In this document: positions 1 through 64,000 of the stretch, piece after piece
How the letters are laid out: every line of letters begins with the position of its first letter
How positions within the stretch are numbered: position 1 is the stretch's first letter
Translations under genes and position numbers: made by a program
From: a virus
Length of the DNA: 64,000 nt
IMG/VR virus record: IMGVR_UViG_3300006734_000008
Coordinates: 1-64,000 of that record
Direction: 5' to 3' (one strand)
Notes under the pieces: generated by a model
What the model was told of the DNA's origin: nothing
Seen by the model: the letters and a program-made list of their open reading frames with translations, nothing else
Database searches by the model: none

Positions 1-214
1 ATATTTATCTACATCCTTACCTTCAATATTAACTGTAGGTAGGATTCTTAATGCGAATTGTGCTAAATCTTTTGTCATATCTTATGCGTCTATATCTTTT
101 ACTTCTATTAAACTAAATCTACATTAACCCAAGTACCTGTGTACGTACTACCAGAAGTAAGAGTAGCAGTACTACTATTATCCGAATCAATTCTACTTCT
201 ATTAGGTATATATG

Positions 215-631
215 TCATACAATTATCCAGTTAGACCCAGTACTTACAATAGTAATAGCATCTGGGTTATATAATTTTAAATCAAGCTCTCCGTCAATAG
301 TTTCAGAACCATTACCATCTACAGTAATAATACCAGTGCCAGAGTTCTTAATGATAAAAGGTTGACCTGTAATCCCCACCGCAGTAGGTAGGGTTACAGT
401 AAATGTACCTGTCGTACAGTCAACTATATAGTCAGTCGTTAAGACTGTGTATGTTGTAGTTACAGCAATGTATGCATAGACAGGGGCAGACACAAAACTG
501 GTGAGATACTCATCCAGAAGTTTTGCTACCTCATAGTCAACCCTACGAAACTCATCGTATTGGTATTGACCTACACGAGACCTATTAAATAGAATCTCAT
601 TTAATCTTGTCTTGAACTCTGCTGTAGTCAT
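215..631 (-). CDS. hypothetical virion structural protein
   Basis: 138-aa ORF at distal end of minus-strand morphogenesis operon; Thr/Val/Gly-rich beta-type composition. Confidence 0.4.
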   Translation of the reverse strand: MTTAEFKTRLNEILFNRSRVGQYQYDEFRRVDYEVAKLLDEYLTSFVSAPVYAYIAVTTTYTVLTTDYIVDCTTGTFTVTLPTAVGITGQPFIIKNSGTGIITVDGNGSETIDGELDLKLYNPDAITIVSTGSNWIIV

Positions 632-634
632 TCA

Positions 635-1144
635 TTACCCTGCTTTAATGCGAAAGAGGCTAAATGAAGCATTTCCCAAAGTTGCACTAGTATCACCATC
701 ATCTCCAGTAAGAGTGATAGTAAAGGTAATTACGTCGTTTACTTCTAAATCTAGAATTATAGTACCACTTACAGGTACGACAGCACCTGCTGTTGTAGCA
801 GCAGCTCCATCACCAGTTGTAAGTACTGATGTTCCATTAACCAAAACATCCAACTGTCCAGTAGCAGCAACAGAATCAGTAATAAACTGGATGAATCCAG
901 ATACATCAACTTTATAGAATCCTGCAGCTAAAATTTTAGTAGAGCCAGCAGTAGCATCAACAGTCACTCTATCATTTTCTCCTGCTGTAAAAGCAAGCGT
1001 AGAAGCTGTTGCATCTGTTAAAGCTAGTCCTTGAACAGTAAAGACACCCGAAGCGTATGGTACACAATCAACTGCATATTCTAGATTGCGAAGTCTTTTG
1101 TCAATATTGCCCCCATTTTCAGGGACGTAGTTTAATCCTTTCAT
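635..1144 (-). CDS. hypothetical virion structural protein (Thr/Ala/Gly-rich, fibre/decoration-like)
   Basis: 169-aa ORF, repeated T/A/G/V-rich segments typical of beta-sandwich decoration or fibre proteins; operon context. Confidence 0.4.
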   Translation of the reverse strand: MKGLNYVPENGGNIDKRLRNLEYAVDCVPYASGVFTVQGLALTDATASTLAFTAGENDRVTVDATAGSTKILAAGFYKVDVSGFIQFITDSVAATGQLDVLVNGTSVLTTGDGAAATTAGAVVPVSGTIILDLEVNDVITFTITLTGDDGDTSATLGNASFSLFRIKAG

Positions 1145-1158
1145 GTGTGTTAATTTTT

Positions 1159-1192
1159 AAATAAATAAGGGGATAGGTTAGACCCATCCCCC
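1159..1192 (-). terminator. rho-independent terminator (minus strand) downstream of 1235-2572 gene
   Basis: GGGGAT...ATCCCC hairpin (1169-1191) followed on minus strand by TTATTTATTT. Confidence 0.5.
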
Positions 1193-1234
1193 TACCGTAT
1201 TACGAAAACAATTGAAGATATAAATCCTTATCTA

Positions 1235-2572
1235 TTACGCTACAGTTGTGTCCAATCCTGAGATTGCACTTGTAGACGTAGTAGGACATGCGATGATAGT
1301 TTTCCAAACACTTCGGAAGTAGTGTCCTGATGGAGCACCTTCGTGAAGGTCTTGGTGTTCAATCACATATAATTTGTGTGTTAAACTTGAATCTGTCAAT
1401 GTACTTCTTCCTGTGTCAGGACGTAACATTCCAGATAGTCTGTACCAGTGGTCTTTTCCATAGCCAGTAGCTTCTTGCTCCAGTCCAAGAACGTAAGCTC
1501 CTGTACCTTCTGCAGCAACTGCAGCTCTGTTTTCAACCTCTGTGAAGTTACAATCCCATCCGCAATCTCCGTACATATCGAAGGTTACAACGTCAACATC
1601 CAATACATTTGTAGGCATTGAACAGTACTGCGCGATTGCAGGAATGTTCGCAATTACAGATACATTAGGACATCCGTTAGTAGTTGCAGTTGGTGTAGCA
1701 GCGTCATCTTCTCCAGATGCATCTAAAGTAGCTGCAGAAACATAAGTTCCAGCAATAGCAATATCGTAGTCACCAGCACCGTTACGAGTAACAGTTACAG
1801 TACCTCCTAGATTAGCTGCATCAAGAAATGCTTGCAGCTCGTCTTCTAATTCTGTTGCATCACCAGCAGCATCACCAGTATAATCACCTGAAGTGAATAC
1901 AAAAGTTTCGCCACCAAATGTGAAGTTAGAATCAGCAGCAGAAGTTGCATAAGCACTAATGTCTACACTAGACCATGCTAAGTCATACTGAGTGTTCTTA
2001 GTTGCAGTCAAGAATGCATCCTTGTCATCATTGATTGCAGTAACAATCAGGTCAGCAAGTGCGTCGCAATCTCCACCACCACAAGTGTCACAGCTGTCAT
2101 CACAGCAATCAGTAGTTACGTTGAAAGATTTGTACAATGGGTTCCATCCCATTGCTTGTGCAATTTGAGGAGAGTTGATATTTACTTTAATACAATACTC
2201 TGTCTCACAGTCTGTTGAAGTCCAAGTGAAGGACTTTTGTTGAGTAACAGCAGTAACAGCTGCTTGCTGTGTCATCTTCAGAGGTTGTGTTGTGTCGATG
2301 ATAAGAGACTTTACAAAGCTCTCAGCCACCGCAGCAGTGTCAGTGATTTCACCATTAGCGTCAGTACCCAATGCGAAGAAATATTTTCCAGGCGTAAGGC
2401 TACTTAACCCTGTTGCTGGGTTTTGAGAAGTAAGAGTGTCTACATCATACAGTCCAATTTGACCTTGAAGTAAAACAATAGCACCAGTTGTAGGAGCGTA
2501 CAGAGGAGACCCTGCAGCTTCTACAGCAGTATTAGCTAGTCCTGATAGTACTCTAAATACTCTAGTTTCCAT
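1235..2572 (-). CDS. virion structural protein with Cys-rich segment
   Basis: 445-aa ORF in head/neck region; cluster of Cys (DCCDDSCDTCGGGDCD) suggests metal or disulfide-stabilised domain. Confidence 0.45.
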   Translation of the reverse strand: METRVFRVLSGLANTAVEAAGSPLYAPTTGAIVLLQGQIGLYDVDTLTSQNPATGLSSLTPGKYFFALGTDANGEITDTAAVAESFVKSLIIDTTQPLKMTQQAAVTAVTQQKSFTWTSTDCETEYCIKVNINSPQIAQAMGWNPLYKSFNVTTDCCDDSCDTCGGGDCDALADLIVTAINDDKDAFLTATKNTQYDLAWSSVDISAYATSAADSNFTFGGETFVFTSGDYTGDAAGDATELEDELQAFLDAANLGGTVTVTRNGAGDYDIAIAGTYVSAATLDASGEDDAATPTATTNGCPNVSVIANIPAIAQYCSMPTNVLDVDVVTFDMYGDCGWDCNFTEVENRAAVAAEGTGAYVLGLEQEATGYGKDHWYRLSGMLRPDTGRSTLTDSSLTHKLYVIEHQDLHEGAPSGHYFRSVWKTIIACPTTSTSAISGLDTTVA

Positions 2573-2591
2573 ATTAGTTTAAATTTAAAAG

Positions 2592-3341
2592 TTATTTGTT
2601 AATTTGTGTTTTAATATTTGCCATTTGTAGTCTTGGGTCACCCAAGTCAATAGTTGCTATCCTGATAGCTTCATCTACAATTTCACGGCAAAAGAAAGTA
2701 GATTGTATCTCGCAGTCTTGTTGTACTGCTGGAGTGCCATCTGGATGATTATAGCCTATGATTGTACCTGCTGAATTTTTAACCGCATTAGGGTTAGCCA
2801 TTCTAACTGGTCTTTTCAAGTAGTCTATCTTTAATTCATCAATTGTGAAAGTTCCGTCTGAGTAGACATACACCTTGTCACCTGCAAATAAGATTGGAAC
2901 TTCTCTCCACTCAAAAGAGGGTGAGTAAAACTCACTGACTAAAGCTTCACTAAGGTCATCAGTCTGTACAATTCGACAGATGAGTTCCTCTGTGTTACAT
3001 CCTGTCTTAGTAGCATTTACTACTGAGCGCATGTGGTAGAGGTACTTTAGTCTATTATCAACTGTACCTAGTGTGCTTAAGTCAAAGATATACGCGTTCC
3101 CCTGTACTGTTGGTGTCGCAAGAGGTTGTGCTGCATCTTCTTCATGCTTAACTAGAAGTGGACGTAAGTCATCAATAAGTTTTTGTGAAGCCTCGAACCC
3201 TTTTACTTTACTTTTAATCAGAAGTTCTTGAGCCTCATTAAGGTATAAATCAATTTCTTCTGGTCTAAAGTTTCTGTATTTCTCCGAGTCTACCTTATTG
3301 TACTTCCGCTTGAAGTCAATATGCATTTCCTCTATTGTCAT
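2592..3341 (-). CDS. hypothetical structural or head-completion protein
   Basis: 249-aa ORF, translationally coupled (ATGA overlap) with upstream gene. Confidence 0.4.
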   Translation of the reverse strand: MTIEEMHIDFKRKYNKVDSEKYRNFRPEEIDLYLNEAQELLIKSKVKGFEASQKLIDDLRPLLVKHEEDAAQPLATPTVQGNAYIFDLSTLGTVDNRLKYLYHMRSVVNATKTGCNTEELICRIVQTDDLSEALVSEFYSPSFEWREVPILFAGDKVYVYSDGTFTIDELKIDYLKRPVRMANPNAVKNSAGTIIGYNHPDGTPAVQQDCEIQSTFFCREIVDEAIRIATIDLGDPRLQMANIKTQINK

Positions 3342-4144
3342 TAATTACCGAGTTTAGCGTGTTCTAATCTTTCTTTATAGGTCAAATAAGCGTCCTGCTT
3401 ACTAGGTGAAAGGAAATAAGTGGTTAGAGCCTCTAAGTTTCCTTTATCTTCATCAGAGTCGAAGTAGTGGCCACCACGGATTCTCAAGATTCCGTACTGT
3501 ACCAAATCAAAGATAAATGCTCTGATGGTTAATTTCTCTTTAGAGAATTCTGATTTAGAGAGGAAGTCGTCAACATTGTCTTCTAGAATAGTTGAGAGTT
3601 CAGCTTTAACATCAACATCTGACATCTCGTTTCCACCTTTTCCAATCATCTTAAGGAATTGTCTCTTTTCAGATGGTGACATCTCAGAGAAGATTGCATA
3701 TGCTCTTTCTTTCTTCTCTGCTTTGTTAAGCTTTTTCTCTTGTTCTAGGACTTCATCTACAATGTAAAAATCAGTTTCTGGTGATACCTCAGCAAGTGAG
3801 TTAGCCACGAGAGGGTGATTTTGTAAAATGAGAATTTTTAGCCTGTCCTTTGGATGAGATTTACTGAATGTAGTAGGACCATCCTCAAGTTTAATATTGA
3901 CCTCTTCTGACCAATAATCATTAGAGAGCGTTGGGGCTAATGTACCAGGAGCTAGTCCCAGTTCTTTTTCAAACTCCTCTTGAAGTTCCTTATTCCCTTC
4001 TAAACCTGTTTGGAGACCATTCTGTCCAGAGTACGCTTGTACTGTGGTGTTCGCCTCCATTACTTTGTTCTTGTTGAACTGTGATGTGTTAACCCATGGC
4101 TTTCTTCTAACCACAGGCATAACAATGATTTGATTGTTATCCAT
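3341..4144 (-). CDS. hypothetical structural protein
   Basis: 267-aa ORF immediately downstream of capsid candidate. Confidence 0.4.
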   Translation of the reverse strand: MDNNQIIVMPVVRRKPWVNTSQFNKNKVMEANTTVQAYSGQNGLQTGLEGNKELQEEFEKELGLAPGTLAPTLSNDYWSEEVNIKLEDGPTTFSKSHPKDRLKILILQNHPLVANSLAEVSPETDFYIVDEVLEQEKKLNKAEKKERAYAIFSEMSPSEKRQFLKMIGKGGNEMSDVDVKAELSTILEDNVDDFLSKSEFSKEKLTIRAFIFDLVQYGILRIRGGHYFDSDEDKGNLEALTTYFLSPSKQDAYLTYKERLEHAKLGN

Positions 4145-4170
4145 AATATATCTTCGTTTTTGTTTTAGTT

Positions 4171-4201
4171 AAGAAAGAAAGTGGAGTGGGAGGATTCCCA
4201 C
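4171..4201 (-). terminator. rho-independent terminator (minus strand) just after capsid candidate
   Basis: GTGGGAggatTCCCAC hairpin 4186-4201 followed on minus strand by TTTCTTTCTT. Confidence 0.5.
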
Positions 4202-4220
4202 CCCAATCTCTTAATATTCA

Positions 4221-5663
4221 TTAGGCAGATACAGACAATCTCAACTGTCCACATCTAGATACGTCTACGATTTGTACACCTGCTTCTTCATACTCAATCA
4301 TAGTGTACGCGTCCTCAGAGTTACTCATCATAGCTCCATTAGAAGGACCGTAAGGTGTAGTCAGACCAGAAACATATCCTGATTTCTTAGTTCCTTGCAG
4401 AAGGAATAAGTTACCATTTCCTGTTTTATCGCTAAGGTCAAAGAAAGTGAATTTCTGAGACTCAGCTGGTTTACCTGTTACAGGGTCAATCAACCACTGC
4501 TTAGATGTGTCATCATAGCATGGGTTGTAAGCGATATCAAAGATGATTCCATTAGGACCACGATATCTTACAAACTGACGACCAAATTCTTTAGCATTCA
4601 CATTGAACTCAGAACCAGCAGCATCACCGATGATACTAGTATCCATAGTTAAGAATTTGTTGGCATCGTCAGCAAGAGCTCTGTGAAGAGCCAATGCACC
4701 GTACTCACCAGTGTAACCAATTACGTGACGGCTATTGAATCCTACACGGTTGTAGAAGATATCCATCAAGTATTCTTGGATAAGCTTAGTAGTAAGCTTG
4801 TTGTAGTAGTGAAGGTGTCCACTTTCCATCAGCTGCTCAATACCAGCACCAGTTCTCACTGGACGGCCAGTAGTGTCAGGAGTGTTGTTAGACTCTCTTC
4901 CGTACCACAGAAGCATTTCTTTTTCTCTTGCGAACTGAGCTTTGAACTCAGCATCAGCGTAGTTAATCCATTTTGAATCGTGAATCTTTCCAGTTTCATC
5001 CATCAATGCAATTTCCAATACTCCCTTCATATGAGCATCCCCAGTAATCTTATATTCTTTCTTGATTAAAGATGTTTGAGTTTGCAGAGAGAAAGGCATT
5101 GCGAAATGTACACTACCTGCGCTGTCAGAACCTTCTCCGTAAGTAGAGAATAGTTTTGCGAAGCGTTGACCAGGAGCTACATATGAACTTGGCAGATAAA
5201 GGCTTTGGTCGTCTTCAAGGAATTGTACACCATAGATGTATCCATTACCATCTTTGTAAGGTGCTACTTGAACACGAAGTAAGTACTTCTTGTTTGCAGG
5301 AGCAATTACGTCCCCTACTTTCCACCAGTTAGTATCAAACTTCAGATTGAAGATTGACTGACCTTTTCCTTTATAAACGTCAGTAGGACTCACGTCCTCA
5401 ACGATTACAAGAGGGCGGTCAGATGCACCCATAAGTTCCCACTCGATGACATCTTGTGTCATTTTCTTAACATTCTTAGGAGAAGCAGCCCCATACGCTT
5501 GCATAGGGTTATACATATTCTTCTTAGAAATGAACTGTCTTTCGAGTCTTCGGGACAATTTCTCAGTAGTAACCAACCCAGCATTAGCCAAGTGATTCAT
5601 TTCTGTATCATTAGCGTGCCATGGACGGAACCTGAATTTAGTCGTTAGATTTGCAGTTGCCAT
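4221..5663 (-). CDS. putative major capsid protein
   Basis: 480-aa ORF in canonical TerL-portal-scaffold-capsid order, followed by strong terminator; no motif-level proof. Confidence 0.45.
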   Translation of the reverse strand: MATANLTTKFRFRPWHANDTEMNHLANAGLVTTEKLSRRLERQFISKKNMYNPMQAYGAASPKNVKKMTQDVIEWELMGASDRPLVIVEDVSPTDVYKGKGQSIFNLKFDTNWWKVGDVIAPANKKYLLRVQVAPYKDGNGYIYGVQFLEDDQSLYLPSSYVAPGQRFAKLFSTYGEGSDSAGSVHFAMPFSLQTQTSLIKKEYKITGDAHMKGVLEIALMDETGKIHDSKWINYADAEFKAQFAREKEMLLWYGRESNNTPDTTGRPVRTGAGIEQLMESGHLHYYNKLTTKLIQEYLMDIFYNRVGFNSRHVIGYTGEYGALALHRALADDANKFLTMDTSIIGDAAGSEFNVNAKEFGRQFVRYRGPNGIIFDIAYNPCYDDTSKQWLIDPVTGKPAESQKFTFFDLSDKTGNGNLFLLQGTKKSGYVSGLTTPYGPSNGAMMSNSEDAYTMIEYEEAGVQIVDVSRCGQLRLSVSA

Positions 5664-5680
5664 TCTTGTTTGTTAATTTA

Positions 5681-6847
5681 TTAATTTAATGTTTCCCAAT
5701 CAAGGTCATCGAATGAATGTGAACCTCCTCTTGGTTTTTTACTCTTTCCACCAGACCCTGACAGTTTAGTACTAGTGCTGTTACTACGGTGTCTCTTACC
5801 TAAGTCAGCCAACTTTCTATTACGGTCTGTTATTGCTTTCTTTTGAATTGGGTCAGACCCATACTTCATAATTAAAGCGTCAAAAATGAGGTCTTCTGTT
5901 TTAGCTGCCTCATCTTGATTTCTTTTAATCTTATCAGCCATATATTGAGAAATCTTAACTGTCTGACCATTCTGTTCAAATGGTACTGTTTTCTTAAACA
6001 TGTAGTCAAGAATCTCTTGCTTTTGCTGTTTAGTTTTTAGAGGGAAGTTTCTTACAGCCTCTTGTTTCTGTACGAAGTCTTCAAGGTTTTGTGTGAACTG
6101 TTCCTCTTGTTTACGTCTTGCTTCGAGTGCTCTAGCCTCTTGCTCAATCAACGCTTGTTTATCAGCTTCTTTCTTTTGAGTGAAGAACTCTTGTGCATCT
6201 TTAGCATCAATTTCCAATTCTTCTAAATCCTCAGATGTTTCAATCAACTTAGTGATTTTAGCTTCAGAGAAACCCTTAGCTTTATAAAACTCAGAAAGCA
6301 CTCGCTTAGCATTCTCTTTATCAGAGATGTCGAGTGTTGAGAAATCTGATTGTGCGTTGACCGCTATATACCTGCTAGGGTCACCACCTGCCTCTAAGTA
6401 TTCAATGTACTTACGAGAATCCTCTCCAAGTGAATCTTTGTAAGCCTGAACTTCTGAATCAATCTTACTCTGCACTGCATTCCAGATATCATCTCCTGAT
6501 TCAAACTTAGTGTCTTCTGACACTGTTAAAATTCCCTTTTCTCCTAGAGTATTTCCAATGTAAGAGAAGATATCATCTTCCTCATCATCTTCTGTTTCCT
6601 CTGGCTCATCTACTACCTCTGGAGTTTCTTCTAACTCATCTTCAAATGTAGTATCTGGAGCTGGTGTTGGGTCTACCTCAGGTTCCTCTGTTGTATCTTT
6701 AGGAGCTGGAGTAGGTGTTGGAGGAGTCGTAGGTACGCCAAATCCATCTGGCATAAATGTGCTAGACTCATCGTCTAATAGCTCCCAAGGAGAGCCTGCA
6801 TCGTCCAAAACGTCACTAAAAGTAATTTTACCTTCGTTGTTTTCCAT
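5681..6847 (-). CDS. putative scaffolding protein
   Basis: 388 aa, highly acidic N-terminus (Pro/Thr/Glu/Asp-rich) and long coiled-coil-prone K/E/Q-rich C-terminus; located between portal and capsid candidates. Confidence 0.5.
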   Translation of the reverse strand: MENNEGKITFSDVLDDAGSPWELLDDESSTFMPDGFGVPTTPPTPTPAPKDTTEEPEVDPTPAPDTTFEDELEETPEVVDEPEETEDDEEDDIFSYIGNTLGEKGILTVSEDTKFESGDDIWNAVQSKIDSEVQAYKDSLGEDSRKYIEYLEAGGDPSRYIAVNAQSDFSTLDISDKENAKRVLSEFYKAKGFSEAKITKLIETSEDLEELEIDAKDAQEFFTQKKEADKQALIEQEARALEARRKQEEQFTQNLEDFVQKQEAVRNFPLKTKQQKQEILDYMFKKTVPFEQNGQTVKISQYMADKIKRNQDEAAKTEDLIFDALIMKYGSDPIQKKAITDRNRKLADLGKRHRSNSTSTKLSGSGGKSKKPRGGSHSFDDLDWETLN

Positions 6848-6909
6848 AATTATAAGTTTTATTATTTATATTTACAAATTTTTTTTGTTTAAAGTTTTTG
6901 GATGTATAG

Positions 6910-9309
6910 CTATTTCGAAGTTGGCTTAGGTTTTGACCTAGCTATCTTTTCCTTAGACTTAATCTCTTCTTCTTTAACTCTAAGTTTCTCTAACTCAATA
7001 TCCATCTTCTGTTGCATCTCTGTAGCTTTAAGGGCTAATTCTTCTCTCTTCATATTAGCTTCTTCCTCAAACTTAGCAATCTCAAGTGGGTCAGGAATAT
7101 TGTTTCCATCAGAGTCCAGGTCTTCTTGGAACTTAAATGCTCCAATCTTAGCCACTTCAACTCTAGTAGCATTATCCATATCAATCTTATACTTCTCAAG
7201 TTCAAGCTTCATCATCTCTAACTGTTGCTTGGCTTCCTCAATCATCTTAGTCTGCTCAAGTTCCTGTTGTCCTTGTTGTGCTTGAATTTGCTGCATTCTT
7301 TCTTCACCTTCCTTAAGTGTTTCAATAAGCTCTCCAGGAGATGCGTTAGCTCTAATCATAGTAGCAATGGTAGAGAGTGTTGCAGATTGTGTTTGTACTG
7401 CAGCATGAGCAATTTGCTTAAGCTCCTCATACATACGCATATCATCAGATGAGTCTGAGATAAACACTGAGAAGTGGCAGAATGGAAGTTTATCTACGTC
7501 CATCTCTACTACTTTTCTAGAAAGGTCTGAGAGTGTATAAGCCAAGTGAGTCTTTGGATACTTATGATAACAGTTCTTAGCCATATTAAGTAACAGTTCC
7601 AAAGCAGCTTTCTTACCCAACTCGTGAGTAGCAAACCAAGGTTCTGTTGCATAATTAGACTGTAGAATCTGTTGTTGTGTAGTACCTACAAGCTCTCTAC
7701 CTCCTTGTTGTCCCAATCTGGCATCATTCATACCAATCACTTTGGAACATTGTCTCTCAATATATTCTAGTAACTGTACCTTCTTATCAATAGACTGGGC
7801 TGCAGTCATATCAATATTCTTCCATGAGTTAAGGTCAGCACCTTGATTACCTTCTTCATTAGGGTTTACCCAAATGATATCATCAACCTCAAGATAGTGT
7901 TGCCACTTATCTAAGTCAATTCCCATTGATACAGGAATCTGATTAATGTTAGCAACCAATTTTCTCCCCTTATCAGAACTTAAATCCCTTTGTACCATTC
8001 TATGTACAATGTCATAGAAGTACTGGAAAGGCTTCATTAAGTCTACTGGACCAGTAATTTTAGAGTTCAGGTTATTATGTAATACACCAGTATAAGGTAG
8101 TGGACAGTAATAAGGGTCATCTGGGTCTTTAGGAGTATCTTCAAGTACTCCATCCTTAATCCAAATATCATTATCAATACGAGTTATCTCTCTAATTTCT
8201 GGCCACCATTCCCACTCAATATGAATATCACCCCTGTCTTTATTGAGAGTATATCCTTCAGGAACTTGCATAGTTTGTTCCATACCCTCTTCATCAATGA
8301 ATGTAAGGAAACCAACTTTGTACCAACTTCTCCAGACATAATGTACTACTTCTAATTTATTGTCAGATACATACTCATCGTGGTTATCATTCAAATCCCA
8401 ATCAGAGATGTCAGATTCAAACTCCCACTTATCATCTACCTGTGTTCTTGCTGCACTACCCTTACGACCTCTCTCATATAACATGTTAATCTCCTGTTTA
8501 GTCAGGTGGTCACCATATAGAGTTACTACTCTTGAAGGAGACATAAAGTCAACTGTTCTTGCCCATTCAGCATCATGAATGAAAATAAGGTCTGGGTCTA
8601 GGTCACAGTCAAACCTGAGAGGATTGATTACTCTCAAAATTGGATTCTTATTTTCAATACCTACATAATAAATCTCACGTCCTGAAATAAGACCATGCAT
8701 CCACGCAGTCCTTTCCAGTTGTTTAATATGCAGTTTGCGGTCCAGATATCCTAAGATTTCTTTTCCTAATGTTTCATATGAGTCTCTGAAATCAGTCCTC
8801 ATATACTTTTCAATTTCTTCTGGTGACATGATTTGCTGCTCAAGTTCCGCGAGCTGCTCTTCAGTCATATTTGGATTCTGCTCCATCTGTTCTTGCAGAC
8901 GAGCTTTCTTAATCTCAGAGATTACAAATTGAGATACTAATTCAGCTTTCTTCTTAGAGAACTCAGAAATGGCTTCAGCATTAACTGCAGTCACTCTATT
9001 GTTACGAGGTCTCTTTAGAAGTTCCCCTTCCAAATATTTGATGTTATTGGTTAGGATTGGGAAACTTTGCATCTCTTCTGGCAGGTGAGCCTTTGGAGCA
9101 ATACCATAAGGTTTTGTCACATATTCAAAGTCTGCCTGATTAAGGATACCATTTACTAAGTCATAGTTAACAGAATCCTTATCATACAAATAATCAAAGC
9201 TGGAGGTAGAGTCAATCTCCTGGGCTCTGGCAACGTGCCACCCTTTTGTCTTTAGTCCCTTTGAGACTCTCTCCCTGTACATCTTTGGTGTTTCTTTATT
9301 TTCTTGCAT
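6910..9309 (-). CDS. putative portal protein
   Basis: 799-aa ORF directly downstream of TerL candidate with 14-nt overlap; C-terminal charged coiled-coil tail; size and position typical of portal. Confidence 0.5.
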   Translation of the reverse strand: MQENKETPKMYRERVSKGLKTKGWHVARAQEIDSTSSFDYLYDKDSVNYDLVNGILNQADFEYVTKPYGIAPKAHLPEEMQSFPILTNNIKYLEGELLKRPRNNRVTAVNAEAISEFSKKKAELVSQFVISEIKKARLQEQMEQNPNMTEEQLAELEQQIMSPEEIEKYMRTDFRDSYETLGKEILGYLDRKLHIKQLERTAWMHGLISGREIYYVGIENKNPILRVINPLRFDCDLDPDLIFIHDAEWARTVDFMSPSRVVTLYGDHLTKQEINMLYERGRKGSAARTQVDDKWEFESDISDWDLNDNHDEYVSDNKLEVVHYVWRSWYKVGFLTFIDEEGMEQTMQVPEGYTLNKDRGDIHIEWEWWPEIREITRIDNDIWIKDGVLEDTPKDPDDPYYCPLPYTGVLHNNLNSKITGPVDLMKPFQYFYDIVHRMVQRDLSSDKGRKLVANINQIPVSMGIDLDKWQHYLEVDDIIWVNPNEEGNQGADLNSWKNIDMTAAQSIDKKVQLLEYIERQCSKVIGMNDARLGQQGGRELVGTTQQQILQSNYATEPWFATHELGKKAALELLLNMAKNCYHKYPKTHLAYTLSDLSRKVVEMDVDKLPFCHFSVFISDSSDDMRMYEELKQIAHAAVQTQSATLSTIATMIRANASPGELIETLKEGEERMQQIQAQQGQQELEQTKMIEEAKQQLEMMKLELEKYKIDMDNATRVEVAKIGAFKFQEDLDSDGNNIPDPLEIAKFEEEANMKREELALKATEMQQKMDIELEKLRVKEEEIKSKEKIARSKPKPTSK

Positions 9310-11461
9310 GTCTTTCTAATAATTGCTTGGCGATTGGATTGGTTTCAGTCTTTGCAACTTCCACCTCTTTGTATTCTTCTACGACCAACATTAGTTGGAA
9401 GAATGCCATCACACGGTCAAAGTTCCCATCCCTGTTGTATGCCTTCAGCTCCTGAATCAATCCTAAGGATGGAATTAAATCCATGTTGTATACCTTCTCT
9501 CCGTCTTCATTGTGTCCTCTTTCAGTCCACATCCAATTAAGAGCCCATTTCTCACAAGCAGCTTTCATCTTATCATTCATAGGTGAACCGTATGGTCTTG
9601 TCACCTTAGAGTTTCTAATAACCCTGCCTATAGCCGAATCTGGTTGATGCTCCAACAAGTGAAGCTTACCCTTCCTCTTAAAGTAAGAGATTACATCCTT
9701 TCCAATTTCATTCTCATGCATTATCTTGGCATTACCATAATACAGAGAAAGCTTAAGGGCAATCTCATTTATCTGGTCAGTATCTTCATACCTACCTGTA
9801 TATTCTGCTACAATCTCATCGTATCCATACTCAAATTTCTGGAGACTCTTATACACATATATAGAGGCTAACGATTTAAATACTGACTTCCCGTTCACAA
9901 TATCAAATTTAACGGGGTCATATCCTATCTTGTAAAGACTAGAAGGATATTGTTCCTCTGGTGGTGATTGGTATATTACCACTGCACCCTCAGCCTTTAC
10001 ACTCTGTTTGAATGGATAGTAGTAGTTTGGAGTCAGGTCTGGACGAGGTTTAAATACCACAGGTCTTGTGTCTTCTCTACCCCACTCTAGTATACCTGGA
10101 GTTCCAATCTTCTTATATCTATCATTCTTTCTTAGACGTAATTCTATAGCTTTCAATTCAGCTACTGGGAATACGTTACCTTCAGGTGTTAAGAATGCTT
10201 CTGAAGGAGTCTTACACTTTTGAGTGATAAGTACGTCATAATCTGTTTTAGAGGAACCAAGGGCATTTACCCTCTCCTCATCAAGGTCAAGTTCTGCAAC
10301 CCACCTATTAGCATTACCATTGTCATCTACTGACCAATGTATCTCACCCTTTTCATCTACATAGGAGCATCCTGGTCTATACCACATCTCATCTACGAAG
10401 TATCCACACTTGGTCTGCATCTCATGCAACTCATAGATATTGTCATATCTCTCCAAGTTGAATGGTTGTGGGTCTAAGAACATTTCAGAGAAGTCTTGAG
10501 TTGCACCTTCCATATCTCCACCTGTACCAAACACAATAGGAATTCCAACCCAATATTTACCATCTCGCATTGTAGGTTCCGCGAATCTAAATGCTTTCTT
10601 GAGATGATGGATAAGTCCCGCCTCTTCAAAGATTAGTCTAGTACATGACAGACCTGCTGCCTTGTCTGGTTTATCCTTAAGAGTTAAAATGAAGACTTCA
10701 GACTTATAACCCTCCTCAACATCTTGTCCATTCTTTGTCTCAATCCATCCTGACCTAATGAATGTCTGTGTATCCTTAAGTGTTGGATGTCTGAACTCAG
10801 TATATTTATTCAAATGGTTCAGCATCGTCTTGAACATTGAGAAAGTGTTAAGTGCTTTCTCTTCTAGTTCAGATGCTATAACAACCCTAGACTTTTCAAA
10901 AAACGTGTAAATCCAAGCAGCACCAGCTGCGTTTTTGAACGACCAACCCTTTCTACGGGCTTTTGCCATGATGATTCCTCTTTTGTCCATGTGCGAGCGT
11001 CCATACTTGACTGGGTTTTCTGCACGTTCCAAAGTAAGGAACCAGTAGTAATCCATAGACAAGAAGTCGGGAAACTCCTCAGTCTTTGTGATTGTTCCAT
11101 CCTTTCTCTCTGTTCTCTTTTCAATTCTTCCATAATTTAAATAGAAATAGTGTTCTCCTGTAATCCTGACCCCGCCGACGGTATATCCGTTGATGCATCT
11201 GTCAAGTTCCTTTTCCCAGAATCTTCTGTATTGTGTAGTCCCTGGAATAGCTGTTGTGTAGCATGGGTTTCCATTTCTTTCATTTTCCTCGAAGGCATTT
11301 GCTGCAGGACGGAATACCGAACTGTCAGTAAAGAAAAGATAATCAAATCCCAGGTTACGCACAGGATTATAGAGGGAGAGTTCAGAAACTTGGTTGTGAA
11401 CTTCTTCTGGTATTCTGCTTTTTTCATCTTCAATTTTATACGCTACGGTAGGGTCGTACAT
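9296..11461 (-). CDS. terL: putative terminase large subunit
   Basis: 721-aa ORF heading packaging module; N-terminal basic ATPase-like segment (AKARRKGWS), C-terminal acidic nuclease-like segment; position upstream of portal. Confidence 0.5.
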   Translation of the reverse strand: MYDPTVAYKIEDEKSRIPEEVHNQVSELSLYNPVRNLGFDYLFFTDSSVFRPAANAFEENERNGNPCYTTAIPGTTQYRRFWEKELDRCINGYTVGGVRITGEHYFYLNYGRIEKRTERKDGTITKTEEFPDFLSMDYYWFLTLERAENPVKYGRSHMDKRGIIMAKARRKGWSFKNAAGAAWIYTFFEKSRVVIASELEEKALNTFSMFKTMLNHLNKYTEFRHPTLKDTQTFIRSGWIETKNGQDVEEGYKSEVFILTLKDKPDKAAGLSCTRLIFEEAGLIHHLKKAFRFAEPTMRDGKYWVGIPIVFGTGGDMEGATQDFSEMFLDPQPFNLERYDNIYELHEMQTKCGYFVDEMWYRPGCSYVDEKGEIHWSVDDNGNANRWVAELDLDEERVNALGSSKTDYDVLITQKCKTPSEAFLTPEGNVFPVAELKAIELRLRKNDRYKKIGTPGILEWGREDTRPVVFKPRPDLTPNYYYPFKQSVKAEGAVVIYQSPPEEQYPSSLYKIGYDPVKFDIVNGKSVFKSLASIYVYKSLQKFEYGYDEIVAEYTGRYEDTDQINEIALKLSLYYGNAKIMHENEIGKDVISYFKRKGKLHLLEHQPDSAIGRVIRNSKVTRPYGSPMNDKMKAACEKWALNWMWTERGHNEDGEKVYNMDLIPSLGLIQELKAYNRDGNFDRVMAFFQLMLVVEEYKEVEVAKTETNPIAKQLLERHARK

Positions 11462-11462
11462 A

Positions 11463-11999
11463 TTATAGTATTTGTGATGGAACTACATTCCTTCTTATCT
11501 TCTTGGTTGTAGCTTGTTCCCGTTCAACTTCTTTTCGTAATTCTCTAAGTGAGATAACAATCTTACCTAGTTTATCAATGTTAGCTGTTACATCTTTAGC
11601 TGAATGAACTGGTCTTCCCTGCATATCTCTTTCAGTAAAATCAACTGTATAGAAATACTGAGTCAGTTTATTCATTGCATGCTCAGCCCCATTAAGTAAT
11701 CTCATTGCTGGAGTCTCCTGTAGTTGCATATACTTCTCAATAGCTGCATCTACCATAGCTTGCTCCTGCTCATTCAAGGGAAGTTTTAAGTAGTCTTCTT
11801 CTACTTGTTTCTTCCTTGTCTCCGTTTCTAACTTAGCATACACAGATTTATAATCTGACATATGATAAATATACGGAAGCAGTTGAGAGGCTCTGAGTTT
11901 TTCTGGGGTCTCATCAGCCTCCCACACTTCCTTTAGTTCTGGTATATGTATACCTTCAATTGTTATCTTCGGTTCGTTATCTACTAAGTCAAATATCAT
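11463..11999 (-). CDS. hypothetical protein, possible terminase small subunit
   Basis: 178-aa ORF immediately upstream of TerL candidate; charged and helical. Confidence 0.25.
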   Translation of the reverse strand: MIFDLVDNEPKITIEGIHIPELKEVWEADETPEKLRASQLLPYIYHMSDYKSVYAKLETETRKKQVEEDYLKLPLNEQEQAMVDAAIEKYMQLQETPAMRLLNGAEHAMNKLTQYFYTVDFTERDMQGRPVHSAKDVTANIDKLGKIVISLRELRKEVEREQATTKKIRRNVVPSQIL

Positions 12000-12403
12000 C
12001 TAAGTAATAAATATCCTGTAGTTGCTACGCCTACTCCGAGGCCAACAGCAATTCTTCTAGTTCTTCGTAATTTCATCTCTAATGTAACCTTGTCTGTGAA
12101 CAAAGCTGCATTCTCAATCTCTAATCTAAGATTATCTTTAATACACGCTTGCTTATCCGCCTCAATAGCCTGAATGCGTAGAAAGCAATCAATACAAGGC
12201 AGGAGCATACTATCAGCAACAGTAGGAACGTGTATAGTAGTATCAGGTATGTGGCTGATATATGCATCAGTCAAGGTATCTTGACCTGTATTCCTCTGTG
12301 AGTTCATTGAATAACTCACGCTGCTTATCAACAGGAAGCTTACTAATGCTATCCATTTTTTGAACAATTTTCCTTTCGTTTTCATCATATGTCTTTGGTA
12401 CAA
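11996..12403 (-). CDS. secreted protein, o-spanin-like (signal peptide, Cys-containing)
   Basis: N-terminal signal sequence KKWIALVSFLLISSVSYS; gene start overlaps 3' end of upstream TM protein in another frame (overlapped spanin-type architecture); likely real start near 12388. Confidence 0.3.
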   Translation of the reverse strand: MYQRHMMKTKGKLFKKWIALVSFLLISSVSYSMNSQRNTGQDTLTDAYISHIPDTTIHVPTVADSMLLPCIDCFLRIQAIEADKQACIKDNLRLEIENAALFTDKVTLEMKLRRTRRIAVGLGVGVATTGYLLLR

Positions 12404-12536
12404 TTATCTGTGGTGGAACCACAGGTCTCTTTGCTGTCAATACTACTGCATATCCTAAGAATATCAGAAACACTGATACAGCTACTCTTAATATCGCCTT
12501 ACTAATTGGCGTTACCATTTTATCAATCTCTTCCAT
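12267..12536 (-). CDS. type-II membrane protein, i-spanin-like
   Basis: 89 aa, single N-terminal TM helix (ILRVAVSVFLIFLGYAVVLTA) then charged periplasmic-type segment; in lysis cassette. Confidence 0.3.
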   Translation of the reverse strand: MEEIDKMVTPISKAILRVAVSVFLIFLGYAVVLTAKRPVVPPQIIVPKTYDENERKIVQKMDSISKLPVDKQRELFNELTEEYRSRYLD

Positions 12537-13011
12537 TTAATTGTCTTACTGAATGTACAATCATTCCAAGTATAGCTCCTAATGCAACCATTCCTGCCAA
12601 TGTCCATGATACTACATCTCCATAAATCTCATAAAGTCTATCTACAAAGAATAGTGTACTCAAGAAAAAGATAGCATATCTAGGAATCCTTGGAATATAA
12701 AATTTAGTGTCCCACCAAGATACAGTACCTCTGTACCATCTTGGCTTACCAGTCAGGGTATTATATATCTGGTCAAAGAATAGTAATCTCGTTGACAGTG
12801 AAGTAATAGCTCCCATTATACCTGTAAGAATGTTAGTATGGTCTTTTACTACTACCCCTAATAGTAACGCCATTATCAAATAAATGGATGCTCCAAGTAC
12901 ATGATTAACTGATTCTCCCCTATCTCTGGTGGCTTTGTCCAATCTAGCCTCTACATAAATGTGAAGTAGACTACTTAATAATACTCCTAAAAACAAATAT
13001 ACTCCTATCAT
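12523..13011 (-). CDS. multi-pass membrane protein, holin candidate
   Basis: 162 aa with about four hydrophobic helices, adjacent to cell-wall hydrolase gene. Confidence 0.35.
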   Translation of the reverse strand: MIGVYLFLGVLLSSLLHIYVEARLDKATRDRGESVNHVLGASIYLIMALLLGVVVKDHTNILTGIMGAITSLSTRLLFFDQIYNTLTGKPRWYRGTVSWWDTKFYIPRIPRYAIFFLSTLFFVDRLYEIYGDVVSWTLAGMVALGAILGMIVHSVRQLNGRD

Positions 13012-14000
13012 ATCATTCTAAATGAAATAAATCTCCAAGTATCAATTCGCATCTTAGAGCTCTTTACACAGTCTCCCTGATTACCACCAATACCAATAAT
13101 ACTCTTTCCATCAGGAGCAATAGCCTCTACAGCAGTTACATGCCCAGACGGGTCTTTGGAACTCTCGCCTCTATGGAATACAGCAATTACTCTACCTATA
13201 TTCTTCCTAGCTTCTTCAAGTGAGACTTCTCGTCCCCATCTTAAGAAGCTCTTAGCCATAGCGGATTGAGTTCCCCTTACACCTGCAATCATACAACAGA
13301 TATTCATCATCACGGCACACCAAGGAATTTCATCCTTATTGTACCAATCAAAGCCAGCCATCTTAGCTAACTTAATCAATTTCTTATTATGTCCAGCACC
13401 TTTAATCTCACACATTCCTCTATACTTCTGCATAGCTGCGAGTAGGTTACCTTGTGGGACTCCCTCTGCCATCTCAGCAGTTTCTTTCTCCAATTTAACC
13501 TGTGCTTTCTCTGCCTCTGGTTCATCTACCTCAACACCATTGGACACGTCCTCATAATAAGAGGACATCATGGATGCGTATCCTCTTCTCCAGTTGAGAG
13601 CATCCTTTACGGATTCAATGGCATTTCGTGATACCTCAAACTTAGATACTCCGAAAAGAACCATACATATTTGTGCGATAATACTAAAGAACTCAACCTT
13701 TGAATCCTTTGGCAAGGAGAGGAATCCGTGAGAGTCTCCTATTGCCACAAATACTATAATACCTAAAAAGAAATACCCGAAGATATTTCTATCAAGACGA
13801 GAGGAACTTTCTACTCCACTCAATTTAATTCTTGGTAACAATACCAAGGAACCTGCTATAATTGTGAGGTCTGCAAAGATACTCATATTTACATCCACCC
13901 CAAAGATATAGGCTACGGTTAAATACAGAAGGGTCACACAAGCTAATACTGCATGACCCGTCCGTTTATAAAACTCTATATCTAATAACTTATTCAGCAC
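13008..14000 (-). CDS. membrane-anchored peptidoglycan hydrolase (TIGR02594/CHAP/NlpC-P60-like), endolysin candidate
   Basis: N-terminal hydrophobic helices, acidic linker, C-terminal domain with conserved Cys (IPWCAVMMN) and His (SGHVTAV) typical of TIGR02594/CHAP-type Cys-His peptidases. Confidence 0.5.
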   Translation of the reverse strand: MLNKLLDIEFYKRTGHAVLACVTLLYLTVAYIFGVDVNMSIFADLTIIAGSLVLLPRIKLSGVESSSRLDRNIFGYFFLGIIVFVAIGDSHGFLSLPKDSKVEFFSIIAQICMVLFGVSKFEVSRNAIESVKDALNWRRGYASMMSSYYEDVSNGVEVDEPEAEKAQVKLEKETAEMAEGVPQGNLLAAMQKYRGMCEIKGAGHNKKLIKLAKMAGFDWYNKDEIPWCAVMMNICCMIAGVRGTQSAMAKSFLRWGREVSLEEARKNIGRVIAVFHRGESSKDPSGHVTAVEAIAPDGKSIIGIGGNQGDCVKSSKMRIDTWRFISFRMI

Positions 14001-14382
14001 TTGCTAATTCTACTTTCTCAATCCAGTCTACGCCGTTTGTAGCATCTACAATAACCTCGGCGTTGTCTACATAAGGACTCTTGTCTAAGATAATTCCCAT
14101 GTCACTTTTATCAAAAATAGCTTGGGTATAAAAGTTAGGTTGGAAATGTACAACATCCCCTAACGCATAAACTCCATCCTCAACACCATCTCCAATAGCA
14201 ATGATTTCTCCCCTGTTTTGAAACTTTGGCAAGTCGTGTGTCACATGTACATCTTCCTTCAACTTTTGATAACTGTCAGGTAAAATAAGTCCTGAATCTG
14301 TTTGCTTAGGATATTCATACCTACGCACAATCAACTTGTCTCCTCTTAACCTACTGATAGGTAAATCTTCACTAATACTCAT
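13990..14382 (-). CDS. GroES-like co-chaperonin (Cpn10 family)
   Basis: 130 aa; GDKLIVRR...SGLILPDS...GEIIAIGDG...GDVVHF pattern matches Cpn10 mobile loop and beta-barrel signature. Confidence 0.55.
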   Translation of the reverse strand: MSISEDLPISRLRGDKLIVRRYEYPKQTDSGLILPDSYQKLKEDVHVTHDLPKFQNRGEIIAIGDGVEDGVYALGDVVHFQPNFYTQAIFDKSDMGIILDKSPYVDNAEVIVDATNGVDWIEKVELASAE

Positions 14383-14669
14383 ATTTCTATATTGTTTTCG
14401 TTTTTATACTTCTCCCAGGTTTCAGCATCCATCATATCTGGGAATCTCTCTCCATCATTACAGCTTTTATTCACATACCATTTTCCAGGTACAGAACATC
14501 CGCATACTTTACATTCTCCAGCTTCTGCACAGTCAGTACACAAAGTTGCTCTCCAAGCTACTTGCTCCTGCACATGCTTATCCACCATTCCAAACCTATC
14601 TCCTAATAGTCTGGCATTGCCCTGGATGAATGCTTTTACGTTCTTTAATGTAATGTCTGATAACTTCAT
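14379..14669 (-). CDS. Cys-rich zinc-binding protein
   Basis: 96 aa with CTDC...CKVCGC...C cluster. Confidence 0.35.
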   Translation of the reverse strand: MKLSDITLKNVKAFIQGNARLLGDRFGMVDKHVQEQVAWRATLCTDCAEAGECKVCGCSVPGKWYVNKSCNDGERFPDMMDAETWEKYKNENNIEI

Positions 14670-15049
14670 CAGCTAATAGTCATTGCATAGTTAAACTTAG
14701 TAATGTCTCGAATCATCTTCACAATTACAGCTTCCAACTCTGGAGTGAAATCTGTTTGTGGATTCTTTAAGTGATTGATAAGAAACTCTTCCAGCTTCTC
14801 TAATATCCAATCGACATACTCTTGAGAATACGGCTGATAACTCAAATCCTCGAACCCTATTCCTTCTTCCTTCAGCCCGAATCTACCAATAGATAGAATT
14901 ACGAAGTCTTCGAGATGGGAGTGTAGACTGTTATAGAATTCATCAATCGCATCAATCTCTGCTGCATTATCAGTATTCCACTCCCATGCGTGCGCCCTTA
15001 CTTCGAGTTGTTTCAGTGCTGTTACTAAATCTTCAATTGTGTTTATCAT
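14669..15049 (-). CDS. hypothetical protein
   Basis: 126-aa ORF, tightly packed in minus-strand operon. Confidence 0.4.
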   Translation of the reverse strand: MINTIEDLVTALKQLEVRAHAWEWNTDNAAEIDAIDEFYNSLHSHLEDFVILSIGRFGLKEEGIGFEDLSYQPYSQEYVDWILEKLEEFLINHLKNPQTDFTPELEAVIVKMIRDITKFNYAMTIS

Positions 15050-15366
15050 TGTTTTTTAAAACCTACTTTAGTGGATTCTCCTTCTAACATCTTCTTAATA
15101 CTATTATAAGAACCCTTAATTACATATACCTCCTTGGTAAGGTCATCATATACAGTTGTTCGATCTCTATATAAAGACCCATCTCTTTTAAAGCATTGTC
15201 TTGGATAAAGTGCATAAGGTTCAGTCATCCTCTTGATTACCTTATCCTTTTTGACCATCACTTCCTGTGTCTCCGTAACTGTTACCAACTCACCTTCTTC
15301 ATTTTCAACTTCTATTTCTACCTCAACATCATCATAAAAATCAACTAGCATCTTGACCTCTATCAT
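15046..15366 (-). CDS. hypothetical protein
   Basis: 106-aa ORF, start/stop overlap with neighbours. Confidence 0.4.
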   Translation of the reverse strand: MIEVKMLVDFYDDVEVEIEVENEEGELVTVTETQEVMVKKDKVIKRMTEPYALYPRQCFKRDGSLYRDRTTVYDDLTKEVYVIKGSYNSIKKMLEGESTKVGFKKQ

Positions 15367-15653
15367 ATTCTTCTATAACTTTTACCTTGCCGAGCCTTCC
15401 ATAAGCTTCTAATTCTTTCCTTGTTATACTCTTCATCTCCCTCACCATTTCTGATACGTTTGATGTAAGCTTGTATCACCTTATCAATCCTGTTCTTTTT
15501 GACATAGAACTTACCAAAGTTCTGCAGATGAATCGTCTTCATCTCAGGATTCTTCATCTCCTCCAAAATCATTTGAAAGAGGGAGTGATAGAAGTAGGTT
15601 GCTTTCTTATCACTCCATTCCAGGTTTTCGGCTAGTTTATTTAAATCTATCAT
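15363..15653 (-). CDS. hypothetical protein
   Basis: 96-aa ORF, start/stop overlap with neighbours. Confidence 0.4.
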   Translation of the reverse strand: MIDLNKLAENLEWSDKKATYFYHSLFQMILEEMKNPEMKTIHLQNFGKFYVKKNRIDKVIQAYIKRIRNGEGDEEYNKERIRSLWKARQGKSYRRI

Positions 15654-16039
15654 GCAATCTCGTACTCATATACTAACGTAAACTTTCCTTGATTCCTAAT
15701 TCTTTCTTTTGGAAGGTCATAGTTAGGATTGATTATCTTCTTTCCATCCTTTTTAACTATATATCCCTTCTTATACAGTTGACTTATGTAGTTTTCAAGT
15801 CCAGTATAATTCTTAAACTTGAAGACATTTTCTCTGATATGTTTCTTAACAGAGGTAGAGAACCTATCAAGTTCTACCAGTTCACCCTCAAGAGCCCAAA
15901 ATTCAGTCAAGACTTCAAGCTCCATCTTAGTCAATCTCCTATTAGAAGGTAGACTATTGGATACATGACTCAAGAACTCCTTGTAAAAATTCTTTAAGCT
16001 AACCTCTTGTTTATTCCTCAGTATCATATTCCTCTCCAA
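15650..16039 (-). CDS. hypothetical protein
   Basis: 129-aa ORF. Confidence 0.4.
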   Translation of the reverse strand: MERNMILRNKQEVSLKNFYKEFLSHVSNSLPSNRRLTKMELEVLTEFWALEGELVELDRFSTSVKKHIRENVFKFKNYTGLENYISQLYKKGYIVKKDGKKIINPNYDLPKERIRNQGKFTLVYEYEIA

Positions 16040-16247
16040 TCTTCTCTACTCTCAGATTTCCCATCCCACCAATGTTAGCCATTTTATCTACAATAGCCAT
16101 CCATTCGTCTGGGGTCAGCTCTGAGGCTTCTGTAATATGCACCTCATAATAAGCTGTATGCATTCTTGTGGGATTAGGTCTTCGAGTAAAATACCCTTGG
16201 TCCGTAATTTCCGCAGGTATTCTAAGTTTATATCTTTGTTTTCCCAT
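16011..16247 (-). CDS. hypothetical protein
   Basis: 78-aa ORF. Confidence 0.35.
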   Translation of the reverse strand: MGKQRYKLRIPAEITDQGYFTRRPNPTRMHTAYYEVHITEASELTPDEWMAIVDKMANIGGMGNLRVEKIGEEYDTEE

Positions 16248-16260
16248 TTGTTTTCTTTAG

Positions 16261-16330
16261 TTGCGGAGGTGGGAGTCGCACCCACGGAGGCTGGCTTATG
16301 AGACCAGCTGGAATACTCATTCTCCCCGCA
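16261..16330 (-). tRNA. degenerate tRNA-like gene, anticodon CAT (Met/Ile2-type), shortened D-arm
   Basis: Minus-strand read: 7-bp acceptor stem TGCGGGG/CTCCGCA (one G-T), anticodon stem CTGGT/GCCAG with 7-nt loop CTCATAA, T-arm GTGGG-TGCGACT-CCCAC, discriminator A; D-arm only about 4 bp with 4-nt loop. Confidence 0.4.
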
Positions 16331-16549
16331 TTATCCATTTGAATCTAAAAGAGCGTCGCAGTTTTTACAAAATGTACCAAAGTCTCTCTTGTGATAATCA
16401 ATACACTCTGTGTAGGTGTCATACTCTTCGTGATTACAGTTCCTTCTTTTCTTCTCCCTTCTATCAGCTTCTTCTCGTTCCCACTGTATTTGGGCTAGGA
16501 TTTGTTCCCCAATTGTTCTGAACCTTTTCTGATTCTCTTTTGAAATCAT
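16331..16549 (-). CDS. small Cys-rich (zinc-ribbon-like) protein
   Basis: 72 aa, CNHEEY...TECIDYH...FCKNCD pattern. Confidence 0.35.
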   Translation of the reverse strand: MISKENQKRFRTIGEQILAQIQWEREEADRREKKRRNCNHEEYDTYTECIDYHKRDFGTFCKNCDALLDSNG

Positions 16550-16611
16550 AGTACAAATATAAGATAAAATATAATACCATGCAAGTATTTTTTATAAGTT
16601 TTTCTCTTATA

Positions 16612-16645
16612 ACGTAAAAAAGACCCTCGTGGGGTCTTCTTTTGT
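16612..16645. terminator. bidirectional rho-independent terminator
   Basis: AAAAAAGACCC-tcgt-GGGGTCTTCTTTTG hairpin flanked by A-run and T-run. Confidence 0.55.
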
Positions 16646-16675
16646 TATAAGCACCAAATACAAAATATCTCATTA

Positions 16676-17500
16676 TTAATGTTTAACAATGATTTTAACT
16701 TTCCCATTCCTTCTTATAATTCTATAATCAGTAGCCGTACTAAGTTCTTTTCCAATTATATCGTAAACAAGTGACTGTTCTACAGGATATTCAAACTCAC
16801 TTCCATTGACTACAGTTAATCCATAGTTAGTTGTAGTATTATCAAAATCCACTTGAGTAAGAGAATAGTAATAGGTAACATCTTTGTGCGCTTCTCTATC
16901 AAGATAACTATAAGTTAAGACTTGATTGCTGAATGGATTTGCAGAAGGTATCACATTGATTATTTTCCATTCTGTATAGTCAGTAGACCTCTCAAGTAGG
17001 AAGTGAGAATTATTAAATTCAGAAGCGGTGGCCCATTCTATTAAAACAGCCGTTCCAATTCTTTCCGCAGTAAATCTAATTAATTCAACAGGTAAGGGTA
17101 TATTTTGACCGCTACAGCTCCCTATTCGAGTACCATTCTTATCATCAAATTTAAGATTTGAGAAAATATCAGTATCACAATCAAGAGAAGGGTTGCTTAT
17201 AAATAAACATCCACCAACAACACTGTCGACACTCTCTATAAACCAAGTTCCTGTGCCAATAACTTTGAATTGTACCTGGTCAACAGTGTCTAGATAAGCA
17301 TTGCTATCATAACACAATACAATAATACTATCTGTACAATACGTACTATCTGGACATCCTACTAAATTAGTAGCTCCAGCTGAAAATACTCCACTTATTA
17401 GAAGTAATAGTGCAAGACTAAATTGAAAATACCAATACTTGCAGTTCTCATTTACTTTACTGTACCAATGATATAGAATTTTGTTTACTGAGAGTTTCAT
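16676..17500 (-). CDS. secreted protein with T9SS-type C-terminal sorting domain and Fn3/Ig-like domain
   Basis: N-terminal signal/TM (YFQFSLALLLLISGVFSAGA); C-terminal ~80 aa ends ...YPVEQSLVYDIIGKEL...NGKVKIIVKH, matching Por/T9SS CTD motif pattern (P-x-x-x, vYDiiGkel, terminal K-rich beta strand). Confidence 0.45.
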   Translation of the reverse strand: MKLSVNKILYHWYSKVNENCKYWYFQFSLALLLLISGVFSAGATNLVGCPDSTYCTDSIIVLCYDSNAYLDTVDQVQFKVIGTGTWFIESVDSVVGGCLFISNPSLDCDTDIFSNLKFDDKNGTRIGSCSGQNIPLPVELIRFTAERIGTAVLIEWATASEFNNSHFLLERSTDYTEWKIINVIPSANPFSNQVLTYSYLDREAHKDVTYYYSLTQVDFDNTTTNYGLTVVNGSEFEYPVEQSLVYDIIGKELSTATDYRIIRRNGKVKIIVKH

Positions 17501-17513
17501 AGTCCTTTTAAAT

Positions 17514-17546
17514 ATTCAAAAAAGCCCCCTGGGTTAGAGGGGGCTC
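17514..17546 (-). terminator. rho-independent terminator (minus strand)
   Basis: AGCCCCCT...AGGGGGCT hairpin followed on minus strand by TTTTTTGAA. Confidence 0.5.
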
Positions 17547-17564
17547 CTAATAGAGAGACTATTT

Positions 17565-17894
17565 CTAGTCATCAGTGGTAGAGGTATCCTCTAACTCCTC
17601 TATTGAAGGCCCGCCTGTGTCCACCTTGAGTAGTTGTTCAATATGTTGATTATCACACGTTACAACCCAATCAAGTTGGTCCCAATTACCATTCCCGCCT
17701 ATAAAGGGGATATAGTTTGGACTGGACACAATGGTATCACTCGCTCTACTAACAATAGTAAAGTCGCGATAGTTATTGAGTTCAATAAATGCAGTCAACT
17801 CCTCAAAGCTGAGTGCATCTAAAACCTCGATAGTTTTTTCCACTGTGTTAATTCTTAAGTTCATTATCGTTTTGGTTTGGAGCCACATCCGCAA
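17565..17894 (-). CDS. hypothetical protein
   Basis: 109-aa ORF. Confidence 0.4.
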   Translation of the reverse strand: MRMWLQTKTIMNLRINTVEKTIEVLDALSFEELTAFIELNNYRDFTIVSRASDTIVSSPNYIPFIGGNGNWDQLDWVVTCDNQHIEQLLKVDTGGPSIEELEDTSTTDD

Positions 17895-17910
17895 CCCCCG
17901 CCTAAATTTT

Positions 17911-18129
17911 TCATTGTCCTATTAATATAGTGTTGAGCCTTGTTTTAATATCCAAGAGCATAATTACATATTCGTTTGTCTTAGTATCCATTCTGTACGA
18001 AGCCAGTATCCCCTCCTCCGCCAAAGGACTTTTTAAATCCTTCATCAGTTTCCTAACATACTCTGCTTTAGATTCGTTGACAACATATTCAAATATCTCA
18101 ACAACCCTACTGTAATTCTCTTTAGACAT
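17911..18129 (-). CDS. hypothetical protein
   Basis: 72-aa ORF. Confidence 0.35.
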   Translation of the reverse strand: MSKENYSRVVEIFEYVVNESKAEYVRKLMKDLKSPLAEEGILASYRMDTKTNEYVIMLLDIKTRLNTILIGQ

Positions 18130-18451
18130 ACTCTACCCTATAGAAATCTCTCTTTCCTGTCTTTTTCAGCTTTTACCTTCGCTAGTAGGCAGTGCGTTAT
18201 AACCTGGGACTAATAAACACCTGTTAATTCAGGAGACCTTTACCTATGTCTAATCTAGTCTCGCACCTACTGCTCGTTATCAAGCCTTTTGTTAGTATCG
18301 GAGAAAACCTCAGCTTTATTTAAGCTTACTAATCCGACGTCTAAGCCCCTAACTACCTTCTGGCCCTCGGAGCTGAAATGCTGGTATTGCATCTAACAAT
18401 ATACAAATATAAGTTATTCTTGTGATATATGCAAGAATAAGTTGAAAAAAA

Positions 18452-19111
18452 TTATGCGTAGTGTGTCAAAACCTCTCTCACAATATCATTTCTATAGTTA
18501 CCCTTCAGATGAGCCACATAAAGTTTATCTATCTTATGCTCCACATCAATCAACCTCTGCAAGCCAGAACGACTCTTCTGCTTTAGGTCTATCTGTGCGG
18601 GGTCTCCTGTAATCAATACCTTAGCGTTTGGCCCTATCCTAGTAAGGAATCTCACCATCTGCTCCTTAGTTGCATTCTGTGCTTCATCCATAATAGCCAC
18701 TTCATCATCAAATGTAACTCCCGCAACAAACTGCAGAGGTCTAAAGATAATATCACCTTGATGAATCATCTCATCTATCTTCTGCTTGTCATACATCTTA
18801 TACATATTATCTATAAGAGGTAGACACCATTGAAAGTATTTCTCCTCAAGAGTCCCTGGAAGGTGACCCAAATCCTCTGTAGCAACTGTAGGTCTACAAA
18901 AGGAGATTCTATTAATCTGCCTTTTAAAGAACATATCCAATGCTACTTGACAAGCAAGGAAGCTTTTGGAACTCCCTGCAACTCCAGTTAGAACTGAAAT
19001 AGTGTTAGCCAAGATATTAGCCTTAGCTTCTTTTTGCTCTTCTGTTAACTGTAACTTAAATGTTATCTCTCCTTTTGGCACTCTCTTCTCAGTGTTTTTT
19101 CTTTTTTCCAT
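18452..19111 (-). CDS. phoH: PhoH-like ATPase
   Basis: Walker A GVAGSSKS, Walker B AIMDEAQN, and PhoH signature ITGDPAQIDL. Confidence 0.85.
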   Translation of the reverse strand: MEKRKNTEKRVPKGEITFKLQLTEEQKEAKANILANTISVLTGVAGSSKSFLACQVALDMFFKRQINRISFCRPTVATEDLGHLPGTLEEKYFQWCLPLIDNMYKMYDKQKIDEMIHQGDIIFRPLQFVAGVTFDDEVAIMDEAQNATKEQMVRFLTRIGPNAKVLITGDPAQIDLKQKSRSGLQRLIDVEHKIDKLYVAHLKGNYRNDIVREVLTHYA

Positions 19112-19286
19112 ACATATCTGTTAAATACAGTATAATCTTTGGAATTGATATATAGAATATTGCTGTCAATAACACTCTAACAAATACAAACAAAACTGAT
19201 AATGCTATAGTGAGACCTAATATCTGCCCAATGACTAGTATCAACACTAAACCCAGCAGACTCAATCTCAATATAGCATACCACAT
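19089..19286 (-). CDS. small membrane protein
   Basis: 65 aa, two hydrophobic helices. Confidence 0.3.
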   Translation of the reverse strand: MWYAILRLSLLGLVLILVIGQILGLTIALSVLFVFVRVLLTAIFYISIPKIILYLTDMYGKKKKH

Positions 19287-19663
19287 TAGTTCTTATTCTT
19301 AAATGCCATCTCTATCAATTTTCTAAAATCCTTAGCTTGCATAACTACATGGTGTTCACTCTCCTTCCTTCCCCTCTTGTGAATCACAATAGAAGGGAAT
19401 ACATGTCTAGGGTCTGCTGGCATGTAATTCTCTTTAAGCTTCGCATCAATATCCTCAAACAGTTTAGTGTAATTAATTCCCTTTACATAACCATTCTTCA
19501 ATTGAATGTTAAATGGAATTCCATCTAAGTCTACTCCGCAATCATCGAGTAATCTGGATGCTTGCCTTGAGGTCTTACAAAACTTAAAACCTAACTCTTC
19601 TCTAAATACCCTCGCCCACCAACGCTCGAATCTATGTCCTTTATCTCTATTTCTATTTGCCAC
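19286..19663 (-). CDS. putative PD-(D/E)xK-type nuclease / Holliday-junction-resolvase-like protein
   Basis: 125 aa; GHRFE...G...D..GVDLDG...IQLK pattern reminiscent of restriction-endonuclease-fold catalytic core. Confidence 0.3.
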   Translation of the reverse strand: MANRNRDKGHRFERWWARVFREELGFKFCKTSRQASRLLDDCGVDLDGIPFNIQLKNGYVKGINYTKLFEDIDAKLKENYMPADPRHVFPSIVIHKRGRKESEHHVVMQAKDFRKLIEMAFKNKN

Positions 19664-19666
19664 CTT

Positions 19667-20071
19667 CTAACTTTTTTCATCTACAAACCAAACATAATCT
19701 CCTACAGTAGTAATATGACTCTCTCTATAATGCTTTGCCAGCTTATCTGAAATCTCCTTATCCTCTAATCCAGGACAAAAATACCTCATATGAGCCTTAA
19801 CTTCATCAAGAGTGCTATCTTGAGTAATATTTAAGTTAGGTGCTCCTCCTTCCTTAAACATATTCCACTCTTCCATAGTGTTCTTAAAGTTCTCTATTTC
19901 CTGTTGAGTCTTTTTAATTTCTGAATCCATCATTTGACTCATTTTCTCAAATAGAAAAGGGTAATCTTCTTTCACCTTTTCCTGTTGCAAATACTCTTGA
20001 AACTTACTATACTCCTCCAGAGTCATCCTAACCAACTTAGCATCTATAGTTTCTCCCATCACTTTCATCAC
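19667..20071 (-). CDS. hypothetical protein
   Basis: 134-aa ORF. Confidence 0.4.
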   Translation of the reverse strand: MMKVMGETIDAKLVRMTLEEYSKFQEYLQQEKVKEDYPFLFEKMSQMMDSEIKKTQQEIENFKNTMEEWNMFKEGGAPNLNITQDSTLDEVKAHMRYFCPGLEDKEISDKLAKHYRESHITTVGDYVWFVDEKS

Positions 20072-20203
20072 ATATAATCTTTAATCAATCTTTCTTCGTA
20101 ATCTTCCAGGGCTTTCTTAAGTTCTTCTCCTCTGAGCCCCTCCATCCTCAACTGTTGCTCCTTACTTTGCAACATCTCTGAGAATATATCTATATAAAAC
20201 TGG

Positions 20204-20398
20204 TCAAAGGTACCCATTTTCTTCTCTCCATTTATGAAAGTGAGTCCAATCTATAATATGCTTAAGTACATAGTCTCCATTAGAGTCAATATACTTTACC
20301 TCTTTAGCATGTCCTTCTTGAAGATACCTTGAGAGGGTGCCACCATAAATAGGATTATCATCTTTCTTATTTAATTCAATCATACTACAAATATACAT
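20204..20398 (-). CDS. hypothetical protein
   Basis: 64-aa ORF, first gene of minus-strand block. Confidence 0.35.
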   Translation of the reverse strand: MYICSMIELNKKDDNPIYGGTLSRYLQEGHAKEVKYIDSNGDYVLKHIIDWTHFHKWREENGYL

Positions 20399-20535
20399 AA
20401 TCTCTCTTACAATTACAAATGAAGTTGTAAGGAAAAAAATTATACAAAAATTTTAAAGTTGGAAAGAGAATGGAGATGGAGAGGAGCCAATTAAACAGCC
20501 CCCCTACTTAAAAGTGCGGGAGAAGACCCCCTGCC
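20399..20535. promoter_or_regulatory. divergent transcription switch region with inverted repeat
   Basis: Strand polarity flips here (minus genes to the left, plus genes to the right); AT-rich; 7-bp inverted repeat CTTACAA(12 nt)TTGTAAG at 20405-20430. Confidence 0.45.
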
Positions 20536-21000
20536 TTGAATAGGGTCAAATGTTTAATCAATTTATTTAATTCAATGGAAATTAAAATCGGAAGAACAGG
20601 ATTGTCCAAGGTCAAACAACTTGCAGAGAGAAATCTGCATTGGACAGAGTTTCGCAAGCAGACTACTGCTAAGGGACTAGTATCAGACACATCAATGGGC
20701 TGGGCCCAAACTGATGGAACACTCAACAGTGGTGACACCTATGCATCAGGTGACGAAGTACTCAACTACGACCGCACCATGGTGCTACTGTATGATGAGA
20801 ATGGCAACGTGAAGATGCAGGATGATGGTGTTACACCACAGTATACCTACAGATTCCACGAGAAGGGTGTACAATTGGGCGGTGGACGCAAGGAGGCAAT
20901 TGCCATGCTGCAAGCATTGCAGAAACAAGGCATTGAATCTTCAACTGACAACAATGCTGCTGCACAGCAACTGTTGGCAGATGCACAAGGGGTTGTATAA
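20536..21000 (+). CDS. hypothetical early protein
   Basis: 154-aa ORF, first plus-strand gene. Confidence 0.45.
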   Translation: MNRVKCLINLFNSMEIKIGRTGLSKVKQLAERNLHWTEFRKQTTAKGLVSDTSMGWAQTDGTLNSGDTYASGDEVLNYDRTMVLLYDENGNVKMQDDGVTPQYTYRFHEKGVQLGGGRKEAIAMLQALQKQGIESSTDNNAAAQQLLADAQGVV

Positions 21001-21169
21001 ACCCCTTTGGTCTCTAGAAACCCTTAGACACGATAGATAAAAGTGGAGAGGAGACAGAGAAGATGTGTGGTTGGGGGGATTTCCAAACCCCTTTTACACT
21101 CTTTTCTATCTCTTCTCTTATCTTAATCTACTACTAATTAATAGCTAATTACTCATAAACATTATACCA

Positions 21170-21376
21170 ATGATTGCTATCACAGAACTCTCAATTGAGG
21201 CAAGACAAATAGAATCTTCCCTCATTAACAGATGTATGTACTACAAAAGACATCATCTCGCAGCCTTTGAATTAGGCCTCACAACAATTGCATCTTATCA
21301 TTTAGAAAGATTGGCAAAAGCAGAAAAAGAATTGAAAGAATTTCAAGAAAACAATTTGGGGTTGTTAGAACTATGA
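21170..21376 (+). CDS. hypothetical protein
   Basis: 68-aa ORF. Confidence 0.3.
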   Translation: MIAITELSIEARQIESSLINRCMYYKRHHLAAFELGLTTIASYHLERLAKAEKELKEFQENNLGLLEL

Positions 21377-21489
21377 CAACCCCCAATTACTTCAAGATAT
21401 AGGGGTACGAGGACGCTTGTACAAAAGTCAATACTATTTATTATGAGTGAATAGTGGTGGAAAATTGACAACAAGAGAGCACTACCGCC

Positions 21490-21771
21490 TTGTTCTCTTT
21501 CTTTAAAAAAGACATTATGACATTCATCACAATCCTAAGATTTGCTTGGACTGTTAGACAGTTCAGACAAGTTGCCATCATAGCTATCCTCATGTGGATG
21601 CTATCTGGTTTGACAATCTACATCTTCTTAGTAGAAATACCATTCTCAGGAGATGCAATCTTCTTCATCATCATGAGTCTTTTTGGTTCAGCTCTTGCTG
21701 CCTATCTTCTCCAACTCAATTGGGGATTTGCCAAATCTGCCTTGACTAACTATAAACATCACACCTCATGA
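21490..21771 (+). CDS. small membrane protein
   Basis: 93 aa, three hydrophobic helices. Confidence 0.4.
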   Translation: MFSFFKKDIMTFITILRFAWTVRQFRQVAIIAILMWMLSGLTIYIFLVEIPFSGDAIFFIIMSLFGSALAAYLLQLNWGFAKSALTNYKHHTS

Positions 21772-22031
21772 AAAAGTTTAAACATGCATGGAGATACATG
21801 AAGTTTCGTGTTGTCTTCTTCATCAATTGCATACTGTGGATAATCACAATTATCTACATCTATCTCTTCTTCTACCTTGTAGAGTTAGACAACCACTATG
21901 CACAATACATTCTAATAGGTCTCGTCCTCATTACAGACCTATCATACTTCCTTGAACTCAAAAGAGCTTGGAAGGCTGCTCAATTCTTCTCACCTAGAGT
22001 GTTGAAGTTTGGCAAACAAAGAAATTGGTAG
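21768..22031 (+). CDS. small membrane protein
   Basis: 87 aa, two hydrophobic helices; ATGA overlap with upstream gene. Confidence 0.4.
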   Translation: MKKFKHAWRYMKFRVVFFINCILWIITIIYIYLFFYLVELDNHYAQYILIGLVLITDLSYFLELKRAWKAAQFFSPRVLKFGKQRNW

Positions 22032-22950
22032 TTTTATTACCAATTGGTTGAGTGAGGGAGGGAGAGTATTCTCCCTTCAAGCACACATTGTCATACCCTC
22101 AGAGTTTAGATGCTCATGGTGTGTGCGTTAAGTCTACTTGATAGACTACTAAATGACACGGCAGCTTATTGTCGTAAGGATAACCTCAGTGATGAGGATA
22201 AAATGAAGACTATTCCTATATTAAAGTCTTTGTGCTGTACTCTGCACAGTCCATGTAAGCAAGCTGAAATCCATACAGAGTCTTATCAGATGAGTATGGC
22301 TACCCTCAGAATCAGTGGGTAGTGAGTGAAGCCAAAAGGTGAATCAATAAGTAATCAGTAGGATATGACCGAAACATGTTGTCAAGCATGGTAAGTTGTG
22401 TTCATTAATAGATGAGGTAACTCTCGTTTATTAACGTAGTGTGACAGCTACAACGGGGCGTTGGTGTCTAAACTATCCAAAAGATAGCATGACATACAAG
22501 CGTTAACCACGTCCTGTCCAAGATTTTATATAGGAGTAGAAATTTTAATTCTATGCAACTAAGCCAAAGTGTTAACGCACATGCTCTAACAATAGAGTTA
22601 TCCTACTGCAATATGTAGGCATGATACTGCTCGCAAAGTAGTTGATTGAAATGAAAAGAGTAAGTTTAATGGTTGGGGGACACCTCATTAGCCTCGTAAG
22701 GGACATTGCTGAAATGGAAGTTTATAATGGAGTATGTAGTAAGTGCCAGACTTTAATCTGGTCTCTATGTGAAGTACATGGCTTAACCCATGTGTGTGCT
22801 TTGAGAGAAATCTCTAATAATCTTTACATTGATGCAGACGCACTCATGCATTTATTAATCTCATCAGCTAGACTGTGGTCATTTGATTGACAATGAGAAC
22901 TCAAGTAAGTTGGTAGACTTATTAGTTAGTAGTTTAGTTAACAAAGTGAG

Positions 22951-22979
22951 AGGGGCTGTGAAGCCCCTTTCTTTCTTTA
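22951..22979 (+). terminator. rho-independent terminator
   Basis: AGGGGCT-gtga-AGCCCCT hairpin followed by TTTCTTTCTTT. Confidence 0.55.
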
Positions 22980-23018
22980 CCACTTACATTTACATTACTC
23001 TAACAAAATATCACACTC

Positions 23019-23453
23019 ATGAAAAACTTTAGAACAGGGCTATTATATATGGCCATTTTTGTATTTACTATCTTTGTAACCATCCAAACATTAAGGCTTG
23101 TAAGCTATGGTCTCATCTCTGATTTCACATTAACATCTCCAGACAATGAGGTGTATTTTATCAGAATCGTTAATGTAAACACTCATCGTCCATTTATCTC
23201 ATCTGCTAAGTATTCTGGTAATGGTATAGACTTTACTGAAAAACAAGACACAGTAATAACATTTAATGCTGTGCCTTTCTGGTTCTGGAAAGACCATATC
23301 TATGACAAATACTCTAAGAGATTGTCTAAGGTATGCTTTAGAGACTATGTGTTCGCATCTATCAAAGCTCAAAAGCTTAAGTCGATACAGGATAAACGAA
23401 ATAAGAAAGCTCAAAGACATTACTTACTTTCACTTAAAGACTGTAAAGGATGA
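23019..23453 (+). CDS. membrane-anchored hypothetical protein
   Basis: 144 aa with N-terminal TM helix. Confidence 0.4.
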   Translation: MKNFRTGLLYMAIFVFTIFVTIQTLRLVSYGLISDFTLTSPDNEVYFIRIVNVNTHRPFISSAKYSGNGIDFTEKQDTVITFNAVPFWFWKDHIYDKYSKRLSKVCFRDYVFASIKAQKLKSIQDKRNKKAQRHYLLSLKDCKG

Positions 23454-23764
23454 AAATCTTGTTTCTTTCATTTTGTGCCATCATGATGTTACTATCATGT
23501 GGTGATATTAATGTTGAATCAAACCTTGTGGAGCGAGAGATAATCGTGAACTCTAGTAGTTCATACAGTCTCAAAACTTCACAAGGTTGGTTTGATGTTA
23601 GAGGTGACCTCAATTTAACTACTACTGTGCCTAAAGGTACAGATACTATTGTCATTATTGGAAATAACTTTGACATTTCCATTTATTATGACAACTCTCA
23701 AAGCCATCACAAATTAGTGAGTGGCTCATCCAACAAGCATTACCAATTTATCACTTACAACTAG
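23450..23764 (+). CDS. putative lipoprotein / secreted protein
   Basis: Signal peptide MKILFLSFCAIMMLLSCG with lipobox-like LLSC. Confidence 0.4.
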   Translation: MKILFLSFCAIMMLLSCGDINVESNLVEREIIVNSSSSYSLKTSQGWFDVRGDLNLTTTVPKGTDTIVIIGNNFDISIYYDNSQSHHKLVSGSSNKHYQFITYN

Positions 23765-23769
23765 AAAGT

Positions 23770-23943
23770 ATGAAAACTTTTAACCTTATCTTTTATCTCA
23801 TAACAGCTCTCTCTGCCATCATATTATTTATTTGGTGTGTCTTAGAGGGTAGTATGCTCATAGCCTGTTTAGCAGGATTAGTATGTGGCTATACATTTGG
23901 AGATACATACAAGAAAACAACTTCTGAATTAGCTGACTGCTAG
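23770..23943 (+). CDS. small membrane protein (57 aa)
   Basis: ATG at 23770, two hydrophobic helices; below ORF-track size cutoff. Confidence 0.3.
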   Translation: MKTFNLIFYLITALSAIILFIWCVLEGSMLIACLAGLVCGYTFGDTYKKTTSELADC

Positions 23944-24044
23944 TTTAATCACCCTTAGAACTGACTGTGGCTCACGGTCAATATGGGTATGGAATCCCAT
24001 GCAGTCAGTTTAATTCTTTTATCTAACCACAAACTCAAAATAAA

Positions 24045-24320
24045 ATGAAACATTACGCAATTCTTCACTCATCTGTCCTCAACAAGGACAAAGAACTTGA
24101 TGTCACATTTAATCATGTGGCAACAGTAAAAGCTGTTAGTATGAAACATGCTTTTGCTAAAGCTAAGAACCACAATCCTGACTATAAAAAGTTAGGTATT
24201 CGCAACACTAGTGTTGGCGATGTAATTAGACTCGAAGGTGAATTTAATATGATTGACCATGATTACGAGTTCAGACCAGTATGTTTACTTCATGTAAATG
24301 GTGGGGAGGTGACACTATGA
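24045..24320 (+). CDS. hypothetical protein
   Basis: 91-aa ORF. Confidence 0.4.
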   Translation: MKHYAILHSSVLNKDKELDVTFNHVATVKAVSMKHAFAKAKNHNPDYKKLGIRNTSVGDVIRLEGEFNMIDHDYEFRPVCLLHVNGGEVTL

Positions 24321-24502
24321 TGTCCTTTGCATTTTCAGCAATAGTAGTACTAACCTTTATTTCTTTTTATATCTCTCTTCGGAAATTTTATGAAGCTATG
24401 GAGGTTAGAATAGGGATACTCTTTTTCATATTAACAGTTATCTCTGGTCTTTTAACTATCTATTACATAGGAGAACTTTTGACTCATTACTTTGCTCAAT
24501 AG
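24281..24502 (+). CDS. small membrane protein
   Basis: 73 aa, two TM helices. Confidence 0.35.
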   Translation: MFTSCKWWGGDTMMSFAFSAIVVLTFISFYISLRKFYEAMEVRIGILFFILTVISGLLTIYYIGELLTHYFAQ

Positions 24503-24535
24503 GAGTGATGCTATTGAGTAATGTCAACTAAGATA

Positions 24536-24560
24536 GGGGAGCTTCGGCTCCCTTGTCTTT
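24536..24560 (+). terminator. rho-independent terminator
   Basis: GGGGAGC-ttcg-GCTCCC hairpin followed by TTGTCTTT. Confidence 0.45.
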
Positions 24561-24573
24561 AATATTAACCAAC

Positions 24574-25038
24574 ATGAAAAAGAAAACATACTTACAAGTA
24601 TTGGAAGAAACTGTAGAGTTTTATTCCGAAGACCCTTCTCGTAGAAGTACCAGGACAGATATAGATGATGACGGAAAAGAAGAGGTAGTTTGTTTATATT
24701 TTGGTCCTGACAACAAACAATGTGCATTTGCACGTCATGTTAACCCAAAATCTTACAAAAAACTGAAAGAACTGGAGGGTAAGTCTGCCACACGTTGTAT
24801 ATCAAAGATTACTCTCAAAGAAGACGTAAAGCATTTGACAGACCCTATGTTTTGGAATTATCTACAAGGATTGCATGATAAATCAGCACATTGGAATGAA
24901 AGTGGATTGACAGCATTAGGTCAAGAAAAATTTAAAATGTTATATGAGGTTTGTAAATTGAAAGACAGTGACCCGTCTAAATATTTTTCAGACCTTTATA
25001 TGATTGTCATGCCTTTATATGATTGTCATGAATTTTAG
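24574..25038 (+). CDS. hypothetical protein
   Basis: ORF track starts at TTG 24553; first ATG (MKKKTY) at 24574; C-terminus contains 19-bp tandem duplication. Confidence 0.4.
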   Translation: MKKKTYLQVLEETVEFYSEDPSRRSTRTDIDDDGKEEVVCLYFGPDNKQCAFARHVNPKSYKKLKELEGKSATRCISKITLKEDVKHLTDPMFWNYLQGLHDKSAHWNESGLTALGQEKFKMLYEVCKLKDSDPSKYFSDLYMIVMPLYDCHEF

Positions 25039-25108
25039 AATAGAACAAGAGTTCTAAGGGGTGGATTCTAGTGTTATTGAATACTCTTTAAGCCCCATTC
25101 TTAAGATT

Positions 25109-25324
25109 ATGAAATATCTGACATTACTAATGCTACTGTTCTTTGCTGTAGCATGTGTTCCTTGTGGTGAGACCACTGAAGAGAACCAACAGACATCCAC
25201 TGTTGAGCAACAAAAGGATGAAAAACCTTATTACCCAATTGAAGATTTCAAAAAAGAAGATGAAAAGAAGGGTAATCAAGAACAAGAAGAGGTTGAGGAG
25301 GACTGGTTTGATGATTATGAGTAG
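25109..25324 (+). CDS. small acidic lipoprotein
   Basis: MKYLTLLMLLFFAVAC lipobox then Glu/Asp/Lys-rich tail. Confidence 0.4.
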   Translation: MKYLTLLMLLFFAVACVPCGETTEENQQTSTVEQQKDEKPYYPIEDFKKEDEKKGNQEQEEVEEDWFDDYE

Positions 25325-25586
25325 GCTAGTCTGGAATGAATATGAATTTGTGCTTGAAGGGCATAGATTTGTGGCTGAACCAACTTCCGATGTTGTTTCA
25401 AATGAGCAAGTATTCAAAATCAGTGTGTATGATGGCTTTGGTAAAAAAAGACCTGTCACTGAAGTCCTCAAAACCCCTGTATTTGACATGCTCAAAATGG
25501 CAGGAACATGGCTTACAACCATTGTTGAACCACCTGTAACAGAGCATACATTTGATGATTTCATCAAGGATTTGCTTGGATTGTAA
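25317..25586 (+). CDS. hypothetical protein
   Basis: ATG overlapping stop of upstream lipoprotein gene; upstream part of track ORF 25155 overlaps lipoprotein in another frame. Confidence 0.35.
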   Translation: MSRLVWNEYEFVLEGHRFVAEPTSDVVSNEQVFKISVYDGFGKKRPVTEVLKTPVFDMLKMAGTWLTTIVEPPVTEHTFDDFIKDLLGL

Positions 25587-25603
25587 TTTATGTATTGAAG
25601 TAG

Positions 25604-25627
25604 GGGGAGGTAACTCCCCTTATTTTA
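25604..25627 (+). terminator. rho-independent terminator
   Basis: GGGGGAG-gtaa-CTCCCC hairpin followed by TTATTTT. Confidence 0.5.
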
Positions 25628-25658
25628 GTATAATTTCTAACCTATATTTAATTATTGT

Positions 25659-26972
25659 ATGACACTACTCGGTGTATTGGGACTACTCATTGCAGTGTTC
25701 CTGTTGGCTGTAAGTTCAGTTAACAAACAAATTGACAAGGCTAATGCCCAACGTGAAGAGAATGGTAAACGGGTTAAGCCTGGAGTTCTTGGAGGTCTTA
25801 GCTTAAGTCGTGGTGGAATTGTAAGTTTATTCTTTGCTTCCATCTTACTAATTGTTGCAGGGATTTCAAACCCCTTAGCTAACAATGATGCTGGTAATAG
25901 ACAAGTTGTTCAGACTGTCGATGGTGACCTGTGGGTAAAATTCACTCCTGGATGGTATTGGTGTGGGTTCTTCTCTAAGGTAACTACTTGGCCTAATAAC
26001 GTAACTGTACAAGTATCAGCAGAGGATAAACGGTCACAAGAAGCAGATTATTGGGAGAAAAGACACTCCGCTACATTTGCAGAAGGTGATAATGCCTATG
26101 TTTCTCATACTGTGAAATGGGATTTACCTGTTAATGAGGTTGACATGTTGGAGTTACACACAACTTATAACAACATTGATAACTTAAAACAAACTACTCT
26201 TATCCAGTATCAGAAAGAAACGGCCAGTTACTCATGTCAACGGATGACATCAGAAGAACATTATTCTGGAGGACAGTCACAATTAAAAGACTATTTCCAA
26301 GACCAACTCCGTAATGGACAGGTTCTTTTGGTAACTGAAACTAAGGTGAAGACATTACCTGATTCTTCCACAAAGACTTACATCATTACTGATGAGAAAC
26401 GTGACCAAAATGGTAATATTCTCCGAACTGTATCTGACATTCAGAAGTACAATCTGTTTGCATCATTTGCATCAATTGACCGTGTAAGCTATGACAAGCG
26501 TATTTATGCTAAGCTTAAGGATAAGATTGATGCAGCAGCAGATGAAGCTACCTCGAAACAGCGACTCATTACAGCACAACAGGAAGAGCAAGAGGCCATT
26601 GTAAAGGGTCGAAAGCTTATTGCTGAAGTAACTGCCAAAGAGGAAGCTGATGAGAGACAGTCAGTAATTCGGGCTCGTAAAGCAAAACAGGTAGAACAGG
26701 AAAATGCAGAAAAGGCTAAGTATATTGCACTCAAAGTACAACGAGAGCAAGATGCTAAGGCTGCTGCAAACCGAGCTCTCCGTGCTGCTGGTCTCACGCC
26801 TCAGGAAGAGGCTGAATGGGACTATAAGACTCGGGTTGGTATTGCTGCTGAGTTAGCCAAAGTAAAAGTGCCAAATGTCGTAGTGACAGGTGGAGGCAAT
26901 GGTGGAGCATCACCAATGGATGCCTTGGGTATTAAAATGCTCATGGACATCGAGAAAAGTTTATCCAAATAG
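25659..26972 (+). CDS. membrane-anchored SPFH/band-7-like protein with long Ala/Glu/Lys/Gln coiled coil
   Basis: N-terminal TM helix, central beta-rich domain, C-terminal A/E/K/Q-rich repeats typical of HflK/C/flotillin family tails. Confidence 0.35.
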   Translation: MTLLGVLGLLIAVFLLAVSSVNKQIDKANAQREENGKRVKPGVLGGLSLSRGGIVSLFFASILLIVAGISNPLANNDAGNRQVVQTVDGDLWVKFTPGWYWCGFFSKVTTWPNNVTVQVSAEDKRSQEADYWEKRHSATFAEGDNAYVSHTVKWDLPVNEVDMLELHTTYNNIDNLKQTTLIQYQKETASYSCQRMTSEEHYSGGQSQLKDYFQDQLRNGQVLLVTETKVKTLPDSSTKTYIITDEKRDQNGNILRTVSDIQKYNLFASFASIDRVSYDKRIYAKLKDKIDAAADEATSKQRLITAQQEEQEAIVKGRKLIAEVTAKEEADERQSVIRARKAKQVEQENAEKAKYIALKVQREQDAKAAANRALRAAGLTPQEEAEWDYKTRVGIAAELAKVKVPNVVVTGGGNGGASPMDALGIKMLMDIEKSLSK

Positions 26973-27004
26973 GGTAATACATAGAATAGTTTCATAATTG
27001 GACA

Positions 27005-27033
27005 AAGCCCTCTGAAATATGAGGGCTTTTTTA
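27005..27033 (+). terminator. rho-independent terminator
   Basis: AAGCCCTC-tgaaatat-GAGGGCTT hairpin followed by TTTTTT. Confidence 0.55.
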
Positions 27034-27044
27034 ACTCAGAATGT

Positions 27045-27434
27045 ATGAAAGCATTTTTCTTCACCCTACTATTGTCCTGCTTTACATGGACTAGCTTTTC
27101 TCAAATCGTACAATACGATTATGATAGTACTGCATTTTGTTTTAACTCTAATGTTAAATCATCATGTGTAGATACTTGTTCACCAGCACAACCAGCTTCA
27201 ATAACTCTGAGTGTGGACTTAGACAGTTTTACACTATATTTTAATGGTGAACAACGAGTGTACACATTAGATAAGATGTTCAGCTTTAAAGATGAATATT
27301 TTATTCTAAAAGGTACAGCCCCAAATGATACACAGGTGAAACTTTTCATTTCACCGTACAAGTGTGTATTAGCCAACAATGAATGTAACTTACAATTCAA
27401 GTTTATAGCTTGTAAAGAAGAAGATGATGAGTGA
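27045..27434 (+). CDS. secreted Cys-containing protein
   Basis: Signal peptide MKAFFFTLLLSCFTWTSFS; 129 aa. Confidence 0.4.
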   Translation: MKAFFFTLLLSCFTWTSFSQIVQYDYDSTAFCFNSNVKSSCVDTCSPAQPASITLSVDLDSFTLYFNGEQRVYTLDKMFSFKDEYFILKGTAPNDTQVKLFISPYKCVLANNECNLQFKFIACKEEDDE

Positions 27435-28332
27435 TAAACCTATATTGATGCACAATTATCCTGATGGTACATCTTATTTCAGAACTGATGATGCTAAAAA
27501 ATCAGAGATAGTATGGCGCATCCAAAACTATGAACAACTGTGGCAATTAGCACAGTATGTTGATGCTTTTAGACAATATGATTCAATGAATCGTAGAAAG
27601 CTACAGGTAACTCTTCCTCGTCTTATTGATGCACAGGCTGACTCAAGATTTGGGCGGTATTCTTATAGTCTCAAGATAGTTCTTGATTTTCTTAATTCTT
27701 TAGATGTAGATATTTATGTTATTTATCATCCACACAATCCTCAAGCAGTGGAAATGGGTTTGAATAATGTCGCAATCTTAAAGAATTATACTTTCATTGA
27801 GAAAGTACTTCAAGACTTAGCAATAAATGTATATCATTTACCTGCAGAGTGGGTACATGACCATTATATTACAACTGTAAATGAAAGACTGTATCCTCTT
27901 GTTCATCTTTTAGCTGCTGATGCAGGAGGTTATAAGCCTCTTATGGATACAGTTAAAAGGCTAAGATGGGGAGGTAAGGTTCACTCTGCGTCTAAATCTC
28001 GTGTAGATGGTAAGTTACATCAAATTCTTTCAGTCAATGACTTTAAGGGTAAGGATGTACTCATTGTTGATGATATTTGCGTATATGGTGGAACCTTTAA
28101 AGGTTTAGCCAAATTATTACGAGAGAGAAATGCAGGAAGATTATTCCTGGCTGTCAGTCATATGACTGTACAAAACTTAGGTAAAGATTCAGTAGTACGT
28201 TACTTTGATAGAGTATACACCACCAATAGCACATATGATTACTATATGCATGTTGTTGATGAGGATGGTACTATTGAGGAAAAGCCTGATAATTTGAATG
28301 TAATTGAACTTTTTAACCCTGATAACAGATGA
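27424..28332 (+). CDS. prs: ribose-phosphate pyrophosphokinase-like type-I phosphoribosyltransferase
   Basis: PRPP-binding loop DVLIVDDICVYGGTFKG; two-domain 302-aa size; N-terminal DG-containing segment. Confidence 0.55.
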   Translation: MMSDKPILMHNYPDGTSYFRTDDAKKSEIVWRIQNYEQLWQLAQYVDAFRQYDSMNRRKLQVTLPRLIDAQADSRFGRYSYSLKIVLDFLNSLDVDIYVIYHPHNPQAVEMGLNNVAILKNYTFIEKVLQDLAINVYHLPAEWVHDHYITTVNERLYPLVHLLAADAGGYKPLMDTVKRLRWGGKVHSASKSRVDGKLHQILSVNDFKGKDVLIVDDICVYGGTFKGLAKLLRERNAGRLFLAVSHMTVQNLGKDSVVRYFDRVYTTNSTYDYYMHVVDEDGTIEEKPDNLNVIELFNPDNR

Positions 28333-29807
28333 ATCCATTTTTAGGAACTGATGGGTACAAAACAGGTCACATGCCTATGTATCCAGAGGGAACAAGTTTG
28401 GTTGTATCCAACTTTACACCTCGAAGCAATAAGTATGCACCAAATGGAATAGACAGCGTAGTTGTCTTTGGACTCCAAATGGTCATGCATCAAATACACG
28501 ATGGTTTTCAACGTGATTTCTTCAATCAACCCAAAAGAGCAGTCTGTAATGAGATTAAAGACGAGTATTCCATGTACCTAGGTATGGATTATGATGTCTC
28601 TCATATCGAAGCCCTGTGGGATTTAGGTTTTCTCCCTATTGAAATGAAAGCCTTGGAAGAAGGAACGTTGTGTCCCATTGGTGTACCCGTGTTAACCATT
28701 AAGAATACTTATGAAGAGTTCTTCTGGTTGACAAACTTCCTGGAGACTTTAATCTCCAACTTGTTGTGGAAACCTATTACATCCGCAACAATTGCCCTTG
28801 AGTTCAAGAAAGTACTCACTAAATGGGCACTCAAGACCGATGCTGATAATGTCGGCTTTGTGGATTTTCAAGGACATGATTTCTCTATGAGAGGCATGGA
28901 CTCCCTCGAAGCTGTCATTAGTTCAGGATTAGGTCATGCAACAAGCTTCTTAGGTTCTGATAGTTTGCCAACAATACATGGCGCCAGAAAATACTATCGT
29001 GAACCTGATGGAGTGATTTACTCAGTAAATGCTACCGAGCACTCAGTGATGTGTGCTGGTGGTCATGAAACTGAAATTGACACATTTCGTAGGCTTATGT
29101 CTATCTTTCCTAAAGGTATTCTCTCCATTGTATCTGATACATGGGACTTGTGGAAAGTGTTGACAGCTTATTTGCCTGAATTACATGATGAAATTCTTGC
29201 AAGAGATGGTAAAATTGTCATTCGTCCTGATTCTGGTAATCCTGCTGACATCCTTTGTGGAACTGTAATGGATGACCGAGAAGACATGAAAACTTTACCT
29301 GAACACAAAGGTGTAATTGAACTCCTTTGGGATGAATTTGGTGGAACTGTAAATGAGCAGGGATACAAAGTTCTAAATCCTAAGATTGGAGCAATCTATG
29401 GAGACTCTATCACCTTGGAAAGAGCTGAAGAAATATGTCAACGGTTGGAACAGAAAGGCTTTGCAAGTACTAACGTGGTACTGGGCATAGGAAGCTTTAC
29501 TTACCAGTTCAACACTCGTGACACTTTTGGTTTTGCTATGAAAGCAACTTATGTAGAAATTACAGATGCCGAGGGAAAAGTAATTGGTAGAGAAATCTAC
29601 AAAGACCCTATTACTGATGACGGAACTAAAAAGAGTGCCAAGGGACTACTTCAAGTTGTGAAAACCGCTGATGGTCTTGTATTAAAAGACCAAGTAAGTT
29701 GGTTAGAAGAAAGAGAGGGGGAACTCCAAACAATCTATGAGGATGGACTATTCTTCAACCCAACAACTTTAACCCAAATCAGGGAGCGTGTCGCAGCCTT
29801 GGTTTAA
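28329..29807 (+). CDS. nadV: nicotinamide phosphoribosyltransferase (NadV/NAMPT family)
   Basis: N-terminal GTDGYKTGH motif, about 490 aa, type II PRTase-like architecture; ATGA overlap with prs-like gene. Confidence 0.65.
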   Translation: MNPFLGTDGYKTGHMPMYPEGTSLVVSNFTPRSNKYAPNGIDSVVVFGLQMVMHQIHDGFQRDFFNQPKRAVCNEIKDEYSMYLGMDYDVSHIEALWDLGFLPIEMKALEEGTLCPIGVPVLTIKNTYEEFFWLTNFLETLISNLLWKPITSATIALEFKKVLTKWALKTDADNVGFVDFQGHDFSMRGMDSLEAVISSGLGHATSFLGSDSLPTIHGARKYYREPDGVIYSVNATEHSVMCAGGHETEIDTFRRLMSIFPKGILSIVSDTWDLWKVLTAYLPELHDEILARDGKIVIRPDSGNPADILCGTVMDDREDMKTLPEHKGVIELLWDEFGGTVNEQGYKVLNPKIGAIYGDSITLERAEEICQRLEQKGFASTNVVLGIGSFTYQFNTRDTFGFAMKATYVEITDAEGKVIGREIYKDPITDDGTKKSAKGLLQVVKTADGLVLKDQVSWLEEREGELQTIYEDGLFFNPTTLTQIRERVAALV

Positions 29808-29817
29808 ACTGTCGCAA

Positions 29818-29844
29818 GGGGAGGCTTAGGTCTCCCCTTTTTTT
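29818..29844 (+). terminator. rho-independent terminator
   Basis: GGGGAG-gcttaggt-CTCCCC hairpin followed by TTTTTTT. Confidence 0.6.
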
Positions 29845-29847
29845 CAA

Positions 29848-30222
29848 ATGTATACAGCATTAATCATTGGATTTTTGGTCTATCATTATTTGGCAGACTA
29901 TATCCTTCAGGATTTAGACACTAGGCAAAGTAAGTCTAGTCAGCTAGATACTCTAATAAGACATGTGAGTATTTACTCATTCTCTTATATTCCACTTATT
30001 CTTATTCTTACTGTAGGAGTAGGTTTTACTCATTGGATGTGGTTGTTTATACCCATAACTCTTGTAACTCACTACATTATTGATAGTATTACAAGCCGTG
30101 TATCAACCAGATATCTTCAAGAAGACAGAATGTGGGAAGCTGTAAATGTAATGGGTCTTGACCAATTACTACACAACATAAGGATTATTCTAACCGTTTA
30201 TTTGATTCTATTATGGGGATAA
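29848..30222 (+). CDS. integral membrane protein
   Basis: 124 aa, four hydrophobic helices. Confidence 0.4.
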   Translation: MYTALIIGFLVYHYLADYILQDLDTRQSKSSQLDTLIRHVSIYSFSYIPLILILTVGVGFTHWMWLFIPITLVTHYIIDSITSRVSTRYLQEDRMWEAVNVMGLDQLLHNIRIILTVYLILLWG

Positions 30223-30326
30223 CAACAGTTAGTATAATCTATTTAGGCTGTCTTTGCCTAGTATTCATTGCAATTCGCAAGATAATCAAATGGATGCAAA
30301 AAGACATATAGAGTTTATCTCTATAT

Positions 30327-30400
30327 ACACTCATAGCTCAATTGGATAGAGCGACAGCCTTCTAAGCTGTAGGTTATAGGTTCGACTCCTATTGGGTGTA
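30327..30400 (+). tRNA. tRNA-Arg (anticodon TCT)
   Basis: Acceptor ACACTCA/TGGGTGT, D-arm GCTC-AATTGGATA-GAGC, anticodon arm ACAGC-CTTCTAA-GCTGT, T-arm ATAGG-TTCGACT-CCTAT, discriminator A. Confidence 0.8.
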
Positions 30401-30492
30401 CAACACTAGGTCGCACAGGCGTAGGGATTTAATAATTATAGATGATAAATATAGTCGCCTACAGAGAGTTGAAATACTTTCTCTAGTGGTAT

Positions 30493-30578
30493 GCAGGAGT
30501 GGTGGAATTGGTAGACACGCAGGACTTAAAATCCTGTGAGCAGTAATGTTCGTGAGGGTTCGACTCCCTCCTCCTGCA
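30493..30578 (+). tRNA. tRNA-Leu (anticodon TAA), type II with long variable arm
   Basis: Acceptor GCAGGAG/CTCCTGC, anticodon arm CAGGA-CTTAAAA-TCCTG, long variable arm, T-arm GAGGG-TTCGACT-CCCTC. Confidence 0.8.
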
Positions 30579-30592
30579 CTAAAAAAACAATA

Positions 30593-30925
30593 ATGACTTT
30601 ACAAGAACTAAAAGATTGGCAACTGAACTTTAAAGAAAGAGTTTGGGAAGGTTATTCTCCTAAACTTAACTTTAGAGGTAAAAGAACACTTAAAATTAAT
30701 GGTGTTAGCTTTTGGGAAGATTCTTCTATTGGAACTATAGATTTTTCATATAAGAAAATGTATGGTTTCTTAAGTCCTGACAATGGTCTATATAGTGGAG
30801 ATAATTATTATCCTATCATTAAGGGTATTTTATGTAGAACTATGGGTGGAACAGTTTCTGGTGGAAAAAATCTTGAAGAATTTGCCTCAGCAGTAAAAGA
30901 ATATTGGAAATACTTTATATCATGA
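30593..30925 (+). CDS. hypothetical protein
   Basis: Track ORF 30536 overlaps tRNA-Leu; first ATG after tRNA is 30593 (MTLQELK). Confidence 0.4.
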   Translation: MTLQELKDWQLNFKERVWEGYSPKLNFRGKRTLKINGVSFWEDSSIGTIDFSYKKMYGFLSPDNGLYSGDNYYPIIKGILCRTMGGTVSGGKNLEEFASAVKEYWKYFIS

Positions 30926-31070
30926 AAGCAGGATTTCTTTTTCGATGGTGGAGTTTCTGGATAGGGCTCCACTATTCAAAGTTCAACAAAAGACTGTGCA
31001 TCAATATACTTCCCTGTTGCACAATTTGGATAGTTTTTGAGGGAGGTAAAGAACCAATAATCAAAAATCT

Positions 31071-31286
31071 ATGAGTTATCGTAATAATTTAGTTAGAAAA
31101 AAGGTAATAATTGCTTTTATAGCCTTTACCCTAACCCTTTGGATAGGGGCTTCAATTACTTGGGGAGAGTCTAATGTCCTTTGTTGGCATGAGTGTGCTC
31201 CTGATGGTAGACAAGCTGTCCCCGTTGTTACTTGGATAATCTTGAATATCATACTTGTTTGGTATTATATAGTTGAAGCGGATTAA
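31071..31286 (+). CDS. small membrane protein
   Basis: 71 aa, two TM helices. Confidence 0.35.
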   Translation: MSYRNNLVRKKVIIAFIAFTLTLWIGASITWGESNVLCWHECAPDGRQAVPVVTWIILNIILVWYYIVEAD

Positions 31287-31299
31287 TACTTAATTAAGA

Positions 31300-32607
31300 A
31301 TGCTCAAGAAAAGCGACCAGTTTAACCCTAACTATTTAGCTAAGGTTGTTAAACTAAAGGGATTACAGAAACATTCTAATGCAGATAGGCTACAAACCTG
31401 TCTCATAGACTTTCAAAATGTAATCACTGACATGAAAGCAAAAGATGGAGATATCTATGTATACTTTCCTGTGGAGTGTCAGATTAATAAAGACTTTCTT
31501 TCTAAGACTAATAGTTTTAGAGACAAGACTCTCAATACAGAACCAGATGAAGGTGGGTTCTTTGAAAAGCATTGTAGAGTCAAAGCCATGAGCCTCAGAG
31601 GTGAGAGGAGTATGGGATATATTGTACCAGCTAATCATGTATTTGAATGGGCTGGTGTCAATAAAAATCCATCAGATTTTGTTAATACTGAGTTTGATAC
31701 TATCAATGAGAAGTTGCTTCTCAAGAAATACATCAAAAAGGTCAACAAACATGATGGACCACCTAACAAAAAAGGCAAAAAACCAGCCCTGTCAAGACTG
31801 ATTGAGGGACAAGTACATTTACATGTAGATACTGATAATCTCAGAAAATACATGTCTAATATCAAGCCATCAGATACTATCTCTATTACCTATAAGACAC
31901 ATGGAACCTCGTGGTGGGTCAGTAATGTGCTAGTAAAGAAGAAGTTAAATTGGATTGAGAAAGTACTCCTTAATCTTGGTGTTAAGATACAAACAGAAGA
32001 GTATGATTTGGTCTATGGTTCAAGACGAGTAGTTAAGAATAAACAGTTCGAAGACCCAAAGGGACAAGACCACTTCTATGGCTATGATTTGTGGAAAGAC
32101 ATCAAAGATGAGATTGGATACAAAATTCCTAAAGGCTTTACTCTCTATGGAGAGATGATAGGCTATGATAAGGAAGGAAATTTCATTCAAAAACCATTTG
32201 ATTATGGTTGCAGACCAGGAGAACACAAACTTGAAGTGTATAGAATAACTTATACTAATCCAAATGGAGTAGTTATGGAGTTGTCTACACCACAGATAGT
32301 TGAGTTCTGTTTGAGAAACAGATTGAATCCATCTTACAGGTATTTTACAGGTAAAGCGAGAGATTTATATCCTCAACTGCATACTGGTGAGTATTGGCAT
32401 GAAAAATTCATCTCTAATTTAGAGGATGACTATGCTAATGGTGAAAGATGTTTTAGGTGTAACAACAAGGTTCCTGCTGAAGGTATATGTCTCAGAGTTG
32501 AAAGACTCTATGAATATGAGATTTATAAGTTGAAAAGCTTTGAATTTCTTGAATTTGAGACTAAACAACTTGATGCAGGAGAATCTAATATTGAGGATAC
32601 CGCATGA
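31300..32607 (+). CDS. putative ATP-dependent RNA ligase (covalent nucleotidyltransferase, Rnl5-like KxHG type)
   Basis: Motif I-like ITYKTHGTS, motif IV-like EGICLRVE, motif V-like YKLKS, about 190-aa N-terminal extension; neighbours are Pnk kinase and phosphoesterase. Confidence 0.45.
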   Translation: MLKKSDQFNPNYLAKVVKLKGLQKHSNADRLQTCLIDFQNVITDMKAKDGDIYVYFPVECQINKDFLSKTNSFRDKTLNTEPDEGGFFEKHCRVKAMSLRGERSMGYIVPANHVFEWAGVNKNPSDFVNTEFDTINEKLLLKKYIKKVNKHDGPPNKKGKKPALSRLIEGQVHLHVDTDNLRKYMSNIKPSDTISITYKTHGTSWWVSNVLVKKKLNWIEKVLLNLGVKIQTEEYDLVYGSRRVVKNKQFEDPKGQDHFYGYDLWKDIKDEIGYKIPKGFTLYGEMIGYDKEGNFIQKPFDYGCRPGEHKLEVYRITYTNPNGVVMELSTPQIVEFCLRNRLNPSYRYFTGKARDLYPQLHTGEYWHEKFISNLEDDYANGERCFRCNNKVPAEGICLRVERLYEYEIYKLKSFEFLEFETKQLDAGESNIEDTA

Positions 32608-32999
32608 AACGTGATGACCTATTAGAGAAATTGCGTGAGATGCAAAATTTACCTACAAGAGATGAACTGTTTCGTTGGATACAGTCTCTTCCAAAAGATA
32701 AACATCTTGGTACACCTGAACAATTCAAAGTTGGTGATATATTTATGCATCCAATCTTCAATCATCCATATGTTCTTCTAAAGAAGACAAATGATGGTTA
32801 TCTTTGTACACTTATGACTTCAGATGGTGAGTTTGCAGAGGTACTTACTCAATGTAAATCTAGGTTCTTTAGCGATTCTTTTATTGTGAAGAATCTCTTT
32901 GAACGACAAAATATCTCTCAAGATGCCTTCATGGGTATCTATGATAATAACAAACATCTGAAAGAAGTTTTAAAACAGTTACAAACCGTAATGTCATAA
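32604..32999 (+). CDS. hypothetical protein
   Basis: 131-aa ORF between ligase and kinase, overlapping stops/starts. Confidence 0.4.
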   Translation: MKRDDLLEKLREMQNLPTRDELFRWIQSLPKDKHLGTPEQFKVGDIFMHPIFNHPYVLLKKTNDGYLCTLMTSDGEFAEVLTQCKSRFFSDSFIVKNLFERQNISQDAFMGIYDNNKHLKEVLKQLQTVMS

Positions 33000-33472
33000 T
33001 GCCTAAGTTAATCATACTTATTGGACCTTCGGGCTCAGGTAAATCTACCTGGGCTCATGAGGCCCATATAAAAGACCCTAACAATGTTGTTATTGTCAAT
33101 AGGGACAAGATTCGCGAGTTACTCTTTGGTTATCTTGAAGATAACATTAAAGAGTATTACCTTCGACATGACTTTCCTGCAAGAGAGAAAGAAGTTACAA
33201 TATATGAAAATATATTGATACACAGCTCTCTTAATCTAAACAAAACAGTCATTGTTGATGCTACACATCTAAAACTCAAATACCTTAAAAGATATGATGT
33301 CTTGAAAGATAAGGGAATTGATGTGGAATACAAGTATTTCGATGCTGATATGGGTACTCTATTAGAGCGTCAGACCCTACGTATTCGTAAGGTAGGCAAA
33401 GAGATACTTGAAAGACAATTGGATATGTATCACAAGCTACAAAACAATCCTCATGCGATTAAATACAAATGA
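32999..33472 (+). CDS. pnk: polynucleotide 5'-kinase (T4 Pnk kinase-domain-like P-loop kinase)
   Basis: IILIGPSGSGKSTWAHE Walker A and downstream VNRD, closely paralleling the T4 Pnk kinase domain N-terminus. Confidence 0.55.
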   Translation: MPKLIILIGPSGSGKSTWAHEAHIKDPNNVVIVNRDKIRELLFGYLEDNIKEYYLRHDFPAREKEVTIYENILIHSSLNLNKTVIVDATHLKLKYLKRYDVLKDKGIDVEYKYFDADMGTLLERQTLRIRKVGKEILERQLDMYHKLQNNPHAIKYK

Positions 33473-34124
33473 TGGTAATATCTGGTTTACATCAGATACT
33501 CATTTTAACCATACTAATATTGTAAAAGGTATCAGTAAGTGGAAAAAGGGTGGTATGCGTGATATGAACGAAAATCTAGAGTATATGAATACTCTTCTTC
33601 TAGAGGAAATCAATAAAAGAGTTCAACCCAATGACACTCTTATTCATTTAGGTGACTTTGCTTTTGGTGATAAGACTCAGATTCCTCATTTTCTTGACCG
33701 AATTCTATGTAAAAATGTGCATTTAGTATTTGGAAACCATGACCATTGGATTAGAGCTCACTATAAACATCTTTTCAAATCAGTTCATGAATTACTTGAA
33801 TTGACAATTGTAGAGGCTCAACCAATTGTTAATGGTCGTCAACAAAAAGCTAAGAAGTATAATTTCGTACTTTGTCACTATCCACTCTTTGTGTGGAATG
33901 GTCATATGAAAGGATGGATACATCTTCATGGTCATTGCCACAATTCTATGTATCACACTACACCAGACTATTACAAACGTAAAGCTATGGATGTAGGAGT
34001 TGATACTATTTTCAACCAATTTGGATATTATGGTCCTATTAGCTATTCTCATATTATGGAACTACTTCGTAATAAAGAATTAGTCGAAGTAGACCACCAT
34101 GATGCCAATACAAATGTGTATTGA
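33456..34124 (+). CDS. calcineurin-like metallophosphoesterase (2',3'/3'-phosphatase candidate)
   Basis: Motifs DTHFNH, GDFAFGD, GNHDHW, H..GH.H; start chosen at ATG 33456 overlapping pnk stop. Confidence 0.55.
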   Translation, partial: RLNTNDGNIWFTSDTHFNHTNIVKGISKWKKGGMRDMNENLEYMNTLLLEEINKRVQPNDTLIHLGDFAFGDKTQIPHFLDRILCKNVHLVFGNHDHWIRAHYKHLFKSVHELLELTIVEAQPIVNGRQQKAKKYNFVLCHYPLFVWNGHMKGWIHLHGHCHNSMYHTTPDYYKRKAMDVGVDTIFNQFGYYGPISYSHIMELLRNKELVEVDHHDANTNVY

Positions 34125-34174
34125 TATGCCATGTAATTATGTAGAAAATCACGACCCACCTAATTGGTTATAAC

Positions 34175-34720
34175 ATGAAAATAATCAGAAACATTGGTTT
34201 GATATTACTCTGTTTTTTGTTTATATTTGCATCCCGCAAAGAAAACAGGAAGGTTGTAGAACCTGCAAAGGTCACTACTCCAGTGATACTCAAACCTGTA
34301 GAACTTGACCTACCTGAAGGATGGATATTCAAACAGGTAGCGTACTACTGTGACAGTTTTAATGTGCCTAAAAAATACATTTATGATGTAGGGATGAATG
34401 AATCAGGATGGAGAAATCCTAATGATTCTAACTTCATCATAGGGCCATGGTATGTCCCAGGTGAATCTTCTCACGGAGATTTACAAATGATAAACTCCAC
34501 ATGGAGGATATACTCTAAAAGGTTAGGTCTCACCAAGAAGACCAGAAAGAATCTATTGATTGCATGTATAGCAATGTCCAAAGATTGCTATCTCTTAGGA
34601 GACAGCTCATGGAGAAAAGCTCGCTATATTTATGCAAGAGGTAGATGGAAGTCTCCTAGTAAATGGACAAAACTAGAGAGAAAATTCATGTCCAAAATGA
34701 ACTTCGAAAAGTACAACTAA
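34175..34720 (+). CDS. lytic transglycosylase (SLT/lysozyme-like) domain protein with N-terminal signal/TM
   Basis: NESGW...GDLQMINSTW resembles SLT catalytic Glu-Ser and GLMQ motifs; N-terminal hydrophobic segment. Confidence 0.45.
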   Translation: MKIIRNIGLILLCFLFIFASRKENRKVVEPAKVTTPVILKPVELDLPEGWIFKQVAYYCDSFNVPKKYIYDVGMNESGWRNPNDSNFIIGPWYVPGESSHGDLQMINSTWRIYSKRLGLTKKTRKNLLIACIAMSKDCYLLGDSSWRKARYIYARGRWKSPSKWTKLERKFMSKMNFEKYN

Positions 34721-34971
34721 TGGAAATCACAAAAGCCCAAGTTGCGGAGTGGAACTATTACCGTAGGAGAATCAAGAATTATCCTAAAGTTCCTAAATTA
34801 GTAGAGAAATTGACTCGAAAATTTAGAGGGAAAGAATCTGTCACAGTACCACAAGGTCTGGTCAGAATTTCTTTCAGAAGTTTCTTAATGAGAGTTGAGA
34901 ACTTTCACAAAGACCATCTTCCTAACCTTACAGTTAGAAGATTTGACCCAGTTTATAAACCAAAAGAATGA
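34720..34971 (+). CDS. hypothetical protein
   Basis: ATG overlapping upstream stop (TAATG). Confidence 0.35.
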   Translation: MEITKAQVAEWNYYRRRIKNYPKVPKLVEKLTRKFRGKESVTVPQGLVRISFRSFLMRVENFHKDHLPNLTVRRFDPVYKPKE

Positions 34972-35053
34972 TTTGTCCATATTGTCAAGAATACACTGTT
35001 GGCTAGGTTCCAACAGGTACTCCAGATGTGGGAGGAATGAATATCTGTAATTA

Positions 35054-35461
35054 TTGTCAAGAGTATTCAATACCTTTCGAATGAAACTCATAATTGCAGG
35101 TAGCAGAGACTTTACAGACTATGCTCATCTTAAGCATATATTGTTAAATAACTACGATATTGCTGAGATAAGTGAGATTGTCTCAGGCACTGCAAGAGGA
35201 GCTGATAGATTGGGGGAAAAGTTTGCCAAAGAGCATTCTATTCCCCTTCGTCAGTTTCCTGCAGACTGGGATAAACATGGTAAATCTGCAGGATATATCC
35301 GTAACAAACAAATGGCTGACTATGCTGATGCATTGGTAGTATTTTGGGACGGACGTTCAAAAGGAACAAAACACATGATAAATCTGGCTAACTTAGCTGG
35401 ATTAAATGTGAAAATCTTCTTATACGGCTTTGAAGCCAGTTTACAGAAGAAACTATTTTAG
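35054..35461 (+). CDS. SLOG-superfamily (DUF2493/YspA-like) Rossmann-fold protein
   Basis: IIAGSRDF...VSGTARGADRLGE...VVFWDG pattern typical of DprA/LOG-like SLOG domains common in phages. Confidence 0.45.
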   Translation: MSRVFNTFRMKLIIAGSRDFTDYAHLKHILLNNYDIAEISEIVSGTARGADRLGEKFAKEHSIPLRQFPADWDKHGKSAGYIRNKQMADYADALVVFWDGRSKGTKHMINLANLAGLNVKIFLYGFEASLQKKLF

Positions 35462-35868
35462 GGCCTGACTGGAATTGACAGGTATCTGAGAGTATATGAA
35501 CATGCAGTCAGATTGATTTACTCTGACTTGAATCTCGTAAATTAACAAATAACTGGAAACAGTTTATCTAACACTACTGTAGAAGAGTTCATCTCAACTA
35601 TGGTAGTTGCAGAGCGTGAAGTAGCAGTAGCGTAATGCAGCAGGTGTTATCCCTACCTAGGAACAGAAAAGGGGTAAAATTTAACTCGAAAAAGGATAAG
35701 GAGAGTATAAATTTGGAGTGACAGTATCCTTGAAAGACCCGTAGGTTTAGCTGTTATCACTACCCTGGTGGAGGTTGAATTCCAGATTCAGCCCTAATTT
35801 TTAAGCATGTATAATTTGTATATTTGATGTTACGCTGGACGGGGGTTCGACTCCCCTCAGGTCCACTA
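35461..35868 (+). ncRNA. ssrA: tmRNA (ssrA-like transfer-messenger RNA), one-piece, with tag reading frame GCA GAG CGT GAA GTA GCA GTA GCG TAA (AEREVAVA*) at 35609-35635
   Basis: 5' end GGGCCTGACTGGAATTGACAGG parallels E. coli GGGGCUGAUUCUGGAUUCGACGGG; 3' end CTGGACGGGGGTTCGACTCCCCTCAGGTCCACTA gives T-arm GGGGG-TTCGACT-CCCCT and acceptor 3' strand pairing the 5' GGGCCTG; resume codon GCA preceded by TAGTT (E. coli has TAGTC GCA); tag ends VAVA then TAA. Confidence 0.7.
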
Positions 35869-35880
35869 AAAACTTATGAA

Positions 35881-36414
35881 ATGGCTAGTTTAAATCGAGG
35901 GCTTAGAAAGCTCAAAAGAGTTGTCAAACAGGTTACAAGTAAAAGACAAGATGTCTTAAAACCTTATGAACAACAACTAACTGATATTCTTGGGCACGGC
36001 TGGGCTGTTGTCAGAGATTACGGGAATGGTTATACCTTTAAGTTAAACTATGGGTATGATTACTCAAGTAGGCAGACTTTCAGATTACTCACTCTTAGTG
36101 GTAAAGTAATTTCAGAATTTACCATGAGACAAATGCCCGGATGTTGTGGAATAGTTGTCTCTACAGGGTCTACTGTAGACCCAAAGTACAGAGGTAAAGG
36201 TATTGGTACTATTCTTAATGAACTTCGTAAAGACATAGCGAGAGCTAATGGATTTGGATGTTTAATGTGTACCACTATCCTCAGTAATACACCACAACAA
36301 AAAATTTTGGAACGTAATGAATGGGAACTCGTCAATACGTTCAATAACCCTAGAACAGGGAATGATTTAGGAGTTCATATTTACAATCTCAATGAACAGG
36401 ACCGTAACACATGA
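35881..36414 (+). CDS. GNAT-fold acyltransferase-like protein
   Basis: GCCGIVVSTGSTVDPKYRGKGIGTILNEL resembles GNAT motif A (R-x-x-G-x-G); real start taken after tmRNA 3' end (MASLNRG). Confidence 0.45.
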   Translation: MASLNRGLRKLKRVVKQVTSKRQDVLKPYEQQLTDILGHGWAVVRDYGNGYTFKLNYGYDYSSRQTFRLLTLSGKVISEFTMRQMPGCCGIVVSTGSTVDPKYRGKGIGTILNELRKDIARANGFGCLMCTTILSNTPQQKILERNEWELVNTFNNPRTGNDLGVHIYNLNEQDRNT

Positions 36415-36670
36415 AGACATTCTGCACCTGAGGCCAGGACAGATTCTACGCCAAGAGTTTCCCTCGCGGAGGCTTCGTAGATATAAGATGCCTACAGGCA
36501 ACAACAGAAAAATCACAAGAGGTAGAAAGAAAAGCCATGTAATTGTGCCTATTTGGAAAACCTCTAACAAGGAACTGAGAAAGGAGCTTAATTTGGATTA
36601 TGAAGTCAATGTACTACATAAATTCCGAACTAAAATGCTTCACCTCATAACTGTAGTAAGATGGAGATAA
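36392..36670 (+). CDS. small basic protein
   Basis: 92 aa, Arg/Lys-rich. Confidence 0.3.
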   Translation: MNRTVTHEDILHLRPGQILRQEFPSRRLRRYKMPTGNNRKITRGRKKSHVIVPIWKTSNKELRKELNLDYEVNVLHKFRTKMLHLITVVRWR

Positions 36671-37329
36671 ATTGTCGTGATTTAAAGCTTAAAGTAGGAC
36701 ATTGGTATATTTGTAAGTATATCTATCCCTCAATTGCTTCTGACACTGCATATGATGTATTTAAAGGGTTACTCATTGACATTAATGGTGATAAAGTAAC
36801 CTTTGAAGATACTGATGGATATGGAGAAAGTATATACGAAAATGGTAAAGTTTACGATCGTCTTAAGACAAGTCCAGTATACTATGATGAGGAGCGAGAT
36901 AAAACTATTTTTGAAAATGGTTTAGTAATCTTAGGCACTGCTAAAACTAAGGCTGAGGCAGAAGCTATCCGTAATATGTGTATATTCGCAAGTGTTACAA
37001 CTTCACAGAATTACAGGTTAGCTCCTAAAATTACACAAGGGGGTACTCTTAGATATTTTGCTGCTGAACAAGTTCCAGATTGTTGTGGAGCTACTGTTAT
37101 TTCAGATTTTGCTCATAATGTGAAAGGGGGCACTGGTAAGATAACAAGTGAGGAACGTGAAATCTTAGAAGAGATAACTAAAATGAGGACTCACAACATT
37201 GTCTATCTAAGAAGAGATAGTCAAAAAGCCCAAATTGATGCCCTAATCTATTTTGGTTTTAGAGAAATAGACAGTTTTGTAAACAAAAACACTGGGCATG
37301 AAATTGTCGTATTGTCATACAAAAGTTAG
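36661..37329 (+). CDS. GNAT-like paralog of 35881-36414
   Basis: Shares DCCGATVIS...KGGTGKITSEE core with upstream paralog (CCG plus Gly-rich loop). Confidence 0.4.
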   Translation: MEINCRDLKLKVGHWYICKYIYPSIASDTAYDVFKGLLIDINGDKVTFEDTDGYGESIYENGKVYDRLKTSPVYYDEERDKTIFENGLVILGTAKTKAEAEAIRNMCIFASVTTSQNYRLAPKITQGGTLRYFAAEQVPDCCGATVISDFAHNVKGGTGKITSEEREILEEITKMRTHNIVYLRRDSQKAQIDALIYFGFREIDSFVNKNTGHEIVVLSYKS

Positions 37330-37338
37330 GAGGAATTA

Positions 37339-39315
37339 GTGATATATTTTGTAGGAGATTCGGAGAAGAGAGAGTCCATTCCCCTTGCATCTATTGAAGA
37401 TGCATTAAAATATTTTGAAGATAAGGAGTTTGTTGAAGTTGACACAGAGACTGAGGGTTTTGACCCTTGGACTAAAAATCTATTGTGTTGGCAGATAGGT
37501 GACGGAAATACTCAATTTGTAATTAGTGAAAAGGATTATCCTATTGCTGATTATAAAGAGTTTTTTGAACAGTCAGATAAAACATACTTATTTCAAAATG
37601 CAAAATTTGATTTGAGATTCTTATTCATGAATAATATTGTCTGCACTAAAGTGTATGATACATATCTCGTGGAAAGAATGCTTAATTTAGGTAAACCAAG
37701 ATTCCTTAGAATGAGTCTTGATGCCTTGGTTAAAAGATACTGCAACGTTGAGCTTAGTAAGGAAGTGCGTGGTCAAATTCATTACCGTGGGCTAGACGAC
37801 ACTGTAATTACTTATGCGGGACGTGATGTTAAGTATCTTAATCAAATTCGCACAGAGCAGATGAAGAAAGTAAAGAGACTAGGTTTAGAGAGGGCTATTC
37901 GCCTTCAAAATTCCTATTGTCCTGTACTTGCTTACTGTGAATTCTGTGGATTTAAATTGGACAAGGAGAAGTGGTTATCTCTATACAAAAGGAATATTGA
38001 AAAGCTAGAGAAGGTTGAAAAAGAGTTGGATGATTATATCATAAGAGATTTTCCAAAGTATCAAGAAAAACAGTTGGACATGTTCCTACCTGTTGGTTCT
38101 GCTATCAATTGGAATAGTTCTCACCAAGTCATTCCCTTCTTTGAGGATTTAGGTTTAGACCTAATAGTTGAAAAAGATGGAAAGAAATCCAAAAGTATCG
38201 AGGCCCCTGTAATAAGACCTCAAAAGGATAAACATCCTATCTTACCTGTGTATCTTAGGTACAAAGGTTTGCAAAAACAAGTATCTACTTATGGTACTAA
38301 TGTAACTGACCAGATTAATCCTGCCTCTGGTAGACTGCATACACAGTTTACTCAAATAATGGACACTATGAGACTCAGTTCTGGTGGTAAAGATTCTAGT
38401 ACAGGTGTACAGACTCTAAACTTCCAAAATATCCCTGCTGCAGAAGAAGTAAGAAGTTGCTTTGTTGCAGAAGAGGGTAATACTCTTGTTGTAGCTGACT
38501 ATTCAGGACAAGAGCAGATTGTATTAGCCAATCAGTCTATGGATGAGGGATTGTTGCATTTCTATGCACAGAATCTTGGAGATATGCACAGTTTTGTTGC
38601 TTCTAAGATATTCCCTGAGTTGAAAGGTTTATCTCTTAAGGAGATTAAAGCCAATTATCCTGAATTAAGACAGATTGCTAAAGCTGCAGGTTTTGCCATT
38701 AACTATGGTGGTAATGGTTGGACAATATCAAACAATTTATCTATTCCTATTGAACAGGGAGAAGCTGTATACAAAGCTTACTTTGATGCCTTCCCAGGTC
38801 TAAATGACTATTTCAAGAAGAAGAAAGATGAGTTATGGAAAAAGGGATATATTCTATTTAATGAGGTAGACCAATCCAAACTATTCTTTGATAAGCAATG
38901 GTTTGATACAGAACAAGAGAAACTCACTCCAGAATTTTGGGATGAGTACAGATACCATAAAGAAAAAGACGATGAATACTTTCATAGAGAGTTAAGACCA
39001 GTCGTTAGCACTTTTTATAGACAGAAAGCTGCAATTGAGAGAAAAGCATTGAACTATCCTATTCAAGGAACTTCAGCGAGTATCACAAAAGTAGCAGGTA
39101 TACTATTTCTCAACAAGTTGATAGAGCAGAACTTACTGTTTACAGTTAAGATTTGTAACTTCATTCATGATGAGATTGTAGTGGAATGCCCTGAAGAAAT
39201 TGCTGAACACGTCTCAAATCTTTTAAAAGTATGCATGGAAAATGCAGGTAACTACTACTGTAAAGTAGTTCCTCTACAAGCTGAACCTCAAATAACTTCC
39301 TATTGGAAACATTAA
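37339..39315 (+). CDS. polA: DNA polymerase I (family A) with 3'-5' exonuclease domain
   Basis: Exo I EVDTETEG; Pol motif A DYSGQEQIVLA, motif B RQIAKAAGFAINYG, motif C HDEIVVE. Confidence 0.85.
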   Translation: MIYFVGDSEKRESIPLASIEDALKYFEDKEFVEVDTETEGFDPWTKNLLCWQIGDGNTQFVISEKDYPIADYKEFFEQSDKTYLFQNAKFDLRFLFMNNIVCTKVYDTYLVERMLNLGKPRFLRMSLDALVKRYCNVELSKEVRGQIHYRGLDDTVITYAGRDVKYLNQIRTEQMKKVKRLGLERAIRLQNSYCPVLAYCEFCGFKLDKEKWLSLYKRNIEKLEKVEKELDDYIIRDFPKYQEKQLDMFLPVGSAINWNSSHQVIPFFEDLGLDLIVEKDGKKSKSIEAPVIRPQKDKHPILPVYLRYKGLQKQVSTYGTNVTDQINPASGRLHTQFTQIMDTMRLSSGGKDSSTGVQTLNFQNIPAAEEVRSCFVAEEGNTLVVADYSGQEQIVLANQSMDEGLLHFYAQNLGDMHSFVASKIFPELKGLSLKEIKANYPELRQIAKAAGFAINYGGNGWTISNNLSIPIEQGEAVYKAYFDAFPGLNDYFKKKKDELWKKGYILFNEVDQSKLFFDKQWFDTEQEKLTPEFWDEYRYHKEKDDEYFHRELRPVVSTFYRQKAAIERKALNYPIQGTSASITKVAGILFLNKLIEQNLLFTVKICNFIHDEIVVECPEEIAEHVSNLLKVCMENAGNYYCKVVPLQAEPQITSYWKH

Positions 39316-39906
39316 ATGTTAGATGTTCAGAATCAATTCTTATCTAAGTTGATTAAAGACCCTAATTTGGGTATTGTTAATCAGTTTTTGACAAGAATGG
39401 AAAAATATCATAGCTTCGACACTAATCTGTTTGAAGAATTTATGATGGTGTACTCATTATGTAAAGTTCTTGATGAACAAATGAGTACTTTCAAACCAAA
39501 TCTGCCTGTTTTGGTCACTCAGAATACTACTGACCAAATAGGATTATTAGGTTTAATGCTAGCTTTGTACACATCAGCTGACAAAGTTATTACATTTATG
39601 CCTAACCACGAGAAACGCAATGCAGTTCAAGCATTTCTGAATGAAACAAAGCTTGCTAATGAGATTGTAATAACCTCATTAGTAGCTACTTCAGCAGTAT
39701 TTGAAGGCAGCGTTAAGGATTATAAGTACCAACAAGTGTGTCAAGTAGAATTTTTAGGTCAACGTTACAACCTGAATATTCCACAGACATCATTTTTTCT
39801 TAGTCTAAATTGTATTCCAGAGTTAGATTTAGGAACTGTAGAAAATTATGATAGCTTTGGTAACAGGGTTTCAGTTTTATGTAACGACAATTATTCTCCA
39901 TTCTAA
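39316..39906 (+). CDS. hypothetical protein
   Basis: 196-aa ORF. Confidence 0.4.
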   Translation: MLDVQNQFLSKLIKDPNLGIVNQFLTRMEKYHSFDTNLFEEFMMVYSLCKVLDEQMSTFKPNLPVLVTQNTTDQIGLLGLMLALYTSADKVITFMPNHEKRNAVQAFLNETKLANEIVITSLVATSAVFEGSVKDYKYQQVCQVEFLGQRYNLNIPQTSFFLSLNCIPELDLGTVENYDSFGNRVSVLCNDNYSPF

Positions 39907-40430
39907 TGAGCAGAGATAGTAGAAGATTTAGGGCAGCTATACTTCCTTATTTCAGAGAAGAGTATCATCCACAAATCCAAGTTGAAATAACAACAAACAG
40001 ATTCAGACTAGGAACAACAGGTTTGGATGTGTTAATAGGGTTTAATATAACTACTCTTGCAGGTTCATGTGGTACAAAGTTCATTTCTCAATATGCTATG
40101 AACACAGAAAGATTGAACATTATGTTAGACTCTAGAAGAACTACAAAAAGTCTTCTAGAACGTATCTTTTCTGAATTCTATAAGCCTATGGAGGATATAT
40201 GGTCACTGAAAAGGGCAACTGGGCAATTTCTCATGTCAAATAATGAGATAAAAGCTCCAGAATTTGCAGCAGATGTAAGGAAAATTGCAAATAAGATTCA
40301 GGAGAGTTACAATCCTAATTCAAAAAGGAAAGTGACTATCTATGTTATTGATTTAGGTATATGCAAGAAAAGGATAGAGTCCAAAAAGAAGCATTACAAG
40401 CAGTCACGTCGCAAGGCGGTAGTGGCTTAG
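39906..40430 (+). CDS. hypothetical protein
   Basis: 174-aa ORF. Confidence 0.4.
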   Translation: MSRDSRRFRAAILPYFREEYHPQIQVEITTNRFRLGTTGLDVLIGFNITTLAGSCGTKFISQYAMNTERLNIMLDSRRTTKSLLERIFSEFYKPMEDIWSLKRATGQFLMSNNEIKAPEFAADVRKIANKIQESYNPNSKRKVTIYVIDLGICKKRIESKKKHYKQSRRKAVVA

Positions 40431-41466
40431 TAGCTATGGCTACAGGAACTGGTAAAACAAAAGTAGGAATTGACTACGTTGAATTGCTAAAGAACAAGGG
40501 AAGAGGAGAATCCTTTGGGTTGTACCCACAGAGAAACTCCGAGATGAAGGGATTAAACAAGAATTTGTTAAGTGGGGTTCTGATTTCAGCAAAGTCCATC
40601 TCGTATGTTATGCCAGTCTCAACAAACTAGAGGGTTATGAATTTGACCTAGTAGTTCTTGATGAATGTCATAGAATTACTGAAAACAATTATCAATTTTT
40701 TCAACAGAACAAGGTAGGAAATACCATTGGTTTGTCTGCAACACCACCTCATGAAGAGGTTAAAAGGTCATTGTTAGAGTCTATTGGTTTAAAAGTGGTT
40801 TACCATTTACCATTAGATGAAGCAGTTGCTTTAGGAATAGCAGCACCATATAAAATCAAGATTATAGAGTCTTTCTTAGATGATAAAGAGAAGTATATCT
40901 TAGCTGGTAATAAGAAGAATCGTTTTTATACGACCGAAATGCAGCAGTATCAATACTTGTCTAATCAAATAAGGAGAATAATGTTCTCAGGTAAGGATGT
41001 ACCTAAGTACTTATACCTTAACAGAATGAGATTTATCTATAATTTGAGAAGTAAGCATAATGTAGCCACTAGGTTATTGGCTTCACTTCCAAAAGAAGAC
41101 CGAATCCTTATATTCCATAAATCAATTCCTAGAATTGATGAGTTGTGTGCTCACACTTTTCATTCTAAGACTAATGATGAGGCATATAAGAAGTTCATAG
41201 AGGGCAAAATAAGCCGTTTAGGAGTAGCTGATAAGGTCAATGAAGGTACTAACATACCTAATGTCGATAAAGCCCTTGTAGTGCAATTAAATAGCCAACC
41301 AAGAGAACTTATCCAACGTCTTGGACGTATCGTAAGATGGAGAGAGGGACATCAAGCAGAATTTTATATTATGCAGGTGTTACAAACTCAGGATGAGAAA
41401 TGGGTAGCTAAAGCATTGCAGGACTTAGATGGACCTGTTGAATACATAAATGCAAAAAACATTTAG
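40361..41466 (+). CDS. SF2 DExH-box helicase, interrupted by a -1 frame change near 40483-40520
   Basis: Motif I MATGTGKTK in frame of 40361; motifs Ia ILWVVPT, II DECH, III SAT, VI QRLGRIVRW in the frame of 40732; both frames are open across 40483-40630. Confidence 0.55.
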
Positions 41467-42122
41467 TGGAACAACTGAACGTTTATGTTGTAGGAGGAGC
41501 TTTAAGCTATATAGGTGTCTTAAATGGCTTAGATATTAAGCCTAGAGATACTAAAGTACTAACTGAGGCAGATTTAGTTCTGTTTACTGGTGGTGCTGAT
41601 GTGTCACCTAAGTACTATGGTGAAAAGTTTCACCCAACAACATATGCAAACCCAAAACGTGATGAATTAGAGGCAAGAGTCTTTGCTATGGCATCAGCTA
41701 TGAAAATACCTATGTTGGGTATTTGTAGAGGTTCGCAGTTTCTTACAGTCATGAATGGTGGAAAACTAGTGCAAAATGTGTCCAGTCACGCAATGGTTGG
41801 AAAGCACTCAGTTAGATTCAATAAGAAGAATAATGGCGTTAAAATTGCCATGACTTCTACACATCACCAAATGATGTATCCATATAATCTACCAAAGGAT
41901 GAATATGAATTAGTTGCTTGGGCAGAACCAAGCCGTAGCTCCTTGTATGAGCGTGGTGATGGAGAAACCTATACTGTTCAAAATGAGCCTGAGATAGTTT
42001 ACTATCCAAAAAGTAACTCTTTGGCTATTCAAGGACATCCAGAAAGACAACTCAGTGATGGAATTGTCATGGGAGTAATGGGTTACATCATCAACAAGTA
42101 TCTATTTGATGAAATTCTTTAA
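41466..42122 (+). CDS. class-I glutamine amidotransferase-like / peptidase C26 (gamma-glutamyl hydrolase-type) protein
   Basis: Catalytic triad context GICRGSQFL (Cys) and IQGHPE (His-Glu). Confidence 0.55.
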   Translation: MEQLNVYVVGGALSYIGVLNGLDIKPRDTKVLTEADLVLFTGGADVSPKYYGEKFHPTTYANPKRDELEARVFAMASAMKIPMLGICRGSQFLTVMNGGKLVQNVSSHAMVGKHSVRFNKKNNGVKIAMTSTHHQMMYPYNLPKDEYELVAWAEPSRSSLYERGDGETYTVQNEPEIVYYPKSNSLAIQGHPERQLSDGIVMGVMGYIINKYLFDEIL

Positions 42123-42855
42123 TAAGATTCGTATGGGCAAAGCTGGGAATTTTAGAGTAGAAGGTGGTGTATTAAATGAAAAGGGAAAGTTTGATTCAAA
42201 TCCTGCAACACAAGCGTGTTTTTCTTTTATAAAAAGACATTGTGATGATAGGAAGGAAATCCTTTTTCATACTAAGGGGGGAGAGACTCCAGAGATAACT
42301 GAACAATTAGTTAAAATCATCAATTTAATCACACCATGTGAGATAATTGAACCAGATTTTAACAAACTTAAGCCTGAGTATAAACTTAACGATAACTGGG
42401 GAAAACATCTTGATACGCTTTATAACAATCAAATAGGAATAATCACTCAAAAGTCAACAGTATGGATTAAGTACAAGCTTTTACTTAGTTATAAACATAA
42501 CTTGATTTTATTGAATTTCTTTCGAAGTCTCTGGTATATGCCTAGAGATACTGGAAAGAGTCGTAGACACTTGTTTCAGAATGCTAAGTTTTTTAAAGGA
42601 TTGTTTAAATTCGATGTTGAAAAGCATGACCCTATGAGTTTTTTACTAACTCTATGGGATAATTGTTTACACAAAAAGCGAGTATTCACTACTGAGGAAT
42701 TTAATCACTCTAATGTTACTGCAAAATCAATTAAAACTGGTCTTACAGTAGAGGAATTTCTTAGAGAAGCTAATGATGAGAGGTATAAGCAATCAACTGA
42801 TGGATGGTCTAGTGACCATAAAATAACAACACAAGCCAAAATCATATGCCACTGA
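42106..42855 (+). CDS. hypothetical protein
   Basis: 249-aa ORF. Confidence 0.4.
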   Translation: MMKFFNKIRMGKAGNFRVEGGVLNEKGKFDSNPATQACFSFIKRHCDDRKEILFHTKGGETPEITEQLVKIINLITPCEIIEPDFNKLKPEYKLNDNWGKHLDTLYNNQIGIITQKSTVWIKYKLLLSYKHNLILLNFFRSLWYMPRDTGKSRRHLFQNAKFFKGLFKFDVEKHDPMSFLLTLWDNCLHKKRVFTTEEFNHSNVTAKSIKTGLTVEEFLREANDERYKQSTDGWSSDHKITTQAKIICH

Positions 42856-43052
42856 TTAGTAAAAAGGTTGAGACTGTTGATGAGTTTTTTATCAGACAAT
42901 CTCAAGAAAGAAGAAAGGAATATGACGCTGCAAAGGAACAAGCAATGCTTGATATGCAGGATGAAGACCTTCGCGATGAATTTGAGGAACAAATGTTCCT
43001 TGAACGGTACAATAATTTTGTTTATTAGTAAAAAAAGGAGTACATTTGTAAA

Positions 43053-43538
43053 ATGGATAATGATAAATTACTTCAATTGTGCGATGTTCTTGGAGTGCTT
43101 AGGCAACTTGAGAATAGAGGATATGTTGAAAGAGGAGATGGAGAAGTAATTTTCACAAAGAGAGCAGAAGAAGCTCTCGCAGAGGTGAATGCTAAAAAGT
43201 TAACACCTAAGTTGAAAGAAGTTGTTGAATGGATAGATGAATACAGAAGTCTATTCCCTTCAGGAGTAAGAAGTGGAGGTTATCTAGTCAAGGGTTCTAA
43301 ACAAGCTTGCATCAAAAAGATGCGTCAGTTTTTGAAAGAATACCCTGAATATGATAAAGACCTTATACTCGAAGCAACACACCGCTATGTAGAAAGAAAA
43401 GCCAGGGAAAACTACAAGTATATGCAGTTGGCACACTATTTCATTTTAAAAGATGGAGCATCCAATTTGGCTGCAGAGTGTGAACAAATTGCAGATGGTT
43501 TTGTAGAGCCTGAAAACCCATTTGAACAAACAATGTAG
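43053..43538 (+). CDS. hypothetical protein
   Basis: 161-aa ORF. Confidence 0.4.
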   Translation: MDNDKLLQLCDVLGVLRQLENRGYVERGDGEVIFTKRAEEALAEVNAKKLTPKLKEVVEWIDEYRSLFPSGVRSGGYLVKGSKQACIKKMRQFLKEYPEYDKDLILEATHRYVERKARENYKYMQLAHYFILKDGASNLAAECEQIADGFVEPENPFEQTM

Positions 43539-44637
43539 TATGTTTAAGGATACGTTAAGTAAAATTAGGCAATCTGCAGAAAATTTGGACAAGGGTCTTA
43601 TTAACAATATCCCATTTGCTAGCTTTCCAAAATTAGCTAGTCATGTTCCAGGAATTGTTAAAGGCTTATACTATATAGTCACGGCATCTAGTGGTATTGG
43701 GAAAACCCAGTTTACCAAGAGATTGTTCGTATTGGAACCTTACATGTTTGTTAAGGAATGTAAATCTGATGTTAAACTCAAGATTATGTACTTCGCTTTA
43801 GAAGAAAGTAAAGAAGAGTTTATGTTAGGTCTCATTAGTAACAGACTTGCTATGGTTTATAACATCCATGTTAGTGTAATTGAGTTACAATCATTCACTG
43901 ACAGACTCGACCAAAACATTATTGATAAGATTGAAGAGTGCCAAGAGTACTTTGAAGACTTTGAAAAGTATGTTGAGGTTATAGATACGGTGTATAATCC
44001 AACAGGTTTGTATAAACATGTGAGAGAATATGCTGATAGAAATGGTACGCATCACTTTAGAGATGTAGAGTACGGTGGTAAAGTTCATAAGATATATGAC
44101 TACTATGAACCTGATGACCCAAATGAGTTTGTAATTGTAATTACAGACCATGTTAGTCTCCTACAAGAGGAGAAAGATAGGGAAACTGGTCATATGATGA
44201 ACAAACACCAGACTATTAGCAAATGGTCTGCAGACTATTGCAGAAAACAAATATCCAAGAATTTTGGATATACAGTTGTTAATGTACAACAGCAAGCTGC
44301 TGAGAAAGAGAAGCAGGAATTTTACAGAGGTAACAGCGTAGAAGCTAAACTCGAACCATCTTTAGATGGACTAGCTGACAACAAGTTAACTCAGCGTGAT
44401 GCTTTTGTAGTATTGGCACTGTACGCACCTGATAGGTACGAAATTAAGAGACACCTAAAGTATGATACTTCTATATTAGGAGATAATTATAGGGCTCTTA
44501 AAGTGTTAAAAAACAGATTGGGTAGACCAAACCTCAAGGCTGGTTTATTTTTCGATGGAAAAGTAAATGAGTTCATGGAGTTACCACCACCCAATTCTAG
44601 TGAAATCGAAAATTTTTATAACAGAGAAAAAAGTTAA
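43522..44637 (+). CDS. DnaB-like replicative DNA helicase (RecA-fold domain)
   Basis: Walker A TASSGIGKTQF, Walker B-like VIVITDHVSLL, about 370 aa. Confidence 0.5.
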   Translation: MNKQCSMFKDTLSKIRQSAENLDKGLINNIPFASFPKLASHVPGIVKGLYYIVTASSGIGKTQFTKRLFVLEPYMFVKECKSDVKLKIMYFALEESKEEFMLGLISNRLAMVYNIHVSVIELQSFTDRLDQNIIDKIEECQEYFEDFEKYVEVIDTVYNPTGLYKHVREYADRNGTHHFRDVEYGGKVHKIYDYYEPDDPNEFVIVITDHVSLLQEEKDRETGHMMNKHQTISKWSADYCRKQISKNFGYTVVNVQQQAAEKEKQEFYRGNSVEAKLEPSLDGLADNKLTQRDAFVVLALYAPDRYEIKRHLKYDTSILGDNYRALKVLKNRLGRPNLKAGLFFDGKVNEFMELPPPNSSEIENFYNREKS

Positions 44638-45230
44638 TGACAGAATTAGTGAAGATGGAAGACCATAAGGACTTCTTGCAAACGTTGATTGATAGCAAGA
44701 AACTACCTGGTCATGTGAAAAGTGTAGAAGATGCATTTACAATTGCTCAAATGGGAAAGGAATTAGGATTCGCTGCAATGCAGTCATTCCATTATATCAT
44801 TCCTATCCAAGGAAAGCTGAGTTTATCAGCTAAGGGTATTGGTGCATTATTACGTAAAGGAGGAGTAGAATTTGTCACTACTGAAGATGGAGTGTATGTT
44901 TACAGTGATGGGACTACGAGTGAGTATCCCAAAGAAGGTGATGACAAACCTGTAGATAGGAGAACAACTATTGTTTTCTATCGCAATGACAAGGAAGAGA
45001 CTTGTTCTTTTACTTGGAAAGAGGCTACAGGAATGGGACTTACCACCAAGGACAATTGGAAAAAGATGCCAAAGTTCATGTTATGGGCTCGTTGTTTATC
45101 AAAGGGTGCTAACAGAGTTGGGGCAGATTTTCTATTAGGTCTGTACTGCACAGAAGAATTGTTCGACCATATGGAAGGTGTCCAAGCGGTTCGAACTGAA
45201 GAAGGAGAAATTATTGAAATTAAAGACTAA
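44637..45230 (+). CDS. hypothetical protein, possible recombination/annealing factor
   Basis: 197 aa, located between helicase and SSB; weak resemblance only. Confidence 0.25.
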   Translation: MTELVKMEDHKDFLQTLIDSKKLPGHVKSVEDAFTIAQMGKELGFAAMQSFHYIIPIQGKLSLSAKGIGALLRKGGVEFVTTEDGVYVYSDGTTSEYPKEGDDKPVDRRTTIVFYRNDKEETCSFTWKEATGMGLTTKDNWKKMPKFMLWARCLSKGANRVGADFLLGLYCTEELFDHMEGVQAVRTEEGEIIEIKD

Positions 45231-45234
45231 GACT

Positions 45235-45954
45235 ATGAATTGGGATAATATAGAATTCAGACAAGAAAGAAAGCTTTACACAGGACCGTGTAGAGTAAAA
45301 GTGGTAGCGGTTAATCCAACTAAAGATGAGCTTTGTGCTCTTCTAGGATTAGACCCAGAGAGAACTAATGACCCTACTTATGATGGTAGGATTGATGTTT
45401 ATGTTAAAAATGAAGAGCATAACATCACAACTAAGATTGCATTCTTTGTAGATGGTGATGATGTACCACCTGCAGGAAACGGTAAGATTAAGTATATCAA
45501 CCAGTATGGTAGAACTGCTTATCTTGCTAATCCAGATGACACATCTGAGTTAGATTGGTTCTCTAGAACAGGTTTGAGACCTGCCAAGAATGGAGAAGAG
45601 GAGCTTTATGCTTTCTTCATTAATTGGATTAATATTGACGCAGAGAAGGGTAAATTTGTCCTTCCTTACGAAGATATTGCCAATGGAAATATTGATGTTT
45701 TCACAGGAGCTTTAGAACGATTTGGTGACAAAGAGTTCGTGGGACTGTTAGGAGTAACTAAAGGTAAATACCAAGCAATGTATGCTAAGGACTTTGGTCG
45801 CACTTTTAACAAGAAATTCAATAAAGTTCAATGGAAAAATCATGATTTCACCACTGATTTCCAAGAGTATGTGAAACCTGCAGAACCTGACACAATGGAA
45901 GGTGAAGTAGAATTTGCTGCTAGTGGAGATGGAGGTGATGAATTACCATTCTAA
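45235..45954 (+). CDS. ssb: single-stranded DNA-binding protein
   Basis: C-terminal acidic tail GDGGDELPF matching canonical SSB D-D-D-I-P-F tip; start at ATG 45235 after upstream stop. Confidence 0.5.
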   Translation: MNWDNIEFRQERKLYTGPCRVKVVAVNPTKDELCALLGLDPERTNDPTYDGRIDVYVKNEEHNITTKIAFFVDGDDVPPAGNGKIKYINQYGRTAYLANPDDTSELDWFSRTGLRPAKNGEEELYAFFINWINIDAEKGKFVLPYEDIANGNIDVFTGALERFGDKEFVGLLGVTKGKYQAMYAKDFGRTFNKKFNKVQWKNHDFTTDFQEYVKPAEPDTMEGEVEFAASGDGGDELPF

Positions 45955-46007
45955 TCTGAACAGTAAGTACTTAATCAGGGACTCTCAAAAGGAGTCCCTT
46001 TTTTTGT

Positions 46008-46973
46008 ATGAAAGACCAAATACTTAAGCGAATAACCCAGGAGGATATCTATGCCAGATACTTTCCTGATGAGATAGCACTCCAGACAAGGTATTGTAAT
46101 CCTACTAGAATTGATAAAAATCCAGATTGTTATTTTACATATATCAATGACAGATTGATGTTTGTAGATTTTGGGGGAGACCCTACACATATGGATTGTT
46201 TTAGGTTCATTCAAGAATACTTTGATATATCATTCTATGAGGTATTAACTATCATCTCTAAGGACTTTGGTCTAGGCTTACATAAAATTGAATCATTAGA
46301 TGAAGAAATTGTAACGCCTCAGACAAGAAAAAAACTTGTCCTGAACAAACCTACGCAAGTAGAGAAAGAGACAGTAATCAAAGTAGTGAATCAACCCTTT
46401 CAACGGGCTGATTTGGATTATTGGGCTCAATTTGGGATTAGCCTAGAGACATTAGTTAATTACAATGTCAGGGCTGTCTATCGCGCTTGGATTAATGGAG
46501 ACTTTTACCATGAATACAAAGCTTATGACCCAATGTATAGATACAAAGAACAAGATAAGTTCAAACTGTACAGACCATTGGCAGATAAACGTTATAAGTG
46601 GAGAACTAATATGTCAGGTGGCGTATTAGAAGGGTGGTCACAACTTCCTGATAAGGGCAATCTTCTGATTGTCACTAAGTCTAGGAAAGATGTGATGACT
46701 TTACATGAGTTAGGCTATGCTGCTGTAGCAGTTAGGTCTGAATCATCTCCTGTATCTGAAAATGCTGCAGCATTATTGAATCAGAGATTTGGTAAAATCA
46801 TTCTTTGGTTTGATAATGATAAAGCAGGTATTAAGTATTCAGACAAACTAAGTGATAAATATGGTTGGGAGACCATTAGTTTTCCAACTGGATTTCCAAA
46901 AGACCCGTCAGACTATGTTAAAGACTACGGGCAAACTGAACTTTTAAATTTCATTAAGAACATTTATGAATAA
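46008..46973 (+). CDS. DNA primase (TOPRIM domain)
   Basis: TOPRIM signature LLIVTKSRKD...E...ILWFDNDKAG; N-terminal Cys/His cluster. Confidence 0.55.
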   Translation: MKDQILKRITQEDIYARYFPDEIALQTRYCNPTRIDKNPDCYFTYINDRLMFVDFGGDPTHMDCFRFIQEYFDISFYEVLTIISKDFGLGLHKIESLDEEIVTPQTRKKLVLNKPTQVEKETVIKVVNQPFQRADLDYWAQFGISLETLVNYNVRAVYRAWINGDFYHEYKAYDPMYRYKEQDKFKLYRPLADKRYKWRTNMSGGVLEGWSQLPDKGNLLIVTKSRKDVMTLHELGYAAVAVRSESSPVSENAAALLNQRFGKIILWFDNDKAGIKYSDKLSDKYGWETISFPTGFPKDPSDYVKDYGQTELLNFIKNIYE

Positions 46974-47721
46974 TATATTCACATTAGGAGCAGACCCAGA
47001 AGCATTTCTGTATAATACAGACCTGGAGATGTATGTTCCTTCCGAGTTGTATTTTCATGGCACTAAGGATGAGCCAGAAGATTTAGCACCAGGCTATGCC
47101 GTATTATGTGATAATCTAATGGTTGAATTTAACATCCCGCCAGCAAGTACAAAGTTGGATTTTGTAGCTAATTTGAACCAAGCTATTGAATTTATCCAAC
47201 AAAAACTACCAGAAGAGGTAGAAATCAGGTTCAACAACTCGGCAGTGTTCAGTGATAAAGCATTGCAATTCCCAACAGCTAATATGTTTGGATGTGCTCC
47301 ACAAGAGAACATGTACAACATTATGCTGTTATGTCCCGATGACTTCCCACCAAACGTGAGATTTGCAGGTGGACATATTCATGTAGGAATGAAGATTAAT
47401 AATCTCAAAAAGATGATTAAGCTCTTTGACCTGCATATTGGATTGCCTTTGGCTGCTGCTGAACCTCGTACAGAACTCTCTAGGAGAGATATCTATGGTG
47501 CTCCAGGCACTTATAGAACTACCTCTTATGGTTTTGAGTATCGCACCCCTTCATGTGAATGGTTACAAAGTAACGACAAGATTGAGTGGGTATGGGATAG
47601 TGTGGAGAGGATTGTCGAAGACTACCACAATGAAGGAATATTTTTACCTGATGACAATGAAGTCTTTCAGGCATTTGAACAGCCAGAATTGGCTAGGGAA
47701 TTAATTGCAGATTACGCATGA
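46966..47721 (+). CDS. GS-like carboxylate-amine ligase (amidoligase-type) protein
   Basis: E-x-E-like NLMVEFN, GGHIHVG (H-x-H), GFEYRTP (E-x-R) as in glutamine-synthetase/GCS2-like amidoligases. Confidence 0.4.
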   Translation: MNNIFTLGADPEAFLYNTDLEMYVPSELYFHGTKDEPEDLAPGYAVLCDNLMVEFNIPPASTKLDFVANLNQAIEFIQQKLPEEVEIRFNNSAVFSDKALQFPTANMFGCAPQENMYNIMLLCPDDFPPNVRFAGGHIHVGMKINNLKKMIKLFDLHIGLPLAAAEPRTELSRRDIYGAPGTYRTTSYGFEYRTPSCEWLQSNDKIEWVWDSVERIVEDYHNEGIFLPDDNEVFQAFEQPELARELIADYA

Positions 47722-48071
47722 GAATTGCTGTATATGGAACACTGCGAAGAGGTTGGGGAAACAATCGCTTATTAGCAGACTCAAAGTTTGTTGACGCAGG
47801 AAAAACAAAGGAGAAGTATACTATGTATGCTAGTGGGATACCTTTTGTATCATCACATAAGCCTACATCTAATATTCATGTAGAAGTATTCGATGTTCCT
47901 GAAGAAGATGTACCAAGAGTAGATGGGTTAGAGGGACACCCAAATTGGTATCAAAGAAGACCCATACAAGTAATACTTGATTCTGGAGAAGAAACAACTG
48001 CAGAATTGTATTTTATGGATGGAGAAAGAGGTCTCCCTGTTGTAGAAAGTGGAAACTATGAAGACGCCTAA
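47718..48071 (+). CDS. gamma-glutamyl cyclotransferase-like (AIG2/GGCT fold) protein
   Basis: N-terminal IAVYGTLRRGWGNN matches YGSL-x-x-G-x-x-N GGCT signature; 117 aa. Confidence 0.55.
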   Translation: MRIAVYGTLRRGWGNNRLLADSKFVDAGKTKEKYTMYASGIPFVSSHKPTSNIHVEVFDVPEEDVPRVDGLEGHPNWYQRRPIQVILDSGEETTAELYFMDGERGLPVVESGNYEDA

Positions 48072-48879
48072 ATTTAAATACGTTAGAATACGTTCAAGAC
48101 ACCCATCACATGAAGTTTTAAGAAAGAATCCTTCCTTAAGATTTGATGGAAAGTCTGTATTTCGTCTTGGCAGCACTACGCAGGTAGATGTTCCTCACGA
48201 AATCAATACCGTTGAAGCTGTTAAAGTATCTTCAAATAAACTGAAGATGAAAGAAGCTTTCAAGAATGGTAAGATACAAAGCCCAAAGATGTACACCATT
48301 ACAGACCCTTTTAATACTGCTGAGATTGAAAAATATCCATTAGTAGCTAAGAAAGTTCTTGGTAGTAGGGGACGGGGTATGCAGTTCATTGAGAATGAAG
48401 AGCAATTACTACAATTCTTTAATGGTAATACTCAAGGATACTACTTAGAGCAATACTTTTCAGGAGCTAGAGAGTATCGTTTACATGTTTCAGCACTTGG
48501 ATGCTTCTATGCTTGCCGTAAGCTTAGAAAATCTGATGCTGAAGAGAGATGGTATTTCAATTCAAACAACTGTATCTGGGCTACAGAGAAAGAACAAGAG
48601 TTGGATGAGGATGGGAATTTCGTAAAATTCACTAATGTGGATTCTGAACAATTCAATAAACCAACTACTTGGTGCCAAATTGTAGCACAATCACAGAAAG
48701 CTTTATCTGCGGTAGGGCTTGATGTCGGAGCAGTTGATGTTAGAGTTAACACTAAAGGAGACTTTCAAATCTTGGAGACTAATTCAGCTCCTTCATTTGG
48801 TGAGAAGACTACTTTGATGTATCTCGAACACTTACCGCAACTCATGAATCATAAATACGGACTCAATCACAAATCATAA
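48049..48879 (+). CDS. ATP-grasp ligase (RimK/glutathione-synthetase-like)
   Basis: YPLVAKKVLGSRGRGMQFI (K-x-x-GS-x-G), E-x-N-type C-terminal motifs LETNSAPSF. Confidence 0.55.
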   Translation: METMKTPKFKYVRIRSRHPSHEVLRKNPSLRFDGKSVFRLGSTTQVDVPHEINTVEAVKVSSNKLKMKEAFKNGKIQSPKMYTITDPFNTAEIEKYPLVAKKVLGSRGRGMQFIENEEQLLQFFNGNTQGYYLEQYFSGAREYRLHVSALGCFYACRKLRKSDAEERWYFNSNNCIWATEKEQELDEDGNFVKFTNVDSEQFNKPTTWCQIVAQSQKALSAVGLDVGAVDVRVNTKGDFQILETNSAPSFGEKTTLMYLEHLPQLMNHKYGLNHKS

Positions 48880-50921
48880 TGTTAAGTTTATTTATCTTTG
48901 CTTTTGCCTTAGTGAATTTTATTTCACTCCTAATATTTAAGGGTAAGAGTAATGTGTTAAGTTGCGGATTAGGCGCATATAATGGTAAAGTAAAGCCAAA
49001 CGAACTCCTTCTCAAAGTTATTGGACAATACAATGAAGAAAGAGGTATACACTCTTGCGGAATTGCTGTCAACAATTTCATTGATGTAGGAGTAGGAAGT
49101 ATTGCACGTTTTAGGAATTTTGTCAAAGACTTTGACTTTCCTAAGATGACAAAGACCTTCAATGTAATCCTTCACACAAGGAAAGCAACTGTAGGTGCAC
49201 ACACTAAAGAGAATGCCCACCCTTTTGGGTTTGGGTGTGATACTGATGACCCAGAAGTTCCAGATGAAGAGGTTGGATACAACTTTATTGGAGCACATAA
49301 TGGAAGTCTCATAGACTGGAGAGACCTTACAAAGGATATTGAAATTCCTGAAGAGGTAACAGTCAATATGGATTCACAAGCTCTCCTTTACCGCTTATAT
49401 CATGATAAGAACTACAAGGTTCTGTCTGAGTATAAAGGAGCTGCAGCTCTTATCTTCTATAACTCGAATAATCCTGATAGGCTCTATGCCTTTAAGGGGG
49501 CAGCGGGTGATGATGAAGAAAGACCGCTGTACTATGTTCAGTATGTGAATAGTAGAGGTAAGGTTACTGGTGTATATCTATCTTCTATGAAAGAACCATT
49601 TGAGTTCGCTGGACTTAAAGACATCAAAGAAGTTCCTAACAACACTATCCTTACTTTTGAAGGTGGTGAAGTTATCAATGAGCTTAAAGTAAAAAGAGGC
49701 AAGGAATTAAGTACAGCATATGCTCGTAACAGTACAGCTGTAACAACAACTCCTTCTACGAGAACTAATGCCAGAGTTTCTCATTCAGGAGCACGTCAAA
49801 TTCCTATCAGCACTTTCACAGGTTCAGCCAAGGCTCATCAACTTCTTTTAACCCCAAACGAATATTTCGTGGGCAGCCATATCGTAGGCGGAAAGATTTA
49901 TTACCGTTGCGGACGTTACTTCCGTAATGGTCATTTAATCAATGGTATATGGCTTCTTCGCGAAGATGGTGAACAACTTGGATGGTATATGACTCAAGCT
50001 GTAGCCAATAAAGGTTTGAGGGATTTCCGCAAAAAGTACAATAAGAATAAGAAGAAGGATAAACTCAATGCTTCACTATATTACTTTGCAAAAGGTATTA
50101 TGTGTAAGGACTTTGAGGCCATGAATGATGCTAATGCAATGTTAGATGAGAATAGTACACGTTTAGGTGATTTATCTAAATGTTCGATATATCCCATCAC
50201 CTTTGTAGCATCAACTAATGATAACTATAGAGTATCTTCTTATCCTGCTTGGGACGGTAAACTAACTTTCAGTGCTAAGTTTAAGCCAGAATTTAGTTTA
50301 TACACCTTTGAGTACAATAATGGATACTTGGTAGATGTACAACCTGTGGACAGTAGAACTCCTTTCTTTGAAACTTTCTTAAAAGGAATGGATTTGAATA
50401 AAAAAACTAAGGCTTCCTTAGATTTCAAAGACATTTTTTCAGAATTGTTAGAGCCAAAAAAGGAGAAGCCCGTAGAGAAGAAGACACCTACGACTTCTGG
50501 GCAGAACTCTACGGATGGTATGCTCCAACAGTCTTCAGAGCTTAGTGCAGAAGAGGAGAAAGCAGCTCAGGAGCGTGTTGATGCCCTTATCAATGAGAGT
50601 TGGGATAAGTTCACAGAGACTACAAACTCTGATTGGACAGATATGGACGAAATTGCCATTGCACAAAGTCTTGACCAAGCTGAACAGCTAGTTCAAACTT
50701 ATGCAGAAGGTATGGGTCTATTTGAACCTGACCAAGTAGGTTATGAGATTAGTACAAAGCTTTTAGAAGCAGCGTATTATATAGCCAAGAAAGTTCAAGA
50801 GATTGGAGATGACTGTGGGTATGTATTTACTGATACAGAAACAGACCAACTTAAGTTAATTATCATGTCATATGAAATTTTAGAACATGTCGAAGGAAAC
50901 AAATTCAAAGAAGATAAGTAA
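48879..50921 (+). CDS. class-II (Ntn) glutamine amidotransferase domain protein with about 400-aa C-terminal extension
   Basis: SCG near N-terminus, ILHTRKATVG...ENAHPF and GAHNGSLID matching PurF/GlmS/AsnB glutaminase motifs; N-terminal 27 aa hydrophobic, true start uncertain (propeptide or misassigned). Confidence 0.5.
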   Translation: MLSLFIFAFALVNFISLLIFKGKSNVLSCGLGAYNGKVKPNELLLKVIGQYNEERGIHSCGIAVNNFIDVGVGSIARFRNFVKDFDFPKMTKTFNVILHTRKATVGAHTKENAHPFGFGCDTDDPEVPDEEVGYNFIGAHNGSLIDWRDLTKDIEIPEEVTVNMDSQALLYRLYHDKNYKVLSEYKGAAALIFYNSNNPDRLYAFKGAAGDDEERPLYYVQYVNSRGKVTGVYLSSMKEPFEFAGLKDIKEVPNNTILTFEGGEVINELKVKRGKELSTAYARNSTAVTTTPSTRTNARVSHSGARQIPISTFTGSAKAHQLLLTPNEYFVGSHIVGGKIYYRCGRYFRNGHLINGIWLLREDGEQLGWYMTQAVANKGLRDFRKKYNKNKKKDKLNASLYYFAKGIMCKDFEAMNDANAMLDENSTRLGDLSKCSIYPITFVASTNDNYRVSSYPAWDGKLTFSAKFKPEFSLYTFEYNNGYLVDVQPVDSRTPFFETFLKGMDLNKKTKASLDFKDIFSELLEPKKEKPVEKKTPTTSGQNSTDGMLQQSSELSAEEEKAAQERVDALINESWDKFTETTNSDWTDMDEIAIAQSLDQAEQLVQTYAEGMGLFEPDQVGYEISTKLLEAAYYIAKKVQEIGDDCGYVFTDTETDQLKLIIMSYEILEHVEGNKFKEDK

Positions 50922-52758
50922 GCTCACAAAAGTGGAAGCCTATGACCAAAATATGAATCTACAAAAGGTTCCAAGGTCTGAAACTAGGTTTATCAAGGGA
51001 GCATACTATATCATTGACAAAGGATGTGTTCTGATGTCAGATGGTCAATGGTACAGAGTAAATCATCCTAATATAATCTTTGATGAGGCAACTGGTACAT
51101 TTAAATTCTTTCAGGATACTGCTGCCAGACCTTACATCAAAGACTTTGTGGATGGTAAATATGTGATTGCATATAGTAGTAAAATACCAACGAATGCTGC
51201 AGATAATATTTTTGATTTGTATTATGGTGGAAACTTTGGTAATACTACTGGAATGAATAGTGTTTACATTGCAAAGGTTATAAAACCAATGTTCCATGAT
51301 GAACAGGTTCAGAAGATGTGTGATTGTTATGGTAGAAGAATTGAAATTTATGTTCTTCCTATAGCAAGTGAAGCAGTCGAAAAATCTGGAGCTATCAAGG
51401 AACCTCGCAATGGATTCTATGTTCCAGCACTTCCAAAAATTGTAAGAAGGTTATTCAGAAAACCTACTCGCAACCAAGGAAACATCTACACAAAAGCGTT
51501 ACAGTATAATGTTTCAACTTCTGAATATTACAGGAAGAAGGCTGAGGCAGGTTATGCAGCTAACACTTTGACACCAAGTAAAACTCTTTTAGAGGTTGCA
51601 GAACATTTACAAGGTCGTACATTTGGTGTAGAGATTGAAACAGTGTCTGGACAAATCCCAGAAGATACTTTAGCTAAGTTAGGATTTCTTCCACTAAGAG
51701 ATGGCTCTCTGGATGGTGGTATTGAGTATACCTCAATTCCATTTTCAGGAGCTAAAGGTCTTGCAGTTATGAAAAAATTCTATACTGAGATACAGAATCT
51801 CTGTAGAGTAAATGAGATGTGCTCTTTCCACGTTCACTTCGGTGGATTTGAAAGAAGTAAACTCAATGCTCTCACACTGTACAAACTGTGCTACAGACTG
51901 CAGGAGGAAATGTTTGATATGATTCCACCATACAAAAAAGATTATAGATATTGGACAAGTAAGAGACAGACAAAAGACCATTGTCAATCTTTGAAAAGCT
52001 TGAATCTGAATCTTGACCGTATTGATACAAACAAGGCAAGAATGAAAGTAGAGTTTAACAAATTCTTTGAGTTCTTGACTGAAGGTTCTAAGGAGAATCA
52101 ACGTTTCAATTGGGATAACAGACATTCTCCTAAAGAGGGGGCAAACAAATGGAATCTTAATTCCAGATACTTCTGGGTTAATTTCTTACCGTATGCCTTC
52201 CTTCCTCAAGAGACTGTAGAGTTCAGAATCTTCAATTCTCCAATGGATTTTAACACAGCTCTGAATTACTTACTCATTTCCAATGCTATTCTATCTTATG
52301 TAGAAGACCACGGAGATATTGTAAGGGACAATAGAGAGAAAATTACATTGGAAGATGTAATCAGTTCTGCATATCCTGAGGCTTTTGCTAACAAAATCCT
52401 TGATTTTATCAATGACAAACGTCAGCAATACCATAAGGATTTCATCGGTGATAATATCTATGCTGAAATTGAAAGGTCTAATGCTCCATATGAAATTGAT
52501 AATCTTAGTGATGCTCAATTAGATAAGAGAATTAAACTTCTCCAAAATCTACCGCCTGAGGTTGAACCTGAAAGGGAAGCTCCTCAGAGAATGAGACCAC
52601 AAAGATTTGCAGTAAATATGGAGGCAATTCGTATAAATGCAGAAGAGGCTTTTCACCGTGTGGAAAGAGAGAATGCAGAACTAAGAGAGCAACAAAGGGT
52701 TAATCAAAATCAAGTAAATCAAGATGATTTTGGCATCTTTGATATAAACGATGAGTAA
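50887..52758 (+). CDS. GS-like amidoligase family protein (large)
   Basis: GVEIETVSG (E-x-E), CSFHVHFGG (H-x-H), central fold features resembling Amidoligase_2/glutamine-synthetase-like enzymes; 623 aa. Confidence 0.4.
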   Translation: MSKETNSKKISKLTKVEAYDQNMNLQKVPRSETRFIKGAYYIIDKGCVLMSDGQWYRVNHPNIIFDEATGTFKFFQDTAARPYIKDFVDGKYVIAYSSKIPTNAADNIFDLYYGGNFGNTTGMNSVYIAKVIKPMFHDEQVQKMCDCYGRRIEIYVLPIASEAVEKSGAIKEPRNGFYVPALPKIVRRLFRKPTRNQGNIYTKALQYNVSTSEYYRKKAEAGYAANTLTPSKTLLEVAEHLQGRTFGVEIETVSGQIPEDTLAKLGFLPLRDGSLDGGIEYTSIPFSGAKGLAVMKKFYTEIQNLCRVNEMCSFHVHFGGFERSKLNALTLYKLCYRLQEEMFDMIPPYKKDYRYWTSKRQTKDHCQSLKSLNLNLDRIDTNKARMKVEFNKFFEFLTEGSKENQRFNWDNRHSPKEGANKWNLNSRYFWVNFLPYAFLPQETVEFRIFNSPMDFNTALNYLLISNAILSYVEDHGDIVRDNREKITLEDVISSAYPEAFANKILDFINDKRQQYHKDFIGDNIYAEIERSNAPYEIDNLSDAQLDKRIKLLQNLPPEVEPEREAPQRMRPQRFAVNMEAIRINAEEAFHRVERENAELREQQRVNQNQVNQDDFGIFDINDE

Positions 52759-53710
52759 GGAGTATTACGAAAGTGAGTCAGTTTCACAGACTAGACTCAA
52801 GAAAATTTGTAATCATCCAATGTCATATAAACTATATAATCCATTTGGGGAGAGTTCAGCTTTAACGCTGGGCTCCCTCGTGGATTGTATTCTTCTAACT
52901 CCTAATGAGCTAGAGGAAAGATTTATTGAGCTAGAGGATAACAGTATACCTACAGCAATAAAGTCTATATGGGATGAATTTTACGAACACTGTGAAGTAC
53001 TGGGAAATTTTGACTATCAAGGAGTCATTGAAGAGGAGCTTCTACATAACATTATTGAAGCTCAAGGATACAGACTAAAGAATAAAAGAGCTACTAGGCT
53101 TAAGTTTGTAATAGACAATGCACAATACTTTGAGAATAAAGTCAAAGCCCGAGGAAAAACTGTTATAGATAGTGAAACTTTAGCTAAGGCACATGAGATT
53201 TGTGAGTCTATCATGAATCATCCTTTTACAAGTCATGTGATACCATCAGCTACAGAAACACAAGTAGCTATCTATTGGAGATTCAAAGACTATGATATTG
53301 AATTAAAGTCTCTTCTTGATTTCATTGAAATTGATGAAGAGAACAAAACAATTCAACCATGGGATTTGAAGACTACTGCTGGTTATACCAGTAAGTTTCA
53401 TGAAGCTATTTATAAATTTAGGTATGACTTCCAAGCTGCTTTCTATACTGCAGCATTGATGTTTGCATATCCAGACTATACAATTTTACCATTTAAGATT
53501 CTCGTAGAAAGCACTACTCGTATAGGTGCTCCTATGATATACACACTATCAGATGAAGCTCTCAAAGTAGGAGCTTTTGGTGGCGAAATAGATGGTGTAT
53601 ATTATGAAGGATGGATGAATTGCCTTGATACTTTGGCATGGCATTTAAAAGAAAACGTTTGGGATTATCCTAAGTTTGAGTACGAACAAAAGGGACAAGT
53701 CACAATATGA
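52751..53710 (+). CDS. putative PD-(D/E)xK exonuclease (YqaJ/lambda-exo-like)
   Basis: D...IEIDEE...WDLKT pattern consistent with D-x(n)-E/D-x-K core; 319 aa. Confidence 0.3.
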   Translation: MSKEYYESESVSQTRLKKICNHPMSYKLYNPFGESSALTLGSLVDCILLTPNELEERFIELEDNSIPTAIKSIWDEFYEHCEVLGNFDYQGVIEEELLHNIIEAQGYRLKNKRATRLKFVIDNAQYFENKVKARGKTVIDSETLAKAHEICESIMNHPFTSHVIPSATETQVAIYWRFKDYDIELKSLLDFIEIDEENKTIQPWDLKTTAGYTSKFHEAIYKFRYDFQAAFYTAALMFAYPDYTILPFKILVESTTRIGAPMIYTLSDEALKVGAFGGEIDGVYYEGWMNCLDTLAWHLKENVWDYPKFEYEQKGQVTI

Positions 53711-54237
53711 GTGAATGGAATAAAACTTCTAAATTCTTAACTCCTACTATAATCTCTACAGGAGAAGGTAAAGAATTTTCACTAAATGGATTACAACAAC
53801 TAGGGCTGGAAAATGTATACCTAGATGATTTTGGTTTAGTCCATTTCGATTGGAAGTGGTATCATGAACCAGAAGCTTACTATCTTTATTGTGTGTTTAA
53901 TGTAGATTCTCTTGAAGATTTTGCATCTATTGAAGAAACTCTTAGGAGTTTTGACAATTGGACAGACTACTATGATGTTGATGACTCTACAGTTGTCCAT
54001 ATATTCAAAGTAGCATCTAGATATAACAATGATGTAGAAAGATTTAGAAAAGGTCAGTACTCTAAATTCTCTCAAGCCTTAAAAGACAAGTACAATTCCG
54101 AATTAGCAAAGGGAATTGTTAATAAAAGTGAGGCTACGAGAAGATTAATGAGTGAAATTTATGGAGTAGATATTCCAGAAAACCAGGAATATATGTCTAT
54201 TCCCACAGAAAAAGATGAGATTTTCAGATATGAATAG
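53707..54237 (+). CDS. hypothetical protein
   Basis: 176-aa ORF. Confidence 0.4.
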   Translation: MSEWNKTSKFLTPTIISTGEGKEFSLNGLQQLGLENVYLDDFGLVHFDWKWYHEPEAYYLYCVFNVDSLEDFASIEETLRSFDNWTDYYDVDDSTVVHIFKVASRYNNDVERFRKGQYSKFSQALKDKYNSELAKGIVNKSEATRRLMSEIYGVDIPENQEYMSIPTEKDEIFRYE

Positions 54238-54343
54238 AGTAACAAAACAAACCCTACAAACAATTGCAGTAGGTCTATTAGCATTTGCCATCATTTTAGC
54301 TGGTATTTTGTACATAGCGTAAGTTTAATTAACATGAAGAAGA

Positions 54344-54799
54344 ATGAAAACACTATTTCTTTCGCTGCTGTTGGCAGTGGGTATCATGTGTTCTGCCCAA
54401 GTAAGGGTCCATGAATACCAAGACGCAAGTGTTGATGTAGTATTTAACTCTGGAGGAGAACAGATGCTGCATTACACTTACAATCAAGGATTTTTCCACA
54501 ACAATCTGTTTGGATTTAACTATAGGGTCTCCTATGGTGCATCCACAACATTGCAAGACCAATTTTGGTTTCAGGCAGGTATTCAATACAAGCTTGACAA
54601 GAAGCTATCTCCATACGGGCAGACCTTAACCCTGTATCCCTTATGGTTTAGAGGCTACATTGGCTCAGATTATGAGACACCAATAGGCTTAGCATACGGA
54701 TATTATGGACATCCTCACTTCAAAATAGATTTTATGGTGAATTATCATGACTACGGTTTGGATTATTCACTAAGATTAGCTAAATTTGTAAAGTGGTAA
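54344..54799 (+). CDS. secreted beta-rich protein, outer-membrane beta-barrel-like
   Basis: Signal peptide MKTLFLSLLLAVGIMCSAQ, alternating aromatic/polar beta-strand pattern, C-terminal ...FVKW. Confidence 0.4.
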   Translation: MKTLFLSLLLAVGIMCSAQVRVHEYQDASVDVVFNSGGEQMLHYTYNQGFFHNNLFGFNYRVSYGASTTLQDQFWFQAGIQYKLDKKLSPYGQTLTLYPLWFRGYIGSDYETPIGLAYGYYGHPHFKIDFMVNYHDYGLDYSLRLAKFVKW

Positions 54800-54920
54800 T
54801 GTTATTATTATTCACAACACTATTAGCAATTGAATTTTTCCTATCTCCTAGATTTGACAAGACCGAAGAAGGTTGGATTCTTTGGTATGGTGGAAAGGAC
54901 AACAGAAAATACGTCAAATT

Positions 54921-55640
54921 ATGAGTAGGCGATTTGTGATTGGAGACATTCATGGGGGGCTTCGTGCCCTCCATCAGTGTCTAGAGCGAGCTGGAGTAAA
55001 TCCAGAAGAAGATCAACTAATCTTTCTCGGAGATTATGTAGACGGTTGGTCTGAGTCAGCAGAGTTAATTCAATTCTTAATTGAACTTCCTGGTGACCAC
55101 ATATTCCTTAAGGGTAATCACGACCAATGGTGTCACGACTGGCTTCATATGGGGAAACAACCTCTAATATGGACTAAACAAGGTGGTCAAGCTACTATTG
55201 ATTCGTATATCAGAACTGGATACATCAATGATGACCATAGAATTTTTTTCAGAAAGCTCCACAACTATTATATAGACGACCAAAACAGAGGTTTTGTACA
55301 TGGTGGATTTCGTTCTAGAAAAGGTCTTGGTCATGAAGCATATACATCAGATTACTACTGGGATAGAGACTTATGGTCTTTGGCTCAGTTTGCAGAAGGT
55401 GCTGATTTACACGCACTTATGGAGCATGAAAAGAGATTTACCAAACACAAGGAAATCTTTATAGGACATACTAGTACAATAAACTGGAATAGAACTGACC
55501 CTATACATGCAGCAAATGTGTGGAATCTAGATACAGGTGCTGGCTTTTCTGGTAAGCTGACCATCATGGATGTTAATACTAAAGAATATTGGCAAAGTGA
55601 ACTCGTTAAAGAGTTATACCCAGACGAACATGGTAGATAA
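54921..55640 (+). CDS. Ser/Thr protein phosphatase (lambda PPase/ApaH-like metallophosphoesterase)
   Basis: GDIHG, GDYVDGW, GNHD motifs; start set at MSRRF (54921). Confidence 0.6.
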   Translation: MSRRFVIGDIHGGLRALHQCLERAGVNPEEDQLIFLGDYVDGWSESAELIQFLIELPGDHIFLKGNHDQWCHDWLHMGKQPLIWTKQGGQATIDSYIRTGYINDDHRIFFRKLHNYYIDDQNRGFVHGGFRSRKGLGHEAYTSDYYWDRDLWSLAQFAEGADLHALMEHEKRFTKHKEIFIGHTSTINWNRTDPIHAANVWNLDTGAGFSGKLTIMDVNTKEYWQSELVKELYPDEHGR

Positions 55641-55935
55641 AATAATTAATGCACCTATGACTTGGTGTGCAGAATATTCTGAAGCCCCAACAGAGGTAGA
55701 AATCATACTATCTAAAAAAGATATTAAAGAAATCAAACGATTGAGTAAGTATGCTCAAAAGAATAAGGTTGATATCTTATATCAGTTGTATGATAGTAAT
55801 TGGCAAGGGAACTTTAAATCAGACTGGAGCTATCTTAAAATTATGGAATATGGAAATTTCTTCTTTGTTATACATAATAAGTATGATGTTAGTGATTTTG
55901 CAGAGTATGAGATTGAAAATCATTATATATCATGA
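55630..55935 (+). CDS. hypothetical protein
   Basis: ATG 55630 overlapping phosphatase stop. Confidence 0.3.
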   Translation: MVDKIINAPMTWCAEYSEAPTEVEIILSKKDIKEIKRLSKYAQKNKVDILYQLYDSNWQGNFKSDWSYLKIMEYGNFFFVIHNKYDVSDFAEYEIENHYIS

Positions 55936-56535
55936 TGAGATGTGAATACTGTGGTAAATTTATAGGTTATGAGGAGTTCAATAAGGGTGAGGCAATAGTT
56001 GAATCTTTTACTCCAGATAGTCATTTTACCATTGAGAAGACTGAGATGGCACATGTTAAATGTATGAACAGAAATGCCAAGACATAACAATTATCCAAAG
56101 GTCAAGTACAAAGGTACTTACTACTTTTTGTTTGACCGTACAGAGGGGGAAGCTTATATAGGTACACAACCAGCAAATAAGTTTCCAGTATCAATCGAAG
56201 AAATCGAGTTATTATGATGAGAGAATCTGTAGAGCAACGCATTAATAGAATGTGGTTTGCACAATGGCCTATCTCTCATCAACTCGATTTGATTGAAGAG
56301 AGTAATATAGATTCTAAGATTAAGAATCTTGTAAATGAAAAAGTAAGACAAAATCAATACTAATGGAGAACACAAAAATCCAAATTAAACAAACATTGTT
56401 AGGTGACAGATTCCATGTGTCAGAAATCTCTACTAATGTAGAAACAGAGACAGAAACTATCACTACACTATTTACTGGTTCAATCAGTGAATGTAAAGAC
56501 TACATCGCATTGAAAGAAAAGGGTTACATTATCTA

Positions 56536-56904
56536 ATGAACACTGAACAATTTGATAAGGTCTTAAACTCTAGATTAGAGAAGACTAGACAAGTACTTGG
56601 AGTTAAGGCAAAAGAGTATGTCCGTAATGGAGACAGACTGCATAACTTCAATGTTGCAGCCCAAAGAAGGGGAAGCACACGAGAAAGAATTCTGGATGGA
56701 TACCTTCTAAAACATCTTATGTCATATGAAGATATGTTGGATGATATAGAAAAAGGTAACCTTCCGAGTTACAGTTACATAGATGAAAAGATTGGTGACA
56801 TTATCAATTATTTCATTCTTCAAGAAGCCTGTATTGTTCAAACTATTAAGGAACATGAGGCAAAAGTAAGTACTTCTAAACCTGCAGCAGGTAATGGCGG
56901 ATAA
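56536..56904 (+). CDS. hypothetical protein
   Basis: 122-aa ORF; region 55935-56536 holds several sub-60-aa ORFs including a CxxC zinc-ribbon peptide. Confidence 0.4.
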   Translation: MNTEQFDKVLNSRLEKTRQVLGVKAKEYVRNGDRLHNFNVAAQRRGSTRERILDGYLLKHLMSYEDMLDDIEKGNLPSYSYIDEKIGDIINYFILQEACIVQTIKEHEAKVSTSKPAAGNGG

Positions 56905-57051
56905 AAGAGTTTACTTTAACGATGAGTGGAATCAGGAAAAAGCTCGTAAAAGACCTAACGCTGCTCATTATGATAGTATGAAGGACTACTATGAAGACCT
57001 TGAAAAATATGAACAATGGTTAACTGAAAATGAAGAAAAAAATATTACCTG

Positions 57052-57348
57052 ATGATTAGAATCATAACAATTCTTTGTTTAGCTTTTATTCAAAATATAA
57101 GCTTTACTTTGGTTTCTCGTAGTAGAAACCGAGATAACAAAACCTTTCACATATTTGCTGCTATAGGCTCTAATACTCTCTGGTTTTTAACATTTAGAGA
57201 GTTAGTACTTGCTGATATGACTCCTATTTTATTAATACCTTATGTAATAGGTACAGTAGTAGGAAGTGTTGTTGGTATGGATATCTCTATGTGGATAGAG
57301 AAAAAGTTAGGAGCATCAGCAGATAAACATTTAAATAAAGAGAAATAG
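57052..57348 (+). CDS. small membrane protein
   Basis: 98 aa, three hydrophobic helices. Confidence 0.35.
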   Translation: MIRIITILCLAFIQNISFTLVSRSRNRDNKTFHIFAAIGSNTLWFLTFRELVLADMTPILLIPYVIGTVVGSVVGMDISMWIEKKLGASADKHLNKEK

Positions 57349-57356
57349 AAAAATAA

Positions 57357-59891
57357 ATGCATAGAGAAGAAGAATATTTTAGAGGGGATGCCATGGCAGC
57401 AAGTGTATGGCGCGGAAAATATGCATTACCTTCAGAAGAAACTCCAGATGATATGCATCGGAGATTAGCTCGTCCTTTTGCTAGGATAGAGCACGAATAC
57501 TTGCAACAAGAGAATGACCTTGACCCAGCATTAATTGACGAATTGTCTGATTATGGGAAACAAAGGTTTGTAGACAGTCGTGATTTCAGCCAAACTGAGG
57601 TAGAAGAGGCAATCTACAAATTATTCAAGGACTTTAAATATATTATACCACAAGGTTCTATTATGTCAATCTTAGGTAGTGACAAAATTGGTTCACTATC
57701 TAATTGTTTTGTAGTAGGACAACCTCATGATAGTTATGGAGGGATTCTCCAAAAGGATGAGGAGTTGGTACAACTCATGAAGAGAAGAGCTGGTGTAGGA
57801 CTAGACCTTAGTTCCCTACGCTATGAGGATGCTTCAGTTACTAATGCAGCTGGTTCCTCAACAGGAGCTCCTTCCTTTATGGATAGATACTCTAATAGCA
57901 CCAGAGAGGTAGCCCAAAAGGGGAGAAGAGGTGCTTTGATGCTTACCATTATGTGTAATCATCCTGACGTGGTTAAATTTATCAATGCAAAGCAAGATAG
58001 AACTAAAGTCACAGGTGCTAATATTTCAGTACTGTTGACTGATGAGTTCATGGAAGCTGTGAAAGATGATGGTGATTTTGATTTAATCTTTGATGGAGAG
58101 GTTGTTACCACTGTCAAAGCAAAAGAAATCTATGACCAGATTGTACACAATGCATGGGATAATGCTGAACCAGGTCAAATGTTCATTGATAGACATTGGG
58201 ATTGCTCTCCTGATTCTGTCTATGATAAGTATAAAGGAGTAACTACTAATCCTTGTGGTGAAATCTTTATGGGTCCATATGATGCCTGTAGGCTAATGGC
58301 ACTTAACTTGTTTAGTGTAGTAAAAGACCCATTTAAAGAATTAGCATCTTTAGATGAAGAACTTCTTTATAGTGTTGCATATGAGCAACAAAGATTGGCA
58401 GATAACCTTATTGACTTAGAGATAGAACATATCTACGAGATTATCAATAAGATTCATCTAGACCCAGAGCCAGACGAAGTTAAGGTTAGAGAACTCCATT
58501 TATGGAACAAGGTTCTTGATACTGCATCTTCTTCTAGAAGAACTGGTTGTGGATTTACAGCTTTAGGTGATATGCTAGCTGCACTAGGATTAAAGTATGA
58601 TTCAGAAGAAGCCATGGGATTCATTGCTAAGGTAATGAAGATTAAGATGACTGCAGAGCTTGATGCTACTGTAGATATGGCAATTCAACGTGGACCATTT
58701 GCTTTATTCCATCCTGAAAAGGAGTATTACAATTACCATGTAAGTGAGGGTAGAGAGGGAGTTAACAGCTTCTTCCAATTCCTTAACAAAGAGTTTCCTC
58801 GTCAAGTTTCCAAGATGTGTAAGTTTGGACGTAGGAATGTATCATGGTCTACTGTAGCTCCAACAGGTAGTGTGAGTATCTTAGCTAAGGCTATTAAATA
58901 TGCCAATCTATCTTCTGGCATGGAGCCTATCTTCAAGAACTACTATATCCGTAGGAAGAAGGTAAATCCTGGAGAAGATGGTGTAAGAGTAGATTTTGTA
59001 GACCAGAATGGAGACAATTGGATGGAATACCCTATTGTTATGGGAGCATTCAAAGATTGGCTGGAAATAAAGGGAGTGGAAGATGTAGAGCTTTTAACTG
59101 AGCAGGAGATGGACGAATGGTTCGCCAAATCCCCTTGGTATGGAGCCTGTGCAGAGGATATTGATTGGATGAATAGAGTGAGGATTCAGTCTATTATTCA
59201 AAAGTATACTTCACACAGTATCTCATCAACCATTAACTTACCCAAAACAGTTACAGAACAAGAGGTTGCAGAAATCTATCTGTATGCCTATGAATGTGGC
59301 TTAAAGGGAGTTACAATCTATAGAGATGGTTCACGTTCTGGTGTCTTAATTACTGAGAAAGAAGATGATAATGATAAGTTCGTAACAAGAGATGCACCCA
59401 AGAGACCAAAAGTACTACCATGTGAAGTTCATCAAAGTGTAAAAGATGGAGAAGAGTTTCTCATTATAGTAGGTTTATTAGATGGTAAACCTTACGAAGT
59501 CTTCTGTGTTGATAATGAATACAATCTACCAAGAGGTGTTCTAGCAGGAGATATTATTAAACAATCTCGCAGTAACTATACTGTAAAAATCCCAGAAGTC
59601 ATTGATATTGAGCGTATTGGAGACAGTATGTCCAATGAAGAAGCTGCTTTATCACGAATGATTAGTACAGCCTTAAGGCATGGTGCTGATATTAAATTCG
59701 TAGTTGAGCAGTTGAATAAAGCTGAGGGAGATTTACAGGCATTCAGTAAAGTAATTGCACGAAACCTTAAGAAGTATATCAAAGAGGGTGAAGAAGCAAC
59801 AGGTGTCACTTGTGATAACTGCGGTTCTACCCACATTATATATGAAGAGGGTTGTCAAAAATGTGCAGATTGTGGAACAAGTAAATGTTAA
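57357..59891 (+). CDS. nrdJ: ribonucleotide reductase, class II (B12-dependent, NrdJ-like) with C-terminal zinc ribbon
   Basis: Active-site NPCGEI motif, 844 aa, C-terminal CDNCGS...CQKCADCGTSKC. Confidence 0.65.
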   Translation: MHREEEYFRGDAMAASVWRGKYALPSEETPDDMHRRLARPFARIEHEYLQQENDLDPALIDELSDYGKQRFVDSRDFSQTEVEEAIYKLFKDFKYIIPQGSIMSILGSDKIGSLSNCFVVGQPHDSYGGILQKDEELVQLMKRRAGVGLDLSSLRYEDASVTNAAGSSTGAPSFMDRYSNSTREVAQKGRRGALMLTIMCNHPDVVKFINAKQDRTKVTGANISVLLTDEFMEAVKDDGDFDLIFDGEVVTTVKAKEIYDQIVHNAWDNAEPGQMFIDRHWDCSPDSVYDKYKGVTTNPCGEIFMGPYDACRLMALNLFSVVKDPFKELASLDEELLYSVAYEQQRLADNLIDLEIEHIYEIINKIHLDPEPDEVKVRELHLWNKVLDTASSSRRTGCGFTALGDMLAALGLKYDSEEAMGFIAKVMKIKMTAELDATVDMAIQRGPFALFHPEKEYYNYHVSEGREGVNSFFQFLNKEFPRQVSKMCKFGRRNVSWSTVAPTGSVSILAKAIKYANLSSGMEPIFKNYYIRRKKVNPGEDGVRVDFVDQNGDNWMEYPIVMGAFKDWLEIKGVEDVELLTEQEMDEWFAKSPWYGACAEDIDWMNRVRIQSIIQKYTSHSISSTINLPKTVTEQEVAEIYLYAYECGLKGVTIYRDGSRSGVLITEKEDDNDKFVTRDAPKRPKVLPCEVHQSVKDGEEFLIIVGLLDGKPYEVFCVDNEYNLPRGVLAGDIIKQSRSNYTVKIPEVIDIERIGDSMSNEEAALSRMISTALRHGADIKFVVEQLNKAEGDLQAFSKVIARNLKKYIKEGEEATGVTCDNCGSTHIIYEEGCQKCADCGTSKC

Positions 59892-59942
59892 ATATGAGCT
59901 GGTTATTAATATTAATCCTACTGTTTTTACTCATCAGACAAA

Positions 59943-60146
59943 ATGACTAAACAAGAGGATAAGGTATGGGTGGAACATCCTCAAATGGGGGATGTTTCCT
60001 TTACCCGTATGACCGCACGTCAAGAAGATGTGCTTAGGGAATATTCAAACCTTAAAAGTAAAATAGAGGAGTTGAAAAGATTGACAAGTGAGTTTCCAAA
60101 TGACTATGAATTTGGACTCAAAGTGAGAGAGATTTTAAGGAAATAA
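59943..60146 (+). CDS. hypothetical protein
   Basis: 67-aa ORF. Confidence 0.35.
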   Translation: MTKQEDKVWVEHPQMGDVSFTRMTARQEDVLREYSNLKSKIEELKRLTSEFPNDYEFGLKVREILRK

Positions 60147-60148
60147 AA

Positions 60149-60715
60149 ATGAACGTAGAAATTTATCAGAATATTATCAGTAAGACGGCAGTATACCCGT
60201 CTAGTGTAGATAAGTTTGGAGTAGCCTATACTTATTTAGGACTTCTTGGTGAAAGTCAAGAGGCGATGGATAAGTTACATGATTACTTCTTGACCTATGT
60301 ATATCCAACATCCGTTAGTAAAGAGGATGTTCTCAAGGAATTGGGAGATGTATATTGGTATATAACTGCCATGTGTGGTGAATTAGGTATCAATGTAGCT
60401 AATGTTATTTCAACAACAGCTAAAGGAATTGAACCAGAAGAAGCTATGTATGATTTGGAGAATGAGTTCCACACTCTACCATATCTTGCAGAAAGTTTTA
60501 AGAAGTTTTATCGTGACGGTAAAGTCTTAGAAGTTGGAGACATTACTGAAATCTTAAGTAGAATTTGTTATATGATGGCTGTGCTTATTATTAGTTTAAA
60601 CTCTACAGTAAGTGCTGTACTACAGACAAACTATGACAAGTTAATTGCACGAAGAGAAACCAATACACTACACGGAGATGGCGACAACAGAGAAGAAGCG
60701 AAAGCACAGTCATAA
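60149..60715 (+). CDS. mazG: MazG-like nucleoside triphosphate pyrophosphohydrolase
   Basis: LGLLGESQEA (E-x-x-E) and ELGDVYWYITAM helix motifs of MazG/HisE family. Confidence 0.55.
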   Translation: MNVEIYQNIISKTAVYPSSVDKFGVAYTYLGLLGESQEAMDKLHDYFLTYVYPTSVSKEDVLKELGDVYWYITAMCGELGINVANVISTTAKGIEPEEAMYDLENEFHTLPYLAESFKKFYRDGKVLEVGDITEILSRICYMMAVLIISLNSTVSAVLQTNYDKLIARRETNTLHGDGDNREEAKAQS

Positions 60716-60884
60716 ACAATGTGCTGTACACCTTTGTTTTCTTAATGAAAATGAAGAGTGTGAAATATGCCTAGATGAGATGCATCAAAATGAACAAGCC
60801 TATTTAGATATGGCTTATGATGACCTCACAGAAGATGGCGAAGATTTTGACTATTGATTGTAGTATTTTTGATTAAACAACGAA

Positions 60885-60914
60885 GGGGAGCTGTAGTGGC
60901 TCCCCTTTCTTTTT
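60885..60914 (+). terminator. rho-independent terminator closing the plus-strand block
   Basis: GGGGAGC-tgtagtg-GCTCCCC hairpin followed by TTTCTTTTT. Confidence 0.6.
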
Positions 60915-60935
60915 GTGCAGAAGTGTAATAGAACT

Positions 60936-63900
60936 CTAGTCGTAGATTTCTAAAATCTTAATACCATTCTCAGGATTCAACATGTAACCATTAAGACCAA
61001 GTAGTTTCATAAATGCTACATTGATTTTAGGGTCACCCTTTTCTGCAAGGTTTCCAAAGATGGTTTTATAGTTCTCATTTCTTTGATAGTAGGCTGTATT
61101 TTGACCAAATAGAGTTGGTCCAATAAGCCCTGTTGTACGGAATAATTTTTCCCCAACTGACCAGATAGGTGAAGGAGTACGGAAACTCTTCAATGTACCA
61201 CCTGGATTTAGTGGGAATCCCCAAGTATTGATACTACCTAATCCAAAGTTGTAGAAGGAAAGTTCTGATTGTGCTCTCATAGACCAATACAGTGCATACT
61301 TCATACCTAAAGTCATTCCAATACCCCTCTCATCATCATCGTCAGCATCCTTTAATCCTGCTGCTAATAATGCAGCTATACTTGACAGTAGTAACATATA
61401 AGTTATCTCAGCTGCAGTTCTTTTAACATTTGCAACTTCCTGTTTAGTAAGATTGTGTGACTGATTAGTTAGAAGATTCCATAATTCATCTCTTTCTGAA
61501 ATCAATTTACCAAAGAATGTTCTGTAATAACCTTCATATTCTGCACCTAACTCATAATCATAGCCCCAACCCTGGAATCTTCTTCTTACGTTGGGAGCAA
61601 TAAACTTACGATACATCATAAGTAGTCTACCTGCATTATGACGTTCAATCAATGGTCTATCAAATGAATTGTATACACCATTGAATCTCTTATTCAGTGC
61701 ATGAATTTTTCGTTCAGCTTCGTGGTTGAGGAATTCTACACCAGGTTGTACGGCCAAATTACCATCCTTATCTACACTATAAGCATCATACAGAGAAATG
61801 GTTTTACCACCTGCTGTTTTTACTTTAGTGTCTTTTAAGATGGACATCATCACTTTAACTTGGGCAGCGTGTTCACCCTTATGCATAAAGGAGAACCAAC
61901 CTTTACTTCCCCACATTTTCTTTACTTTACCTTGAGACATCTTACGACCGTATTCATCTATAAACTCTCCTTGTAAAGCATCGTATAATTCAGCTAACTG
62001 TCCAATCTTAGACTTCTTGGCTGTACCCAACATATCAGACATAAAGCCAGGCTCATTCTTTCTGTATTCAGCCTTAGCCCAGAACCATGTCTTTGTTGAA
62101 AAATGCTCTCCTGACCAAGCATCAATAGCTGTAGATATATGTGCAGCCATTGAGTTCGCCACAGCAAGAACAGGATTACCACCAATTTGTGTGAATGATG
62201 CAAATCCCATTAGAGCATCTGTTATTTTATTCCAGTTGACACCACCAGCATTAGACTTCAATCGAGTCTTACCGTAGATGTGCATATCTATAAGAGCTTC
62301 CAACATAGCAGCAGTATTATTACCTTTATGCTTACGGAAGTACTCTCCTAAGAATTTATTACCAATCTTGGTATCTTTTAATTTATCTTCAGCAGAATGT
62401 AGTGGCCCTTTTTCACTAACTGTTTTAGATAGAGCTTTAGCTACAGGTTCTAATTGTACCTGTGCTGCATGTTTATTAGCTGCAGCATAATAAGTAAGGA
62501 CAGAACCCATAAGGTCAAGAGATGTATTCTCCATACCTAAGTCAAGCTTATATAGATGAGGAATAATCTTCCTATCCTCACCGTATTCTTCTTGCTCATT
62601 AGGTAAGAATCTAGTAGCACCTTCCCAAGTCCTTCTTAACCAACCTTTAGTATCACCTTCTCTAACCCTGTCATTGGCAATTTTCTCAATACCAGGTAGG
62701 CGATACATCATTGGAGTATCTTGAATCATTTGTTGACCTGATAAGTAAGTGGATAATAGGAACTTATAGTATTTCTCTTTAGCTCCACCATCCATTACTG
62801 CATTCCATTTCTCATTACGGAACATATCCCAGTTAGGCATAGTAACTTCTTTACCAACTGCTTTTGTTCCTTCAGGAGTAACCACAAAGTTTTTGTCGAA
62901 CCACTCTTCATAAGAAGTAGTGGATGCTTTTGCTTCACGAATCTTTGCATGATATCCTTCAATAAGTACAGCTTTTTCACCAGGCTTATATGGATTATCA
63001 ATTGTGATATCCTCAGCCTCTCTTGAGACTCTGTATCCTTTTTCTACTGCCATCTTTTGTAGTAGTTGATATTTTAAAGTAATCTCATTTGCTTCTGCAT
63101 ATATAGGGTTAGTAGTTTTTAATATTTTAGCTTCTATTTCTGCCTCTACAGCCAAGTCTTTCATTGCCTTACTGTAAGCATTATAATCAAGCTTTTGTAC
63201 AAATGAGTAATATTGTTTATCTCCCTCCTGAATTACTTCATAGAATGGTTTGTTAAACTCTTTAACATTATCTCTAGATACACCAGCTTTCTTTGCATAT
63301 TCATCAAAAGCCTTAGCTGCAATCTTTTCTACACCGAACAGATGCTCTCTAACCTTATCAAAAGCTTCTTTCATATGCAGAGCAAACGTAGCAATGATAC
63401 TGTTATTAACACTAACAGCAGGATTAAGATGAGCAGACATAATAGAAATGTCTTTGTAGTCACCAGTGTTTAGCATTCTAAGAATAGACTCTTTAGATTC
63501 ATAGTACTTATCCTCAATACGAGCTAGTCTATTTTCTAATCCCCTTCTACGTCTATCTGACAATTTCTCATTAGTCAGTTTCTTTTTGATGATTGCAATC
63601 TCTTCAGCAAGATTACTCTTCTTATCCTGATTAGGTAATTGTTCTGAAAGGAGTTCAGCCAATATAGGATTAACCCTATTCTTAGAGATACGCTCAACTC
63701 TATTGAACTCAGAGATAATCTTATCTAACATATCCAATACGGAATTATCCTCTCTTGGAATATCTTTAGAGTTTTCATATAGGTTCTGTAGTTCCTCTAC
63801 AATACCTCTGAATAGGTCTTGTTCAGACTTAAATAAGTCAAGTTGTTGTAGGATATCAGCAGTTGAGATGTCCTTATCAGTATCAATTCTATCAACAAAA

Positions 63901-64000
63901 GCTTGGAATCTTTTAGCTAAACTGTTCTTATCAGTTACAAACTCTTGATGCATATACTCAATGAACTCAGCTATTTGACTGAAGTCATTACCAGTTTGAA
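60936..64000 (-). CDS. large virion-associated protein, partial (tape-measure-like candidate), continues beyond window
   Basis: ORF over 1005 aa still open at window end; coiled-coil-rich N-region, hydrophobic segments near C-terminus. Confidence 0.35.
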   Translation of the reverse strand, partial: QTGNDFSQIAEFIEYMHQEFVTDKNSLAKRFQAFVDRIDTDKDISTADILQQLDLFKSEQDLFRGIVEELQNLYENSKDIPREDNSVLDMLDKIISEFNRVERISKNRVNPILAELLSEQLPNQDKKSNLAEEIAIIKKKLTNEKLSDRRRRGLENRLARIEDKYYESKESILRMLNTGDYKDISIMSAHLNPAVSVNNSIIATFALHMKEAFDKVREHLFGVEKIAAKAFDEYAKKAGVSRDNVKEFNKPFYEVIQEGDKQYYSFVQKLDYNAYSKAMKDLAVEAEIEAKILKTTNPIYAEANEITLKYQLLQKMAVEKGYRVSREAEDITIDNPYKPGEKAVLIEGYHAKIREAKASTTSYEEWFDKNFVVTPEGTKAVGKEVTMPNWDMFRNEKWNAVMDGGAKEKYYKFLLSTYLSGQQMIQDTPMMYRLPGIEKIANDRVREGDTKGWLRRTWEGATRFLPNEQEEYGEDRKIIPHLYKLDLGMENTSLDLMGSVLTYYAAANKHAAQVQLEPVAKALSKTVSEKGPLHSAEDKLKDTKIGNKFLGEYFRKHKGNNTAAMLEALIDMHIYGKTRLKSNAGGVNWNKITDALMGFASFTQIGGNPVLAVANSMAAHISTAIDAWSGEHFSTKTWFWAKAEYRKNEPGFMSDMLGTAKKSKIGQLAELYDALQGEFIDEYGRKMSQGKVKKMWGSKGWFSFMHKGEHAAQVKVMMSILKDTKVKTAGGKTISLYDAYSVDKDGNLAVQPGVEFLNHEAERKIHALNKRFNGVYNSFDRPLIERHNAGRLLMMYRKFIAPNVRRRFQGWGYDYELGAEYEGYYRTFFGKLISERDELWNLLTNQSHNLTKQEVANVKRTAAEITYMLLLSSIAALLAAGLKDADDDDERGIGMTLGMKYALYWSMRAQSELSFYNFGLGSINTWGFPLNPGGTLKSFRTPSPIWSVGEKLFRTTGLIGPTLFGQNTAYYQRNENYKTIFGNLAEKGDPKINVAFMKLLGLNGYMLNPENGIKILEIYD

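Follow-up and report, generated by a model that had tools for sequence, protein, structure and literature searches.

The 64,000-nucleotide stretch of viral DNA analyzed here (the window, 64 kb) is part of the genome of a crAss-like phage, ~101.6 kb in all. We consider it likely that the window carries a functional, phage-encoded tmRNA (ssrA) of the standard one-piece, Bacteroidota type, in which, judged from the sequence, translation would resume at a GGA codon and yield a long tag. The window encodes a major head protein, a portal protein and a large terminase (TerL) with crAss-like homologues. Homologues of the head protein came solely from crAss-like phages of Flavobacterium, Bacteroides and Cellulophaga, so the host of the carrier phage probably belongs to the Bacteroidota, and the type of the tmRNA backs such a host for this uncultured phage. 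The gene lies as follows:

35461 to 35868, plus strand: tmRNA (ssrA), standard one-piece, 408 nt, intron-less allele (RF00023)

A search of the whole window with Rfam cmscan matched RF00023 at 35461 to 35868 on the plus strand with a score of 78.1 bits, the gathering score being 47 (E = 1.3e-28), and the alignment spanned model positions 1 to 374 of 374 without truncation. The proposal made in the initial annotation, that this element is a complete phage-borne tmRNA, was therefore borne out by the covariance model from end to end. The standard model, in normal order, was the only match in the window, and the two-piece permuted form (RF04321) was not found. The window copy also showed no group I intron: RF00028 gave no match, and the T-loop was uninterrupted.

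ARAGORN, which the initial annotation had likewise named as a check, did not call the gene at default or relaxed thresholds, and relaxing it to ps70 returned mis-bounded pseudo-calls only. Point changes to the T stem, the CCA, the resume codon or the tag end still produced no call; the acceptor change C4G/G401C alone gave one, with the wrong gene boundaries. The miss is a shortfall of the detection tool and not of a defining biological feature. Annotation of phage genomes commonly leans on ARAGORN for tmRNAs, for example in Pharokka. In relatives of the gene from IMG/VR, ARAGORN chose internal Ala or Asp resume codons. Since the program overlooks the window gene and gives its relatives tags that are too short, both the number of phage tmRNAs and the lengths of their tags are probably under-counted by standard annotation.

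The genes around the tmRNA were the following:

30327 to 30579: tRNA-Arg and tRNA-Leu (ARAGORN)
31300 to 34124: cassette of RNA ligase, polynucleotide kinase and phosphoesterase (PHROGs, E = 4e-56, 5e-31 and 2e-45)
35081 to 35461, plus strand: YAcAr/SLOG-family gene, upstream, 126 aa (Pfam PF10686, E = 5.5e-15)
35881 to 36414, plus strand: GNAT acetyltransferase-like gene, downstream, 177 aa (Pfam PF00583, E = 3.2e-6)

These Pfam and PHROGs matches and tRNA calls confirm the context described earlier, with a SLOG gene before the tmRNA, a GNAT gene after it, and two tRNAs and an RNA-repair cassette nearby. The last base of the TAG stop codon of the SLOG gene, G35461, is the first base of the tmRNA, and 12 nt separate the end of the tmRNA from the start of the GNAT gene. 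A tblastn search with an E. coli SmpB query, covering the 64-kb window out of the ~101.6-kb genome, found no SmpB gene. No integrase was noticed among the annotated open reading frames of the window, an annotation that is partial. Promoter and terminator scans of the window performed no better than on shuffled sequences, with a method that does not cover Bacteroidota promoters.

The tRNA-like domain and the P2 helix that joins it to the rest of the RNA were delimited from the sequence, the pairing and the alignment of related tmRNAs:

35461 to 35467, plus strand: 5' strand of the acceptor stem, GGGCCUG, with G3 in a G.U pair (sequence)
35858 to 35868, plus strand: 3' strand of the acceptor stem, CAGGUCC, then the discriminator A35865 and CUA (sequence)
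35841 to 35857, plus strand: T-arm, GGGGG/UUCGACU/CCCCU, stem at gene positions 381-385/393-397 (alignment)
35479 to 35505, plus strand: 5' strand of P2, gene positions 19-45 (pairing and alignment)
35805 to 35837, plus strand: 3' strand of P2, gene positions 345-377, including the conserved UAAGCAUGUA (Rfam alignment, pairing)

The acceptor GGGCCUG/CAGGUCC contains the pair G3.U402 (G3.U70) and has A405 as its discriminator. It was fully paired (100%) in all 23 of the 23 aligned tmRNAs, with the G3.U pair invariant, and the tRNA-Ala-like ends and alanine identity claimed in the initial annotation thus stand. CCA is not encoded, CUA taking its place, and many viral relatives likewise lack an encoded CCA. 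The T stem also paired at 100% across the alignment, with compensatory changes. In P2, the pairs run 19-21/375-377, 22-24/371-373, 26/369, 30-40/355-365 and 41-45/345-349; compensatory changes occurred in both the top helix (94.8% paired across the relatives) and the base helix (85.5%), and the AU/GU-rich middle part was weakly conserved (35-59% paired). Over the whole structure, 79.1% of cells in the 23 related tmRNAs were paired, compared with 38-44% when partners were slid, and the covariation score of 0.409 compared with 0.08-0.12 for slid partners and was reached by 0 of 500 shuffles. With neither an encoded CCA nor a flanking spacer, the tmRNA would depend on the host for processing, AlaRS and SmpB.

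Between the two strands of P2 lie the pseudoknot and hairpin regions:

35506 to 35543, plus strand: PK1, with S1 46-52 AGUCAGA/62-68 UCUGACU and S2 55-61 GAUUUAC/77-83 GUAAAUU in gene numbering (pseudoknot finder)
35606 to 35641, plus strand: helix-5-like hairpin over the last part of the tag frame, its internal loop holding the stop codon (folding)
35642 to 35804, plus strand: region expected to hold PK2-PK4 (low Rfam posterior probability)
35773 to 35793, plus strand: hairpin GGUUGAAUU-CCA-GAUUCAGCC, flanked by GGUGGA and CUA (motif kept in relatives)

PK1 obtained a pseudoknot score of 35, against 17.4 +/- 7.3 for shuffled sequences, of which 1 in 300 reached 35. Across 23 sequences its pairing was 75% in S1 and 69% in S2, with changes on both sides at all 14 pairs. 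The initial annotation had pointed to PK1-PK4 as a check of the fold: PK1 passed on score and covariation, whereas the search of the PK2-PK4 region gave a best pseudoknot score of 28, no higher than shuffles reach on average (28.3), although candidate stems exist. PK2-PK4 are common in tmRNAs but not universal. Within that region, just the hairpin at 35773 to 35793 was common to relatives, and its motif recurred with another stem and loop in L085 (GGUUAAC-UUCG-GUUAGCC), L133 and L209. A simple scan flagged this hairpin as terminator-like, probably incidentally. The hairpin at 35606 to 35641 had a minimum free energy of -12.6 kcal/mol (z = -1.98), and 8 of 200 shuffles were as good.

The region from PK1 into this last hairpin contains the elements that set the tag:

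35544 to 35554, plus strand: single-stranded spacer AACAAAUAACU, 11 nt, leading from PK1 to the GGA, with U in position -5 and A in position -4 (alignment, pseudoknot finder)
35555 to 35635, plus strand: tag frame, with resume codon GGA at 35555-35557, 26 codons encoding GNSLSNTTVEEFISTMVVAEREVAVA and stop codon UAA at 35633-35635 (alignment)
35609 to 35611, plus strand: GCA taken as the resume codon in the initial annotation, more likely codon 19 of the tag (position, hairpin)

Translation more likely resumes at GGA to give a tag of about 26 residues than at GCA to give one of 8, a reading drawn from position, alignment and frame. PK1 ends at gene position 83 and GGA occupies positions 95-97, a spacing of about 11 nt (9-11), and the spacing is 10-15 nt in Bacteroidota tmRNAs in which PK1 was correctly found. 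The codon is column-aligned with the GGC or GGA (Gly) resume codons of these tmRNAs. An in-frame UAA at gene positions 83-85, the end of PK1, shuts the frame just upstream of the spacer; the other two frames over the tag region hold 4 and 2 stops. The UAA that ends the tag lies within the internal loop of the hairpin at 35606 to 35641.

It is unlikely that the same tmRNA instead resumes at GCA 35609-35611 and adds AEREVAVA only, as first proposed. The UAGUU that precedes this GCA is indeed present and resembles the UAGUC|GCA of E. coli, with U at -5 and A at -4, and ARAGORN reported this tag at very relaxed thresholds or after the acceptor mutation, with wrong gene boundaries. However, GCA lies 65 nt downstream of PK1, against 10-15 nt in correctly mapped relatives, it is base-paired in the hairpin at 35606 to 35641, and the homologous resume column of the alignment holds GGA. 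Upstream of GCA the frame moreover stays open for 18 codons, reaching exactly as far as PK1, with both other frames interrupted by stops, and relatives have the same long open frames. The initial annotation had itself taken a valid pseudoknot ahead of the tag frame as the mark of a genuine start; the GGA frame has one and the GCA frame does not. AEREVAVA is thus merely the C-terminal end of the 26-residue tag.

The non-AA ending noted earlier, VAVA followed by UAA, is present in the sequence. The tag closes with EVAVA, which is hydrophobic and Ala-terminal, with Val rather than Ala in the penultimate position. Typical tmRNA tags have a hydrophobic, Ala-rich C terminus of the form ...(L/V/M)AA, and the tags of relatives end in VAVAA, ELAA or SVAA. 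Since the canonical Ala-Ala end is missing, tagged proteins may not be degraded, but with EVAVA at its end the long tag is probably a hydrophobic C-terminal degron all the same.

Long frames that open at the PK1-proximal codon were also found in viral relatives with the same unusual GGGCCUG/CAGGUCC acceptor: 23 codons in L085, 44 in L133 and 23 in L204. In a family of IMG/VR tmRNAs whose tags end in EEVAVAA (L017, L024, L036; contigs of ~100-115 kb), 24 of 24 unique variants keep 35-38 codons open from the same position. This family and the window gene have in common the 5' signature, the lack of an encoded CCA and a long frame opening at GGN right after PK1, and they share the EVAVA motif through different synonymous codons. 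The family tags start G(K/N)(N/T/S) and end (R/G)EEVAVAA, compared with EREVAVA in the window, whose tag is 9 residues shorter and lacks the final Ala. In nucleotide sequence, the tRNA-like ends alone align (63-80% over 60-100 nt); the family RNAs measure 320-360 nt and start their acceptor with GGGGG, whereas the window RNA measures 408 nt and starts with GGGCCUG. Any kinship between their carrier phages and the window phage would be very remote (25% TerL identity). A codon-position signal was not clear in the first 11 codons of the family, so translation of the N-terminal part of the long tag is argued from position, alignment and the open frame.

Several features of the RNA would also fit a tRNA-like decoy or regulator, that is, a charged RNA that interferes with or senses host trans-translation while its message part is unproductive. 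The tag lacks a canonical AA end, the PK2-PK4 score sits at the shuffle mean, and no SmpB gene was seen in the 64-kb window. There is also a precedent, since a minimal tmRNA-like RNA of mycobacteriophage DS6A is reported to inhibit endogenous tmRNA in E. coli (cited in PMC11915505). Like the window RNA, it is encoded by a phage, and its tRNA-like domain can interact with the trans-translation machinery of the host. As described there, however, the DS6A RNA is an inhibitor with no tag frame, whereas the window RNA is full length on the Rfam model and has every element needed for tagging. A decoy would have no need for PK1 at the right spacing or a long frame kept in divergent relatives. Nor would it require that the stop codon sit within a helix-5-like hairpin, or that a peptide motif be conserved while its codons vary synonymously, and we regard this explanation as very unlikely.

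We compared the tmRNA with 50,697 phage records (INPHARED, blastn) and found no match; the 24 kb around it gave, by megablast against phage records, a tRNA-Arg as the sole match. An IMG/VR search with the exact tmRNA 3'-end pattern had no match, and one metagenome scan for 5' ends of the GGGCC type recovered just L085, a contig already known. Matches to a 3'-end pattern were set aside, most of them being 3' fragments of tmRNAs or GC-rich tmRNAs with no relation to this one. A PK4-motif pattern hit 44 loci, close to a rough chance estimate, with tmRNA features in L129/L133, L131 and L085 only. The identical tmRNA sequence was present in at least five independent metagenome contigs or assemblies (L003, L004, L006, L007, L009), and since the copies of this phage's tmRNA are all identical, selection within the lineage cannot be inferred from them.

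That the closest phages by polymerase (IMG/VR relative L001 and metagenome contigs L013-L016, 52-59% polymerase identity) carry no tmRNA within ~10 kb of polA might suggest a passenger or relic, either a recombined copy of host ssrA or the remnant of a temperate-phage attachment site, with no role in infection. Integration into tmRNA genes is common, and 3' fragments of tmRNAs are numerous in IMG/VR. The window gene, however, is full length rather than a 3' fragment, outside its tRNA-like ends its sequence is far from any bacterial tmRNA, and its 26-codon tag was unmatched among the Bacteroidota-assigned tmRNA records found. The rare C4-G69 acceptor pair is common to the viral tmRNAs L085, L133, L204 and L209. 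The L085 phage, a distant relative (helicase 42% identical), has the same gene type with the same intron site, which argues for long retention in phages. Given also that the carrier is a crAss-like phage with no integrase noticed in its partial annotation, a relic appears highly improbable, and a functional phage tmRNA with a GGA start remains the reading we prefer.

An otherwise identical sibling genome, L002, carries in the T-loop of its tmRNA a 670-nt group I intron (RF00028, 103 bits) with a homing endonuclease gene. The insertion point falls between 35847 and 35848 of the window, and the sole SNP between the alleles is at 35851, C in the window and A in the intron allele. In both L002 and L085 the intron follows the second T-loop nucleotide (UU|CGAAU), with U at -1 and an omega G, and the LAGLIDADG gene comes after the intron catalytic core on the antisense strand. 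Two genomes that differ by an intron and one adjacent base capture the mobility of an intron in a phage RNA gene as it occurs in nature. A tmRNA form with a group I intron at TpsiC-loop position 3 has been reported from the class Bacteroidia only (PMC11915505), and the L002/L085 intron matches this type in site, -1 U, omega G and LAGLIDADG placement. It differs from the Bacteroidia form in that the carrier is a phage and not a bacterium, the window copy is intron-less and the endonuclease gene is antisense.

During infection, the tmRNA would be transcribed within the rightward operon, as suggested by the absence of a spacer to the SLOG gene and the 12 nt to the GNAT gene. Host RNase P would cut the 5' end, and the 3' end would be trimmed and receive its CCA from the CCA-adding enzyme, which is needed because the gene encodes CUA. 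Once charged with alanine by host AlaRS, the tmRNA would be delivered by host SmpB and EF-Tu to ribosomes that have stalled on mRNAs broken or lacking a stop codon; translation would switch to the tmRNA, Ala plus GNSLSNTTVEEFISTMVVAEREVAVA would be appended, and termination would free the ribosome. What the phage probably gains is a ribosome-rescue capacity that stays high while mRNAs are cut during infection, an idea consistent with the phage tRNAs and with the cassette of RNA ligase, kinase and phosphoesterase. The altered proteolytic targeting, the rescue in host shut-off and the defence against anticodon nucleases put forward in the initial annotation are speculative. We know of no phage tmRNA shown to tag proteins during infection; the class is recognized and functionally unexplained.

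A broader reading, which we put forward tentatively and think rather doubtful, is that ~100-kb crAss-like and other Bacteroidota phages keep a tmRNA lineage of their own, in which a tag of 23-44 residues is a phage-specific signal and not a simple degron, and the gene is an intron hotspot. Seen this way, the 9-residue tag of the host would have grown to 23-44 residues with a conserved acidic/hydrophobic end (..E-E/R-E-V-A-V-A). If this were true, the tag might be read by a phage or host adaptor that, for example, protects rescued nascent chains, sequesters them or destroys them selectively, and a mobile group I intron would move between phage and Bacteroidia tmRNA genes. A long tag with an end motif common to many viral tmRNAs is in any case a concrete peptide for tests of stability and binding partners.

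Compared with known one-piece tmRNAs of Bacteroidota (Saprospiraceae, Lewinellaceae, Chitinophagales and Cytophagales MAGs), the window tmRNA looks Bacteroidota-derived. Both have the 5' signature GGGnnUGACUGGnnUUGACAGG, the same PK1 architecture and position, UAAGCAUGUA in the 3' strand of P2, and an AUAAnU|GGN resume context with a Gly resume codon at gene positions 95-102. Bacteroidota tags start GN or GE (GNYNVAMAA, GETNYALAA and others), and the window tag starts GN. The two differ in tag length (8-10 residues in 21 Bacteroidota-assigned records and 24 in one MAG contig, L097, against 26), in tag end (A(L/M)AA against VAVA) and in the acceptor pair 4:69 (G-C against C-G). The central PK2-PK4 region of the window gene is not alignable with theirs, and, unlike them, it sits within a phage operon without spacers.

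Phage tmRNAs are already documented, and the window gene adds a further example, leaving the general understanding of tmRNA unchanged. They were reported in 402 of 18,146 phage genomes, about 2.3% (PMC9004378), huge phages carry tmRNA together with SmpB (PMC7162821), and the tmRNA database includes phage entries (PMC11915505). In the literature searched we found no report of a tmRNA in any crAss-like phage. Known phage tmRNAs resemble the window gene in being complete ssrA genes beside tRNA genes in lytic-type genomes, and the role proposed for them, to sustain or redirect trans-translation in infection, is the one proposed here. The tmRNAs of the marine myophages Melnitz and the pelagimyophages, in contrast, are two-piece, permuted and alphaproteobacterial, whereas that of the window is one-piece and of the Bacteroidota type.

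A covariance-model scan of the entire window with Rfam 15 placed a tmRNA (RF00023) at 35461-35868 (+), with a score of 78.1 bits (E 1.3e-28) against a gathering score of 47, and the match spanned model positions 1 to 374, that is, the whole model without truncation. The Rfam search proposed in the initial annotation thus bore out its reading of a complete phage tmRNA, the ends of which had been called right to the base. The acceptor pairing, G.U third pair, T-arm and VAVA-UAA frame end that it had described are likewise all present: 5' GGGCCUG pairs with 3' CAGGUCC, with G.U as pair three, the discriminator base is A, and the T-arm reads GGGGG/UUCGACU/CCCCU. The gene ends in ACUA, and CCA is therefore not encoded. 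ARAGORN, the first check that had been proposed, called three tRNAs in the window and no tmRNA, and a local run with relaxed thresholds did not help. The main elements on the plus strand are listed below (gene position is window coordinate minus 35460).

Gene 1-7 / 398-404: acceptor stem, with G3.U402
Gene 381-385 / 393-397: T-arm, loop UUCGACU
Gene 19-21/375-377, 22-24/371-373, 26/369, 30-40/355-365 and 41-45/345-349: long helix P2
Gene 46-52 / 62-68: pseudoknot PK1, stem 1 (AGUCAGA / UCUGACU)
Gene 55-61 / 77-83: pseudoknot PK1, stem 2 (GAUUUAC / GUAAAUU)

PK1 has the textbook form of an H-type pseudoknot, and a simple pseudoknot finder gave it a score of 35, compared with 17.4 ± 7.3 for shuffled sequences, of which 1 in 300 reached that value. 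We then aligned 23 "mini" tmRNAs, each consisting of the 5' 104 nt and the 3' 72 nt, from the window, from a genome-collection scan (17 sequences, of which 16 came from Bacteroidota-assigned records) and from viruses (5 sequences). Standard pairs occupied 79.1% of cells, compared with 38 to 44% when the 3' partners were slid by 1 to 3 columns, in a test whose structure came from one member of the alignment. The covariation score was 0.409 (0.08 to 0.12 in the slid versions), and none of 500 shuffles matched any structure measure. Pairing in the acceptor and T stems was 100%, both sides had changed at all 14 pairs of the two PK1 stems, and the middle part of P2 was poorly conserved. Of the PK1-PK4 fold that had been put forward for checking, PK1 therefore stood and PK2 to PK4 were not demonstrable: candidate stems are present, but no pseudoknot there scored above 28, against a shuffle mean of 28.3 ± 3.2. 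Posterior probabilities in the Rfam alignment were low across approximately 35615-35790. Only a hairpin at 35773-35793, flanked by GGUGGA and AGCCCUA, was recognizably common to the related stretches L085, L133 and L209, in which its equivalents have other stem and loop sequences. A simple scan flagged this hairpin and the adjoining CUAAUUUUUA (35773-35802, inside the tmRNA) as terminator-like; the flag is probably incidental, but the element could reduce the read-through that reaches the tRNA-like 3' part.

The tag frame required correction. The initial annotation had taken GCA (35609-35611) as the resume codon of an eight-residue tag, AEREVAVA. An in-frame UAA at gene positions 83-85 closes the frame at the end of PK1 (gene 83). 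PK1 is followed by a single-stranded spacer of 11 nt, AACAAAUAACU, and directly by GGA (gene 95-97, window 35555-35557), from which a frame of 26 codons, GNSLSNTTVEEFISTMVVAEREVAVA, runs open to UAA at 35633-35635; the remaining two frames contain 4 and 2 stops. Four lines of evidence, namely spacing, homology, relatives and pairing, favor GGA as the resume codon. Bacteroidota tmRNAs in which PK1 was recovered at the homologous place resume 10 to 15 nt past it, and in a MAFFT alignment of 5' regions AUAACU-GGA shares columns with AUAAAU-GGC and its equivalents. In these bacterial tmRNAs ARAGORN puts the tags at gene positions 94 to 102, nearly all with glycine first (for example, GNYNVAMAA, GETNYALAA and GENRFALAA). 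Among the viral relatives, L085, which has the same rare GGGCCUG/CAGGUCC acceptor, carries the frame GKKSNKVVSINKKRANTRMSVAA from UCUAAAC-GGA; L133/L129 and L204 have long frames from the same position (44 codons ending in VEAEQELELAA, and GNTSTFTYEDALAFVGADFAVAA, respectively); and in a large IMG/VR family 35 to 38 codons are open from the aligned GGN in 24 of 24 unique members, for example, GKNNSRVVALGANAQIEANMNKVFSLLREEVAVAA. For these long tags ARAGORN reported the C-terminal parts alone, corresponding to the last 18 to 24 residues in the IMG/VR family.

The GCA codon (gene 149-151), by comparison, lies 65 nt past PK1 and is paired within a helix-5-like hairpin (35606-35641; −12.6 kcal/mol, z −1.98), the internal loop of which holds the tag stop codon. 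Two observations weaken the assignment to GGA: the context UAGUU-GCA likewise satisfies U(−5)A(−4), and codon-position diversity in the IMG/VR family indicates coding constraint for codons 12 to 35 but not clearly for codons 1 to 11. Because both starts lie in one frame, the C terminus ...AEREVAVA is identical whether GGA, which we favor, or GCA is used. EVAVA is seen again in the IMG/VR family, as REEVAVAA; the codons are GUU GCU GUA GCA GCC there and GUA GCA GUA GCG in the window. Retention of the motif despite different synonymous codons points to the peptide, and not the RNA, as the constrained element. Overall, the gene passes the tests of a standard tmRNA, with the exceptions of ARAGORN detection, a canonical AA terminus and demonstrable PK2 to PK4.

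The 5' signature GGGnnUGACUGGnnUUGACAGG occurred in 34 records of a species-representative genome collection, about 26 of which name a Bacteroidota taxon in their titles (Saprospiraceae in 15, with Lewinellaceae, Chitinophagales, Cytophagales, Raineya, Bacteroidia and unclassified "Bacteroidetes" MAGs among the others). It was also found in 77 IMG/VR stretches, most of which contain tmRNAs; the long-tag family is among these, as are some two-piece forms. Nucleotide matches between these tmRNAs and that of the window were confined to the tRNA-like ends, and INPHARED held no match to the window tmRNA. In the IMG/VR long-tag family (L017 to L093; for example, L017 7685-8006 (−) and L024 5604-5962 (−)), contigs are often ~100 to 115 kb, a tRNA-Met frequently adjoins, and the frames open at GGN straight after PK1. 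The window helicase appears as two ORFs of 89 and 244 aa (40361-41466), and a stop-free stretch from ~40483 aligns unbroken with the L085 helicase (42% identity, 313 aa). This similarity suggests that the tmRNA type has probably been long kept in a phage lineage, although the four phages closest by polymerase have no tmRNA near polA.

The window carries an intronless allele. In L002, a sibling genome (ENA ERZ27265261 k141_2878621), the tmRNA is split past T-loop nucleotide 2 by an intron that contains an antisense 137-aa LAGLIDADG ORF.

L002 10768-11437: group I intron, 670 nt (RF00028, 103 bits), corresponding to an insertion between window positions 35847 and 35848

The junction would run from GGGGGUU through an intron with terminal G to CGAAUCCCC, with U at −1, and splicing is predicted to restore a UUCGAAU loop. 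Apart from the intron, the window and L002 are identical across ~19.7 kb (10,767 nt before the insertion and 8,944 nt after it) save for a single base, window 35851, which lies 4 nt from the insertion site and is C in the window and A in L002. Two contigs of this phage measure 101,740 and 102,410 bp, a difference of 670 bp. The shorter, ERZ27265257 k141_691530, stops exactly at the insertion point (L005, end 10767; start of L012), which suggests an assembly-graph bubble from a population mixed for the intron, and its 141-nt terminal overlap suggests that the genome, of ~101.6 kb, is circular or terminally redundant.

In L085, a distantly related phage, the same site carries an intron homologous to that of L002 (62.7% identity), and the two endonucleases are 44.9% identical. 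The L085 tmRNA gene (L085 = L094; IMGVR_UViG_3300020185_000024, 90,666 bp) occupies ~1,241 bp on the minus strand from ~11049 to 9809, with exons of 532 and 21 nt around a T-loop intron of 688 nt; the mature RNA would measure ~553 nt, its pseudoknot region expanded by a large insertion, and the gene, if its boundaries are right, exceeds the 1,152-bp maximum in PMC11915505. Two further IMG/VR tmRNA genes with an EEVAVAA-type 5' end also have a group I intron behind that part (L039 2766-2989 (−) and L069 1524-1739 (+); RF00028, 96 and 94 bits), and intron invasion of viral tmRNA genes thus looks recurrent. In the tmRNA database, introns at T-loop position 3 have been reported from no class but Bacteroidia (PMC11915505), which fits a Bacteroidota host.

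The window is a phage genome, with genes for the major head protein, portal and large terminase subunit. Searched against 50,697 phage records, the head protein had homologues in crAss-like phages alone, with hosts such as Flavobacterium (FpV4 group, 39.6% identity), Bacteroides and Cellulophaga; the best DNA polymerase matches were likewise crAss-like (37 to 45% identity), and the phage was found again in several independent metagenome assemblies. The neighborhood described in the initial annotation was located as stated.

31300-34124: RNA ligase, polynucleotide kinase and phosphoesterase (PHROGs E 4e-56, 5e-31 and 2e-45)
About 5 kb upstream of the tmRNA: tRNA-Arg(UCU) and tRNA-Leu(UAA) (ARAGORN)
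Immediately upstream: YAcAr/SLOG gene, the last base of its TAG stop being tmRNA base 1
12 nt past the tmRNA: start of a GNAT-like gene

The third ARAGORN tRNA, tRNA-Met(CAU) at 16260-16330 (−), falls below the gathering threshold of the Rfam tRNA model and may be divergent or doubtful. Elsewhere, a phosphoribosyltransferase-domain gene lies beside a nicotinamide/nicotinate phosphoribosyltransferase (NAMPT_N + NAPRTase; 27424-29807), a NAD-salvage pair of a kind known from other phages. A cluster of amide-bond-forming enzymes at 41466-52758 (phiEco32-like COOH-NH2 ligase, ATP-grasp, glutamine-amidotransferase-like protein and amidoligase, with GATase/Peptidase_C26 observed on identical contigs) may form a module that modifies nucleotides or peptides.

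All the sequence elements for tRNA-like charging and messenger function are present. Because the spacers to its neighbors are 0 and 12 nt, we infer that the tmRNA is cotranscribed with them; promoter and terminator scans were uninformative. By established tmRNA biology, RNase P would cut the 5' end, the 3' end would be trimmed and CCA added, and AlaRS would charge the RNA via G3.U70 and A73. SmpB and EF-Tu would then bring it to stalled ribosomes, where translation would resume at GGA and stop at UAA. A tblastn query with E. coli SmpB found no homologue within the 64-kb window. The benefit would plausibly be added ribosome-rescue capacity during mRNA degradation in infection, and the nearby RNA-repair enzymes and phage tRNAs may point the same way. 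The functional claims of the initial annotation, which extended to countering anticodon-nuclease defenses and altered proteolytic targeting, are overstated.

The analysis yields a solid annotation, a useful tag correction and a neat intron polymorphism. The literature searched contained no report of tmRNA in crAss-like phages, and we make no claim of a first. The novelty first attached to the gene was also too great, as phage-encoded tmRNAs are already established: they occur in 402 of 18,146 phage genomes (2.3%), two-piece forms in marine myophages among them (PMC9004378), huge phages carry tmRNA together with SmpB (PMC7162821), and the curated tmRNA database holds phage entries as well as a tagless inhibitory form from phage DS6A (PMC11915505).

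Follow-up and report, generated by a model that had tools for sequence, protein, structure and literature searches.

The window analysed here is a 64,000-nucleotide stretch of viral DNA (IMG/VR record IMGVR_UViG_3300006734_000008, positions 1 to 64,000), in which a DNA polymerase A gene (37339-39315) is followed by two small ORFs, then by a locus bearing the motifs of an SF2 helicase (40361-41466) and, downstream of this, by a GATase/Peptidase_C26-like ORF (41466-42122). The helicase motifs are distributed over two reading frames. The ORF 40361..40630, in phase 2, has a product that begins MQEKDRVQKEALQAVTSQGGSGLVAMATGTGKTKVGIDYVELLKNKG... and includes the Walker A motif (ATGTGKT, 40439-40459; TGTGKT, 40442-40459), while phase 1 carries RILWVVPTEKL (motif Ia, W at 40516), DECH (40660-40671), SAT (40735-40743) and QRLGRIVRW (41314-41340), its translation reading ...KRRILWVVPTEKLRDEG...LDECH...SAT...QRLGRIVRW...INAKNI. 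The phase 1 frame is open from 40483, directly after a TGA, up to the stop at 41464-41466, and it overlaps the upstream frame across 40483-40630; the direction of the change is -1, and the A/G-rich stretch lies at 40487-40513. The original prediction had placed the Walker A motif in the frame starting at 40361, motifs Ia, II, III and VI in the frame of the ORF at 40732, and a -1 change beside the A/G-rich stretch where both frames are open and overlap, and reading of the frames confirms each of these points. The features to which we refer throughout, all on the + strand, are as follows:

40361..40501, +, helicase segment 1 in the 0 frame, 47 codons from the ATG to the Gly codon GGA
40480..40482, +, -1-frame stop TGA, bounding the possible shift interval on its 5' side
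40488..40501, +, conserved shift cassette TAAAGAACAAGGGA, with candidate slip sites A_AAG (40489-40492) and G_GGA (40498-40501)
40501..41466, +, helicase segment 2 in the -1 frame, with the TAG stop at 41464-41466, reading KRRILWVVPTEKL...
40505..40540, +, hairpin, putative frameshift stimulator, with outer stem GGAG/CUCC, inner stem UGGGU/ACCCA and loop UGU
40628..40630, +, 0-frame stop TAG, at which the unshifted product would end after 89 amino acids

Segment 1 contains a Q-motif-like QKEAL and the Walker A motif, ends ...ELLKNKG and can be aligned to the N-termini of homologs that are encoded in a single frame. Segment 2 provides motif Ia (40516-40539), DECH, SAT and QRLGRIVRW, and if the slip takes place at G_GGA then A40501 would be read twice at its start. 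Joining the frames anywhere in their overlap gives a protein of 368 amino acids with no residue missing, which is collinear with, and equal in length to, the in-frame homologs. Against Pfam this joined protein matches ResIII (6e-17, 62 bits), DEAD (5e-12, 46 bits) and Helicase_C (5e-7, 30 bits), all three above their cut-offs, and the ResIII match (residues 7-74) spans the frame junction. The family profile finds archaeal XPB/Rad25 helicases as a single match spanning residues 6-335 (E ~1e-20). The AlphaFold model of the joined protein (mean pLDDT 85.9) has an XPB-like fold, and XPB chains are the top Foldseek matches to it; in the model the junction (residues 47/48) is placed in a loop between the post-P-loop helix (32-45) and the motif Ia strand (51-55). 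Motifs I, Ia, II (DExH), III and VI occur in order, with two RecA-like domains, and by motifs, Pfam, profile and predicted fold the joined product is an XPB/Rad25-like SF2 helicase. It resembles archaeal XPB and the XPB of TFIIH in these respects but, unlike XPB, lacks an N-terminal damage-recognition domain and is reduced to a minimal core of 368 amino acids.

Among cultured phages, the closest are the Flavobacterium phages FpV4/FpV21 (genus Fipvunavirus), which show 43% identity in the helicase and share the same module of DNA polymerase A, helicase, GATase-like and DnaB-like genes. A megablast of the region against cultured phage genomes gave no match, and tblastn found distant in-frame homologs only (Fipvunavirus, 43%; crAss-like phages, ~28%); a single frame encodes the helicase in FpV and in every more distant relative. 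In one GenBank record, MW442830.1 (Flavobacterium phage FPSV-D18), the helicase matches two separate places, while in sister phages it is one piece, which may reflect a rearrangement or an assembly break in that record.

A sequencing or assembly indel had been put forward as one source of the apparent frame change, and the only point in its favour is that the change amounts to a single base. Against this, the frame change is identical in the JGI, ENA and Logan assemblies of the window phage: the split ORF pieces are on record from five JGI contigs as well as from the ENA and Logan assemblies, and the window is matched at 100% identity, frame change included, by the ENA MEGAHIT contig (102,410 nt) over 3.7 kb and by the Logan contig over 2.6 kb. 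Moreover, the closest protein matches of the window helicase are all truncated, and their contigs carry the same split. The same -1 change is found at the same place in six lineages, namely the window, L001-L008, L012, L013/L098/L099 (L098 and L099 being IMG/VR contigs grouped with L013), L014 and L183-L185, the sixth of these having been found by a search with N-terminal fragments. The five lineages other than the window show 64-70% protein identity, comprise dozens of contigs from unrelated samples and share the change each in its own sequence context. For the L001 type, 24 contigs were read, and the eight shown, L001-L008, come from eight different sequencing runs and have a 47-amino-acid ORF followed by one of 276 amino acids. 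The change is also kept through divergence within lineages, with 39 mismatches in 1361 nt (97% identical) and zero gaps between L013 and L098, and six mismatches from L001 in each of L002, L003 and L006. In every frameshifted lineage 74 nt separate motifs I and Ia, a spacing that misses a multiple of three by one base, and the downstream frame is at -1; in the closest in-frame relatives this spacing is 75 nt. The homopolymer at the site is merely G3 or A3. An indel error is thus not borne out, and we regard its probability as practically nil. A single-frame version of the gene does exist elsewhere, as the comparison with orthologs proposed in the original prediction shows: in 95 of the 95 other related loci in which both motifs could be paired, motifs I and Ia are in one frame.

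The distribution of the change suggests an old event. In a neighbour-joining tree the six frameshifted sequences and one in-frame sequence, P0002 (L175, 3097-3210), form a single clade in 150/150 bootstraps, with P0002 sister to L183 in 142/150; monophyly of the frameshifted sequences was therefore rejected, since the in-frame P0002 nests inside the clade. L175 reads ...AGC GGT AAA AAG ATT..., without the G_GGN or A_AAG cassette, and is probably a natural revertant by a 1-nt insertion. The most parsimonious history of these sequences is one gain at the base of the clade and one reversion in L175, so that the shift has been long kept but is losable; that a member of the clade is in frame also implies that the shift is dispensable.

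Most close relatives carry, in addition, an insertion of 1-2 kb exactly between Q-R and (L/I)-G-R of motif VI. It lies at 3832-5106 in L001 and at the same codon in L012, L098, L183, L175, L176 and L177, and is absent from the window and L014; past it the helicase resumes as IGRVVRLREDH...INAKNI. Its inner ORFs have no Pfam family and an Rfam intron search of L001 and L012 was empty; it is probably an intron or other mobile insertion. Homing-endonuclease genes are found a few genes downstream of the helicase (GIY-YIG/NUMOD at 5411-6088 in L014; LAGLIDADG at 5927-6550 in L177), which points to a hotspot for mobile elements in the replication module. Upstream, a 174-amino-acid ORF with no Pfam match (39906-40430 in the window) overlaps the helicase start by 70 nt; its equivalent in L014 and L183 overlaps the helicase by ~50 nt, and it is absent from L001 and L012.

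A pseudogene had likewise been among the explanations offered, and would mean that an old 1-nt deletion killed the helicase, other replication proteins covering its role. The DnaB-like helicase also encoded downstream (Pfam DnaB_C matches in relatives) and the large motif VI insertions that relatives tolerate would fit such decay. The substitution pattern, however, does not. In Nei-Gojobori comparisons of the first five frameshifted lineages, the 47-codon N-fragment has pN 0.23-0.38 and pS 0.50-0.72, and the C-fragment pN 0.16-0.25 and pS 0.57-0.79, so that pN is far below pS in both. Although synonymous sites are near saturation, both halves retain all motifs, every one of them intact across the six lineages, and the frames in use have acquired no further stops or indels. 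As judged from these alignments, both halves are under purifying selection, the idea of a pseudogene does not hold up, and we consider a decaying or dispensable gene very improbable. The frame change itself is real, inherited, under selection and required for a complete helicase.

The place at which the frame must change can be narrowed considerably. In the window the -1 frame has a stop (the TGA at 40480-40482) six codons before the conserved Gly, and the equivalent stop is present in L012, L098, L014 and L183, so that in five lineages a shift could not take place further upstream; the 3' bound is given by L001 (GGU UAA) and L012 (GGA UGA), in which a 0-frame stop follows GGN directly. The possible shift interval is thus ~19 nt (40483-40501), and because of the -1-frame stops upstream and the 0-frame stops after the Gly, the interval permitted in common is YUA AAG RRC RWG GGN (40487-40501 in the window). 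Within it falls a 13-nt cassette, TAAAG-N2-C-N2-GGG, that is invariant in all six lineages despite the saturated synonymous sites and has a single match in the 64-kb window. The lineages read as follows, with the codon after GGN included:

Window: CTA AAG AAC AAG GGA AGA
L001: TTA AAG AAC ATG GGT TAA
L012: TTA AAG AAC AAG GGA TGA
L098: CTA AAG AGC AAG GGA AGA
L014: CTA AAG AAC AAG GGA AGA
L183: TTA AAG GAC GTG GGC AGA

A slippery heptamer with a downstream structure had been suggested as something to look for at this locus: no canonical X_XXY_YYZ heptamer is present in the permitted interval 40483-40501, while a conserved hairpin does lie downstream. On reading the sequences, AAG (to AAA) and GGN (to GGG) are the only 0-frame codons in the interval that could re-pair at -1 in all six lineages. 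They are preceded by CUA or UUA in the case of AAG and by AAG, AUG or GUG in the case of GGN, and since AUG or GUG precedes GGN in several lineages, tandem re-pairing would be impossible there. Sites of the A_AAG type and those containing G_GGA are known to be shift-prone in bacteria and phages, and shifts at "shifty stops" are also known (PMC5009743).

We attempted to choose between the two codons from substitution patterns, codon usage and hairpin geometry, and the evidence points both ways. For G_GGN, the GGG never varies, although just 7.5% of the Gly codons in the phage are GGG, the preceding codon varies in amino acid (K, M, V) but has G as its last base throughout, GGN shows the third-base variation of a normal wobble position, and in two lineages a 0-frame stop follows directly, as at a shifty stop. 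For A_AAG, the cassette's unvarying G5, C8 and G11 fall on wobble positions when read in the 0 frame but on the first base of a codon when read in the -1 frame, and with AAG in the P site the full hairpin begins 7-9 nt past the A-site codon; the tetramer is moreover a classic bacterial -1 shift-prone sequence (PMC5009743). We give the two about equal odds. The predicted products differ in two residues, NK versus EQ, the junction peptide being ...ELLKNKGKRRILW for a slip at G_GGA and ...ELLKEQGKRRILW for a slip at A_AAG.

The hairpin (40505-40540) is located within the codons for (R)RILWVVPTEKL, its inner stem being formed by the codons for (F/I)LWV and VPTEK. The window hairpin has a free energy of -14.2 kcal/mol and its counterparts in the other five lineages range from -11.9 to -19.8 kcal/mol; in all six it begins 1-3 nt past GGN, or 10-12 nt past AAG. 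The usual distance from slip site to structure is 5-9 nt, so the spacing here is unusual. As a control, each sequence was compared with 2000 synonymous-codon shuffles that keep the protein. The window hairpin gave z = -2.4, with a fraction of 0.019 of shuffles at least as stable; all six hairpins were more stable than their shuffles (z -1.1 to -3.8; fractions at least as stable 0.0005-0.13), and an earlier shuffle test on five lineages gave fractions of 0.000-0.035. The in-frame relatives gave z = +2.0 to -2.4 in the same test, and two of them, L177 and L175, have the hairpin too. Much of the stem is imposed by the conserved peptide (the FLWVVPTEK codons), so that even the shuffles average -8 to -10 kcal/mol. 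The outer stem of 4-5 bp is lineage-specific yet complementary (GGAG/CUCC, AAGU/ACUU, GAAG/CUUC, GUAAU/AUUAC); covariation is confined to it and its register shifts by lineage, and column by column there is essentially none, the RNAalifold covariation term being about zero. A long-range pairing around the site (AGAAC/GUUCU), which RNAalifold gave with five sequences, was lost on adding the sixth lineage. A terminator and promoter scan found no terminator, so the hairpin is not one, and neither the window segment 39800-41600 (E-value threshold) nor L001 and L012 (gathering threshold) matched anything in Rfam, frameshift-element and intron models included.

The same features bear on two further explanations, in which the ribosome would not change frame. 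One is that the helicase is split, a 47-89-amino-acid Walker A peptide working in trans with a C-terminal protein that has its own initiation, through termination-reinitiation or coupling. There is an ATGA stop/start overlap at the L012 junction, a TTG just before WVVPTEKL in L001 and L098, and gene callers annotate two ORFs, all of which would suit this arrangement. The -1 frame of the window, L014 and L183, on the other hand, offers no start codon (ATG, GTG or TTG) until past motif Ia or II (in the window the first is the TTG at 40732, past motif II), so a C-fragment started there would miss core motifs. The model also places the break within RecA-like domain 1, where it separates helix 1 from strand 2, and the position of the 0-frame stop is not conserved: in L001 and L012 the stop directly follows GGN, in L014 and L183 it comes 31 codons further on. 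Two proteins working in trans are accordingly a most unlikely account of the locus.

The other is correction at the level of RNA, in which some mRNAs would be brought into frame by an additional base from the polymerase, such as G at GGG or U in a T-run. The net need is for +1 nt, which slippage could supply, and in L001, L012 and L098 a T6 run lies 8 nt downstream. This run, however, is missing from the window and L014, and the conserved homopolymers are only A3 and G3, with no A or T homopolymer of ~7 or more at the frame-change site in the cassette region; runs of ~7-9 A/T are known to support slippage by bacterial RNA polymerase (review PMC5009743). Nor does a downstream RNA hairpin play a part in polymerase slippage. 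We hold correction by the polymerase to be just as doubtful as a helicase split in two.

Of the options named in the original prediction, it is a programmed -1 ribosomal frameshift that the comparative data support, through the six lineages and the purifying selection on both halves. We consider it highly probable, on the strength of these sequence comparisons, that 40361-41466 encodes one XPB/Rad25-like SF2 helicase that would be made only by way of a -1 ribosomal shift inside UAAAGAACAAGGGA (40488-40501). That the correction is ribosomal, and that the hairpin stimulates the slip, are what we infer from the arrangement of the site. In the mechanism proposed, the hairpin would hold up the ribosome, and a single peptidyl-tRNA would meanwhile slip back by one base, this being tRNA-Gly (from GGA to GGG at G_GGA, 40498-40501) or tRNA-Lys (from AAG to AAA at A_AAG, 40489-40492). 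In the two sister lineages with a 0-frame stop directly after GGN, the stop may add to the hold-up. After the slip, translation would continue in the -1 frame through motifs Ia to VI, while ribosomes that do not shift would yield a peptide of 47-89 amino acids with a non-conserved tail, which is presumably useless. The purpose could be a low or regulated dosage of the helicase, or the shift may be tolerated as a means of compensating for an old 1-nt deletion.

Several known systems share part of this design. Escherichia coli dnaX also has a -1 shift in a replication gene, at A_AAA_AAG, with a Lys AAG codon as in one of our candidates and a stem-loop just downstream; in dnaX, however, shifting yields a truncated protein, and tau and gamma are each put to use, whereas here it would occur 47 codons in and be needed for the only meaningful product. 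The window site also lacks the heptamer and the upstream SD-like element of dnaX, and its hairpin spacing is atypical. The hosts are probably Bacteroidota, given the relatedness to Flavobacterium phages, and in Bacteroidota Shine-Dalgarno-based stimulation is not expected. The lambda G/GT tail assembly chaperone (G_GGA_AAG) is likewise a phage -1 frameshift with G_GGA in its slip site, but uses a full tandem heptamer to make two functional proteins in a fixed ratio, while at the helicase sites (G_GGA_AGA, G_GGU_UAA or G_GGA_UGA) a single tRNA could re-pair. Transposases of the IS3 family (OrfAB) are similar in that overlapping 0 and -1 ORFs are fused, with an A_AAG-type slip and a downstream hairpin or pseudoknot, but have a canonical heptamer and an OrfA that functions by itself; the upstream ORF here is a fragment of a catalytic domain. 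An obligatory frameshift early in an ORF, giving the only functional product as proposed here, is found in prfB (RF2; CUU_UGA), and as at prfB and other shifty stops the peptidyl-tRNA would slip beside a slowly decoded 0-frame codon, which in L001 and L012 is a stop immediately after GGN. Peculiar to prfB are the +1 direction, an SD-like stimulator 3 nt upstream and autoregulation via the level of RF2. A frameshifted phage SF2 helicase was not found in targeted full-text literature, a large recoding review or the PRFect paper, an absence that does not amount to proof of novelty. Most likely, then, this is a known mechanism in a new example, with an atypical single-tRNA, non-canonical slip site.

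The window also encodes tRNA-Arg(UCU) (30327-30401, +), tRNA-Leu(UAA) (30493-30579, +) and tRNA-Met (16260-16330, -). The first of these reads AGA, the 0-frame codon right after GGN in four of the six lineages, and UUA is the first -1-frame codon in L001. It is conceivable, if improbable, that the shift acts as a sensor, the share of ribosomes that slip being set by the decoding speed of the 0-frame A-site codon (G_GGA_AGA or G_GGN_stop) and the phage tRNA-Arg(UCU) thus tuning the frameshift. Were this so, helicase output would start high early in infection and drop with the build-up of the phage tRNA, or follow the opposite course, and a phage-encoded tRNA would tune a programmed frameshift in a replication gene.

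At present, annotation pipelines call two ORFs for this helicase, one tiny and one truncated, and databases list the pieces as separate proteins; as a result the replication module is mis-described for the whole clade, phages of roughly 90-105 kb related to Flavobacterium phages. If the frameshift is confirmed, a replication helicase would join the short list of phage genes that use recoding, and the clade would offer a natural non-heptamer -1 site with six natural variants and one natural revertant to compare.

Follow-up and report, generated by a model that had tools for sequence, protein, structure and literature searches.

The phiEco32-type amidoligase cassette was reportedly predicted computationally in phages by Iyer, Abhiman, Burroughs and Aravind in 2009 (Mol Biosyst), and one of its families (PF14395, COOH-NH2 ligase type 2) is named after phiEco32. 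Cassettes of this kind are already known: they are annotated in phi14:2, cr108_1, RIO-1, PA11-like and LUZ24-like phages and are discussed in several papers. In the RIO-1-like podoviruses the genes were called a 'peptidoglycan modification cassette' (PMC5498523), and a cell-wall hypothesis is carried in the literature (PMC10580990; PMC5498523). No assay of any cassette enzyme was found in the literature searched, where the cited functions are all predictions.

The DNA analysed here (the window, 64,000 nt) comes from a crAss-like phage, the uncultured virus IMGVR_UViG_3300006734_000008, and covers about 64 of the about 102 kb of its genome, leaving about 38 kb outside. No close DNA relative was present among deposited phages. 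Judged by its gene families, the locus has a phiEco32-type amidoligase cassette that is complete, with all six genes. An initial annotation had described five consecutive genes and a sixth upstream; all six open reading frames were found where it had placed them, on the plus strand, and their family assignments hold in Pfam and PHROG profile searches. The likeness that it drew to predicted phage peptide/amide-ligation systems is borne out, as the phiEco32-type families are all present. The two share these six families, their encoding on one strand among early or replication genes and their conservation across phage lineages; they differ in gene order and in the class-II glutamine amidotransferase (GAT-II), which here has a hydrophobic leader, a middle domain and a helical tail.

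Relatives of the cassette occur in four metagenomic loci (L004-L007) and in the phages phi14:2, cr108_1, RIO-1 and O4. In phi14:2 (g037-g041) and cr108_1 (gp028-gp034), both Crassvirales of the Steigviridae, the cassette lies directly 3' of the primase gene and is followed by repair/exonuclease and ribonucleotide reductase genes, as here. With phi14:2 the cassette has in common a leader and a middle domain in GAT-II and an N-terminal domain in the amidoligase, although protein identity to the two phages is 28-29%, with no DNA similarity and a slightly permuted gene order. The GAT-II of cr108_1, in contrast, starts Met-Cys-Gly without a leader, and neither a GGACT gene nor a middle domain was detected in that phage; the stretch of phi14:2 that was examined yielded no C26 gene. 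In RIO-1 and the PA11-like phages GAT-II is shorter, with no middle domain detected, and the Amidoligase_2 protein of the present cassette has an extra N-terminal domain by comparison.

The five-gene run is flanked 5' by a primase gene (46008-46973) and 3' by a PD-(D/E)XK exonuclease gene (52751-53710). Overlapping start and stop codons, as annotated initially, are present and span 1 to 35 nt: from primase through exonuclease the consecutive overlaps are 8, 4 (ATGA), 23, 1 (TAATG), 35 and 8 nt. A terminator-like hairpin just 5' of the primase gene (45977-45999, plus strand; a 9-bp stem with 5 GC, then a T-run) is, by pattern match only, the sole strong plus-strand site of its type within 41000-55000, and it is likely to mark the upstream boundary of the cassette-bearing transcription unit. 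The cassette is probably co-transcribed with the primase and exonuclease genes, within the replication (early/middle) module.

Conservation was surveyed around the Amidoligase_2 gene in 57 independent viral loci from IMG/VR. In every one (57/57) the GAT-II gene is the next gene upstream, in the same orientation, and this invariable pair is the core of the conserved gene association. Same-strand partners are the COOH-NH2 ligase in 43 loci, ATP-grasp in 44, GGACT in 37 and C26 in 35; all six genes occur together in 20 of the 57, always among replication genes. Clustering of the same families on one strand in independent loci is far beyond chance. Outside viruses, a pattern scan of limited sensitivity over 185,579 species genomes gave one match, on a MAG contig. 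These observations bear on the view that the genes are generic nitrogen auxiliary metabolic genes that boost host glutamine/glutamate assimilation, a role proposed for a Planctomycetes phage (PMC10945688). The families do handle glutamine and glutamate; no cassette protein, however, reaches a housekeeping equivalog in NCBIfam, and a specialised product is indicated by the strict linkage of the six genes, by the dedicated extra domains of the proteins and by a distribution nearly confined to viral sequence. We consider the nitrogen role highly improbable.

The recurrent neighbours across about 90 loci are DnaB helicase (64), Sak4 (45), primase (42) and exonuclease (29). This constant setting would suit a nucleotide or DNA hypermodification, in which an amino acid or amine is ligated to a base or nucleotide precursor and then amidated, protecting the phage DNA; a DNA base was among the substrates suggested initially. 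Amino-acid-bearing thymidines occur in other phages, PurF is closest to the GAT-II domain, and a PRPP synthetase gene adjoins the cassette in Lbo-JY46, lies near it in Slicky01 and is present in the window. The gene content scanned nevertheless lends the suggestion no support: among about 45 window ORFs searched with Pfam and PHROGs (~64 of ~102 kb) there was no pyrimidine or dUMP hydroxymethylase, 5-hmdU kinase, DNA transglycosylase, deazaguanine gene or amino-acid:pyrophosphoryl transferase. Known thymidine hypermodification pathways rely on other enzyme families, and we know of no report of hypermodified DNA in cassette-bearing model phages such as phiEco32 and LUZ24. Hypermodification is rated as distinctly unlikely.

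Three of the proteins are carboxylate-amine ligases that depend on ATP, and their active-site motifs are intact. The first, the phiEco32-type COOH-NH2 ligase type 2 of glutamine-synthetase/GCS2 fold (46966-47721, plus strand, 251 aa), matches PF14395 (7e-15, 55 bits against a cut-off of 25) and phrog_3815 (1e-43) and has homologues in 310 phage records (tblastn). Its GS-fold active site is intact, with D10xE12, H137xH139 and E191xR193 invariant. The Amidoligase_2 protein, also of GS fold (50887-52758, plus strand, 623 aa), matches PF12224 (9e-7, 29.4 bits against 22) and phrog_2443 (3e-15), and consists of an N-terminal beta-rich domain (residues ~1-100), a catalytic region (residues ~240-480, nt 51604-52326) and an acidic tail. 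Across 23 homologues G247xE249xE251, R271-D-G-S, C312-S-x-H315xH317, R427-Y and T443xE445xR447 are invariant, and both GS-like proteins carry the catalytic residues expected of them. The third, an ATP-grasp ligase nearest the RimK/LysX/MptN/CofF group (48049-48879, plus strand, 276 aa), matches phrog_2599 (8e-25); its Pfam ATP-grasp matches are weak, with only CPSase_L_D2 above cut-off (20.8 against 19.8). The best NCBIfam matches (a pseudomurein ATP-grasp protein, RimK family, LysX and MptN) are all sub-threshold, and those to equivalogs lie far below cut-off. K64, the Gly-rich loop S106xG108xG110, E142-Y-R and the Mg-site residues D230/E243 are invariant.

Two further enzymes belong to families in which those members that have been studied cleave gamma-glutamyl amides. 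The gamma-glutamyl(amine) cyclotransferase of AIG2/GGACT fold (47718-48071, plus strand, 117 aa) matches PF06094 (6e-22, 79 bits) and phrog_2520 (7e-30), carries YGTLRRG (residues 6-12) and DGLEG (residues 69-73), and is fused to the COOH-NH2 ligase in locus L022 (2398-3885). The upstream class-I glutamine amidotransferase/Peptidase_C26-type gamma-glutamyl hydrolase (41466-42122, plus strand, 218 aa) matches PF07722 (3e-21) and phrog_7218 (2e-46), with the nucleophile Cys in GICRG (residues 85-89) and the His/Glu in GHPE (residues 190-193); among solved structures it is closest to Lin1909 ('probable glutamine amidotransferase', 7d4r) and PuuD. This gene does belong to the cassette system: it directly adjoins the GAT-II gene in loci L006 and L007, and it recurs in the survey as counted above. 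None of the six proteins falls into an unrelated family and none has lost its catalytic residues, the two outcomes that the initial annotation had named as contrary to its reading.

The GAT-II protein (48879-50921, plus strand, 680 aa) matches PF13522 GATase_6 (2e-7, 31.5 against a cut-off of 27) over residues ~29-220 only. Its class-II (Ntn) glutamine amidotransferase domain (residues 29-280, 48963-49718, plus strand) was modelled with pLDDT mostly >90, and its profile aligns from Cys1 of mature PurF and GlmS (E 8e-18). C29-G30 is invariant, and the glutamine-site set is intact: H99-T-R101 (with the Arg of HxRxxT), N141-G142 (the oxyanion hole) and D165 do not vary in 25 sequences. The N-terminal Cys anticipated for this protein stands as an invariant Cys-Gly aligned to PurF/GlmS Cys1, but not as the start of the ORF: the nucleophile is residue 29 rather than residue 2, and no Met codon lies ahead of it. 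The long extra C-terminal region noted earlier is present beyond the glutaminase domain as a conserved alpha/beta 'middle' domain (about residues 325-495, 49851-50363, plus strand) and a variable acidic helical region (about residues 557-673, 50547-50897, plus strand). The middle domain matches no Pfam family and has no relative detectable among solved structures, and no link of the C-terminal domains to any acceptor type was found.

Before Cys29 stands a hydrophobic, membrane-helix-like leader of 28 residues (MLSLFIFAFALVNFISLLIFKGKSNVLS; 48879-48962, plus strand), a putative propeptide with a Kyte-Doolittle 18-residue maximum of 2.58 and residues 2-20 modelled as a helix. With Cys29 behind it, GAT-II would have to be made as a proenzyme, and we infer that the leader is removed to free the nucleophile. 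The helix is followed by basic residues; under the positive-inside rule the catalytic domain would then lie in the cytoplasm. Such leaders (26-35 residues, helix-forming, Kyte-Doolittle values 1.9-2.7) recur in independent lineages. They are seen in 16 of 25 close homologues and in phi14:2 g040, 12 loci from IMG/VR have one, and among 153 full-length representatives of the subfamily 59 (about 39%) carry one. Within the IMG/VR survey, a leader is confined to loci in which genes for both the COOH-NH2 ligase and the ATP-grasp protein are present. About half of the subfamily lacks it and begins with Met-Cys-Gly, and it is also missing from cr108_1 and RIO-1, so membrane tethering cannot be essential to the chemistry. 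No description of a leader before the catalytic Cys, or of the conserved middle domain, was found in the searchable literature. Bacillus subtilis PurF provides the precedent for propeptide removal in a GAT-II enzyme: its catalytic Cys, at which the mature chain starts, aligns with Cys29 and lies behind a propeptide that needs removal, and the glutamine-site residues are kept. The PurF propeptide, however, is 11 residues long and not hydrophobic, and the protein described here has no phosphoribosyltransferase domain.

Taken as a whole, the best explanation, which we hold to be rather probable, is an amide-ligase cassette with a proenzyme GAT-II that combines amidation, glutamyl addition and trimming. 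The leader would hold the GAT-II proenzyme at the inner membrane face until it is removed, probably by self-cleavage, freeing Cys29 as N-terminal nucleophile. The active glutaminase would then hand ammonia to Amidoligase_2, which would have activated a carboxylate as acyl-phosphate, so converting a carboxyl group into a carboxamide. The other GS-fold ligase and the ATP-grasp enzyme might each contribute a single residue, which would probably be a glutamate joined by its gamma- or alpha-carboxyl, and the GGACT and C26 enzymes would remove or recycle gamma-glutamyl groups.

What is modified can be named only tentatively. As a target, a soluble gamma-glutamyl metabolite comes close in likelihood to an envelope peptide, and we view as possible, on similarly tentative grounds, a phage gamma-glutamyl cycle that makes, amidates and recycles a small gamma-glutamyl peptide or amine (for instance a thiol peptide resembling glutathione, a gamma-glutamyl-polyamine or the polyglutamyl tail of a cofactor), serving redox supply, the handling of polyamines or the synthesis of nucleotides while replication proceeds. 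The GCS2-type ligase, ATP-grasp, GGACT and PuuD-like C26 proteins mirror glutathione/gamma-glutamyl metabolism. In PuuA/PuuD (polyamine catabolism), BtrJ/BtrG (butirosin) and EgtA/EgtC (ergothioneine), a ligase puts gamma-glutamate on an amine, as proposed here, and a C26 hydrolase, cyclotransferase or GAT-II-type amidohydrolase later removes it. The best solved match of the ATP-grasp protein is glutathione synthase, at only E 0.005, and its nearest families, though sub-threshold, include MptN and CofF, which add glutamate to cofactor tails. A glutaredoxin lies 3' of the cassette in RIO-1, and both the ribonucleotide reductase gene downstream and the leaderless half of the GAT-II subfamily fit a soluble product. 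Against this, matches lie far below equivalog cut-offs: neither GS-fold ligase matches the NCBIfam equivalogs for GshA, GshB, PuuA or PuuD, none of which is reached, and the PuuD model scores 31.9 against 266. The cassette is also not linked to a gene for a carrier protein, a decarboxylase or a sulfoxide synthase. A tripeptide needs less than three ligases and amidation, E. coli and Pseudomonas, hosts of phages with the cassette, have glutathione of their own, and the hydrophobic leader would be left unexplained.

Modification of a host or phage protein with glutamate or a short peptide tag, with GGACT and C26 as erasers, seems unlikely. Its models would be RimK, which polyglutamylates ribosomal protein S6, and PafA, which attaches Pup; Pup ligase is among the GS-fold ligases, and gamma-glutamyl-epsilon-lysine is a GGACT substrate. 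The PHROG of the ATP-grasp protein is annotated 'ribosomal protein S6 glutaminyl transferase', and its RimK family match is below threshold. Two descendants to which one Pseudomonas phage gave rise under directed evolution both acquired missense mutations in the amidoligase and GAT-II genes (PMC11450229). This suggests a role of these proteins in host interaction, which counts towards the best explanation above; the mutations, having arisen under host-range selection, also fit protein tagging. However, no conserved small substrate protein lies inside the cassette or recurs across loci, and a glutamine amidotransferase would have no obvious role in tagging.

The slightly favoured target, itself a tentative choice, is a membrane-associated cell-envelope peptide such as a lipid-linked peptidoglycan precursor. 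Several points count against it. Amidoligase and GATase genes were reported in a virus assigned computationally to Poseidoniales archaea, which are murein-free (PMC11706807). Only replication proteins recur beside the cassette, with no Mur ligase, transpeptidase or other peptidoglycan enzyme linked to it. GGACT-type enzymes need a gamma-glutamyl group with a free alpha-amino group, which the peptidoglycan stem peptide lacks. In its favour, peptidoglycan is amidated elsewhere with the help of a class-I (GatD) and a class-II (AsnB1/LtsA) amidotransferase, and MurT/GatD and AsnB1/LtsA likewise join a glutaminase to ATP-dependent activation of a stem-peptide carboxylate on a membrane-bound precursor. 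The resemblance is one of logic only: the activating enzymes here are of GS fold and ATP-grasp, and no cassette protein has a Pfam or NCBIfam match to a Mur-ligase central or asparagine-synthetase domain. If the envelope target is correct, the wall of the infected cell would be altered. Iyer et al. (2009) reportedly proposed such a wall change as a means of superinfection exclusion.

The cassette in the window comprises five consecutive genes on the + strand, encoding a COOH-NH2 ligase type 2 protein (251 aa; 46966-47721), a GGACT protein (117 aa; 47718-48071), an ATP-grasp protein (276 aa; 48049-48879), a class-II (Ntn) glutamine amidotransferase (GAT-II, 680 aa; 48879-50921) and an Amidoligase_2 protein (623 aa; 50887-52758), with a Peptidase_C26 gene (218 aa; 41466-42122, +) upstream of the other five. 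All six ORFs were recovered from a six-frame ORF listing at the coordinates of the initial annotation, and the start/stop overlaps that it described between the five consecutive genes measure 4 (ATGA), 23, 1 (TAATG) and 35 nt. An 8-nt overlap joins the primase gene to the first of these genes, and another of 8 nt joins the last of them to the exonuclease gene. Because a strong terminator-like hairpin (45977-45999; a pattern match only) lies directly before the primase gene and the pattern scan found no comparable site inside the cluster, the primase, cassette and exonuclease genes are probably transcribed as a single unit. A sigma-70 promoter scan, which does not cover Bacteroidota-type promoters, was uninformative, as shuffled sequences gave more matches.

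The structural genes of the window (major head protein, portal, large terminase and tail lysozyme) lie on the - strand, and a long + strand block encodes DNA polymerase, helicase, a RecT-like protein, primase, exonuclease and ribonucleotide reductase. The best deposited relatives of the terminase, which share only 34% identity with it, belong to crAss-like phages of Flavobacterium, Cellulophaga and Bacteroides, a megablast of the 5.8-kb cluster region against 50,697 deposited phage records gave no match, and a metagenomic contig of 102,410 bp encodes proteins identical to those of the two large ORFs. The window therefore covers roughly two-thirds of the genome of an uncultured, deep-branching crAss-like phage, the host of which is probably a member of the Bacteroidota.

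Several other features of the window were recorded. A 1005-aa ORF (60936-63953, -) with no PHROG or Pfam match lies where the GC skew switches sign. Between the exonuclease block and a NinI-like phosphatase is a 151-aa ORF (54344-54799, +) with a signal-peptide-like N-terminus (MKTLFLSLLLAVGIMCSAQ), a Tyr/Gly/Phe-rich body and no Pfam match. The SF2 helicase gene (40361-41466, +) occupies two frames, with the Walker-A part at 40361-40630 and the rest in a frame open over 40483-41466; in the closest relative (L004, 489-1487) one 332-aa ORF spans both parts (40% and 59% identity), and the split may reflect a frameshift, an assembly error or recoding. The stretch 30327-34124 (+) looks like a tRNA/RNA repair module, in which two tRNA genes (Arg-tct and Leu-taa) precede genes for an RNA ligase (31300-32607), an AAA_33 kinase (32999-33472) and a phosphoesterase (33408-34124). 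An NAD+ salvage pair occupies 27424-29807 (+), where the gene for nicotinamide phosphoribosyltransferase (phrog_448, 6e-188) comes directly after that for PRPP synthetase (phrog_619, 1e-31). The amidoligase cassette of Leptolyngbya phage Lbo-JY46 has a PRPP synthetase gene immediately next to it, and about 3 kb separates the cassette of Pseudoalteromonas phage Slicky01 from genes for a PRPP synthetase and a nicotinate phosphoribosyltransferase. Two more genes of the window precede that for the DNA polymerase: one for a YspA-related SLOG-domain protein (35054-35461, +; PF10686, 6e-15) and, 10 kb from the cassette, one for a GNAT acetyltransferase (35824-36414, +). Some GNAT-fold enzymes act as amide ligases.

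Pfam and PHROG profile matches bear out the family of each of the six proteins, and the catalytic residues are conserved. The COOH-NH2 ligase (PF14395; phrog_3815, 1e-43) has D10xE12, H137xH139 and E191xR193, the amidoligase (PF12224) has G247xE249xE251, H315xH317 and E445xR447, and the ATP-grasp protein (phrog_2599, 8e-25) has K64, a Gly-rich loop, E-Y-R, D230 and E243. Pfam ATP-grasp matches to the last of these are weak, and its nearest NCBIfam models (pseudomurein ATP-grasp protein, RimK, LysX, MptN and CofF) all score far below cut-off. The amidoligase profile had no match among PDB sequences. In GAT-II, PF13522 (GATase_6) covers residues 29 to about 280 only, with C29-G30, R101, N141-G142 and D165 conserved, and the profile alignment begins at Cys1 of mature PurF and GlmS. 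The GGACT protein (PF06094) carries the YGTLRRG and DGLEG motifs and the C26 protein (PF07722) GICRG and GHPE; the best solved relatives of the latter are Lin1909, a 'probable glutamine amidotransferase' (7d4r) and the gamma-glutamyl-GABA hydrolase PuuD. As judged from these residues, the cassette is shown to encode three ATP-dependent amide ligases with intact active sites, a glutaminase that retains its glutamine site and two enzymes of gamma-glutamyl-amide-cleaving families. Nothing that the initial annotation had named as refuting it was observed.

The cassette genes directly follow the primase gene in the crAss-like phages phi14:2 (of Cellulophaga; g037-g041) and cr108_1, and the same genes are clustered in Pseudoalteromonas phages RIO-1 and Slicky01, Pseudomonas phage O4 and Leptolyngbya phage Lbo-JY46. 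A related-locus search with the single amidoligase protein as query found no locus; an IMG/VR scan with an amidoligase alignment returned 80. HMMs built from our own alignments were run on all ORFs, and loci with at least 7 kb of upstream sequence (57) were counted. GAT-II is immediately upstream of the amidoligase in 57/57, and every partner gene is on the amidoligase strand. An ATP-grasp partner is present in 44 of the 57, a COOH-NH2 ligase in 43, GGACT in 37 and C26 in 35; 20 have all six families. As 11 loci have the GAT-II/amidoligase pair alone (seven of them with a GGACT gene), this pair is the core of the cassette. An additional GAT-II-like ORF, short at about 250 aa, is found behind the amidoligase in 18 loci, including L035; it lies about 1.5 kb past the amidoligase start.

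One open frame at 2398-3885 (+) of the related locus L022 joins a GGACT domain (residues 11-118) to a COOH-NH2 ligase domain (residues 233-487), which ties the two functionally. The C26 gene abuts GAT-II in L006/L007, and the upstream C26 gene of the window is therefore part of the system, in line with the initial annotation.

Other recurrent neighbours are genes for a DnaB-type helicase, a Sak4-like ATPase, primase and exonuclease. That the cassette always sits among helicase, primase and exonuclease genes would be accounted for by a nucleotide or DNA target, in which the GS-fold and ATP-grasp ligases and the glutamine amidotransferase would decorate a base or nucleotide precursor by aminoacylation and amidation; such hypermodification would have no relation to the hydroxymethyl-pyrimidine and deazaguanine pathways already known. 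We consider this target improbable.

With the COOH-NH2 ligase alone, tblastn matched 310 deposited phage records, and at 50% identity the crAss-type GAT-II subfamily comprises at least 438 clusters; carriers of the cassette include therapeutic Pseudomonas phages, marine phages and gut crAss-like phages. Among the culturable carriers are phiEco32, LUZ24 and phi14:2, the last being the closest isolate with the leader and extra domains described below. Of two pattern scans over one genome per bacterial or archaeal species, one gave no matches and the other a single relative, on a MAG contig. From these scans, which are of limited sensitivity, this type of amidoligase seems nearly confined to viral sequence.

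Ahead of its catalytic Cys29, GAT-II has MLSLFIFAFALVNFISLLIFKGKSNVLS, in which basic residues come after a hydrophobic helix. Of 25 close homologues, 16 have a comparable leader (26-35 residues; Kyte-Doolittle 1.9-2.7), as do phi14:2 g040 and 12 further IMG/VR loci, all 12 with COOH-NH2 ligase and ATP-grasp genes. Among 153 full-length representatives of the subfamily, 59 have a leader and 79 start with Met-Cys-Gly. Because an Ntn glutaminase requires a free alpha-amino group on its catalytic Cys, the leader-bearing proteins are predicted to be proenzymes. A lipoprotein or Sec signal peptide was rejected: the residues at -1/-3 (F, Y, P, N and so on) fit neither signal peptidase, the basic residues come after rather than before the hydrophobic core, and the partner enzymes of GAT-II depend on ATP and glutamine. 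Since the residues before the Cys are unsuited to signal peptidase I or II, we infer removal by self-cleavage, which would fall at Ser28|Cys29, by analogy with Bacillus subtilis PurF. No description of such a leader was found in the literature searched. The codon before the GAT-II catalytic Cys is ATT or ATC in PA11-like Pseudomonas phages and in a set of IMG/VR contigs (L010, ~6001-6070; L011, ~6001-6135; L026-L029; L038), and the sequence from the upstream stop to this Cys contains no canonical start codon. These may be non-canonical or mis-annotated starts; the deposited starts in phages O4 and FBPa8 lie 60-130 nt downstream and therefore omit the nucleophile.

In the GAT-II model, a disordered linker leads to a well-modelled alpha/beta domain (~325-495) and then a variable acidic helical tail. 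This middle domain matched 653 cluster representatives, nearly always at the same position behind the GAT-II domain, and had no Pfam match or detectable relative among solved structures; in BFVD it matched the phi14:2 and cr108_1 orthologues only. A conserved domain of about 100 residues forms the N-terminus of the amidoligase. The middle domain was detected in the surveyed loci only alongside this N-domain, which occurs without a detected middle domain in several. The two may interact; homology between them was rejected (hhalign probability 0.4%). Neither is described in the literature searched.

The GAT-II/Amidoligase_2 pair would convert a carboxylate to a carboxamide through an acyl-phosphate, with ammonia from glutamine. 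The COOH-NH2 ligase and ATP-grasp enzymes would each add one residue, probably glutamate, and GGACT and C26 would trim or recycle gamma-glutamyl groups. A cell-envelope precursor at the membrane is the slightly favoured, tentative choice of target. The hydrophobic leader points to it, as does the parallel with peptidoglycan amidation, in which an amidotransferase of class I and one of class II take part. GAT-II may be a glutaminase proenzyme that is tethered to the membrane, activates itself and amidates lipid-linked wall precursors. A cell-wall hypothesis is also in print (PMC10580990; PMC5498523). However, the leader is missing from half of the GAT-II subfamily, the cassette has no wall enzyme linked to it, the stem peptide is unsuited to GGACT chemistry and there is a report of the cassette in a putative archaeal virus (PMC11706807). 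A soluble gamma-glutamyl metabolite is nearly as likely a target as the envelope precursor, a protein an unlikely one and bulk nitrogen metabolism a very improbable one; the remaining probability falls to something else. During directed evolution of a Pseudomonas phage, two descendants of one ancestor both gained missense changes in the amidoligase and GAT-II genes (PMC11450229). These mutations are the only experimental hint found in the literature searched.

The phage amidoligase cassette was reportedly predicted computationally by Iyer et al. in 2009, and the match to a predicted peptide/amide-ligation system proposed in the initial annotation is correct. The cassette of the window is real and was rightly interpreted, yet belongs to an already known type of system. 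Later phage genome papers annotate or mention it as a cell-wall modification or auxiliary metabolic module (PMC10580990; PMC5498523; PMC11706807; PMC10945688), and phi14:2 and cr108_1 are annotated accordingly in GenBank. The literature searched yielded no biochemical study of the cassette, no identification of its product since the 2009 prediction and no paper combining 'crAss-like' with 'amidoligase'. The window contributes a complete six-gene cassette from a deep-branching crAss-like lineage, an invariant core narrowed to the GAT-II/Amidoligase_2 pair and, in the putative hydrophobic propeptide before the catalytic Cys, a concrete handle on localization and activation. The question of the product is old and broad, and culturable phages already make it at least as testable as the window does. 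Whether it means wall remodelling, a new metabolite, protein tagging or DNA protection, the identity of the product would reveal how many phages rewire the glutamate/glutamine chemistry of the infected cell.
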